Of a DNA stretch of 32,509 nt, positions 1-32,509 are shown one piece after another. Source of the stretch: Candidatus Kapaibacterium sp. (GTDB lineage Bacteria > Bacteroidota > Ignavibacteria > Kapaibacteriales > UBA2268); contig JAQUZU010000005.1 in the NCBI GenBank assembly GCA_028691175.1, forward strand, positions 1 through 32,509, written 5' to 3'. A model generated the notes under the pieces. It was not told the DNA's origin and did no database searches. It worked only from the letters and a program-made list of their open reading frames with translations. The translations under genes and the position numbers were made by a program. Numbering within the stretch: position 1 is the stretch's first letter; every line of letters begins with the position of its first letter.

Positions 1-519
1 CAAGCGGCGTGCAGGATTGCCCGACACATAGAACGAGAGTTCCTCCGGCAATTCGTAAAGTCCGTTTTCCTCCGCAAGCAACATTTCGTAGTCGTCGCCC
101 GAAGCCGGGCGAAAAGTCATGTCGCCGGCAGGCTCAAACGACTCGTCGTATTCGTTGAAAACATTGAGAAAAGTTTTATACGCAAATCCCAAGCGCAGGC
201 AAGCATTAACTTCGATCGTATTTTCCGACAGACAAATCACAAGTTTAACATCATATTCGCGAATAATCCGGCGAATCAACTCCTCGGCAAATTCATTATA
301 ATTGCTATTAATGCAGAAATCGATCAGGCGATTTTCGTTTATGCAGAAATATCCGATTTCTTTTTCGGCGACAATGGCATAGCACGCCGCCGTTTCAACC
401 AAAAACTCAGAGTAAAGTACCGGATGAATTGTGGCAAATTTTTTATTTTCCGCACGCATCCGCGGTATTTCTTCGTATGCACTTTCTATAAATTTCATCT
501 CACTTGCATTCATTTTCAT
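1..519 (-). CDS. hypothetical protein, possibly GNAT-fold acetyltransferase-like (N-terminal part only; C-terminus lies beyond the left edge)
   Basis: Absent from the ORF track because it has no stop in the window. I hand-checked the minus-strand frame: open from 549 to 1, first ATG at 519..517. Translates MKMNASEMKFIESAYEEIPRMRAENKKF... The segment NYNEFAEELIRRIIREYDVKLVICLSENTIEVNACLRLGFA resembles the C-terminal part of GNAT folds. The functional call is weak. Confidence 0.55.
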   Translation of the reverse strand, partial: MKMNASEMKFIESAYEEIPRMRAENKKFATIHPVLYSEFLVETAACYAIVAEKEIGYFCINENRLIDFCINSNYNEFAEELIRRIIREYDVKLVICLSENTIEVNACLRLGFAYKTFLNVFNEYDESFEPAGDMTFRPASGDDYEMLLAEENGLYELPEELSFYVSGNPARRL

Positions 520-619
520 ATTCTCTTTGTATAATTTCGTTTGTACTTTTTAGGACGTATCGGAATATTTTTTTATTGCATATATTTAGATTTTTCATTC
601 GTTTTTTTCGAAAAAATGC

Positions 620-658
620 AAAAAAAGGCAGTTCTTCGATTTTATTCTGCGAACTGCC
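620..658 (-). terminator. intrinsic terminator downstream of glnS
   Basis: GGCAGTTC (627-634) pairs with GAACTGCC (651-658). On the minus strand the hairpin is followed by a 7-nt U-tract (A-run 620-626). It lies 27 nt after the glnS stop. Confidence 0.7.
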
Positions 659-684
659 TTTTGATATTCAATTTATTTGCGAAA

Positions 685-2373
685 TTATTTTTTCATCTTC
701 GCCCACGAGTCGCGCAATCCGACTGTGCGGTTAAAAACCGGAGTGTCGGGCTTCGAATCGATGCTGTCGGCACAGAAATAACCGACGCGCTCGAACTGGA
801 ATTTTTCGCTTGGTTTTGCATCCATCAGCGCAGGTTCTACCCATGCTTCAATAGTTTTCAGCGAGTCCGGATTTAGATTGTCGAGGAAAGTTTTGCCCTC
901 CGGCGCTACGTCCGGATTTTCAGTCAGGAAGAGATTATCGTACATTCTGACTTCTGCTTTCCGCCCAAATTCCGCACTTACCCAATGGATTGTACCCTGT
1001 ACGCGACGTCCGTCCGGAGAATTTCCACCGCGAGATGCCGGGTCGTAAGTACAAATTAATTCAACTACTTCGCCGTTTGCGTCTTTGATTACTTCTTTGC
1101 ATGTAATGAAATATGCATAGCGCAAGCGGACTTCTTTGCCCGGAGCGAGGCGGAAGAATTTCTTCGGCGGATTTTCCATAAAGTCATCGCGCTCGATGTA
1201 AATTACTTTCGAGAATTTCACTTTGCGGGAACCTGCATTTTGATCTTCCGGATTATTGATTGCGTCGAGTTCGTCGTCGTGAAGATCGTCCGGATAATTT
1301 TCGATTGTAACTTTCAGCGGATTGATTACGGCCATACGGCGAGTGGCTACTTTGTTCAGATCCTCGCGAATACAAAATTCGAGGACACTGTAATCAACGA
1401 TACTTTCGGCTTTCGTTACGCCGATTCTCTCGGCAAAATTGCGAATCGCCGCCGGAGTGTAGCCGCGACGACGGAAGCCGCAAATTGTCGGCATACGCGG
1501 ATCGTCCCAGCCGGAAACGTAATTTTCCATCACGAGCTGGCGGAGTTTGCGCTTGCTCATAACGAGATAGTTTATGTTTAGTCGTGCAAACTCGATTTGC
1601 TGCGGGTGGCACGGAGTTTTCAGCACTTTCAAATACCAATCGTACAACGGGCGGTGATCTTCAAATTCGAGGGTACAGATTGAATGCGTAATGCCCTCGA
1701 GCATATCGGAGAGGCAGTGCGTAAAATCGTACATAGGATAGATGCACCACTTGTCGCCGGTGCGGTGGTGATTCATTTTTTTGATGCGGTAAGTAACCGG
1801 GTCGCGCATGTTGATGTTCGGCGACGCCATATCGATTTTCGCACGCAGTGTGTGTGTGCCATCCTCGAATTCGCCGTTTTTCATTCTCTCGAATAGGTCA
1901 AGGTTTTCCTCTACCGATCTGTCGCGCCACGGACTCGGTTTGCCCGGTTCGGTTAGCGTTCCGCGATTTGCGCGGATTTCTTCCGGAGTTTGCTCGCAGA
2001 CGTATGCCAAGCCCATTTTGATTAATTGAACAGCATATTCGTATAATTTATCGAAATAATCCGACGCGTAATATTTGCGGTCGTCCCAATCAAATCCGAG
2101 CCATTTTACGTCTTCCTGAATCGAATCCACGTATTCTACATCTTCTTTTACCGGATTAGTATCATCAAAGCGCAAATTTGTAATTCCGCCGAATTCCTTC
2201 GCGAGTCCGAAATTCAGGCAGATAGATTTCGCGTGTCCGATATGCAGATAGCCGTTCGGCTCAGGCGGGAACCGCGTATGTACTTTTCCGCCGTTTTTAT
2301 TGACCTTCAGGTCTTCGGTGATTATCGTTTTTATAAAGTTATTTGCAACTAAATTTTCGTTTGGATTTTCCAT
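685..2373 (-). CDS. glnS: glutaminyl-tRNA synthetase
   Basis: 562 aa. Near-colinear with E. coli GlnRS signature blocks: [34 protein letters not shown] (HIGH), [20 protein letters not shown] (KMSKS-type). Confidence 0.96.
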
Positions 2374-2527
2374 TTTTCGTGGTTCCTGATATATTTTTAT
2401 TATAATTCAAAATTGAATAATTTGACTGTACACCACACATAGGCACCCTTCGCAACGCTCGGGGAGCCTATGGTTTTATGTGTTTTTCGATGCGTCTTTT
2501 TCTCTATCGAGAGCGGACGCAAGTTCC

Positions 2528-3205
2528 TTAGCCCTGTGCGAGAACTTTAGTTCTCTCGGTCTGCATTTTGTCGTAATCAGCCAAGAATTGCGCAACGCCT
2601 TTGTCTGTCAGCGGGTGATTAAGCGACTGCATCAACACCTTGTATGGCACAGTTGCAATATCGCAACCTGCTTTTGCAGCCTGGATAATGTGCTCCGGGT
2701 GGCGAATAGATGCAGCAATAATCAGCGATTCGAGTCCCTGTTTATCCCATATTTCACAAATATCTTTTATTACTTCATTGCTATCTACGGCGATGTCGTC
2801 CAAGCGCCCCATAAATACGGATACATAAGTTGCACCGGCATCTGCTGCAGCAAGAGCCTGAGTCGGATTGAACACGAGAGTAACATTCGTCGGAACTTCC
2901 TTAGCATACAAGTACTTAACGGCACCAAGTCCGGCGGGAATCATCGGGATTTTGATTGTAGCTTCCGGGAACCATTCGAGAATGCCTTCGGCTTCTTTGA
3001 TCATGCCATCGGTTTCCGTAGAATTAACTTCTACCGACAGATGTCCGCCGACGAGTTCATGAATTTCCAACAATCTTTTTTTGATATCGATCGACGGATC
3101 TTCTTTTGCCAAAAGAGACGGATTAGTCGTTACTCCGCTTATAAAGCCGTAATTGGCAACTTCGCGAATTTGATTTATATTCGCTGTATCAAGATATAAT
3201 TCCAT
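2528..3205 (-). CDS. tal: transaldolase type 3B / fructose-6-phosphate aldolase family
   Basis: 225 aa. MELYLDTANINQIREVANYGFISGVTTNPSLLAKE and the Schiff-base lysine context ATIKIPM match the short TalB/FSA family (B. subtilis YwjH-like). Confidence 0.92.
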   Translation of the reverse strand: MELYLDTANINQIREVANYGFISGVTTNPSLLAKEDPSIDIKKRLLEIHELVGGHLSVEVNSTETDGMIKEAEGILEWFPEATIKIPMIPAGLGAVKYLYAKEVPTNVTLVFNPTQALAAADAGATYVSVFMGRLDDIAVDSNEVIKDICEIWDKQGLESLIIAASIRHPEHIIQAAKAGCDIATVPYKVLMQSLNHPLTDKGVAQFLADYDKMQTERTKVLAQG

Positions 3206-3238
3206 TATTATTTCCTAATTATATTATAAATTTACTGA

Positions 3239-4234
3239 TTATCCTTTTACTTCGCCGATAACGAGAGCTTGCTTCATAGCGAGCATTTCGAGAACTTTAT
3301 CGACATTTTCTTTCGGCACGCATACGATCATGCCGATTCCGAGATTGAAGACGTGTCGCATTTCTTCGTCGGAAATGCCACCGACTTTTTGTATTAAGTC
3401 AAATATCGGCAACGAGTTCCAGCAATTCCAATCAATACTCAGCGAGAGATTTTCTTTGCGCAAGATGCGTTTTGTATTGCCGACTATGCCGCCGCCGGTA
3501 ATGTGCGAAATTCCGGTTGCGAGTTCTTTGTCTAAAACCGGCATCACATACGGCAAGAACGACGGGTGAACCGCGAGAAGTGCATCCGCGATTGTGCAGC
3601 CGAGTTCATCGACGTAATCATCTACTTTGAACTTATCGAGTAATACTTTGCGGGCGAGCGAAAAGCCGTTCGTCTGCAAGCCGTTTGTCGGAATACCGAT
3701 AAGCACGTTGCCGGCTTCGACTTTTAAGCCGTTCAGAACGCGGGATTTCTCTACCACGCCGACAATAGTTCCGGACAGGTCGTATTCGCCTTTTTGATAC
3801 ATGGACGGCATTTCTGCGGTTTCGCCACCAATCAATGCACAAGAATTTTCGCGGCAGGCTTTTGCAAATCCGCTGATGACTGCTTCCGCTACATCAACTT
3901 CAAGTGCCCCGCAACCAAAATAATCGAGGAAAAAGAGTGGTTTCGCTCCGCAGCAAAGAATATCGTTGCAGCAGTGATTTACGAGATCCTGCCCGACTGT
4001 GTCGTGGCGGTTCGCAAGGAACGCAACTTTTAATTTCGTGCCGACTCCGTCGGTTGAAGCGCAGAGAATCGGTTCTTTGTAATCTTCGAATTTTGCATCA
4101 TACAGCCCGCCAAACAGTCCGATATCGGCAAGTACTTTGTCCGAAAAAGTCGAGCGAACAAGCGGTTTAATTCGATTAACGGTTTCTTCGCCGGCTGCTA
4201 TATCCACTCCGGCTGCTTTATAAGTATTATTCAT
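3239..4234 (-). CDS. purM: phosphoribosylformylglycinamidine cyclo-ligase (AIR synthetase)
   Basis: 331 aa. N-terminus YKAAGVDIAAGEETVNRIK, plus DGVGTKLK and GGETAEMP motifs typical of PurM. Confidence 0.95.
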   Translation of the reverse strand: MNNTYKAAGVDIAAGEETVNRIKPLVRSTFSDKVLADIGLFGGLYDAKFEDYKEPILCASTDGVGTKLKVAFLANRHDTVGQDLVNHCCNDILCCGAKPLFFLDYFGCGALEVDVAEAVISGFAKACRENSCALIGGETAEMPSMYQKGEYDLSGTIVGVVEKSRVLNGLKVEAGNVLIGIPTNGLQTNGFSLARKVLLDKFKVDDYVDELGCTIADALLAVHPSFLPYVMPVLDKELATGISHITGGGIVGNTKRILRKENLSLSIDWNCWNSLPIFDLIQKVGGISDEEMRHVFNLGIGMIVCVPKENVDKVLEMLAMKQALVIGEVKG

Positions 4235-4469
4235 AAGTATATATATTTTTGTGGTTATTTGATTTCATCATAGATTTGGAGTGTTTCCAATATATGAATA
4301 ACGGATTTATCGCAAGAATATTGCAGAGAGGCTAAAAATAATATTTCTTCCTCCGCCTTCATAACAAATAATCAATATATCGAAAATTTTTACACTTCAT
4401 AACAACAATATTTCTTTAAGGAAATCGTTAAGAACTTTGCAAGTAATTTATTCACGAAAGGAAAAATCA

Positions 4470-4991
4470 ATGTTAAACGAAAAAATCGAAAAATATCTGA
4501 ACAAACAGATTAACGCCGAAATGTGGTCGGCATATCTTTATTTGTCTATGTCGGCATATTGCCAAAACAACGATCTAAAAGGCTTTGCAAACTGGTATTT
4601 CGTTCAGTTCAAAGAAGAGCAGGACCACGCAATGATTTTATTTAATTATGTCAATTCGCGTGGCGGCAAGGTTTCGCTAATGCCTATCGCCGAAGTAGAA
4701 ACCGAATGGAATTCAATTCTTGCTGCCGCAGAGGATACACTTTGCCACGAAGAAAAAGTTACCGCAATGATTAACGAACTATACTCCATAGCATTGGAAG
4801 AAAAAGATTTTGCTACTCAGAGTATGCTTAAATGGTTCATCGACGAGCAAGTTGAAGAAGAAGAAAGCGTGAAAGAAATAATTGGCAAACTGAAATTGCT
4901 GCAAGGCAACGGTTTCGGCTTATACACGCTAGACAATGAACTTGCCGCACGCGTCTATACGCAAGCCTCTCCGCTGGCAGCGAAAGCATAA
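4470..4991 (+). CDS. ftn: bacterial non-heme ferritin
   Basis: Ferritin-like di-iron helix signature: INAEMWSAYLYLSMSAY...FKEEQDHAMILFNYV...EKVT. The track ORF starts at a TTG (4437). I prefer the ATG at 4470, preceded by AAAGGAAAAATCA. Confidence 0.9.
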   Translation: MLNEKIEKYLNKQINAEMWSAYLYLSMSAYCQNNDLKGFANWYFVQFKEEQDHAMILFNYVNSRGGKVSLMPIAEVETEWNSILAAAEDTLCHEEKVTAMINELYSIALEEKDFATQSMLKWFIDEQVEEEESVKEIIGKLKLLQGNGFGLYTLDNELAARVYTQASPLAAKA

Positions 4992-5017
4992 AACCGTGTA
5001 AAATCAACTTACAAAGC

Positions 5018-5048
5018 AAAGGGCGAATTTAATATCCGCCCTTTTTTT
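5018..5048 (+). terminator. intrinsic terminator after ferritin (weakly bidirectional, also faces tyrS)
   Basis: AAAGGGCG (5018-5025) pairs with CGCCCTTT (5037-5044). T7 run at 5042-5048. Confidence 0.7.
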
Positions 5049-5076
5049 ATAAATCATTCGAAATTGCCGCCGGCCG

Positions 5077-6291
5077 CTATGCATTATATACGGCATACAT
5101 AAACTTGCGCTTGCCGACCTTCAGAAGGTGCTTCGTAGAGAAGTCCGCTTTCTGGCCGATTTCGGCTACACGTTCGCCGTCGATATATACTCCGCCCTGC
5201 TCGATCATTTTTTTCGCTTCCTTTTTGGAGGCAACCATTCCGGCGGCTGCTACTGCTTCAACGATAGTCATTTCTGCAGCCGGCAAAACGAAGGTATCAA
5301 CTTCGTCCGGAATATCCTTCTTTACAAACATGCGTTCAAATTCGTCAAATGCACCCTGAGCGGCAGCTTTATCGTGATAAATTTCCACAATTCGCATCGC
5401 GGTTTCTACTTTTGCGTTACGCGGATGTACCGAGCCGTCCAATAAGCCGGCAGCCATTTTCTTTACTTCTTCATCGCTCGCAAAAGCTCCGTATTGGAAA
5501 TAGCGGGTAGTCAGAGCATCGGAAATCGACATAACTTTGCCGAAAATCTCGCGCGGAGTGTCCGTAAATGCAATATAGTTGCCGAGCGATTTGCTCATTT
5601 TCTCGACTCCGTCCGTTCCCTCGAGAATCGGCATAGTCAAGATGCACTGCGGTTCGCAGCCATAAGCCTTTTGAATTTCGCGTCCGACAAGCAGGTTGAA
5701 TTTCTGATCGCTGCCGCCGACTTCGATATCGGATTTTATGGCGAATGAGTCATAAGCCTGTGCCAGCGGATACATAAACTCGTGCACGCTGATCGGTGTG
5801 CCGGCTTTGAAACGCTTGCTGAAATCGTCGCGTTCGAGAAGTTGTGCAACCGTGTAATTCGACGCAAGTTTAATTACTTCCATAAAATTCATTTTGCCGA
5901 GCCAGTCAGAATTATAGCGTACTTCGAGCGAATCTGCGAGGAGAAGTTTCGTGGCTTGCTCCAGATAAGACTGCCCGTTCGCACGGGTTTCTTCGATTGA
6001 AAGCGCGGGACGCGTCTTGGATTTCCCGGTCGGATCGCCGATCATGCCGGTAAAATCGCCGACAATCAACACAACGTGATGTCCTAAATCCTGAAATTGA
6101 CGTAATTTATGCAATACCACACCATGCCCGATATGTAAGTCCGGACGGCTCGGATCGGCACCGAGCTTGATTGTCAACGGCTTATTTTCTTTGATGGAGC
6201 GATTAATTTTCGCTTCAAGTTCATCTTCCGGCAGCAAATCAAGCGTACCGGTTCGGATGATATCCATTTGTTCGTTTAACGACGGAAACAT
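5077..6291 (-). CDS. tyrS: tyrosyl-tRNA synthetase
   Basis: 404 aa. HIGH motif (DLHIGHGV), KMSKS (EKMSKSLGN), and a C-terminal S4-like RNA-binding tail (KKEAKKMIEQGGVYIDGERV). Confidence 0.95.
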   Translation of the reverse strand: MFPSLNEQMDIIRTGTLDLLPEDELEAKINRSIKENKPLTIKLGADPSRPDLHIGHGVVLHKLRQFQDLGHHVVLIVGDFTGMIGDPTGKSKTRPALSIEETRANGQSYLEQATKLLLADSLEVRYNSDWLGKMNFMEVIKLASNYTVAQLLERDDFSKRFKAGTPISVHEFMYPLAQAYDSFAIKSDIEVGGSDQKFNLLVGREIQKAYGCEPQCILTMPILEGTDGVEKMSKSLGNYIAFTDTPREIFGKVMSISDALTTRYFQYGAFASDEEVKKMAAGLLDGSVHPRNAKVETAMRIVEIYHDKAAAQGAFDEFERMFVKKDIPDEVDTFVLPAAEMTIVEAVAAAGMVASKKEAKKMIEQGGVYIDGERVAEIGQKADFSTKHLLKVGKRKFMYAVYNA

Positions 6292-6342
6292 ATTTTTTCC
6301 TTATATATTATAGTTGTTATTTTTCAAAAAGTATAAAAAAAC

Positions 6343-7707
6343 TTAGTCTGCCAATTGGTTCGAGAGTTTCCAGATATCGCCGGCTCCCATTGTAAGCACT
6401 AAATCGCCGGGCTTAATAATTTTTTTAACTTCCGGATAGAGATCGTTTTTATCGGCGATATAGCGTACGTTTTTATGTCCGAACTGCACTGCTGCATCGG
6501 CAATCAACTTTCCGGTTACGCCTTCTATCGGCTCTTCGCGAGCCGGATAAATGTCGGTAACGATTAAAATATCTGCTTCGTCGAACGCCTTGCCGAAGTC
6601 CTTATATAACTGCTGCGTGCGCGTATAAGTATGCGGCTGAAAAACGCAAATCGTGCGACGATCCCAGCCGGAGCGTGCCGCCTGCAGCGTTGCTTCGATT
6701 TCTGACGGATGGTGTGCGTAATCATCAATCACAATAATATCGTCCTTTTCGCTCTTAATCTCAAAGCGGCGGAAAACGCCGGTAAATGCGGCGATGCCTT
6801 CTTTGATTGTCTCAAAATCCACGCCGAGTTCGTGAGCAACAGTAAGCGCCCCAAGAGCATTTTTTATGTTATGAAGTCCGGGAACGTTCAGGTGAACTCT
6901 GCCCTGCTTTTCGCCTTTAATCACAACTTCGAAATCTGTACCGTGCTCGAGATAAGTAATATTCGACGCCCGAACGTCTGCATTTCTGCTCAGACCGAAA
7001 GTAATGGTTTTCTTTTTAATGTTGGCAAGAATATCTTTTACGCCTTCATCGTCGATACACGCTGCGACAAAACCATAGAACGGGACTTTGTTTGCAAATT
7101 CGACAAATGTGCGTTTCAAATCTTCAATATCGGAATAAATATCAAGATGTTCCGCCTCGATGTTATTTATAATCGAAACAGCCGGCGAAAGTTGCAGAAA
7201 CGAGCGATCGTATTCGTCTGCCTCTACTACAATCCATTCGCCATTTCCGAGGCGTGCATTGGTTCCACCGAAATCTTTCAGGCGTCCTCCTACAATCACA
7301 GTCGGATCTAAATTCGCCTTAATCAGAATGATTCCGACCATTGACGTTGTTGTGGTTTTGCCGTGCGTACCTGCAACTGCAAGCGTATATTTCAATCGCG
7401 AAACTTCCGAGAGCATCTCTGCGCGACGCAACAGTGGCACGCCGAGTTTCATTGCCGCGAGTGTTTCCGGATTTTTATCTATTTTAACCGCACTCGAATA
7501 AACTACTACTTCCGCTCCTTCGATATTTGCGGCGTTATGCCCGATCATGATTTTCGCACCGCGTGCAGCGAGATAATCCGTATTGTCAGAGCGCGACATA
7601 TCCGACCCGCTCACGCTAAAACCTTGATTTAAAAGAATTTCGGCAATTGCGCTCATTCCGATGCCGCCAATACCGACAAAATGTATATTCTTTGCTGATG
7701 AAAACAT
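6343..7707 (-). CDS. murC: UDP-N-acetylmuramate--L-alanine ligase
   Basis: 454 aa. IHFVGIGGIGMSAIAEILLNQGFSVSGSD, RAEML, GTHGKTTTTSM, NIEAEHLD and PFYG blocks match MurC rather than its paralog Mpl. Confidence 0.94.
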   Translation of the reverse strand: MFSSAKNIHFVGIGGIGMSAIAEILLNQGFSVSGSDMSRSDNTDYLAARGAKIMIGHNAANIEGAEVVVYSSAVKIDKNPETLAAMKLGVPLLRRAEMLSEVSRLKYTLAVAGTHGKTTTTSMVGIILIKANLDPTVIVGGRLKDFGGTNARLGNGEWIVVEADEYDRSFLQLSPAVSIINNIEAEHLDIYSDIEDLKRTFVEFANKVPFYGFVAACIDDEGVKDILANIKKKTITFGLSRNADVRASNITYLEHGTDFEVVIKGEKQGRVHLNVPGLHNIKNALGALTVAHELGVDFETIKEGIAAFTGVFRRFEIKSEKDDIIVIDDYAHHPSEIEATLQAARSGWDRRTICVFQPHTYTRTQQLYKDFGKAFDEADILIVTDIYPAREEPIEGVTGKLIADAAVQFGHKNVRYIADKNDLYPEVKKIIKPGDLVLTMGAGDIWKLSNQLAD

Positions 7708-7741
7708 CTATATTGTTCCTGTATTTTACGAAAATAGAATA

Positions 7742-7773
7742 CAAATATACGAAAATTATGGCAAATGTTCAAT
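7742..7773 (-). promoter_or_regulatory. candidate Bacteroidota-type promoter for murC (ATTG-N20-TATATTTG on the minus strand)
   Basis: The reverse complement of 7742-7749 is TATATTTG (fits TAnnTTTG), about 35 nt upstream of the murC ATG. A TTG lies 20 nt further upstream. Motif match only. Confidence 0.3.
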
Positions 7774-7782
7774 CATTGATCG

Positions 7783-9573
7783 TTAAGCAATATTTTCGCT
7801 TTCCTGCGTTTTCCGGAAAATCACGCTGAAAGTAGTCCCCTGCGGCGACGAATCAACTTCAATTTTGCCGTCGTGTTTTTCTACAATTCCTTTCACGATG
7901 TAAAGTCCCAAGCCGCTACCTTCGCCTTTCGGCTTCGTGGTATAGAACGCATCGAAAATTCTCTTCCTTACGTCTTCCGGAATGCCCGGTCCGGTATCTC
8001 CGATTTTAACGGCGAATTTATCACCCATATCAACGATTGAAAGCGTCAGCGTACCGGAATAATTCATCGCTTGAATTGCATTATGCACGAGGTTTGTCCA
8101 GACCTGGTTCATCTCGTCCGGATTGCATTTGAATATCGGTCTGAAGTCGTAATTTTTCACTACGGTTACACCGCGTTTAAGCAAATTGTGATATATAGTA
8201 AGCATCATACCGAGGCTGTCGCAAATATCAAAATCCATCCGCTCGTGCTGATTGCTCAGATAGGTATAAGTTTTCAGCGATTTAACGAGTTTGGAAGCCT
8301 TGCCGGTAGCAACATCTATATTTAATGCATTATTGAACAGAGCACAAACCTTATACCCGATTTCTATAATTATTTTGGCGTAAGGCGACTTTAACAAGCC
8401 GGCAAATTCTTCTATATCGCCGCAAATGCTCATTTCGACAAACATTTCCGCATACATGTCCGCATTTTCGATTCCCATATCTTCCATTTCGCTTGTCAGT
8501 TTGCGTCTGTATTTGCGTTCATCGGCAGTAGACATCATTCCGCCATCGTAGCCCGCACGGACTAGCAGCAAATGTAATGCATGTTTATTCTCCGGCGTCA
8601 TATTATTAAAATCCTTCGGCAGTGTATCCAGCAGTTGCTTCAGCGTATCGCGAATAATCTTAATCGATGAATTTATCGCTCCGAGCGGCGTGTTGAGTTC
8701 ATGTGCCACTACCGAAACAAGCTGTCCGAGTGCCGCCATTTTCTCGGACTCTACAATCTGGTCTTGCGCTTTTTTCAGAGTGCCGAGCGTCTGCTCAAGC
8801 ACGTCGTTTTGGCGTGTAAGTTTGCTCACCGCCTTGTCGCGTTCGGTTTCGCGCATATACGTCGCATTCACCAAGATATTAAACGCCTCGTACAAATCGC
8901 CGATTTCGTCGCGGCCGACACGCTCGACATGCACCGAATAATCAGCGTCTTCTGTTATTTTTTTCGCAATCGCAGTCAATTTCATAATCGGATTTGATAC
9001 CGGTTTTTGGAACAAAAACGCAAATCCGAGTGCGAGCAACAGCACAACCACCGAGATACCGAGAATTTGAAGCGTCAGGCTTGCCACGGCGTCGTGGAGC
9101 GGCTTTCGAGAAATTGCAAGTTGGAGAGTACCGAGCACCTCGCCGCCGTAAATAACCCGGCAGTACGCACTGATATTTTCGCCGTCATCAATTGTTTCGT
9201 TCTGTTTCGGGATACTCGTAGGTTCGCGGAAATTCGTTTTTTTCTTCACATACTTCGCGAACACAGTGCCGTTATTTCTATAAACGACTCCGGCAACGAG
9301 ATTATCCACGCGGTCAATTTTCGTCAATGTGCGATAAACATCGTCGTTCAGGTCAAATGTCATCTGCACAGCGACATATTCCGCAATAAGCCCGGCATTA
9401 ACCATCGCATTATCGCGGATATTTTTTTCGAGCACGCGAGTCATGGCAGTCATAATCACGGTATAGCCGACAGTCAACGTAATCACCGCCACCACCATGA
9501 TTATTAAAATCATTTTATTTTTTATCTTGAGGTCTTTAAATTTTAACATTGTCTTCCCGTGCAATACTCCCAT
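7783..9573 (-). CDS. membrane sensor histidine kinase (2 TM, periplasmic domain, HAMP, DHp with insertion, HATPase_c)
   Basis: 596 aa. TM segments at aa ~21-43 and ~166-188, a HAMP-like PIMKLTAIAKKI...EIGDLYEAFN, H-box AHELNTPLGAI, N-box NLVHNAIQAM, G-boxes DTGPGI and GSGLGL. The second ATG (9549), preceded by GGGAAGACA, may be the true start. Confidence 0.9.
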   Translation of the reverse strand: MGVLHGKTMLKFKDLKIKNKMILIIMVVAVITLTVGYTVIMTAMTRVLEKNIRDNAMVNAGLIAEYVAVQMTFDLNDDVYRTLTKIDRVDNLVAGVVYRNNGTVFAKYVKKKTNFREPTSIPKQNETIDDGENISAYCRVIYGGEVLGTLQLAISRKPLHDAVASLTLQILGISVVVLLLALGFAFLFQKPVSNPIMKLTAIAKKITEDADYSVHVERVGRDEIGDLYEAFNILVNATYMRETERDKAVSKLTRQNDVLEQTLGTLKKAQDQIVESEKMAALGQLVSVVAHELNTPLGAINSSIKIIRDTLKQLLDTLPKDFNNMTPENKHALHLLLVRAGYDGGMMSTADERKYRRKLTSEMEDMGIENADMYAEMFVEMSICGDIEEFAGLLKSPYAKIIIEIGYKVCALFNNALNIDVATGKASKLVKSLKTYTYLSNQHERMDFDICDSLGMMLTIYHNLLKRGVTVVKNYDFRPIFKCNPDEMNQVWTNLVHNAIQAMNYSGTLTLSIVDMGDKFAVKIGDTGPGIPEDVRKRIFDAFYTTKPKGEGSGLGLYIVKGIVEKHDGKIEVDSSPQGTTFSVIFRKTQESENIA

Positions 9574-9826
9574 AATTTATCTTTAACGAACGAATAAAGA
9601 AATAATTGCTAAATTTGCATTTTTTTTCATATTTATAGCGTTTTGCCCGCAAATTTTCATTTTTATTGTAACTAATACATAATTAATAAAATTTTCTTTG
9701 GTTACGTGCAAAAAAAGTGTTAATTTGCATAGCTACAATTGTACAGTAATTCAACATGGCTTGATGACGGTATATGAATTAACTGTTTTTTTTCACAATC
9801 AAATTTTTTTTTGGAGTAATTAACAA

Positions 9827-11725
9827 ATGAACGAAGACGCTCAAAAAGTAGGCGAAGCCGCTCCGGCAAACGGCAAAACCCCGATGGACAACATTCAGCC
9901 GGCAAGACCTAAGAACGATTTCTCTCTCGACAAGATCACTCAGATCTTAGAGAGCGGTTTTGAAAGTTTAGACCTCGATGACAGTGCATTTAAAGCATTG
10001 ACAGAAAAAAGCATCACAAGTATCAAAGAAGACGAACTCGTATCCGGTAAGATCGTATACATTACCAAAGACGAAGTTCACGTAGACATAGGATTCAAAT
10101 CTGTAGGTATTGTCCCCAGAGCTGAATTATTAAACGCCGAAACTCTTGCAGTAGGCGACAAAATTGACGTATTTATTGAAAAAATCGAGGATGTAAACGG
10201 TAAATTACTCCTTTCTCGCCGTAGAGCAGACTTTATGCGCATTTGGGAAGACATTCTCAAATTATACGAAGAGCAAAAAATCGTTCCGGTTCGCATTCTT
10301 CGCCGTATCAAAGGCGGTATGGTCGTAGATTTGCTCGGTATCGAAGCATTCTTGCCGGGTAGCCAAATCGACGTTCGTCCGGTTCGCGATTTCGATGCAT
10401 GGGTAAATAAAGTTATTGACGTTCGCGTCGTAAAAGTAAATCACCCGAGCGAAAACGTGGTTGTAAGCCATAAAGTTCTTCTCGAAGAGCAACTCAGCGA
10501 ACAGCGTAGCGCAATCATCGACAAACTCGAAAAAGGTCTTGTACTCGAAGGTACAGTTAAAGCAATCTCCGACTTTGGCGTATTCGTTGACCTCGGCGGC
10601 ATTGACGGTCTCGTTCACATTACAGATCTTTCTTGGGGCAGAGTTACTCACCCGAGCGAAATCGTTAAACTCGACCAAATCGTTAAAGTTGTTATTCTGG
10701 ACTTCGATACAGACAAGAAGAGAATCTCTCTCGGCATGAAACAACTTACTCCACACCCATGGGATACCATCGGCGAGAAGTACGAAAAAGGCATCAAAGT
10801 TACCGGTAAGGTTGTCAGCCTGACTGACTACGGTGCTTTTATCGAAATCGAAAAAGGTATCGAGGGCTTAATCCACATCTCGGAAATGAGCTGGACTCAG
10901 CATGTTAAACATCCGTCTCAGATCGTTTCCATGGGACAAATGATTGAAGCAATCATCCTCAATATCGATAAAGAAAACAAAAAACTCGCTCTCGGCATGA
11001 AGCAACTTGAACCGGATCCATGGGAAGACCTTATGGTTAAATATCCGGAAGGTTCGCAACACCAAGGCGTAGTACGTAACTTAACCAACTTCGGCGTATT
11101 CGTTGAATTAGAGCCGGGCGTTGACGGTCTCGTTCATATCTCTGATTTGAGCTGGACAAAGAAAATCCGCCACCCGGGCGAATTCCTCAAAAAAGGCGAA
11201 TCTTTGGACGTAGTAGTTCTGAGTATCGATCCGTCTCAGCGCCGCATTGCTTTAGGCCACAAGCAAATCAACGAAAATCCTTGGGACTTCTTCGAGGGTA
11301 AATATCAAGTTGGTGCAGAAACTGAAGCAAAAGTAGAAAGAATTATCGAAAAAGGCGTTATCGTTGAATTGCCGGACGGCGTTGACGGTTTTGTTCCTGT
11401 ATCGCAACTTTCTTTCGCACCGGTTAAAAACATCAGCGAATACTTCAAACTCGGCGACGTTCTGCCGCTCAAAGTTGTTGAATTCGACAAAGATGCAAAG
11501 AAAATCGTTCTCTCAGTTGTAGAATGCCTCCGCGGAAAAGAAAAAGAAACCATCGATGCCTATAACATGGCTCACCCGGTTCCGAATTCCGACAAAGCTG
11601 CATTCGATCCGAATCTCGATCTCCCGATCGAAGAGGATACTGACTACGAATTAACCGAATACACTAAATCACCGTATGAAAAAGCACAAGAAGAAGCTGC
11701 TACTGAAGCAACTCCGGCTGAATAA
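9827..11725 (+). CDS. rpsA: 30S ribosomal protein S1
   Basis: 632 aa with six successive S1/OB repeats (G.V....FGAFV.L.GI.GL.H.SE.S type blocks) and an acidic C-terminal tail. Confidence 0.95.
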
Positions 11726-11753
11726 TTAAGTGATTTAAAAGATTAAATCTTGA

Positions 11754-11781
11754 GGGCGGATCCGGTATCCGCCCTTTTTTT
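11754..11781 (+). terminator. intrinsic terminator after rpsA
   Basis: GGGCGGAT (11754-11761) pairs with ATCCGCCC (11767-11774), 5-nt loop, T7 at 11775-11781. Confidence 0.85.
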
Positions 11782-11792
11782 GTGCTTTAAGT

Positions 11793-11830
11793 AAAAAAAC
11801 AGATTCTCCACTGAAATGCGGGGAACCTGT
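11793..11830 (-). terminator. intrinsic terminator after the OM beta-barrel gene
   Basis: Minus-strand RNA ACAGGUUCCCC...GGAGAAUCUGU forms a stem (one G-U, one mismatch) followed by a U-run (A-run 11793-11799 on the plus strand, the last A shared with the stem). Confidence 0.6.
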
Positions 11831-11870
11831 TTTTATATTTGCGGCAGCAACTACCGTTTATGCGACTGCA

Positions 11871-12545
11871 TTATTTGCAGGCTGCATCGCCGAAATAAAT
11901 TGCAAGCGAGAGCGTAAAATACGATTTCATTTCCTCGCCATCTTCGCGACCAATTAAGTTGACGTAATTATATTTGGCCTCTATATTCGCAAGGAAGAGA
12001 TAAAGATCTACGTCAAGTCCGGCACCGAAGCCCGCTCCCACACGATTGTAACTCGGGGATTCATCAAGGTTTAGCGGAGCCTGCACACCGGAATAATTTA
12101 CATTTACGGTATTTTTATTTATATTATACGAAAGTTCACCGGTCGCATACAGCCCGATTGCAGATCTGAGCAGATAATAATTGATGCCGGCAGAAATCGG
12201 AATAATATCCTGAACAGTCTCAAGAGTGACAATTTTTTCGCCGGTGTTCGGATTAGTCACATCGATACATGACTCGGGAAATCTGTTCCACGCAATACCG
12301 CCATGCAGCATCACGCCGCTTGACAGCGGAATTCGCGCTTTTGCGCCGATATGATAGCCGGTTTTCGCACCATTTCTAAACATGTTTCCGAGCTCGCCCA
12401 AAGACGAAATATTATCGGTATTGTAAACGTTGTTCATTTCATCATTCGGAGTGGAAAGTCCGCCGAAAAGCCCGATGCCCATTCCGGCCTGTGCAGGCAT
12501 TGCAAGCCCGACAATAGCGGCAATTAAAGTAAGAAATTTTTTCAT
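11871..12545 (-). CDS. small outer-membrane beta-barrel protein (OmpA-N/OmpW-like porin family)
   Basis: 224 aa. Signal peptide MKKFLTLIAAIVGLAMPAQA. Alternating hydrophobic beta-strand pattern with G/Y/N-rich turns (GAGFGAGLDVDLYLFLANIEAKYNYV). Confidence 0.75.
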   Translation of the reverse strand: MKKFLTLIAAIVGLAMPAQAGMGIGLFGGLSTPNDEMNNVYNTDNISSLGELGNMFRNGAKTGYHIGAKARIPLSSGVMLHGGIAWNRFPESCIDVTNPNTGEKIVTLETVQDIIPISAGINYYLLRSAIGLYATGELSYNINKNTVNVNYSGVQAPLNLDESPSYNRVGAGFGAGLDVDLYLFLANIEAKYNYVNLIGREDGEEMKSYFTLSLAIYFGDAACK

Positions 12546-12666
12546 TTAAGGTCTCCAAGTTAATTTTCAAAAAAGTATTTTAAATTTATAATATTTTGAC
12601 GTCTATAAACGTTTATAGTTACTAAATATTTTTATTTAAAAGATTTAAAAAATTGTACGATATATT

Positions 12667-13125
12667 ATGGATAATGAACTAAACGAGCTATACCAGCAGG
12701 TAATACTCGACCACAACAAAAACCCGCGCAATTTCGGCACGCTCGACCATTGCACACACGAGGCCGAGGGTTTCAATCCGCTATGTGGCGATAAATTCGA
12801 CGTGCAAATGGAAATCGACGGCAACGTAATCAAAAAAATAATGTTCAATGGTTCCGGCTGTGCAATCTCGAAGGCATCAGCCTCGATTATGACCACAATA
12901 ATTGAGGGAAAAACGGTCGAAGAAGCAGAAAAATATTTTGAAATTTTCCATGACCTGATTACTTCCGCGCCGGACGCAGAAATCGACGAAGATGCACTCG
13001 GAAAAATTGCCGTTCTCGCCGGAGTACGTGAATATCCGAGCCGGATTAAATGCGCAAACCTCGCTTGGCACACTATGCATAATGCAATCATAGAAAATCA
13101 TGACACAATTACTACGGATAAATAA
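12667..13125 (+). CDS. sufU: SufU/IscU-type Fe-S cluster assembly sulfur-transfer/scaffold protein
   Basis: 152 aa. LYQQVILDHNKNPRNFG, CGD, GSGCAISKASAS and SRIKCANLAWH, i.e. the three conserved Cys in SufU-type spacing. Confidence 0.9.
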   Translation: MDNELNELYQQVILDHNKNPRNFGTLDHCTHEAEGFNPLCGDKFDVQMEIDGNVIKKIMFNGSGCAISKASASIMTTIIEGKTVEEAEKYFEIFHDLITSAPDAEIDEDALGKIAVLAGVREYPSRIKCANLAWHTMHNAIIENHDTITTDK

Positions 13126-13126
13126 A

Positions 13127-13438
13127 ATGACGAACGAAGAACTTAAAGCAAAAATCATTGAGGGTATAAAAACCGTATTCGATCCGGAAATTCCGATTAA
13201 CGTCTGGGATTTAGGATTAATTTACGAACTAACGGTTACAGACGGCGGAAAAGTTAAAGTGCTGATGACGCTCACCGCGCCTAATTGTCCGGAGGCAGAA
13301 AGGCTTCCGCAGGAAGTGCTTGACCGAATAAAAGAAATTCCCGAGGTTGCACAGGCGGAACTAGAAATCACTTTCGAACCGGCATGGGACTTGCGGCGCC
13401 TATCGGACGACGCAAAACTTATGTTCGAATTGATATAA
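13127..13438 (+). CDS. DUF59 / SufT-like Fe-S assembly protein
   Basis: VFDPEIPINVWDLGLIY...LTAPNCP is the DUF59 (MIP18-family) signature. I chose the ATG at 13127, 1 nt after the sufU stop, instead of the overlapping track start at 13100. Confidence 0.85.
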   Translation: MTNEELKAKIIEGIKTVFDPEIPINVWDLGLIYELTVTDGGKVKVLMTLTAPNCPEAERLPQEVLDRIKEIPEVAQAELEITFEPAWDLRRLSDDAKLMFELI

Positions 13439-13568
13439 ACGCCGATTTATTATTTGCGGCATCACGGCATTATATTTATCGTCCGACACCTCGAAATCGG
13501 GAAAATTGGCACGAAATTAGTTGTAAATTTATAGTGATTAAGGTTTATAATCAATAAAGGAATACATA

Positions 13569-15551
13569 ATGCAAAAAAATTCCCGTATATATAATGTAGT
13601 GATTCTAGCATTGCTTGCCACATTCGGCATTCAATCGTGCAGCATGCCGGATTTAATCGTTCCGGAAAAAAACGCGCCAAAAGAATACCGTGCATACAAA
13701 GGCGACAGCGTCGAAATCCGCTGGAATTATCTGAATGCCGACCGCGTTTACATTGACGGATACGACGGAATGTATAACACGAGCGACTATATTCGCGTTT
13801 ATGCCGACAAATCCAAAGATATCGTCATCCGCGCATATCAGGGAAATGTCGATTCGTTAATCGAACGCAGAAGCATTATCGTCGGGCAAGAAACCGATGA
13901 AATTGCCGGCACAAACGACGCAACCGAAACTCCTGCAGAGGAACTGCAAAACGTTGCTCCGACTCCAAGCGTTACCGAACCGGAAAACATCTCTTCCCCG
14001 CAGCGCGGACCGCTCCGCGAGGAAGTTTTCTATGGCGAAGTCCGCACCGGACAAAGCGAATATTTCCGCGGCGTGAAGCGCGATGGCGGGTTTAATCCGA
14101 CTACTCTGCGCGTAACGCGAGTTACTCCCGAAGCCACCGTAAATGGCTATAAATTATATATGCGTGCATTATTGCTCGACGAGCACGGCAATTTTGTAGC
14201 TCGCGAACCGGACAACACGAACTATCATTTTAATCTTGATTACGGCTATAACGACAAAAAAGTCAGCCACGTTACGGACAAAGTTTACGAACTCGTCTCC
14301 GACGACGGTCGTGGCTGCGACTACACTTTTTTAGTCGATAATTCCCTTGCCGCCACCGAAAACGATAAAATCATGCAGGCAGTCCGCGAATTTGCGGGGC
14401 GATTGTCGCAGCAGGACAGAATGTCGCTCGCAGGATTTAACTCCGGCACGGAAAAAATGTTCGACATGATGTCGCCGGAATACGCTATTTCCGAACTGCG
14501 TTCGCTTTCGATGCCGAAGTCGCGCGGGCTGAATGCACTATATAAAGTTGCATATAAATCCGCAAAAGACGCAAAATCGACACACAACGAGCAAGCAATC
14601 GTAATAGTAACTCACTATAACGACAATGCATCCATTATATATTCAGCCAACGATTTGATAAAAATAGCCAATCAGAAACAAATTCCGGTCTATATTGTTG
14701 CGGTCGGCGATGCTCTGAAGACGTATTTTCTGAACTATATCTGCAATCGCACGGGCGGAAAATTCTATCATATTTTCAGTGATGAAACCGATAAAATCAA
14801 CGACATCTTGGCTGAAATTGCTTTTGGAATCAAGAACTATTACCTGATAGAATTCCCAAATATTACTGCACGCGAGTCCGTCGCAGATCAGCTTCGCGGC
14901 ACCCTTAAACTCAATGTTTCAAATACTCAGCTTGCCGACGCAGTAGACATATTTCCGCAGCCGATTGCCGAATATTTCCAGTATCAGGCACTTTCGCTGT
15001 TTGATTTCCGCTCGATCGAACTTTTGCCGGAATACCGTGCTTTGCTCGATTCGTTCGCAGTCGTTTTGCTGGATAATCCGCAATACAATGTTGCGTTGAT
15101 TGGTCATACTTCAGACGAAGGCAGCCCGGAATATATGTTCGCACTTTCGCTCGACCGTGCGAATGCGGTAAAAGACTATTTGATTGCCGCAGGCGTTCCG
15201 GCGAAACAAATCACGGTAAAATCTTTCGGCTATCGCAAACCGCTTTACTTCGGCATGATGATGGAACCATGGCAGGAGCGCATGAATCGCCGGGTAGAGG
15301 TTCGCTGGCTCGAGCCGGATCGTTTCCCGATGGAAATCGCTGTTGAAACAGCCGACACCGAAACCGAAGCAGGCAAACTCGAGCAGACATGGCAGAAACG
15401 CGGATACAAAGCATTCTATGAACGTATCATCGAAGCAGGCGAAGCAAAATATCAGATTAAACTCTGGGGATACCGCTCCCGCGAAGACGCCGAACGCGAT
15501 ATTCAGACAATTGAAGCAAAATACAAAGGCATTCATTGCGAAATTGAATAA
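13569..15551 (+). CDS. lipoprotein with vWA-like, OmpA-like and SPOR-like domains
   Basis: 660 aa. Signal plus Cys24 (LLATFGIQSC). vWA-like block aa ~250-420 (DYTFLVDNSLAATEND...VIVTHYNDN...VYIVAVGD). OmpA-like peptidoglycan-binding block aa ~475-582 (NVALIGHTSDEGSPEYMFALSLDRANAVKDYL...NRRVEVRW). SPOR-like tail aa ~585-660. Confidence 0.85.
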   Translation: MQKNSRIYNVVILALLATFGIQSCSMPDLIVPEKNAPKEYRAYKGDSVEIRWNYLNADRVYIDGYDGMYNTSDYIRVYADKSKDIVIRAYQGNVDSLIERRSIIVGQETDEIAGTNDATETPAEELQNVAPTPSVTEPENISSPQRGPLREEVFYGEVRTGQSEYFRGVKRDGGFNPTTLRVTRVTPEATVNGYKLYMRALLLDEHGNFVAREPDNTNYHFNLDYGYNDKKVSHVTDKVYELVSDDGRGCDYTFLVDNSLAATENDKIMQAVREFAGRLSQQDRMSLAGFNSGTEKMFDMMSPEYAISELRSLSMPKSRGLNALYKVAYKSAKDAKSTHNEQAIVIVTHYNDNASIIYSANDLIKIANQKQIPVYIVAVGDALKTYFLNYICNRTGGKFYHIFSDETDKINDILAEIAFGIKNYYLIEFPNITARESVADQLRGTLKLNVSNTQLADAVDIFPQPIAEYFQYQALSLFDFRSIELLPEYRALLDSFAVVLLDNPQYNVALIGHTSDEGSPEYMFALSLDRANAVKDYLIAAGVPAKQITVKSFGYRKPLYFGMMMEPWQERMNRRVEVRWLEPDRFPMEIAVETADTETEAGKLEQTWQKRGYKAFYERIIEAGEAKYQIKLWGYRSREDAERDIQTIEAKYKGIHCEIE

Positions 15552-15571
15552 TAACACATAAAAATCATCTA

Positions 15572-15600
15572 GGGCACATTAAATTTGTGCCCTTTTTTTT
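15572..15600 (+). terminator. intrinsic terminator
   Basis: GGGCACA (15572-15578) pairs with TGTGCCC (15586-15592). T8 at 15593-15600. Confidence 0.85.
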
Positions 15601-15700
15601 AATATCCGGAAGTAAATCTCCGCACTGCACTATATTTTCCGGATTTGCCACTTAAATCAAAGTAATTCAATAACTTTTTTGAAAATATTGTGAAAAATGT

Positions 15701-15731
15701 TTTGTTTATTTCAACCCCTTTATTATATTTG
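15701..15731 (+). promoter_or_regulatory. candidate Bacteroidota-type promoter (TTTG-N19-TATATTTG)
   Basis: TTTG at 15701-15704, 19-nt spacer, TATATTTG at 15724-15731, 54 nt upstream of the ATG at 15785. Motif match only. Confidence 0.35.
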
Positions 15732-15784
15732 TAATTATAGTATTCTATAATTCATAGAAAAACAATGATCTGAAAAGGACAAAA

Positions 15785-16828
15785 ATGGAAAATTCTGAAA
15801 AAAAATATAAAATTCTAATAGCTGAAGATGAAATCACTAATTCATTACTACTAAAAAGATTACTTACAAAAGCGAACTATGACGTAACAGTTACAAATAA
15901 TGGTGCGGCAGCATTCGAAGCAATGCAAAACGAAACTTTTGACGCAGTTCTTACCGACTGGATGATGCCAAACATGGACGGCATCGAACTTATCCAAAAA
16001 ATGCGTAGCGAAATGAAAGAACTTCCGCTGATAGTAATGATTACGGCACTTGTAAGCGAAGGCTCGCGAAATATCGCGTTAGAAGCCGGTGCAGACGAAT
16101 TTATCGCAAAGCCGATCGACGTAGAAGATCTTTTAATACACGTGAAAGACGGATTATGCAAAAAGAATCAGTCGGCTATGCCGGCTACTTTTACTCCGAC
16201 AAGTAAAAATAACGGTTTCGTCGCTGCAAACGCAAATACCGAGAAGCCACCATTCGTCGGCGTAGGCGTCGCCACCTCTACAGGCGGGCCGAGCGTACTT
16301 ATCGACATGTTCAGAAATATTCCGGAAGACGTTCCGGCAGCATTTTATCTTATCCAGCACGGACCAATCTGGATGCTGGATTTATTCACCACCAAGTTGC
16401 AGTCTGCAACTGCTCTGAAAGTATATCTTGCGCAAGACGGGCAGAAATCCGAACGCGGACGCATATATGTCGCTCCTGCCGACAAACACTTGACCATCGA
16501 CAAAGCCACCATGAAAATCGTACTCGACGACAATCCGAAAATCAACTTTGTTCGCCCATCGGCAGACCCGCTATTTACGTCGCTTTCGTATGCTTTCGGC
16601 AAATACAGTATCGGCGTAATCCTTACCGGATTAGGTCGCGACGGCGTTCAGGGAGTTTCGAATATTGCCGAAATCGGCGGTAAAGTAATAGTTCAGGATC
16701 CGCTCAAAGCAGTGGCTCCGCTTATGCCGCAAGCCGTCATCGACAGCGGAATCAATCTGACAATCGCTCAGACAGAAGACCTCGCTTTCACAACGAGAAA
16801 TACGATTGACGAATTATACGCAAACTAA
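15785..16828 (+). CDS. cheB: CheB-like response regulator / protein-glutamate methylesterase
   Basis: 347 aa. REC domain (KILIAEDE...DAVLTDWMMPNMDG...AKP). C-terminal CheB methylesterase with the Ser/His/Asp contexts ATSTGGPSVL, IQHGP and LTGLGRDGVQG. Confidence 0.88.
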   Translation: MENSEKKYKILIAEDEITNSLLLKRLLTKANYDVTVTNNGAAAFEAMQNETFDAVLTDWMMPNMDGIELIQKMRSEMKELPLIVMITALVSEGSRNIALEAGADEFIAKPIDVEDLLIHVKDGLCKKNQSAMPATFTPTSKNNGFVAANANTEKPPFVGVGVATSTGGPSVLIDMFRNIPEDVPAAFYLIQHGPIWMLDLFTTKLQSATALKVYLAQDGQKSERGRIYVAPADKHLTIDKATMKIVLDDNPKINFVRPSADPLFTSLSYAFGKYSIGVILTGLGRDGVQGVSNIAEIGGKVIVQDPLKAVAPLMPQAVIDSGINLTIAQTEDLAFTTRNTIDELYAN

Positions 16829-16880
16829 AGGACTTAGTCCTGTTGGCGTTTCATAACAAACTCACACATACACAAAAAAA

Positions 16881-16906
16881 GGGCGATCAATTTCGCCCTT
16901 TTTTTT
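16881..16906 (+). terminator. intrinsic terminator
   Basis: GGGCGA (16881-16886) pairs with TCGCCC (16893-16898). T8 at 16899-16906. Confidence 0.85.
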
Positions 16907-17015
16907 GCATACAATCCGCATTTGTTTCTGAATTACAACAATTACTTAATTTGTCCCGCCTCTAAATAATCATTTTTGCATTTAGATATAATTTTCTCGA
17001 AAATCTTTTTTAAAG

Positions 17016-17047
17016 TTTGTTTTTGTTGTCAAATGTCGCTATTTTTG
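17016..17047 (+). promoter_or_regulatory. candidate Bacteroidota-type promoter for the mmd operon (TTTG-N20-TATTTTTG)
   Basis: TTTG at 17016-17019, 20-nt spacer, TATTTTTG at 17040-17047, about 93 nt upstream of the mmdA ATG. Motif match only. Confidence 0.35.
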
Positions 17048-17139
17048 TGTTTTATTAATTTATACATATTGGAAAAGTATATACAAAAAATAGAAAGTAA
17101 ACTTTTTCATTAATCATAAAAACAGGTAAAAAACTAAAT

Positions 17140-18696
17140 ATGAGTACTAACAAAGAAAAAATCGACGAGCTTCGCGAGAAGAAAGCCAAAGCCCTTTTAG
17201 GCGGTGGCGAAAAACGCATCGAGAAGCAGCATCAGCAGGGCAAACTCTCTGCAAGAGAGCGTCTCGGATTACTGTTTGATAATGGATTCTATGATGAATT
17301 CTTTATTTTTGCAGAACCAAACAAACAACTTTGCGATCATCCAAACGCTAAAGAAATGCACGCAGACGGCGTTGCAACCGCTTTGGGCGCAGTAGATGGC
17401 AGATTAGCTTATGCCGCATCGCAGGACTTCACGGTTTCCGGCGGTTCAGTAGGCTATATGCACGCATGGAAAATTTGCGAAATGGGTCGCAAGGCTCTTC
17501 GCGACGGTGCACCATTTATTACAATCAACGATTCGGGTGGAGCACGTATTCAGGAAGGTATCAACGCATTGCGCGGATATGGTGAAATATTTTATCACAA
17601 CACATTGCTCTCCGGCGTAGTTCCGCAGATTGCAATCATCTCCGGCCCGTGTGCGGGCGGTGCTGCATATTCTCCGGCTTTGATGGATTTCATCATTATG
17701 GTCAAGAATACCGGCAAGTTGTTCATCACCGGTCCTAACGTAATCAAAGAAGTTACCGGCGAAGACATTTCCGCAGAAGAACTCGGCGGCGCAATGGCTC
17801 ACGCAGTTAACAGTGGTAACATTCACTTTGTAGCAGAAGACGACGAAGACGCAATTGCAATTACCAAGAAACTTCTTAGTTATTTGCCGAGCAACAATAC
17901 AGAAGAACCACCGTACACCGGTTCTTGCGAACTTGAAATTCCAAACGACGAATCACTCAACAGCATTTTGCCGGATGATCCGCGCGAAGCATACGACATG
18001 TTCGATGTATTGAACAAAGTATTCGATCCGGGTTCGATCTTCGAAATTCAGGCAGATTGGGCTAAATCAATCATTATCGCTTTCGCTCGCCTCAACGGCA
18101 GAGTAGTCGGCGTAGTTGCTAATCAACCGAACTATATGGGCGGTATCCTCGACATCAACTCGAGCGATAAAGGTGCTCGTTTCATCCGTTTCTGCAACGC
18201 ATTCAATATTCCTATATTGACATTAGTAGATGTACCGGGCTTTATGCCGGGTATCGAGCAGGAATTTGGCGGCATTATTCGCCACGGCGCTAAGATGCTC
18301 TTTGCTTATTCTTCGGCAACAGTTCCGAAACTGACTCTTATTCTCCGCAAGGCTTATGGTGGAGCATTCTTGGCAATGTGTGCTAAATCTCTCGGTGCAG
18401 ACCGCGTAGCTGCATGGCCAACTGCAGAAATCGCCGTTATGGGACCTGAAGGTGCAGTTGCAGTACTTAATAAAGATGAAATCAAAAACGCTGCAGATCC
18501 GAAGGCAAAACGCCAAGAACTCATTCAAGAGTACAAAGACAATTTGCTCAACCCATACGTTGCAGCATCTATCGGCATGATTGACTCCGTTATCGAACCA
18601 ATGCAGACTCGTCTTTACTTATCGATTGCTCTCGAAACATCTAAGAGCAAGAGAGAATTAAGACCACAGAAAAAACACGGCTTAATTCCAATGTAA
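17140..18696 (+). CDS. mmdA: methylmalonyl-CoA decarboxylase alpha subunit (carboxyltransferase; propionyl-CoA carboxylase beta-chain family)
   Basis: 518 aa. Typical carboxyl_trans family sequence (GKLSARERL, DFTVSGGSVG, SGGARIQEG, ISGPCAGGAAYSPAL, RKAYGGA). Operon context with OadG-like, biotin carrier and OadB-like genes. Confidence 0.92.
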   Translation: MSTNKEKIDELREKKAKALLGGGEKRIEKQHQQGKLSARERLGLLFDNGFYDEFFIFAEPNKQLCDHPNAKEMHADGVATALGAVDGRLAYAASQDFTVSGGSVGYMHAWKICEMGRKALRDGAPFITINDSGGARIQEGINALRGYGEIFYHNTLLSGVVPQIAIISGPCAGGAAYSPALMDFIIMVKNTGKLFITGPNVIKEVTGEDISAEELGGAMAHAVNSGNIHFVAEDDEDAIAITKKLLSYLPSNNTEEPPYTGSCELEIPNDESLNSILPDDPREAYDMFDVLNKVFDPGSIFEIQADWAKSIIIAFARLNGRVVGVVANQPNYMGGILDINSSDKGARFIRFCNAFNIPILTLVDVPGFMPGIEQEFGGIIRHGAKMLFAYSSATVPKLTLILRKAYGGAFLAMCAKSLGADRVAAWPTAEIAVMGPEGAVAVLNKDEIKNAADPKAKRQELIQEYKDNLLNPYVAASIGMIDSVIEPMQTRLYLSIALETSKSKRELRPQKKHGLIPM

Positions 18697-18723
18697 CAGT
18701 AACAATGAGAATATAAAAAAATA

Positions 18724-19086
18724 ATGAATGATAACGTTTTATTAGCCACACAAATGCTCGTAATTGGAGTGGGTGGCGTGTTTGTAGCATTGATATTTTT
18801 TGCAATTGTAATTGCAATAATTCGCGATGCTAAATCTTGGTTCGGGAAAAAACAACAACCGGCTGCTGCTGTTTCTGCAGAAAAATCAGTTGTCTCTGTT
18901 CCGAAGGAGGATCCACGCGATATCGTGGCAATAATTTCTGCTGCTGCCGAAGTCGCTTATGGCAAAAGAGTTAAAATTACGAAAATATCCTTCTTACAAA
19001 GTCATGCAGATTCCGGATGGACAGAGTATAGCAGGTTGGGCACAATGTCGAACCATAACATAATATTGAAGGGAACCATGAGATGA
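18724..19086 (+). CDS. mmdD: methylmalonyl-CoA decarboxylase delta subunit (OadG-family membrane anchor)
   Basis: 120 aa. A single N-terminal TM helix (LVIGVGGVFVALIFFAIVIAII) as in OadG/MmdD, plus operon position. Confidence 0.8.
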   Translation: MNDNVLLATQMLVIGVGGVFVALIFFAIVIAIIRDAKSWFGKKQQPAAAVSAEKSVVSVPKEDPRDIVAIISAAAEVAYGKRVKITKISFLQSHADSGWTEYSRLGTMSNHNIILKGTMR

Positions 19087-19268
19087 AAGATGAAAAAATA
19101 TCCGAAGAAATTCTCGCCTTAATTACTGCCGTTGCAGTCGCTGCAACAGGTAAAAAGGTTGAAGTAAAAAGAATCAGTTTCCTAAATCCGCAACAAGAAA
19201 ACCGTAGTTGGACTCTTGTCGGAAAAGTAAATACAATGTCGAATCATAATTATAATTTAAAAGGATAA
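19083..19268 (+). CDS. mmdE: methylmalonyl-CoA decarboxylase epsilon-like small subunit (paralog of the delta C-terminus)
   Basis: 61 aa. The start overlaps the mmdD stop (ATGA). The sequence ALITAVAVAATGKKVEVKRISFLNP..WTLVGKVNTMSNHNYNLKG aligns with mmdD residues AIISAAAEVAYGKRVKITKISFLQS..WTEYSRLGTMSNHNIILKG. Confidence 0.75.
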   Translation: MKDEKISEEILALITAVAVAATGKKVEVKRISFLNPQQENRSWTLVGKVNTMSNHNYNLKG

Positions 19269-19274
19269 ATATAA

Positions 19275-19688
19275 ATGAAAAAATTGAGAATTGCCGTTGA
19301 TGGCAAACAATACGATGTGGAAGTCGAAATCTTGGAAGATGACGAAAATAACGTTCTTCCATCTTATTACAACCAAACTGCTCCGGTTAATGTAGCACCA
19401 CGTGCTGCTGCTCCGGCTGCTGCTGCCGCAGCTGCCGCTCCGCGTGCAAAGAAGACTCCGACTAAAGCTGCAGGCGAGAACGAATTAACTTCACCTATCA
19501 ACGGTGTAGTTCTCGAAATCCCGACCAAAGCTGGTCAGACAGTTGCTGAAGGCGAAGTTGTAATCGTACTTGAAGCTATGAAAATGAAAACTAATATTTC
19601 TTCTCCAAAAGCAGGCGAAATTGCATCTATAAATGTAAGCCTCGGTGACCGCGTAGAAGCAGGTCAGAGCCTCGTTACATTTAAATAA
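19275..19688 (+). CDS. mmdC: methylmalonyl-CoA decarboxylase gamma subunit (biotin carboxyl carrier protein)
   Basis: 137 aa. Ala/Pro-rich linker (APRAAAPAAAAAAAAPRAKK) and the biotinyl-lysine motif LEAMKMKT. Confidence 0.92.
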   Translation: MKKLRIAVDGKQYDVEVEILEDDENNVLPSYYNQTAPVNVAPRAAAPAAAAAAAAPRAKKTPTKAAGENELTSPINGVVLEIPTKAGQTVAEGEVVIVLEAMKMKTNISSPKAGEIASINVSLGDRVEAGQSLVTFK

Positions 19689-19699
19689 GGATACATAAA

Positions 19700-20830
19700 A
19701 TGTTAGAAGCTTTTGAACGATTTGTCGGCAGTATGGGCTTCCAAGCCCTCACTGCCGGTAACGTGCTAATGATGTTAATCGCCGGAGTATTGATCTGGTT
19801 GGCAATTAAAAAAGGTTTTGAACCACTGCTGCTTTTGCCGATTGGCTTAGGCGCTTTGCTGACAAATATTCCGCTTAACGGACTGCTTAACGAGCCGACT
19901 GCCGAAGCAATAGGCGGCTTATACTATTACATTTCGCAGGGTATTCATCTCGAAATCTTTCCGCCTTTGATCTTTTTGGGCATTGGCGCGATGACGGATT
20001 TCGGTCCGCTGCTGGCTAATCCGAAAACCTTCTTATTAGGTGCCGGTGCGCAATTCGGTGTATTCTCGGCTCTTTTTCTTGCGATTATGCTGGGTTTCTC
20101 TCCGCGAGAAGCCGCTTCCATCGGTATTATCGGTGGTGCTGACGGCCCGACTGCGATATTCCTGACTTTGAAACTTGCTCCGCATTTACTTGGTCCAATC
20201 GCTGTGGCTGCATATTCATATATGGCATTGATTCCTATGATTCAGCCGCCGATTATGAAATTGATGACCACAAAGAAAGAACGCGAAGTAGTGATGACTA
20301 CTTCTAAACCTGTTAGCAAGAATGTCCGCATAATCTTCCCGATTATCGTTATGGTGTTCTCGCTATTGGTAGTACCTGCTTCTGCAGCCTTAATCGGTAT
20401 GCTTATGGCCGGTAACTTACTTAAAGAATCGGGCGTTGTGGAGAGACTTTCAAACATGGCTCAAAACGAATTGATGAATATCGTTACTTTCTTCTTGGGT
20501 ACAAGCGTTGGTATGACAATGAGCGCCGACTCTTTCCTTTCGATTGCTACATTGAAGATTATCGTGCTTGGCGTACTTGCTTTCGGATTTTCAACTTTCG
20601 GTGGTCTGGTACTTGGTAAAATTCTTTATAAAGTAACCGGCGGAAAAGTTAATCCGCTTATCGGTGCGGCAGGTGTATCTGCAGTTCCGATGGCAGCTCG
20701 CGTGGCTCATAACGAAGGACAGAAATACAATCATAATAATTACTTGCTTATGCACGCAATGGGCCCGAACGTCGCAGGCGTAATCGGCTCGGCTGTTGCT
20801 GCAGGTATTCTGCTATCGTTCTTCCAATAA
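19700..20830 (+). CDS. mmdB: Na+-translocating decarboxylase beta subunit (OadB/GcdB/MmdB family)
   Basis: 376 aa polytopic membrane protein. FEPLLLLPIGLGALLTNIP, GIGAMTDFGPLLANP and GGADGPTAIF blocks are typical of the family. Confidence 0.93.
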   Translation: MLEAFERFVGSMGFQALTAGNVLMMLIAGVLIWLAIKKGFEPLLLLPIGLGALLTNIPLNGLLNEPTAEAIGGLYYYISQGIHLEIFPPLIFLGIGAMTDFGPLLANPKTFLLGAGAQFGVFSALFLAIMLGFSPREAASIGIIGGADGPTAIFLTLKLAPHLLGPIAVAAYSYMALIPMIQPPIMKLMTTKKEREVVMTTSKPVSKNVRIIFPIIVMVFSLLVVPASAALIGMLMAGNLLKESGVVERLSNMAQNELMNIVTFFLGTSVGMTMSADSFLSIATLKIIVLGVLAFGFSTFGGLVLGKILYKVTGGKVNPLIGAAGVSAVPMAARVAHNEGQKYNHNNYLLMHAMGPNVAGVIGSAVAAGILLSFFQ

Positions 20831-20854
20831 GAAGTAACGACAGCTAATTTTAAA

Positions 20855-20885
20855 GCCGAATCTCATCAGCAGGTTCGGCTTTTTT
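20855..20885 (+). terminator. intrinsic terminator after the mmd operon
   Basis: AGCCGAA (20855-20861) pairs with TTCGGCT (20875-20881). T-run to 20885. Confidence 0.8.
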
Positions 20886-20944
20886 GTATATAAAGTGAAA
20901 AAACGCAGTAATAATGAAAAAAAACTAAAATATTTTCGAAAAAA

Positions 20945-20976
20945 GTTGCAAACGATTTTTTTTTTTTTTAAATTTG
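20945..20976 (+). promoter_or_regulatory. candidate promoter (GTTG-N20-TAAATTTG) whose spacer is mostly a T14 homopolymer
   Basis: TTG at 20946-20948, TAAATTTG at 20969-20976, T14 tract at 20956-20969. Lies upstream of the T9SS-sorted protein gene at 21194. Confidence 0.3.
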
Positions 20977-21193
20977 TAAACAACGACAACGACATAATGC
21001 GTTGTATTTTTATTAATTTATTTTGGAGGTTTCTAATGATACAGTCGTTAGAAAAGAATAGGGAGAAATTTGAGAACCCTGAGTTCTACAAAACATAGTT
21101 CTCAGCTGAAATAACAATTAATGGATACAGCGGAAAATTAGCTGGCGGTAAATATAATTCCGAATTAATAATATTTTACAAGGAGAGTAAATA

Positions 21194-22147
21194 ATGAAAA
21201 ATTTCAATATGATTTTTAGTTCCATAGTGTTTTTATCTATATCTTCTATGGTATGTTTTGCAAAAGCAGAAACAAAGACAATTAATACTGAGTTGGGGGA
21301 ATGTACCCATAAGATGGAGTTAATCGACGGCGACGGCGACGGCAAGTATGATTTAATAAAAAATTATTTCATTGGTGGCGACGGTGTGTGTTATAAACAT
21401 ACAGAAGGCCCAATAAAAAAACCGGAAACAAAGACAATTAATACTAAGTTGGGGGAATATACCCATAAGATGGAGCTAATCGACCGCGACGGCGACGGCA
21501 AATATGATTTAATAAAAAATTATTTCATTGGTGGCGACGGTGTGTGTTATAAACATACAGAAGGCCCAATAAAAGAAATAGCTGTACCTAAAAATCCTTC
21601 GTTTGAACATAACGCACAAAGATTCTGTAGCGATATTGAAAATATGGTTTTCTATGCTAAAGATTATACTCACTTAGATCTGCAGGATACAGCAAGCCAT
21701 ATTTCTCCAAATATGGAAGTAGTATTATATACTAATCCGGAATGCGACGGTACATGGTTTGCAACAATCACATCCAATGCTCTCGGAGAGTATAAGATCG
21801 AAAAATATGCCGTTTTTGAGATGACCGACACACAATTCTTACAATTATTCTTAACTCCATACGGCATTTCTGCCGAGGGACATACTCCGGAAGATTTTAT
21901 AATTACTTGTCCCGATATTATTACCGGCGAAACAATTGATTTGACGCTCGGAACTCTCGCTGCTCAGATATACAATAAATTTGAATTATTCAATTCAGAG
22001 GGTTTGCTTATTTCAACAATAATTAATGATTCAAAACTTAAATTTTTATCATTCTCCACATCCGGTCTGCCGAACGGAACATATATTATCCGTAATACCT
22101 CTACTCTGAACGAAACTGATACAAAGACTATTCTCCTAAATAAATAG
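21194..22147 (+). CDS. secreted T9SS-sorted protein with duplicated DGDGDG-containing module
   Basis: 317 aa. Strong SD (AAGGAGAG). Signal peptide MKNFNMIFSSIVFLSISSMVCFA. Two 52-aa tandem repeats. The C-terminus ELFNSEGLLISTI...LPNGTYIIRN...KTILLNK resembles a T9SS type-A sorting domain. Confidence 0.8.
   Translation: MKNFNMIFSSIVFLSISSMVCFAKAETKTINTELGECTHKMELIDGDGDGKYDLIKNYFIGGDGVCYKHTEGPIKKPETKTINTKLGEYTHKMELIDRDGDGKYDLIKNYFIGGDGVCYKHTEGPIKEIAVPKNPSFEHNAQRFCSDIENMVFYAKDYTHLDLQDTASHISPNMEVVLYTNPECDGTWFATITSNALGEYKIEKYAVFEMTDTQFLQLFLTPYGISAEGHTPEDFIITCPDIITGETIDLTLGTLAAQIYNKFELFNSEGLLISTIINDSKLKFLSFSTSGLPNGTYIIRNTSTLNETDTKTILLNK
21269..21580 (+). repeat. in-frame 156-bp tandem duplication (2 copies; 5 substitutions over ~150 aligned nt)
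   Basis: Copy 1 is 21269-21424, copy 2 is 21425-21580. Hand alignment shows g>a, g>a, t>c, g>c and g>a differences, then divergence in the last ~6 nt. Confidence 0.95.
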
Positions 22148-22165
22148 TCCTGAAAATATAATTTA

Positions 22166-22201
22166 TAGAGCCGTACCTCGCTTGTGGGTTCGGCTCTTTT
22201 T
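22166..22201 (+). terminator. intrinsic terminator
   Basis: AGAGCCG (22166-22172) pairs with CGGCTCT (22190-22196). T-run at 22196-22201. Confidence 0.8.
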
Positions 22202-22226
22202 GTATTATATATTGTTTTTTTCAATT

Positions 22227-22258
22227 TTTGTTATTTCGATAAATTCTTCGTAATTTTG
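22227..22258 (+). promoter_or_regulatory. candidate Bacteroidota-type promoter (TTTG-N20-TAATTTTG)
   Basis: TTTG at 22227-22230, 20-nt spacer, TAATTTTG at 22251-22258, 35 nt upstream of the ATG at 22293. Motif match only. Confidence 0.35.
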
Positions 22259-22292
22259 TATCATATATTCTAACAACAACTTAGGCATTAAT

Positions 22293-23231
22293 ATGGCAAG
22301 AGTACTCATTACGGGCGGAGCAGGATTTCTCGGCTCGCATTTGTGCGAAAAATTCCTCGCAGCAGGCGACGAAGTCATCTGCATGGATAATTTCCTGACC
22401 GGCTCTCCCGATAACGTCGCACACCTTATCGGCAATCCGAATTTTACTTTTATAGAACATGACGTAACAAATTATATATATATATCCGGCGATTTGGACT
22501 ATATTTTGCACTTTGCATCGCCGGCTTCGCCATTTGATTATCTCAAATATCCGATTCAGACACTAAAAGTAGGCTCGATCGGCACGATGCATTGCCTCGG
22601 TCTTGCAAAAGAAAAACATGCCCGCTTCCTTCTTGCTTCAACGAGTGAAGTCTATGGCGATCCGCTTGTACATCCGCAAACCGAAGAATACTGGGGAAAC
22701 GTTAATCCGGTCGGCATTCGTGGCGTATATGACGAAGCGAAACGCTTTGCCGAAGCAATGACAATGGCATATCAGCGCTATCATGGCGTGGAGACGCGCA
22801 TAGTCAGAATTTTCAACACATACGGTCCGCGCATGCGCATCAACGACGGCAGAGCGATTCCGGCATTTATTTCGCAAGCTCTTGATAATGAAGACGTTAC
22901 GGTCTTCGGCGACGGCATGCAGACTCGCTCGGTTTGCTACGTATCGGACTTAGTCGAAGGCATTCGCCGTCTGCTTCTTTCGGACGAACTCGAACCGACA
23001 AATATCGGCAATCCGGACGAACTCACCATGCTCGACCTCGCGAAGGAAATAATCGAATTAACCGGCTCGAAGAGCAAGATTATTTTCAAAGACCTGCCAC
23101 AGGACGACCCGAAAGTTCGCAAGCCGAACACCGCAAAAGCAATTCGCACACTCAATTGGCATGCCGTGGTAAATCGCCACGAAGGCTTGGAAAAAACAAT
23201 CGCGGACTTCCGCAAACGTTTAGGCAAATAA
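22293..23231 (+). CDS. UDP-glucuronate decarboxylase (UDP-xylose synthase), extended SDR family
   Basis: 312 aa. [50 protein letters not shown] and YDEAKR (YxxxK) match UXS-type NAD-dependent decarboxylases. Confidence 0.9.
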
Positions 23232-23275
23232 AGTAGCCGGCGTGCCGCAATGTAGCGGACGACGCAACTTATAAA

Positions 23276-23301
23276 GGGCGGATTTTTCCGCCCATTTTTT
23301 T
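23276..23301 (+). terminator. intrinsic terminator
   Basis: GGGCGGA (23276-23282) pairs with TCCGCCC (23287-23293), then A plus T7 (23295-23301). Confidence 0.85.
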
Positions 23302-23317
23302 ATAAATTTATATTTTT

Positions 23318-24523
23318 ATGGATATCGAACACCTTGGTCAAGTATTTACCCCGGCGGAAATCGTCGGGCAAATGCTTGCTCTGCGACGAAACTTCGGACG
23401 CGTGCTTGAACCTTCGTGTGGTGCCGGAGCATTTTATAAAGTTATTTGGGACTGCGTTGCAATCGAACTTGACCCGCTTGTTTGCCCGCCGGGAGCAAAT
23501 TGTACAGACTTTTTCGATTATCCGACAGAAGAGAAATTCGACACAATTATCGGCAATCCGCCATACGTTCGATATCAAGACATTGCACCGGCGACAAAAA
23601 AAATAATCGAAAGCAAGAGTGCAAATTTCAACGTTTCCGCGGTGGACTTCGACCGGCGCTCGAATCTGTATCTCTTCTTCATCGCAAAATGTATCGAACA
23701 CCTTACGCCGCACGGCGAACTGATTTTCATTACGCCACGCGAATTTCTGAAAGCAACCTCAGCCCGCAAGTTAAACGAATTTATCTATGATAGCGGAACA
23801 ATTACCGACTTAATCGACCTCGCTGACCAACGTGTTTTCGACGGTGCCACGCCGGACTGCATTATATTTCGCTTTGAAAAGGGAAATTTCACGCGAAAAA
23901 CGGCTGTCGCAACCGGTACGCTTCGGCAGGCTGACCGCCGGCTAAATGAACTTCGCATCGGAAAATTTTCTACTAAATTTTTTTCGATTTCGAACGGACA
24001 ATTACTTTTTACGTCGGACGAATATCAGGCTAAATTCTCTGATTTGTTTTATGTAAAAGTCGGCGGAGTAAGCGGAATGGACAGTGTATTTGCCTCAGAC
24101 GAATTCGGCACGCACGATTTTGTCTGCTCTGAAACTCGGCAAACCGGCGCAACCCGGCGTATGATTTACAACTCAAAATGCAACTATCTCGAGCAACACA
24201 AATCGGAACTTCTCGCTCGGCGGATCCGGCACTTTGACGAAAGCAATTGGTGGATGTGGGGACGCAACTGCTATGTTTCGTCTGCCCCGCGCATCTACGT
24301 CAATATGAAAACTCGCGTAGAAAATCCGTTTTTTCTGCATTCCTGCAACTATTTCGACGGCTCTATTCTTGGGATTTTTCCGCACGACATAAGTGCAGAC
24401 CTTAATAAACTGTGCGAAAAGCTAAATTCAATCGACTGGGCGGAACTCGGTTTCCGTGCCGGCGGCAGGTTCCTTTTCAGCCAAAGAGCGCTTGAAAATA
24501 CCAAAATAATGATTATCGATTAA
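23318..24523 (+). CDS. solitary N6-adenine DNA methyltransferase, gamma class (M.TaqI/Eco57I-like)
   Basis: 401 aa. Motif X QVFTPAEIV, motif I VLEPSCGAGAF, motif IV IIGNPPYVRY in that order, followed by a ~300-aa C-terminal region (presumed target-recognition domain). Confidence 0.88.
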   Translation: MDIEHLGQVFTPAEIVGQMLALRRNFGRVLEPSCGAGAFYKVIWDCVAIELDPLVCPPGANCTDFFDYPTEEKFDTIIGNPPYVRYQDIAPATKKIIESKSANFNVSAVDFDRRSNLYLFFIAKCIEHLTPHGELIFITPREFLKATSARKLNEFIYDSGTITDLIDLADQRVFDGATPDCIIFRFEKGNFTRKTAVATGTLRQADRRLNELRIGKFSTKFFSISNGQLLFTSDEYQAKFSDLFYVKVGGVSGMDSVFASDEFGTHDFVCSETRQTGATRRMIYNSKCNYLEQHKSELLARRIRHFDESNWWMWGRNCYVSSAPRIYVNMKTRVENPFFLHSCNYFDGSILGIFPHDISADLNKLCEKLNSIDWAELGFRAGGRFLFSQRALENTKIMIID

Positions 24524-24567
24524 CGAAATTATATCTAATTCGCTGCGGCGTCATCTCCCCCAAATAA

Positions 24568-24606
24568 TAAAAAAACCGTGAGCCTCTTGCGAGGCCCACG
24601 GATTTT
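24568..24606. terminator. bidirectional intrinsic terminator between the convergent MTase and giant-protein genes
   Basis: CCGTGAGCCTC (24576-24586) pairs with GAGGCCCACGG (24591-24601) with one mismatch. A8 upstream gives the U-tract for the minus strand; ATTTT follows on the plus strand. Confidence 0.8.
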
Positions 24607-24627
24607 AGAGTATAGCCGCATTGCGAC

Positions 24628-27600
24628 TTATTTAACTTTTACGATTTCCTTAGTTATAGATGAGTTACCAGCCATAATGTTCAGGTAGTAAGTACCGGAC
24701 GGTAAATCGTTGCCGTTAAGTTCTACAACATGAGAACCTGCAGCGAAGAATTGACCTGTGGTAAGAGTGCGAACAACTTCGCCTACTGCGTTGTACATTA
24801 CGATAGTTACGTCCATTCCTTCAGGTAATGTAAAGCTGACATTTGCATTTGCATAGAACGGGTTCGGAGTAGCAGAGAAGTTAGCAAGAGCGTCGTTATC
24901 TTCTACACTTACAGTACCGTTGATTTCAAATGTTTCAGTTCTGTCGTATTCGAGACCTTCTTGGCCGTCATAGATTGCTCTGATGACTGCTTCTTTAGTA
25001 TTTACGTTTGGCACGTTCCAAGAATAAGTCTTGTACATTGCTGCTACGCCTACTGCGAATGTTGACCAAGTCGAACCGTTATCGGCAGAGAATTGTAAGT
25101 CAAATTTATTTACATTATCGTAAGTCCATTTAACGTTTTCTTTCGAATTTGCAGCGACGCTTGATTTAGCAGTCGGAGTAGTTAATGTAACAACGCCTGC
25201 CAATACTTTGAATGCAGATGAAGTAACAACAACTTCGTCAGTCTGAACATCGATCATGCGAACGTAAGCGGATTTAGTATTTACAACCGGAAGAGTCCAG
25301 TCTGCTTTACCATCGCTTGCATTTACAACGCCTGTAACTGTAGTCCAGTCATAACCGTTTGCTGTGAATTCGAATCTTACGTTACCAGTGTAATCGTAGT
25401 TCCATTTAATTACGTCTGCTTTACCGCCTACATATACAGGATCAGTAGAGCAAGGACGAGTAATTTCTGCAGTTGCAGTGCTGAGAGCGAATGTAGCGTC
25501 TGAACGATCTACTTCTACGCCTGATTCAGCATTTACTATTCTAACGAATGCTTCTGTAGATTTTACTCTCGGAGTTACCCAGTTGTAGCTTAAGTCAGAG
25601 CTCATAACCGGAGTAGTTGTAATTCTGTTCCAAGTGTGTGCATTGTCTGTAGAGTAATCCAAGTGGAAGTATGCTTTCTGGCTTGGAGCAGACCAAGTGA
25701 TTGTATAGAGCGAACCTGCTTCGAGTTCTTCGCCGCCATTCGGATAAGTTACAGTAGCAACTTTATCGAGAACAACTGCCGGAATCGGCTCGAAAGTACC
25801 TTGAGCTGTTACATTTTGACCATTTGTAGTATATACTACAGTGATCGGGTGCCAGTTAAGGAAGATGCCTTCGTTCATATTTATAACTTTGAATCTTAAA
25901 GTACCCATGTAAGTAGCGCTATTAGGAACGTTTGCACCCGGTTTGCGTACTTGATCATAGATGTTATAATCGATATCGATTGTTCTTAGGTCTGTAATCG
26001 GGTCTTTAGCGTTTGCATATGGAGCCGAGAACGTTTCGAGATAACCGAGATCTTCTCTTTGATCAAAGATCACGTCTGCTTCTTTGCTCATTTCAACGAA
26101 TTGCAATTGAGCATTATCATATTGAATACCGAAAGTAGAGTTACCAAGAGCGAATTCGCCACCCAAGTTAGTAATGTACATAGGAACATTCAAATATTCT
26201 CCGTCGAGTTCAGGATTAGCATTTACTCTATAGTTCAAGCCTGCTTGAAGAGTTGCTTCTTTAGCTTCAGTTGTAGTAAAGTCTTCATTATTGATTACTT
26301 TTTGCTCGAGTTCGATATTGCGTTTGTAGAGTTCCGGAGCAAGAACCATAAGTTCGCTGTTATATTCCGGAGCAACTTTTCCGCTAACAGACGGAGTAGC
26401 AGTCAATGAAGAGATTTTACCTGAGTTACGATAAACGATTTGTCTATCAGATGCGTTTGTCAAACCGTCGCCGGTAACATCTGTATTAACGCTTGTACCA
26501 CCGTCATTTAAGATAACGAGAGTTCTATCTGCAGCATTGATTTGACCATCTTTTACTACATCACCACCAACCATTGCTGCAATTGAAGTAGCACCAGTAG
26601 TGCCTACTAAACCGTTGTTATAAACAAGTCCTGTAGCGGCATAATCAGTTAAGTTAGGATTAGTTTCAGAATAACCGTATGCAGAGTATTTGTCTGCGAT
26701 CGACGGCGGAACAGCCGCAGCGTCAGTTTCACTCATGTTATTATTTGCAGTACCATTCCAGTTTTGGAAATCCCAACCTGATTCAACTGCCCAAGTTTGT
26801 GCATCATCGCCATCATAAGCGAATGGAGCAGCAAATGCGGACATAATCGGCAAGTGGTTAATGTTATCAACTTTTACGAAATATCTACCGTCTGCGAGGT
26901 CTGTGAATACGAACGGAACGTTTGCGTATCTTGAACCATCAGTTCCACGAGTTATCGGATCGAGTGTAGTAGCATGTGCCAAATAGTTAAATTCTGATTC
27001 AGCAGAGTCAACTCTTACGCCCGGGAGGCCTGCATTATTGCGGAAGAGAGTAATCTTCAAGCCGCCTTCTGCATAAGAAGCACCGATGTCGTTTTTAATA
27101 GCCTGATCTTCGTGATGACCTTCGAGAAGTACTCTTACAGTGAAGTTACTTGGAGGAGTAATGTTGAAGTATTCAGTCATTGATTGCAATGAAGGCATAA
27201 GACCGTCTGCACTGTTATCATATTCAAGAGTAGTACCGTTGATAGTCGAGCGAGCATTCATTAACAATCTACCGTTAGTTTTAGCGGCTGCGATTGGAGC
27301 TTGATCGCTATAAGTGAAGTCATCATTTTCGTCAGGATCAGCCAAGGATACATCCAATTGTGCAGCGAATTGAGATTTGCTGTTTGCACCAAGGAATTCG
27401 AATCCGTTGTTAGAAGCCGGCAAAGTCATTGCGTTAGTATAAGCTGCAGACCAAGTCTGAGATGCTACATATTGCCAATCTTGGATAGTTGTACCACCGC
27501 CACCTTTTACAGAGAACTGCATGTCTGCATGGTTAGTTGCATCGCTACCATTATAGAATGTTTCAGTAGCGTCATTTCTGTTATAATCGAAACCTGTCCA

Positions 27601-30600
27601 GCGAACTTTAAGGTTAGTCATTGTATTAGGAACTCTTTGTTCGAGTACCGGTTCAACGAGTTTAATAGTCGGGCGAGTTGCTTCATAAGCATAACCATCG
27701 CCGCTCATATGTACTAAGAATTCAGTTGAAGTCGGATAACCCAATGCAGTACCAACATAACCTGTAGGAACGAAGTTACCACCGTTAAAGCTGAATGCAG
27801 CCAATAAGTTTGCAGCATAGTTTGTACCACCATAACTTACTAATTCGTTTGCACGGATTGTAGCTGCACCTTGAACAAATTTAGTCAAAGCAGAAGGTTC
27901 AACGCCTGACGGAGCCTGATTACCAGGATTTCCACCCCAGAATCTTACTTCTTTCATTTCACCAACGAAATGAACGCCTTCGCCTGCTACTGAACTTGGT
28001 TCGTAACCGAAGAATACCGGATAAGTATTATAAGGATCTACAGTAACGTTTGCGCCTAATTGAGTAGTAATTGTATCTACATATTGCGGAGTACCGTCGA
28101 TATAGAATCTTACAACCGAATTTTCGCCACCGTTTGCCAAATTAACATAAGCTGCTACATGATACCATGCAGAGTCAGATACTTGCAGTGTCGGAGGAAC
28201 CAATACCGGATGTGCTGCACTTGTTGCAGTGCGGATTGCGTCGCCGGTAGTTGATGCAACTGCTAATTGCAATTGACCTGTAGGTAATAAGCGGAGAGAA
28301 TAATGCATATTTTCGCTACCATCATCCATTTTCTTGGTAATGATCGGGAAATAACCTTCTTCTTCAGTCGGGAATCTGTACGGACGAACCCATGCTTCGA
28401 TCATACCGATACCGCCATTGAAGTTTAAGTCTGAAGTATTTTCTTTTACTGCTAATTTAGCATTACCGTCATTTTTGATTGAGAAGTAAGGAGCAACTGT
28501 GAAATCGCCGGATTCATCAAAGATATCGTATTGATTTCTTGCTTCTGTACCGCTGATTCTCAGACGAACTGTCTTCGAATAGTTGTCTGCGAGCGGAAGA
28601 ATACCCTGTAAATCGTCATCTTGACCGGATACAGTAGTATTGTTATAAGGAGCCCACTCTGCTTCATAGCTTTCTACATCTACGTAGTCAAGCATCTGAG
28701 CCGGAGATTGATTGTCGATTGCGTCGAACCAAGATTCGCCACCGTCGCGGCTAGCCATAATTTGAATGTCTGAAGAATTCGGTTCAGTCGAACCCAAGCC
28801 AAAAGATACCCAACGTACTTTAAATACTTCGTCTTTCAAGTTAGAGATACCTTCGCCGCCGACAGGTGCAGTCAATTTGATGTGCGAGCGGTCCGGGCGA
28901 TAATTAACGAGACTGTTATCGAGAGTACCGCAATTGTACCAGTTCAGCGGGTTAGCGCTCTTTTGGTAGTAATATTCATCAGCGATATCAAGGCGTCCAC
29001 CCTGTAACGGATAATAAAGTTCAAGAGTAGTTCTTTCATCAACTGTGGTAGGAGAAGAACCAAGAGCAGTAATGTCGCCATTTGCGTCATATACGCCGGC
29101 AATATTTTTTCTCAAAACGTCTTGGTCAAGAGCAGTTCTCCAAACCTTTACTTCTTTGATACCTGCATTGAGGTAATCACCTTCGTTTAAGCCACCATTA
29201 GGATTTACACCAATCCAGATCGGATGAGTAGTAGCCCATAATCTCGGACTTACAAGGTCGCTGTTAGTATATCTGTCTACGATTTCGCCATTTACATAAA
29301 GTGTAACAACGTTATCTTTTACAGATGCTGCGATATGATTCCAGTTATTGCCGTGTGCGTTTGAAATCGGAGTAGTAGCGGCAACTGCTGTTAATGCTGT
29401 CGGAGAGACAACATTTGCAAGTAAGTTTGCGCCGTTGTTTGTGTTTTCGCGGCAACGGAATGCCGGGTAAATACCGTCTTTCAAATAAAGCATCCAAGCA
29501 CCTTCGGAGCCGGAAAGAGTACCATCTGCGGAAACTACGATACCGGTTTCTGCGCCGGCAGTTTCAGTTAAACCGTTCAGGTTAATCCATGCTTCTACAG
29601 TCAATTGGCTAGGAGTAGAGAAGTTGTTTTGTGTTTTAAGATAAGAGCAAGTACCATCGAGTTGAACAAAGAATAGTCTGCCCAATACGAATGTAGCATT
29701 GCTTTCGTCTTTTCTGCCTGCTTCGTTTGTGTATTTGCTTCTTGTGCTAACGTTATTTGCCACGCCAACTGTATCGATTTGTACAATGCGGAGTTTGCCT
29801 TCTTCTGAACGTGCAAAGAAGTTTTCGTTACCCTTCCAGATAATTCTCATAACGCCGGAATTAGCACCTAATTTTGTAGTGCCGTCGCCTTCAGTAATGA
29901 AATATCTGTTAGCTGAGTTAAGACTGTCGATTTCGCCACTGCGATATTTATCTACCTCTGTGCCGAGTTCGGTCGAGTTTTTATCAGTTTCAGCTACACG
30001 GCCTGCTTCAGTCCAAGTAGAACCGTTATTCAAAGAATATTCAAGTGCATAACCAACTTTATTGGTTACATAATCTGCCGTTCCTATTAAACCACTACGC
30101 TCGAAATATACCGGATAACCGTTATTCGGAGAGAGGGAAGCAAGAGCGGGACTAGGATTTCTGTTTACTGCATTGCTGCCGCCATTCGGAGCAAGAATTG
30201 TAATGCCGCGAACCGTGAAATCGCCTTGATTTACAAAATTAACGTCTGCGGTAATGTCATTGCCGTCAGCGTCGTCAATTACGATTGTACCAATGCTGGC
30301 GTTTGTATTGAATTCAATACCGGTAAGCATTGCGTCAGTCAAAGTGCTGTAATTTTTAATGTCAAATTTTAACATACCGACGAATGAGCCGCGACCTACG
30401 TTTGAAGGTTTGTAGCCTACGCCATCGACTGTTTTATTTACATCGAGTACATAATAATATGTTGTTCCGTCATTTGCCGGAGCAGCCGAAAGAGCCAAAT
30501 AGCCATTGGCGTTTACGTTATGGAATGGGGATGCGATAGTAACATACGGTTGTGCAACGTCCATATCGTAGCCGATAGAATCAGTTGTGCCATACGCTGT

Positions 30601-30870
30601 TGTCCCCGACGGGGTCAAGAAATCCGTATTGTATTTCACTGCGAAAGTAGCGTTGCCCAGTTTCGGAGCGGTGCCGTCTGCAGTTACATCTTTTGCCCAT
30701 ATTTCTACGCCGATCTTATTGCCGATACGACGCTGGTTCATAGTTACTTCGTAACTCTGCGAGAAAGCGTCATCAGTCACGAGCATTAACCCCATAACGA
30801 ACCAGAAAATATTCAACCAAGATAGCCGGAAGGGCTTTGCTTGTCTATTTAGATAAGTTCTCATTATCAT
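24628..30870 (-). CDS. giant T9SS-sorted surface protein with cohesin-like, dockerin-like and LamG-like modules
   Basis: 2080 aa. Signal peptide (..LMLVTDDAFSQ) and internal modules (see findings). C-terminal NPFYANANVSFTLPEG..VTIVMYNAVGEVV..LPSGTYYLNIMAGNSSITKEIVKVK is a T9SS type-A sorting domain. SD spacing favours the second ATG (30864). Confidence 0.92.
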   Translation of the reverse strand: MIMRTYLNRQAKPFRLSWLNIFWFVMGLMLVTDDAFSQSYEVTMNQRRIGNKIGVEIWAKDVTADGTAPKLGNATFAVKYNTDFLTPSGTTAYGTTDSIGYDMDVAQPYVTIASPFHNVNANGYLALSAAPANDGTTYYYVLDVNKTVDGVGYKPSNVGRGSFVGMLKFDIKNYSTLTDAMLTGIEFNTNASIGTIVIDDADGNDITADVNFVNQGDFTVRGITILAPNGGSNAVNRNPSPALASLSPNNGYPVYFERSGLIGTADYVTNKVGYALEYSLNNGSTWTEAGRVAETDKNSTELGTEVDKYRSGEIDSLNSANRYFITEGDGTTKLGANSGVMRIIWKGNENFFARSEEGKLRIVQIDTVGVANNVSTRSKYTNEAGRKDESNATFVLGRLFFVQLDGTCSYLKTQNNFSTPSQLTVEAWINLNGLTETAGAETGIVVSADGTLSGSEGAWMLYLKDGIYPAFRCRENTNNGANLLANVVSPTALTAVAATTPISNAHGNNWNHIAASVKDNVVTLYVNGEIVDRYTNSDLVSPRLWATTHPIWIGVNPNGGLNEGDYLNAGIKEVKVWRTALDQDVLRKNIAGVYDANGDITALGSSPTTVDERTTLELYYPLQGGRLDIADEYYYQKSANPLNWYNCGTLDNSLVNYRPDRSHIKLTAPVGGEGISNLKDEVFKVRWVSFGLGSTEPNSSDIQIMASRDGGESWFDAIDNQSPAQMLDYVDVESYEAEWAPYNNTTVSGQDDDLQGILPLADNYSKTVRLRISGTEARNQYDIFDESGDFTVAPYFSIKNDGNAKLAVKENTSDLNFNGGIGMIEAWVRPYRFPTEEEGYFPIITKKMDDGSENMHYSLRLLPTGQLQLAVASTTGDAIRTATSAAHPVLVPPTLQVSDSAWYHVAAYVNLANGGENSVVRFYIDGTPQYVDTITTQLGANVTVDPYNTYPVFFGYEPSSVAGEGVHFVGEMKEVRFWGGNPGNQAPSGVEPSALTKFVQGAATIRANELVSYGGTNYAANLLAAFSFNGGNFVPTGYVGTALGYPTSTEFLVHMSGDGYAYEATRPTIKLVEPVLEQRVPNTMTNLKVRWTGFDYNRNDATETFYNGSDATNHADMQFSVKGGGGTTIQDWQYVASQTWSAAYTNAMTLPASNNGFEFLGANSKSQFAAQLDVSLADPDENDDFTYSDQAPIAAAKTNGRLLMNARSTINGTTLEYDNSADGLMPSLQSMTEYFNITPPSNFTVRVLLEGHHEDQAIKNDIGASYAEGGLKITLFRNNAGLPGVRVDSAESEFNYLAHATTLDPITRGTDGSRYANVPFVFTDLADGRYFVKVDNINHLPIMSAFAAPFAYDGDDAQTWAVESGWDFQNWNGTANNNMSETDAAAVPPSIADKYSAYGYSETNPNLTDYAATGLVYNNGLVGTTGATSIAAMVGGDVVKDGQINAADRTLVILNDGGTSVNTDVTGDGLTNASDRQIVYRNSGKISSLTATPSVSGKVAPEYNSELMVLAPELYKRNIELEQKVINNEDFTTTEAKEATLQAGLNYRVNANPELDGEYLNVPMYITNLGGEFALGNSTFGIQYDNAQLQFVEMSKEADVIFDQREDLGYLETFSAPYANAKDPITDLRTIDIDYNIYDQVRKPGANVPNSATYMGTLRFKVINMNEGIFLNWHPITVVYTTNGQNVTAQGTFEPIPAVVLDKVATVTYPNGGEELEAGSLYTITWSAPSQKAYFHLDYSTDNAHTWNRITTTPVMSSDLSYNWVTPRVKSTEAFVRIVNAESGVEVDRSDATFALSTATAEITRPCSTDPVYVGGKADVIKWNYDYTGNVRFEFTANGYDWTTVTGVVNASDGKADWTLPVVNTKSAYVRMIDVQTDEVVVTSSAFKVLAGVVTLTTPTAKSSVAANSKENVKWTYDNVNKFDLQFSADNGSTWSTFAVGVAAMYKTYSWNVPNVNTKEAVIRAIYDGQEGLEYDRTETFEINGTVSVEDNDALANFSATPNPFYANANVSFTLPEGMDVTIVMYNAVGEVVRTLTTGQFFAAGSHVVELNGNDLPSGTYYLNIMAGNSSITKEIVKVK

Positions 30871-31011
30871 TTCCTTTATTTGTTTTCTAAAATACTTTCT
30901 TTCATCGGAAATGTTCCGATTATTTTACATTATATAGTTATTAAATAATCTATCGGGCGAGAGGTACTCTGAGAGAATTTGAGCACCCCCCGATTCCGAT
31001 ACCATTTCCAA

Positions 31012-32509
31012 TTATGGAGTTACGCTAAATATTTCACTTGATTTAGTTCCTACCTTCAGAGTATAAGGCTCTGCAGATGAACTGCCGTCCGATGAGTAAA
31101 TTTTGAGTGTATAGGTACCGGCAGCGAGCCCATTAATTACCGGACCTTCACTACCTTGTCCTAAGCGGATACCGCGACGGATTCTCTTGCCTTCGGTATT
31201 GTAGATTTCTACATTGTAGCCGGCCGGTAAGTTGCTAAGTTGAGCACGAACATTCGGGTTTGCACTGCTTACGGAGAAGTTGAACCAATCTTCGTCTGTT
31301 GCATCTTTGATTGTACCTTTTACCGGTGTGTTAGTACCGATTGTACGGGAAGTCTCGCGAGTATTGTTTTCGCCAAACGCTACATCATCATCGTTGCTGC
31401 CACTGGTAGTAAATGCTTGTGGGTTTCCGCTTGCTGCAGAAAGTTTGTAGCTTTCTGTGCCGTTTGAACCTGCGAAAGCAAATGCATAAGCATAGTATGT
31501 CGTATTTGGAGACAAACTGCGAACTGTAGCAGCAGCAGTAGCACCTTTTGCAACAACAACGGCGTCGCCGATTTGCGAACCTGCGCCATAAAGTGCATCA
31601 GCTGTATATGTAGTACCATTTACCGGATATTCGGCTTTTGTCAATGGTTCGCCTGCTTTAAGGACGATAAGAGCAGTAGCTGCACTTGTTGTCCAAGCAA
31701 TATCGGCAGTTGTGTTTGCCGGAGTAATAGTAACAATTGTTGCCTGAGTAGCCGGAGCATCAGCAACCACGTTAAATGCTTTGCTTACTGTCGGTGTATA
31801 AACGTTAGCAGCGTCGTCATCAGCCTGAAGTTGGATATTTGCACCTGCTGCTGTACTTGCAGTAGCCGTAAGAGTAGTAAATGAACTTCCTGCAGTAATT
31901 ACGCCTTTAACAGGCTCATCAGTAATAGTGGTAGTAGCACCAAGTTTTTTAGTAAGTTCTACATTTACCGGAGTTTCAGTAGTAATCGGCTGACCAAATT
32001 GATCCTGCAATTGAACAGTTACCGTGAAAGGTCTGTTAAGCTGAACCGGATTCGGAGAAATGTTTGTAATTACTACGTTCTTTGCAGCGGTAGAAATTGC
32101 AGCATCGACTGCTGTATTAGCTGCGTCAGTATTATCATACTCTTGACTAATACTAAATACAGCCCAATCGCCTGCGAGAGCAGTAGAATTTGCTATTGAG
32201 TAATCATTAATAATCGCATCATTAGCACCGGATTTGCCATTTCTGTAATCTTTCCACGCATCGTTTTCCCATTTTGCTGCTATATTTCTTTTTGCAGTAC
32301 CTGTTGTGCCTACAGCAGTACCTGTTGCGAAAGTAGCATTCAAAGCGTCGTTCGGGTCGGTGCCGACAGGTTTAATCGTATAAACCAAATCGAGTGCATT
32401 TTCCGGATTGCCGGCTCTGCCTACTGTCGGCTCTGTTGCTTTTGCAGAAACTATTACTTCCTGAGTTGTGCCAGGAGTTTGGAAATTCAAAGTTACCGGA
32501 TTATAATCG
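31012..32509 (-). CDS. surface/secreted protein with Ig-like, FN3-like and PPC (pre-peptidase C-terminal) domains; partial, N-terminus beyond the right edge
   Basis: The frame stays open upstream of the track's TTG at 32490 (..DYNPVTLNFQ..), so the gene continues off-window. Ig-like block VVITNISPNPVQLNRPFTVTVQLQDQFGQPI. FN3-like block IVTITPANTTADIAWTT...NTTYYAYAFAF. PPC-like block DWFNFSVSS...YNVEIYNTEGK...GTYTLKIYSSDG..EPYTLKV. Confidence 0.85.
   Translation of the reverse strand, partial: DYNPVTLNFQTPGTTQEVIVSAKATEPTVGRAGNPENALDLVYTIKPVGTDPNDALNATFATGTAVGTTGTAKRNIAAKWENDAWKDYRNGKSGANDAIINDYSIANSTALAGDWAVFSISQEYDNTDAANTAVDAAISTAAKNVVITNISPNPVQLNRPFTVTVQLQDQFGQPITTETPVNVELTKKLGATTTITDEPVKGVITAGSSFTTLTATASTAAGANIQLQADDDAANVYTPTVSKAFNVVADAPATQATIVTITPANTTADIAWTTSAATALIVLKAGEPLTKAEYPVNGTTYTADALYGAGSQIGDAVVVAKGATAAATVRSLSPNTTYYAYAFAFAGSNGTESYKLSAASGNPQAFTTSGSNDDDVAFGENNTRETSRTIGTNTPVKGTIKDATDEDWFNFSVSSANPNVRAQLSNLPAGYNVEIYNTEGKRIRRGIRLGQGSEGPVINGLAAGTYTLKIYSSDGSSSAEPYTLKVGTKSSEIFSVTP

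Follow-up and report, generated by a model that had tools for sequence, protein, structure and literature searches.

Gene B, on the minus strand of a 32,509-nt contig (the window, by which we mean this whole stretch), encodes a giant modular protein which combines a type-A C-terminal sorting domain (CTD) for type IX secretion (T9SS) with two cohesin-fold modules, a dockerin and two LamG modules. We consider the chances about even that B is non-catalytic and serves in assembly or adhesion at the cell surface, working with A, a second giant encoded beside it. The family of B numbers at least 144 species-level relatives, every one of them taken from a MAG. The identity of B with a GenBank entry, the fixed module order of its family, and the division of the family into two paralog clades, with the pairing of the clade of B to A, are new to this analysis.

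Results

Gene B and its export signals

Translation of the window yields an uninterrupted ORF of 2,080 codons, bearing out the single giant minus-strand ORF of 2080 aa described in an earlier sequence-only reading, whose nucleotide and amino-acid coordinates for the modules also agree throughout. The window corresponds to a contig in GenBank, from an uncultured Kapabacteria bacterium, where the product is already listed as MDD3124370.1, under a generic name only. GenBank places the start at M3, giving 2,078 aa, and this methionine is invariant in the family alignment. A consensus scan predicts that the hairpin downstream of B marks the end of the transcription unit (Table 1).

Read by eye, the N-terminus shows a basic n-region, followed by the hydrophobic stretch LSWLNIFWFVMGLMLV and AFS/QS. 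This putative signal peptide varies within the family (24% pairwise identity) and is directly followed by a conserved AQxYE motif. At the opposite end, the type-A CTD of the earlier reading is confirmed by two families above their curated cut-offs, with aa 2001-2078 scoring 34.5 bits against TIGR04183 (cut-off 23) and 31.6 bits against PF18962 (cut-off 27). The family CTD profile also matches 28 other ORFs across orthologous loci.

Table 1. Features of gene B and its surroundings, in window coordinates.
Feature	Position	Strand	Residues	Basis or remark
Whole gene B	24628..30870	-	2,080 aa	Includes two residues upstream of GenBank start M3; stop codon 24628-24630
Putative signal peptide	30757..30870	-	1-38	Read from sequence
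N1, cohesin-fold module 1	30205..30756	-	39-222	hhalign to C2, AF2 model, fold matches
R1, beta-sandwich with Asp-box-like motif	29677..30204	-	223-398	AF2, alignment, hhalign
LamG module 1	29101..29676	-	399-590	Laminin_G_3 at aa 406-584, PDB 4qvs
L3, conserved 72-aa connector	28885..29100	-	591-662	No family match
R2, enlarged copy of Asp-box Ig-like repeat	28480..28884	-	663-797	hhalign vs R4 97.5%
LamG module 2	27916..28479	-	798-985	Second Laminin_G_3 stretch, weak Laminin_G_2
L4, conserved 81-aa connector	27673..27915	-	986-1066	Conservation
R3, unassigned module, marginally related to R repeats	27157..27672	-	1067-1238	hhalign 75-88%
S5, unassigned, mainly beta-strand domain directly before dockerin	26596..27156	-	1239-1425	AF2, conservation
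Dockerin	26401..26595	-	1426-1490	Two F-hand repeats, starting at D1437 and D1464
L7, variable linker with predicted helix	26251..26400	-	1491-1540	Conservation, AF2 model
C2, cohesin-fold module 2	25765..26250	-	1541-1702	Weak Pfam Cohesin, fold matches, orthologs above cut-off
R4-R6, three tandem ~95-aa Asp-box Ig-like repeats	24901..25764	-	1703-1990	hhalign >99% pairwise
T9SS type-A C-terminal sorting domain	24631..24900	-	1991-2080	PF18962 and TIGR04183 above cut-off
Terminator-like hairpin	24576..24601	-		11-bp stem and T-run, 27 nt past B stop; consensus scan only
Partner giant A, C-terminal 498 codons	31012..32509	-		ORF open to window end, cut by contig end

Cohesin-fold modules and dockerin

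N1 and C2, both called cohesin-like in the earlier reading, are homologues of one another (hhalign 97.5%, E=6e-12). A Pfam profile search of the N1 segment returned no match, and the PDB sequence-profile search of B found no cohesin. C2 reached 15.4 bits against Pfam Cohesin (PF00963), below the cut-off of 24.1, while two orthologs exceed that cut-off at the same position (P0012, 26.6 bits; P0068, 32.8 bits). AF2 models of two multi-domain segments, aa 39-399 (N1 and R1; pLDDT 92.6, pTM 0.91) and S5-dockerin-C2 (pTM 0.88), were compared with PDB folds, each match being scored for the model as a whole. The N1-containing model matched mainly cohesins (E 2e-6 to 1e-4, from 1.9e-6; target-normalised TM-scores against cohesins up to 0.71), and the top 27 matches of the C2-containing model were all cohesins (E from 1.9e-7; target-normalised TM-scores 0.55-0.68). 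The best of these were type II cohesins of ScaA and SdbA. Both modules thus keep their designation, the first through its homology to the second and its cohesin-dominated fold matches, the second through its fold matches and orthologs. Their sequence identity to true cohesins is 9-17%, at TM-scores of 0.53-0.71.

The dockerin of B is similarly borderline against Pfam PF00404, with 22.8 bits for the isolated segment (cut-off 22.9) and 15.8 bits within the whole protein. Its assignment, also made in the earlier reading, is upheld by orthologs above the cut-off (P0107, 27.3 bits; P0084, 26.9 bits), by profile matches to PDB dockerins, including the X-module-dockerin chain 2b59_B, and by its ligand positions. 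The F-hand repeats lie 27 residues apart, with helices predicted by AF2 at aa 1446-1454 and 1473-1481; both repeats retain calcium-ligand positions 1, 5, 9 and 12 (47-56 of 56 sequences), D1437, D1448, D1475 and R1476 are invariant, and the first F-hand has a residue of non-ligand type at its position 3. A search of 1.84 billion representative proteins added matches to poly-dockerin proteins. At 54% pairwise identity, the dockerin ranks among the top two modules of the family for conservation. Along with the invariant residues, this suggests that binding or a calcium function has been maintained.

The distance of these modules from their namesakes is relevant to a simpler reading of B as a plain giant adhesin, in which cohesin and dockerin modules would be non-binding spacers and attachment, be it to substrate, prey or host (phototroph sheaths, for instance), would fall to the LamG and Asp-box modules. 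Giant adhesins exported by the T9SS are common. The low identities and TM-scores, the Pfam scores of B below cut-off and the non-ligand position in the first F-hand would all suit such a protein, as would the origin of Kapabacteria MAGs, which, judging by titles, often derive from algal or cyanobacterial cultures. Spacers, however, would hardly account for the identity and invariant residues of the dockerin, or for the retention of both cohesins by every family member, and we regard this reading as unlikely.

S5 occupies a position like that of an X-module, immediately N-terminal to the dockerin. The earlier reading had noted a beta-sandwich-looking segment here, with which the AF2 model, consisting mainly of beta strands, agrees. 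S5 carries the motifs FTVRVLLEGHH, NHLPIMS and ESGWDFQNW, and had no Pfam match in B or the orthologs searched. S5, dockerin and C2 are predicted as one compact unit, whose high pTM hints that the dockerin may contact C2. Such a unit would be no less compatible with a lock inside the chain or within the family than with the recruitment of an outside partner.

LamG modules and repeats

The two LamG modules anticipated from the sequence are recovered as two stretches of Laminin_G_3 (PF13385; E=6e-28, 98.2 bits, cut-off 27.6) and resemble one another (hhalign 97.3%). The claim of six copies of a ~90-aa module fared less well. Three tandem copies (R4-R6) and one larger copy (R2) stand, whereas the other two candidates, R1 and R3, are only marginally related (hhalign 75-88%). 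R4-R6 have weak Pfam matches to Reelin_subrepeat-B, Kre9_KNH and CHB_HEX_C, and profile searches of B and orthologs returned no family match for R3, which together with L4 makes up ~255 aa of unassigned sequence.

Search for an enzyme

The description of B as enzyme-free is supported, in that no catalytic family was found by Pfam, NCBIfam or PDB sequence-profile searches of B and four orthologs. A catalytic site, such as that of a glycoside hydrolase or lyase, might still be concealed in R1, S5, R3 or a LamG jelly-roll, leaving the remainder as accessory modules. The most conserved short motifs lie in R1 (GYPVYFERSGL, aa 251-261, the most conserved stretch in the family) and in S5 (ESGWDFQNW), the motifs of these two modules include the invariant charged residues E257, R258, E294, R342, R354 and D1367, and glucanases share the concanavalin-like fold according to the description of PF13385. 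Besides the profile searches, the models of R1 and S5, mainly beta strands of ~180 aa each, weigh against a concealed enzyme, as do the top 50 PDB fold matches of the N1-R1 and S5-dockerin-C2 models, among which no enzyme catalytic domain appeared at a TM-score >0.2. We consider a hidden enzyme very improbable.

Family and fixed architecture

The order of 16 modules is identical in all complete relatives, of which there are more than 70. Module lengths are near-fixed and each module is 39-54% conserved; only L7, the linker behind the dockerin, varies freely (pairwise identity 16%, length 41-72 aa). The number of cohesins is two throughout, and their positions do not change. Together with the high pTM of both multi-domain models, these features suggest a rigid, co-evolved design. 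Pfam searches of B and orthologs found no CBM family.

The S5-dockerin-C2 cassette returned only 74 matches among the 1.84 billion representatives which, generic dockerins excepted, were all family members or fragments. By this sequence search, the combination of beta-sandwich, dockerin and cohesin appears to be confined to the family.

Gene neighbourhood and partner A

Upstream of B, on the same strand, the window contains the C-terminal part of A. In this fragment, which ends in ...KSSEIFSVTP, there is a weak match to fn3 and a divergent one to the T9SS CTD, and the giants encoded upstream of B orthologs share 51% and 46% identity with it at their C-termini; in orthologs of A, the CTD lies above the TIGR04183 cut-off. 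A is another giant T9SS cargo, beta-helix-like and ranging from 1,470 to >3,300 aa. In the syntenic strain L081 it is complete, with 1,494 aa, and lies 147 nt upstream of B. A homolog of A directly precedes B on the same strand at 42 of the 63 assessable loci, and all 42 fall within one B paralog clade, that of the window protein, whose members always have A immediately before them. No cohesin or dockerin was detectable in A to account for a physical link between the two proteins, a point against the explanation we favour.

The neighbourhood also bears on whether B is a cellulosome-like scaffoldin, whose two cohesins would recruit dockerin-bearing enzymes or cargo while its own dockerin plugs into an anchoring protein and LamG targets a polysaccharide. 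Cohesins, an X-module-like domain and a dockerin in one chain form the layout of an adaptor scaffoldin, and the type II cohesins of ScaA and SdbA and the chain 2b59_B among the matches point the same way. In two orthologous genomes, furthermore, a separate non-enzymatic protein with a dockerin (Dockerin_1, 33 bits in L029) and a weak CTD match is encoded 2.5-6 kb from B, which makes the recruitment of outside partners possible. A T9SS-anchored scaffoldin has also been proposed for the Cloacimonadota (PMC8542988). Against this, true scaffoldins vary in their number of cohesins, whereas those of B were never multiplied in >70 relatives. Outside the family, neither ~1.6 Mb around orthologs nor the 1.84 billion representatives yielded an enzyme-borne dockerin or any dockerin of the B type, and the window likewise encodes no dockerin-bearing enzyme. 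CAZyme genes flanking B were likewise not found in the window or the orthologous neighbourhoods examined, and the model predicts one compact unit of dockerin cassette and C2. On these observations, we regard a cellulosome-style role as an enzyme scaffold as possible but unlikely.

As a side observation, the window organism encodes the chemotaxis protein CheB, and one relative encodes the flagellar gene FlaG.

Discussion

Proposed role of B

The scaffold or adhesin reading first put forward remains the most reasonable in outline, as B is a modular T9SS cargo free of detectable enzyme domains, which includes lectin-like modules along with cohesins and a dockerin. It requires revision in four respects. 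B is not a free-standing scaffoldin of variable repeats, given its fixed order of modules and their near-fixed lengths; S5, dockerin and C2 are predicted as one compact unit; the ~1.6 Mb around orthologs yielded no dockerin borne by an enzyme; and B is one half of a conserved pair with A, which that reading missed.

From established knowledge of the T9SS, the Sec signal peptide would direct B to the periplasm, where the type-A CTD would hand it over to the secretion system. By analogy with characterised cargo, the CTD would then be removed, leaving B on or attached to the outer-membrane surface. The mature protein may be pictured as largely rigid, with 15 modules in a chain built predominantly of beta strands, in which the two LamG modules are likely to bind ligands, probably glycans. 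Connections between proteins would fall to the two cohesin-fold modules and to the one dockerin, together with the beta-sandwich before it. We infer that these connectors most likely act within the system, rather than as a cellulosome-like enzyme rack: the dockerin would lock onto C2 in the same molecule, or else onto a cohesin belonging to a paralog or to another B copy nearby, such that a surface array is built or stiffened. In the paralog clade of the window protein, B may work with the adjacent A, which would form a beta-helix-like fibre of variable length. One dockerin faces two cohesins in this scheme, leaving at least one cohesin with no identified partner, and this counts against the explanation we favour.

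A more specific proposal, offered tentatively and with rather more doubt than conviction, is that A and B form a hitherto unrecognised T9SS surface apparatus across the Kapabacteria. A would provide the variable-length beta-helix fibre, the X-module-dockerin/cohesin lock of B would be a device of structural assembly (in-chain, or head-to-tail between copies or paralogs) instead of enzyme recruitment, and the LamG modules would attach a partner or substrate. If true, this would be the first case of a cohesin-dockerin system forming part of the architecture of the outer surface in a Gram-negative bacterium.

Relation to known systems

Very large, non-catalytic T9SS surface cargo comparable to B includes SprB and RemA of Flavobacterium johnsoniae, and RemA also carries a lectin module. 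Unlike B, both serve gliding motility, and SprB has a type-B CTD. We know of no sequence relationship between either protein and B, nor of a cohesin or dockerin in them.

Among the Firmicutes, the adaptor and anchoring scaffoldins ScaA of Acetivibrio cellulolyticus, and CipA (X-module-dockerin) and SdbA (type II cohesin) of Clostridium thermocellum, represented by PDB 3fnk, 2b59 and 2bm3, are non-catalytic and, as in B, unite cohesin-fold modules with a beta-sandwich-preceded dockerin in one chain. They also supply the best structural matches to the cohesins of B and the profile match to its dockerin. However, they are SLH- or sortase-anchored, whereas B is a Gram-negative T9SS cargo with two fixed cohesins of low identity to theirs, which lacks CBM3 and carries two LamG modules together with six of Asp-box type.

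That no T9SS cargo of this architecture had been characterised, as the sequence-only reading supposed, holds for experimental work in the literature searched. It holds less well otherwise, the protein being present in GenBank and a T9SS-anchored cohesin scaffoldin having been predicted in the Cloacimonadota (PMC8542988). The latter, a 3,755-aa protein of 'Ca. Stygibacter' described in silico only, resembles B in being non-catalytic, in its cohesins and T9SS CTD, and in its MAG-only origin within the FCB group. It differs in its tandem cohesins, its CBM2/CBM3 modules and the dockerin-bearing enzymes of the same genome (PMC8542988); B, compared by description, keeps its two cohesins apart, carries LamG modules and a dockerin of its own, and is fixed in architecture.

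Non-cellulosomal cohesin and dockerin proteins were surveyed by Peer et al. 2009, as cited in PMC8542988, and offer a precedent for the use of these modules outside plant cell-wall degradation. The cohesins of Clostridium perfringens GH84C and GH33 (PDB 2w1n, 2vo8, 2jh2) are among the fold matches of B. In such proteins the modules hang on enzymes or toxins, whereas B bears no attached enzyme and holds cohesins and dockerin in the same chain.

Domain content and secretion signals

The giant cargo protein studied here (B) combines a T9SS-type secretion signature and a putative Sec signal with two lectin-like modules, a pair of cohesin-fold modules and one dockerin with conserved calcium ligands. 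It has no detectable enzyme domain, is rigidly conserved, and is linked genetically to another giant cargo encoded upstream (A). The window that holds both genes is one complete GenBank contig of 32,509 nt. A single uninterrupted reading frame encodes B; its GenBank record, MDD3124370.1, gives 2,078 aa because the start was placed at M3, a residue that never varies across the family alignment. We ruled out an annotation artefact or pseudogene, the frame being intact and conserved at full length at 37-99% identity. A terminator-like hairpin lies 3' of the gene. We claim no promoter, since the scan for sigma-70 promoters (16 found, 14.9 expected from shuffles) performed no better than shuffled sequence.

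Searches of the whole protein against Pfam and NCBIfam bear out the LamG modules and the type A T9SS C-terminal domain (CTD) proposed in the sequence-only reading. Laminin_G_3 matched two stretches above its curated cut-off (E=6e-28), and the C-terminus exceeded the cut-offs of both Por_Secre_tail (31.6 bits vs 27) and TIGR04183 (34.5 bits vs 23).

The two cohesin-like modules that had been suggested are likewise upheld, here by homology and predicted structure taken together. The second, C2, scored 15.4 bits against Pfam Cohesin (cut-off 24.1), and at the same alignment position two relatives, P0012 and P0068, reached 26.6 and 32.8 bits. The first, N1, is homologous to C2 (hhalign 97.5%, E=6e-12). 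In AF2 models, aa 39-399 (pLDDT 92.6, pTM 0.91) drew mostly cohesins from the PDB (target-normalised TM as high as 0.71), and the best 27 PDB matches of aa 1239-1702 (pLDDT 85.2, pTM 0.88) were all cohesins, type II first (3fnk_B, E=1.9e-7). Against all PDB sequences, the family profile matched dockerin, LamG and CTD; cohesins and enzymes were absent from its matches.

The dockerin (aa 1426-1490) is borderline in B itself, scoring 15.8 bits when the whole protein is searched and 22.8 bits as an isolated segment (Pfam cut-off 22.9). Its assignment is sustained by orthologs P0107 (27.3 bits) and P0084 (26.9 bits), which pass, and by a series of PDB dockerins matched by the family profile (56 members), the best being the X-module-dockerin chain 2b59_B (E=1e-3). 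Calcium-ligand positions 1, 5, 9 and 12 of the F-hand are conserved in both repeats in 47-56 of the 56 sequences; in the first repeat, the residue at position 3 is not of ligand type. Poly-dockerin proteins were matched by the B dockerin in single-sequence phmmer searches, P0176 in five stretches (E=1.6e-10). P0176 (453 aa) and P0184 (371 aa) have four to five tandem dockerins, look membrane-anchored and lie on short metagenomic contigs.

Six copies of a ~90-aa module had also been proposed. Three are clear tandem repeats (aa 1703-1990, hhalign >99%) and one is an enlarged but clear copy (aa 663-797, 97.5%), whereas the relation of the other two candidates to the repeat (aa 222-398 and 1067-1238) is only marginal (75-88%). 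These repeat modules (R1-R6) carry Asp-box-like SxDxGxTW motifs and therefore match Reelin_subrepeat-B, BNR and CHB_HEX_C weakly. The segment S5 (aa 1239-1425) is mostly beta strands in the AF2 model and stands immediately N-terminal to the dockerin, the position of an X-module. When N1, R1, S5 and the connector-repeat pairs L3+R2 and L4+R3 were searched against Pfam as isolated segments, nothing was returned except one non-significant Reelin_subrepeat-B match (E=0.14). Profile searches (Pfam, NCBIfam, PDB sequence profiles) detected no catalytic family in B or four orthologs, in agreement with the original description of B as apparently enzyme-free; the AF2 models span N1 and R1 (aa 39-399) and S5 to C2 (aa 1239-1702).

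A fixed architecture

Among 5.8 billion proteins, 179 match B. Setting aside one fragment and eight records of a longer variant (~2,260-2,320 aa), the 120 matches listed align over 95-100% of the query with 37-99% identity and measure 1,994-2,202 aa. Names, where present, point to Kapabacteria, Kapaibacterium or Ignavibacteria, or are generic LamG/T9SS labels. Closed Kapabacteria chromosomes with an ortholog include OW818676.1, OW818654.1, OY761611.1 and OY762428.1. GTDB species representatives hold at least 144 relatives, and 76 loci, all from MAGs, were kept from that scan. Many MAG records with a B-type gene are titled 'uncultured Hyphomicrobiales bacterium', and others Desulfobulbaceae, Chloroflexota or Chitinophagaceae; such titles probably stem from placeholder names, from mistaken taxonomy or from mis-binned contigs.

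Per-module HMMs place the modules of every complete member in one order, N1-R1-LamG1-L3-R2-LamG2-L4-R3-S5-dockerin-(L7)-C2-R4-R5-R6-CTD, the only exceptions being infrequent variants with one additional LamG or R2. Pairwise identity per module is 39-54% and module lengths are nearly fixed; only the post-dockerin linker (16% identity) and the signal peptide vary freely. The S5-dockerin-C2 cassette had 74 matches among 1.84 billion representative proteins, all of them family members or fragments barring generic dockerins. Few conserved features of this uncultured bacteroidotal class are as distinctive as B. Scaffoldins and repeat adhesins gain and lose repeats; the rigidity of B, unlike them, suggests that each module has a defined place in a structure.

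Three observations count against the main rival explanation, that B is a cellulosome-like scaffoldin. Its cohesin number is fixed, it has no CBM or CAZyme context, and no enzyme-borne dockerin was seen in the ~1.6 Mb of orthologous neighbourhoods surveyed. In favour of a scaffoldin is a dockerin protein of 481-482 aa, absent from the window, whose gene lies 2.5-6 kb downstream of B in two orthologous genomes. It comprises a signal peptide, an unassigned N-terminal domain, a dockerin (Dockerin_1, 33 bits in locus L029) and a weakly matching T9SS CTD, and may be a cohesin partner of B; the N-terminal domain of the 482-aa protein has no detectable relation to N1 or C2 (hhalign <1%).

We favour a surface structure over a scaffoldin. 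The T9SS would carry both A and B outward to the cell surface, where B would act as a structural or adhesive element with its LamG modules as ligand binders; its dockerin and cohesins would serve as connectors inside the system. Two features support this use as connectors: the high pTM of the three-domain cassette, and the long unconstrained linker lying exactly between dockerin and C2. Both fit a dockerin that may fold back onto C2 or swap onto a neighbouring molecule, the contact itself being our inference.

The upstream partner and paralogous clades

A homolog of A lies immediately upstream of B on the same strand in 42 of the 63 loci with enough upstream sequence. In the window, 141 nt separate the A stop from the B start; in a syntenic strain of nearly identical sequence, the 1,494-aa A ends 147 nt before B. 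The 498 residues of A in the window share 51% and 46% identity with the C-termini of the giants directly upstream of two orthologs (2,585 aa and >4,000 aa). A has a signal peptide and a conserved GNWSxxxTWxGGxxPxxxDDVxI motif, and its orthologs range from 1,470 to over 3,300 aa in total, with T/A/G/N-rich repeats of beta-helix-like appearance. The C-terminal ~500 aa are conserved, with a weak fn3-like match; the CTD exceeds the TIGR04183 cut-off of 23 in two orthologs (27.9 and 25.6 bits), and a conserved ...EIFSVTP follows this divergent domain. A has no detectable cohesin or dockerin, because the family HMMs for N1, C2 and dockerin gave no match outside the B family, either in A or in all ORFs of 80 loci. 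On the same ORFs a generic F-hand expression matched only B-family members, the 482-aa dockerin protein described above and, in some A proteins, isolated single loops.

A neighbour-joining tree of 74 full-length B proteins has two clades. In the one containing the window protein, all assessable members but one are linked to A; the other is stand-alone, and at least five MAGs hold one copy from each. Four loci (L020, L025, L030, L033) have a second B-family gene upstream of A, which in at least one (L030) encodes an extra LamG, as in the ~2,310-aa variant (P0119, L004).

Novelty and significance

Cohesin-dockerin pairs are most familiar as the parts that hold Gram-positive cellulosomes together, and non-cellulosomal modules are documented. 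Cloacimonadota MAGs have yielded the prediction of a cohesin scaffoldin anchored through the T9SS (PMC8542988). The parts of B are of known kinds; new are their combination, the class-wide fixed architecture, the family-exclusive cassette, the paralog structure and the A-B pairing. We found no publication on this family in the literature on Kapabacteria, T9SS or noncellulosomal cohesin/dockerin. Here cohesins and dockerin occur in a strictly conserved, enzyme-free, T9SS-exported giant coupled genetically to a second giant cargo. Should they bind each other, surface architecture in diderm bacteria would join the known functions of cohesin-dockerin pairs, and protein engineering would gain a new and probably orthogonal pair. 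It would also become easier to study how Kapabacteria make contact with their environment in the algal, cyanobacterial and wastewater consortia where they are frequent. Should they not, B would be one more large hypothetical adhesin.

Genomic surroundings

The genes around B are ordinary chromosomal ones: GlnRS, TyrRS, MurC, ribosomal protein S1, a CheB methylesterase, an epimerase, a Na+-pumping decarboxylase operon and an Eco57I-type methylase (see table for selected features).

Coordinates of features in the window and in orthologous loci
Feature	Sequence	Position	Strand	Remarks
von Willebrand factor A + OmpA-type peptidoglycan-binding domain protein	window	13569-15551	+	660 aa
CheB	window	15785-16828	+	response regulator + methylesterase
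Na+-translocating decarboxylase operon	window	17140-20830	+	carboxyltransferase, OAD gamma, biotin carrier, OAD beta
317-aa ORF	window	21194-22147	+	sub-threshold T9SS CTD: TIGR04183 16.4 bits, family CTD HMM E=0.0017
Eco57I/N6_Mtase-type methyltransferase	window	23318-24523	+	401 aa; convergent with B
B	window	30870 to 24628	-	2,080 codons
A, C-terminal part	window	31012-32509	-	498 codons; no stop codon before contig end
481-482-aa dockerin protein	L001	22028-23476	-	
481-482-aa dockerin protein	L029	18984-20426	+	
FlaG	L001	26121-26384		relative's locus

CheB in the window, together with FlaG in a relative, suggests that these bacteroidotal Kapabacteria are chemotactic and flagellated. An SprB-like gliding adhesin was ruled out for B: there is no homology, the CTD is of type A, and the organism has chemotaxis genes and its relative a flagellar gene. 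The 317-aa ORF, which has no Pfam family, may be another small T9SS cargo. The near-identical strains L081 and L082 share the decarboxylase operon in synteny. In the methyltransferase, the Eco57I profile matched the C-terminal part only (positions 64-171) and no restriction domain was detected; in L001 a different, Dam-type methylase lies downstream of the B ortholog.

Follow-up and report, generated by a model that had tools for sequence, protein, structure and literature searches.

Cohesin–dockerin pairs are most familiar from Gram-positive cellulosomes, which they hold together, and biotechnology uses them as very strong, orthogonal protein connectors. In a stretch of 32,509 nucleotides from Candidatus Kapaibacterium sp. 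(hereafter the window), a dockerin-like segment and two cohesin-like modules are encoded in one chain that ends with a putative sorting domain of the type IX secretion system (T9SS). The question is which partner this dockerin recognizes: a cohesin of its own chain, a cohesin of a neighbouring copy, or another protein. Polymerisation, intramolecular locking and recruitment had all been put forward in the initial annotation. Among the three, the data favour self-recognition with the downstream cohesin (CohC), with which binding in cis and in trans both fit.

Organization of the protein and of its family

The open reading frame, taken from the ORF list and its translation, occupies positions 24628..30870 of the minus strand, on which all features described below are located, and encodes a protein of 2,080 amino acids. 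Translation together with Pfam and NCBIfam scans gives the module order signal peptide (SP), N-terminal cohesin module (CohN), Ig-like, LamG, Ig-like, LamG, Ig-like, X module, dockerin (Doc), linker, CohC, Ig-like repeats and C-terminal sorting domain (CTD). The signal peptide region (residues 1–37, 30760..30870), read from the translation, contains the hydrophobic core LNIFWFVMGLMLV followed by AFSQ; an N-terminal layout ending in A-Q was also recognized by eye in orthologues. A first Laminin_G_3/concanavalin-A-like lectin domain spans residues 406–584 (29119..29655; Pfam PF13385, E = 6.4e-28, two stretches). The core of a second LamG-type, lectin-like domain (residues 855–977, 27940..28308) is defined by the second PF13385 stretch and a weak PF02210 match. 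Downstream of CohC, Ig-like repeats (residues 1708–1995, 24886..25749) were delineated by the recurrence in the translation of an Asp-box-like motif, YSxDxGxTW, and show sub-threshold Pfam matches to Reelin_subrepeat-B, Kre9_KNH and BNR.

The T9SS type A CTD (residues 2001–2078, 24637..24870) is matched by TIGR04183 at 34.5 bits (cutoff 23) and by PF18962 at 31.6 bits (cutoff 27), which bears out the earlier description of the chain as T9SS-anchored. With a sorting domain above the curated threshold and a signal-peptide-like N-terminus, the protein has the features of T9SS type A cargo, and is predicted to be a secreted surface protein, sorted and anchored via this system. A PDB search with the whole 2,080-residue protein as a single sequence gave no match.

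A search for the X-module pattern ESGWDF in a genome collection returned 111 stretches, 99 of which encode relatives; these 99 loci, from metagenome-assembled genomes (MAGs) of Kapabacteria, Ignavibacteria and Chlorobiota, constitute the family. Full-length orthologues (n = 107) have 1,937–2,354 residues. A word-indexed homologue search with the 478-residue region returned three proteins only. In 79 related loci, the order CohN...Doc–CohC is identical in every complete gene, and CohN, Doc or CohC modules were not found in other genes within 10 kb, tandem paralogues excepted. As to the separate dockerin-bearing enzymes and carbohydrate-binding modules (CBMs) of a cellulosome or scaffoldin system, no glycoside hydrolase (GH) or CBM domain was detected in the protein by the Pfam scan. 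Neither the window nor the DNA within 10 kb at the 79 loci contains a gene for a GH, a CBM or a further dockerin. The architecture is, by these sequence comparisons, fixed across about 100 uncultured Kapabacteria and Ignavibacteria genomes, with no enzymes attached. Conservation in the family alignment is highest in the dockerin (0.67), followed by the first LamG domain (0.64).

The dockerin

The dockerin was delimited by Pfam Dockerin_1, the PDB profile search and AF2 modelling to residues 1435–1484 (26419..26568). The sequence, GGDVVKDGQINAADRTLVILNDGGTSVNTDVTGDGLTNASDRQIVYRNSG, maps exactly to these nucleotides, and the duplicated loops described there initially are found in the translation. 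Two 12-residue EF-hand loops, DVVKDGQINAAD (residues 1437–1448, 26527..26562) and DVTGDGLTNASD (residues 1464–1475, 26446..26481), are 27 residues apart, and each is followed by a helix (residues 1446–1454 and 1473–1481 of the AF2 model, pLDDT 94–97). This is the tandem loop–helix arrangement of dockerins, with two EF-hand-like segments of ~22 residues. The pattern D...DG.[ITVL][ND]..D has two matches in the protein, compared with a mean of 0.0013 in shuffled sequences, where two or more matches occurred in 0 of 20,000 shuffles. A looser loop pattern had no match elsewhere in the six frames of the window. A chance motif was excluded on these two counts.

The gathering threshold of Dockerin_1 (PF00404) is 22.9 bits. 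The score depends on context: the whole protein remains below the threshold with 15.8 bits, as does a 270-residue segment with 21.7 bits, whereas the excised segment exceeds it with 27.2 bits (91 residues) or 26.5 bits (71 residues). A sub-threshold segment had been named beforehand as a reason to give up the dockerin assignment; the excised segment is above. Dockerin_1 also matches 27 of 28 orthologous segments at E ≤ 0.01 (best 1.3e-10). When the family profile was run against the PDB, dockerins accounted for 28 of the 29 matches at E ≤ 0.03, the best being 2Y3N_B at 4e-7. A generic EF-hand or calmodulin-like motif was rejected, as calmodulin appeared only at E = 0.05, far below some 28 dockerins. 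A word-indexed homologue search with the dockerin profile yielded nothing beyond short fragments and small ORFs that consist of a dockerin alone.

The calcium-ligand positions of dockerins are 1, 3, 5, 9 and 12 of each loop. Positions 1, 5, 9 and 12 (D/N/D in both loops) had been called canonical in both halves, and they are also conserved in 119 orthologues. The reading of position 3 as V in loop 1 and T in loop 2 is right for the window protein. Across the 119 orthologues, this position is variable in loop 1 (N 26%, V 24%, also Y, E and I) and carries an oxygen-bearing T, N, S or D in loop 2 in 115. Because loop 1 has a valine at a ligand position, one calcium site may be weakened. The repeat surface positions R13, V16, R/D17, R18 and N19 are among the conserved residues in the orthologue alignment. 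On sequence grounds, residues 1435–1484 are a genuine compact dockerin, predicted to bind calcium.

Two divergent cohesins

CohN (residues 39–232, 30175..30756) was assigned by AF2, Foldseek and hhalign, and CohC (residues 1541–1707, 25750..26250) by profile search, Foldseek and Pfam searches on orthologues. Both lie where cohesin-like modules had been placed, the first starting at residues 39–40 and the second containing LNYRVNANPE from residue 1545 and GTLRFKVINMNEG from residue 1656. The motif said to be shared, LGN.TF..Y[DN]...L, is indeed present in each. With an hhalign probability of 98.1% (E = 8e-14), CohN and CohC are homologous (paralogous) to each other.

The AF2 model of CohN (pLDDT 93.4, pTM 0.90) was compared with the PDB using Foldseek, and the best 49 matches were all cohesins, type II first. 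For the 479-residue model that contains CohC, the best 31 matches were all cohesins, the aligned part of the model being unspecified. The matches of the two models comprise cohesins of types I, II and III, with target-normalised TM scores of 0.44–0.70 and E-values down to 2e-7; for both cohesins the best are the type II cohesins 3FNK, 3GHP, 1TYJ and 1QZN. The unrelated β-sandwiches envisaged initially as the contrary outcome did not appear. Both modules are predicted to adopt the nine-stranded β jelly-roll fold of cohesins.

At the sequence level, the Dockerin_1 and Cohesin searches suggested initially gave a match above the threshold for the excised dockerin and none above it for the cohesins. 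The gathering threshold of Pfam Cohesin (PF00963), 24.1 bits, was missed by CohC, which reached 15.6–16 bits over a partial match, and CohN gave no match. Among orthologues, PF00963 was found at E ≤ 0.1 in 18 of 28 CohC sequences (best 8e-6) and in 2 of 35 CohN sequences. A CohC profile run against 1.8 billion proteins retrieved the scaffoldins P0059, P0063 and P0065 (E from 1.7e-14 to 1.6e-7), each with 6–7 Pfam cohesins. It also matched the small SP–cohesin–CTD Ignavibacteria proteins P0061, P0062 and P0070, and P0075, a 246-residue protein with a cohesin and a dockerin. Against PDB sequences, the only matches of the CohC profile were CipA cohesins (E about 0.1), and the two best of the CohN family profile were the type II cohesins 1TYJ and 2Y3N (E about 0.09); a profile of three CohC sequences gave a chance match only, deeper profiles being required. 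Homology to accepted cohesins is indicated by these profile matches. CohN and CohC are genuine but divergent cohesins.

Covariation of the dockerin with CohC

The pair S1474–Y1680 has an MI-APC z of 7.1, is reciprocally best and ranks 13 of 1,815,465 pairs. S1474 (26449..26451) is at position 11 of dockerin repeat 2, a canonical cohesin-recognition position. Y1680 (25831..25833) belongs to the eighth strand of the CohC model; the canonical dockerin-binding sheet of cohesins consists of strands 8-3-6-5. In 94 of 107 sequences, either D, T or S at 1474 is found with H, Y or W at 1680, or V, I or L with L or I. Class tests were carried out on a UPGMA tree of the 107 sequences (Neff 77) and gave phi values of 0.76–0.85. 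When residues were coded as aliphatic versus other, 1680 was the top partner of 1474 in about 4,230 tests, with 8 same-branch switches (p = 3.9e-6; Bonferroni-corrected, about 0.016). The D/T/S versus H/Y/W coding, whose classes were picked post hoc, gave 12 same-branch switches (p = 4e-14). Branch co-change with the full alphabet was marginal, with 13 co-changes and 15 of 349 null columns as high. The nearby residues 1678, 1686 and 1477 follow the 1474/1680 signal. A weaker second pair associates an acidic residue at 1456 (D1456) with a basic one at 1614 (phi 0.72, p = 1e-4), a position occupied in the window protein by F1614 (26029..26031) in the strand-5 region of the CohC model.

Phylogenetic signal prevails in the raw MI-APC values, as illustrated by dockerin column 1458, whose partners are spread over many domains. 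At the domain level, neither the dockerin partners in CohC (6 of the 40 top MI-APC partners, p = 0.15) nor the cohesin partners in the dockerin were significantly enriched in the counts of top MI-APC pairs. The case for the Doc–CohC pairing is made by one strong and one weak covarying pair. Because S1474 covaries with Y1680 of strand 8, CohC is predicted to be the probable cognate partner, bound by the dockerin via the canonical interface. The proposal of a cognate cohesin on the same chain thereby gains support for the downstream module, although covariation is blind to whether binding occurs in cis or in trans.

Regarding CohN, the equivalents of its strands 6 and 8 (residues 143, 197 and 199) supply the top or nearly top partners of A1446 and A1447, which occupy positions 10 and 11 of repeat 1, at noise level. 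The pairs 1446–143 and 1447–197/199 have z of 4.0–4.7 and an uncorrected p of 8e-3 that is lost after correction; no Doc–CohN contact is claimed. No CohN residue comparable to 1680 or 1614 of CohC in dockerin covariation was found, and the covariation data yield no reliable dockerin-side partner for this module. In position, the A1446/A1447 hint mirrors the strong pair between repeat 2 and CohC strand 8.

A candidate intramolecular clasp and its alternatives

The X module (residues 1236–1430, 26581..27165), a β-sandwich delimited by its AF2 strands and the signature ESGWDFxxW, is directly N-terminal to the dockerin and consists mostly of high-confidence strands. Weak covariation hints connect it to the dockerin (1256 with 1459, 1260 with 1474). 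On the other side of the dockerin, conservation and pLDDT define a flexible linker with one helix (residues 1485–1540, 26251..26418), of low to moderate pLDDT. With a conservation of 0.31, the lowest of all segments, and 23 of 48 columns alignable, it varies in length: from dockerin helix 2 to CohC strand 1 there are 36–120 residues in the 107 orthologues (median 73), and 64 in the window protein. The AF2 model of X–Doc–linker–CohC (479 residues, pTM 0.88, pLDDT 86) suggests that X, dockerin and CohC are held in one confident rigid body, the docking being read from the pTM alone.

We infer that the dockerin binds CohC of its own protein family through the canonical interface, dockerin helix 3 with position 11 of repeat 2 resting on the 8-3-6-5 sheet. 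Binding in cis would create a calcium-dependent intramolecular X–Doc:Coh clasp. The X–Doc–linker–CohC cassette would lie near the C-terminal, cell-proximal end, and CohN at the distal end with the two LamG domains in between; the clasp would then stiffen or force-proof the base of a lectin-bearing adhesin stalk and leave CohN free for another partner. Cis binding is considered the most likely form of the pairing because the tether is poorly conserved, the linker is never shorter than 36 residues and AlphaFold yields one rigid body. We give about even chances to this reading as a whole, that is, Doc–CohC as cognate pair, most likely in a cis clasp at the stalk base with CohN free.

The dockerin could instead bind in trans to a neighbouring copy, at its CohC or, alternately, at its CohN, resulting in dimers, head-to-tail chains or a lattice on the outer membrane that would act as a surface coat or cell–cell adhesion layer. 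Doc–CohC covariation backs recognition within the family and needs no binding in cis, and there are two cohesins for one dockerin. In Ruminococcus bromii Amy4, the cohesin was shown to bind the protein's own dockerin, and multimerisation was proposed (PMC4611034), which provides a precedent. Genomes with two paralogues mostly have orthogonal 1474/1680 states: where both paralogues are complete, a polar/H copy is accompanied by an aliphatic/L copy in about 8 of 9 genomes. A need to avoid cross-binding in trans would lead to this pattern, which fits that situation at least as well as binding in cis, but it stems largely from two old clades and amounts to only about three independent cases. Weak hints connect repeat 1 (1446, 1447) with CohN residues 143, 197 and 199, but these are the noise-level signals mentioned above. 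A Doc–CohC tether of at least 36 residues favours closure in cis entropically, and the single rigid body of the AlphaFold model also speaks against assembly in trans, which we consider possible though rather unlikely.

A further alternative is a cellulosome-like recruitment in a diderm. The two cohesins would form a mini-scaffoldin capturing other dockerin-bearing secreted proteins, and/or the dockerin would plug into small anchors made of a cohesin and a T9SS CTD. Candidates for such parts exist among the CohC profile matches (P0061, P0062, P0070 and P0075), CohN still has no partner in the analysis, and a T9SS-CTD-anchored multi-cohesin scaffoldin with dockerin enzymes was proposed for Cloacimonadota MAGs (PMC8542988). 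Against it, GH, CBM and other dockerin genes are absent from the surveyed neighbourhoods, the three modules always occur together in one polypeptide, the dockerin covaries with its own CohC, and a CTD anchor is already part of the protein itself. Recruitment is accordingly judged unlikely. The dockerin seems, by these comparisons, to have co-evolved with the adjacent cohesin, and therefore a clasp of the protein with itself or with others of its kind is most likely, rather than an enzyme complex.

It is also conceivable, if quite improbable, that one dockerin, through its two near-symmetric repeats, holds two different family cohesins, CohC being bound by repeat 2 and CohN by repeat 1. Taking CohN from the same chain would give a closed loop, and from a neighbour head-to-tail fibres; the result would be a self-assembling T9SS-anchored surface structure in Kapabacteria and Ignavibacteria, apart from polysaccharide degradation. 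Finally, the modules might be structural relics that kept their folds and lost mutual binding, the dockerin as a calcium-stabilised spacer and the cohesins as inert stalk elements, as might be read from the Pfam scores of the cohesins (CohC 16 bits, CohN no match), the missing side-chain ligand at position 3 of loop 1, and the many non-cellulosomal cohesin and dockerin modules with no known partner mentioned in PMC9012536 (citing Peer et al. 2009), but this is very improbable, since no other domain of the 2,080-residue protein is as conserved as the dockerin, the surface positions R13, V16, R/D17, R18 and N19 included, and specific covariation of its recognition position with CohC strand 8 is not expected without contact.

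If recognition of the cohesin on the same chain is confirmed, the family would provide a natural tethered, possibly intramolecular, cohesin–dockerin clasp in a diderm, in a giant T9SS-anchored, lectin-bearing surface protein without enzymes. One residue pair, 1474/1680, appears to set specificity and shows many switches, and could be used for the design of orthogonal pairs. The family would also open a way into the cell-surface biology of a lineage of which hardly any member is in culture.

Comparison with known systems

The general idea is not new: cohesins and dockerins outside cellulosomes, pairs that bind themselves and cohesin proteins anchored by the T9SS have been described or proposed before. 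The nearest counterparts are the type II cohesin/X-dockerin pairs of clostridial cellulosomes (C. thermocellum CipA XDoc–SdbA, A. cellulolyticus ScaA/ScaB, B. cellulosolvens). The best dockerin profile matches are 2Y3N_B, 2B59_B, 3KCP_A and 5G5D_B, the last three being CipA X–Doc chains; PDB 2B59 is the C. thermocellum CipA XDoc–SdbA pair and 2Y3N that of B. cellulosolvens. As in these pairs, a β-sandwich is found directly N-terminal to the dockerin, like the X module, and both cohesins have their best fold matches in type II. The differences are that the present cohesins are only 8–17% identical to solved ones, and that the dockerin is shorter, about 46 residues versus the 57 positions of the Pfam model. 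Cohesin and dockerin are on one chain, 36–120 residues apart, the host is an FCB-group diderm, the anchor is a T9SS CTD and not SLH domains or a sortase, and no enzymes or CBMs are attached.

The Ruminococcus bromii Amy4 and Archaeoglobus fulgidus cohesin-plus-dockerin proteins are self-recognising pairs on one polypeptide. Amy4 likewise has both modules in one protein, but it is a GH13 amylase of a Gram-positive organism with one cohesin, whereas the present protein has two cohesins and no catalytic domain. Binding was demonstrated for Amy4, whereas self-recognition is deduced here from covariation and the model alone. A literature search in generic terms returned no relevant paper on intramolecular cohesin–dockerin precedents.

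The scaffoldin of Ca. Stygibacter (Cloacimonadota), proposed to be T9SS-anchored and cellulosome-like, also comes from FCB-group MAGs, and there too a single large secreted protein unites cohesin modules with a T9SS C-terminal domain (PMC8542988). It has tandem cohesins with CBM2/CBM3 and is paired with dockerin-bearing hydrolases (PMC8542988), whereas in the present family the two cohesins are separated, the chain itself carries a dockerin and LamG domains, and enzymes with dockerins are absent from the neighbourhood. Both kinds of module are also known from contexts other than cellulose degradation, frequently as parts of large surface proteins whose role is unknown, and ANME archaea are among the carriers (PMC9012536, citing Peer et al. 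2009). Compared with such non-cellulosomal proteins, the present architecture is fixed in about 100 genomes and a specific partner within the family is proposed.

A dockerin between two cohesins

The open reading frame at 24628–30870 on the minus strand (6,243 nt) translates into 2,080 residues. Residues 1435–1484 map exactly to nt 26419–26568 and read as written in the initial annotation, which had described a duplicated dockerin-like F-hand there (Doc). They contain two loops of 12 residues, DVVKDGQINAAD (1437–1448) and DVTGDGLTNASD (1464–1475), both encoded on the minus strand, with starts separated by 27 residues. Shuffling the window protein gives on average 0.0013 matches to the pattern D...DG.[ITVL][ND]..D, and two matches occurred in none of 20,000 shuffles. 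A looser form found no further match in any of the window's six frames.

The HMM searches proposed in the initial annotation gave a divided answer. The Pfam Dockerin_1 profile scored 15.8 bits on the full-length protein, below the threshold of 22.9, but 27.2 and 26.5 bits on the excised segment, and it matched 27 of 28 orthologous segments (best E-value 1.3e-10). When a profile of these segments was compared with all PDB sequences, dockerins made up 28 of the 29 matches at E ≤ 0.03, the best being from B. cellulosolvens (2Y3N_B, 4e-7) and CipA X-dockerin chains. A calmodulin-type match was discarded, as it first appeared at E 0.05, behind the dockerins. The AlphaFold model of the segment has a pLDDT of 94–97, and in each repeat the helix begins at loop position 10, as in canonical dockerins. 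No other domain of the protein is as conserved as Doc (mean consensus identity 0.67), whose loop positions 1, 5, 9, and 12 are near-invariant among 119 distinct orthologues. The caution that calcium ligation might be atypical at position 3 is fair for loop 1, where this position varies (N 26%, V 24%); in loop 2 it is T, N, S, or D in 115 of the 119. On its sequence and predicted fold the segment is assigned as a dockerin, which confirms the initial observation.

For the flanking modules, Pfam was less informative. The C-terminal one (CohC, residues 1541–1707) gave a partial, sub-threshold Cohesin match of only 16 bits and the N-terminal one (CohN, residues 39–232) gave none, although 18 of 28 CohC orthologues touched PF00963. 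An exhaustive search of 1.8 billion representative proteins with a CohC profile found 83 proteins, about 37 of which are full-length orthologues; the tail includes bona fide scaffoldins with six to seven Pfam cohesins each, together with CBM3/X2 or a dockerin. AlphaFold models were obtained for residues 1232–1710 (pLDDT 86.1, pTM 0.88) and for CohN (pLDDT 93.4, pTM 0.90). Compared with the PDB using Foldseek, cohesins filled the first 31 and 49 places, respectively, with type II uppermost; the output does not give the aligned part of the 479-residue model, and the single-domain CohN model leads to the same answer. CohN is in turn a homologue of CohC, the two aligning over 155 columns with an hhalign probability of 98.1% (E 8e-14). 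Both modules are accordingly classed as cohesins from sequence and modelling, a status that is invisible to Pfam alone and comes from the profile search, the fold, and paralogy.

The remainder of the protein comprises a signal-peptide-like N-terminus seen in the translation, two Laminin_G_3/LamG lectin-like domains (Pfam), several Ig-like modules that carry an Asp-box-like motif, and a T9SS type A sorting domain that exceeds both curated thresholds. Directly before Doc lies a structured β-sandwich without Pfam match, termed X (residues 1236–1430, nt 26581–27165, minus strand). Its motif ESGWDFx[STN]W is near-exclusive to this family, relatives being encoded at 99 of 111 genome matches. The X loop 1256–1260 covaries weakly with Doc residues 1459 and 1474.

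Covariation of Doc with CohC

Mutual information with average product correction (APC) was computed over 107 aligned full-length orthologues (Neff 77, 1,906 columns). The best pair linking Doc to another part of the protein is S1474–Y1680 (z 7.1, rank 13 of 1.8 million pairs), and the two columns are mutual best partners. S1474 is position 11 of the second Doc repeat, which in type I complexes is among the canonical cohesin-recognition positions; Y1680 is located on the eighth strand of CohC in the AlphaFold model. D, T, or S at 1474 occurs with H, Y, or W at 1680, and V, I, or L with L or I, a rule obeyed by 94 of the 107 sequences, and the states change repeatedly within clades. Class tests were run on a UPGMA tree. 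With a generic aliphatic-versus-other coding, 1680 is the top partner of 1474 among about 4,230 column-class tests, with eight same-branch switches (p 3.9e-6, Bonferroni ~0.016). The D/T/S and H/Y/W classes, picked after viewing the data, give 12 same-branch switches (p 4e-14), and a full-alphabet co-change test is only marginal. CohC residues 1678 and 1686 and Doc residue 1477 follow the same covariation. A second pair, suggestive only, may join acidic D1456 to residue 1614, a basic position near strand 5 of CohC (phi 0.72, p 1e-4).

At the domain level, the enrichment of Doc–CohC pairs among covariation partners is not significant. No Doc–CohN pair survives correction; for positions 10 and 11 of the first Doc repeat, the best partners fall on the CohN counterparts of strands 6 and 8, below significance after correction.

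Proposed binding in cis or in trans

That Doc folds back onto CohC of its own chain has, in our estimation, an even chance of being correct. Since the pTM of the three-domain, 479-residue model is 0.88, the domains appear to be confidently placed as one rigid body. Conservation is lowest in the Doc–CohC linker (0.31), which, at 36–120 residues, is never too short for fold-back. Both the pTM and the linker properties would speak for binding in cis.

Self-assembly in trans, with Doc bound by a cohesin of a neighboring copy, is rather unlikely, although each dockerin faces two cohesins. Genomes with two paralogues usually hold one polar/H and one aliphatic/L copy at 1474/1680, a pattern in favor of such assembly that represents no more than about three independent cases. 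Recruitment of heterologous partners is improbable; the order CohN...Doc–CohC is preserved in every complete gene, and within 10 kb Doc, CohN, or CohC modules recur only in tandem paralogues. It is very improbable that the modules are inert relics.

The interpretation placed on the modules by the initial annotation is supported. The finding is of value chiefly for the 1474/1680 pair, a putative specificity determinant that can be tested, and for a possible natural intramolecular cohesin–dockerin clasp in an uncultured diderm lineage. In R. bromii Amy4, the cohesin has been shown to bind the dockerin on the same chain (PMC4611034). Proteins with cohesins or dockerins are widespread outside cellulosomes, including in ANME archaea (PMC9012536), and a multi-cohesin scaffoldin with a T9SS-CTD anchor has been proposed in Cloacimonadota (PMC8542988). 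Among solved structures, clostridial cellulosomes supply the closest relatives of the present modules, in their type II cohesins and X-dockerins. As far as cellulosome membership could be assessed, the family fails it and should not be classed as a cellulosome component. The family differs from known systems by its fixed CohN...X–Doc–CohC layout in a giant lectin-bearing T9SS protein, the absence of enzymes and CBMs, cohesins diverged beyond the reach of Pfam, and sequence evidence for a putative tethered self-cognate pair.

Related loci and neighboring genes

Scanning one genome per species yielded 99 related loci, the closest with at most 47% identity over this region, in records titled Candidatus Kapaibacterium/Kapabacteria, Ignavibacteria, and Chlorobiota MAGs. 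The public gene index contains no entry for the window protein. Many other MAG records of the family bear the title "uncultured Hyphomicrobiales", which denotes an order of alphaproteobacteria (loci L003–L007, L010, L019, L023, and others), one Desulfobulbaceae, and one Chloroflexota; these titles are probably wrong, given the otherwise Kapabacteria/Ignavibacteria/Chlorobiota membership. The modules are not wholly unannotated, since a fragment is named "Dockerin protein" in one NCBI record and a weak Pfam Cohesin match had been precomputed for one homologue.

In genomes with two paralogues, some of which lie only 12–25 kb apart, Doc1474/CohC1680 are nearly always D/T/S–H in one copy and aliphatic/other–L in the other (locus pairs L014/L028, L022/L035, L013/L045, L019/L027, L015/L033, L012/L078, L011/L056, and L010/L076), L006/L025 being the exception. 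These opposite states look like orthogonal specificities; they may instead be largely the product of two old clades. The homologue at L001 5564–11911 (ENA ERZ21831106:contig_114) is broken up into three ORFs that overlap (1134, 341, and 637 residues); one break falls within the dockerin, and the locus is either a pseudogene or carries a frameshift from assembly.

The CohC profile also retrieved small Ignavibacteria proteins of about 360–530 residues with a cohesin-like module and a T9SS sorting domain (P0061, P0062, and P0070), as well as P0075, a 246-residue protein that combines a cohesin-like module with a strong Pfam dockerin. These four may serve as anchors or partners within a broader cohesin–dockerin network of the lineage.

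Genes neighboring that of the window protein are housekeeping. Immediately upstream and in the same orientation, a gene (31012–32509, minus) runs past the window end, leaving the C-terminal 498 residues of a large secreted repeat-rich protein. Homologues of 1,470–2,470 residues occur in related loci (such as L005 1854–6263, L010 3–6095, and L001 904–5448), with a signal-peptide-like N-terminus, long T/N/G-rich repeats of β-helix-like look, Ig/fn3-like parts, and a conserved end ...SEIFSVTP. Pfam gave nothing for the window fragment and has none recorded for the L001 homologue; dockerin or cohesin matches are absent. Since this gene lies next to and upstream of the dockerin gene in at least 20 loci, the pairing is conserved.

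Next to the giant gene on its downstream side, a convergent ORF of 401 residues (23318–24523, plus) matches only the C-terminal part of an Eco57I-type N6 DNA methylase domain and may encode a truncated or stand-alone methylase; synteny is absent in related loci. The ORF at 21194–22147 (317 residues) has no Pfam match. Unrelated to the dockerin, the region 13569–20830 (plus) encodes an OmpA/VWA protein, a CheB methylesterase-response regulator, and a carboxyltransferase–OAD_beta pair of the kind typical for Na+-translocating decarboxylases.
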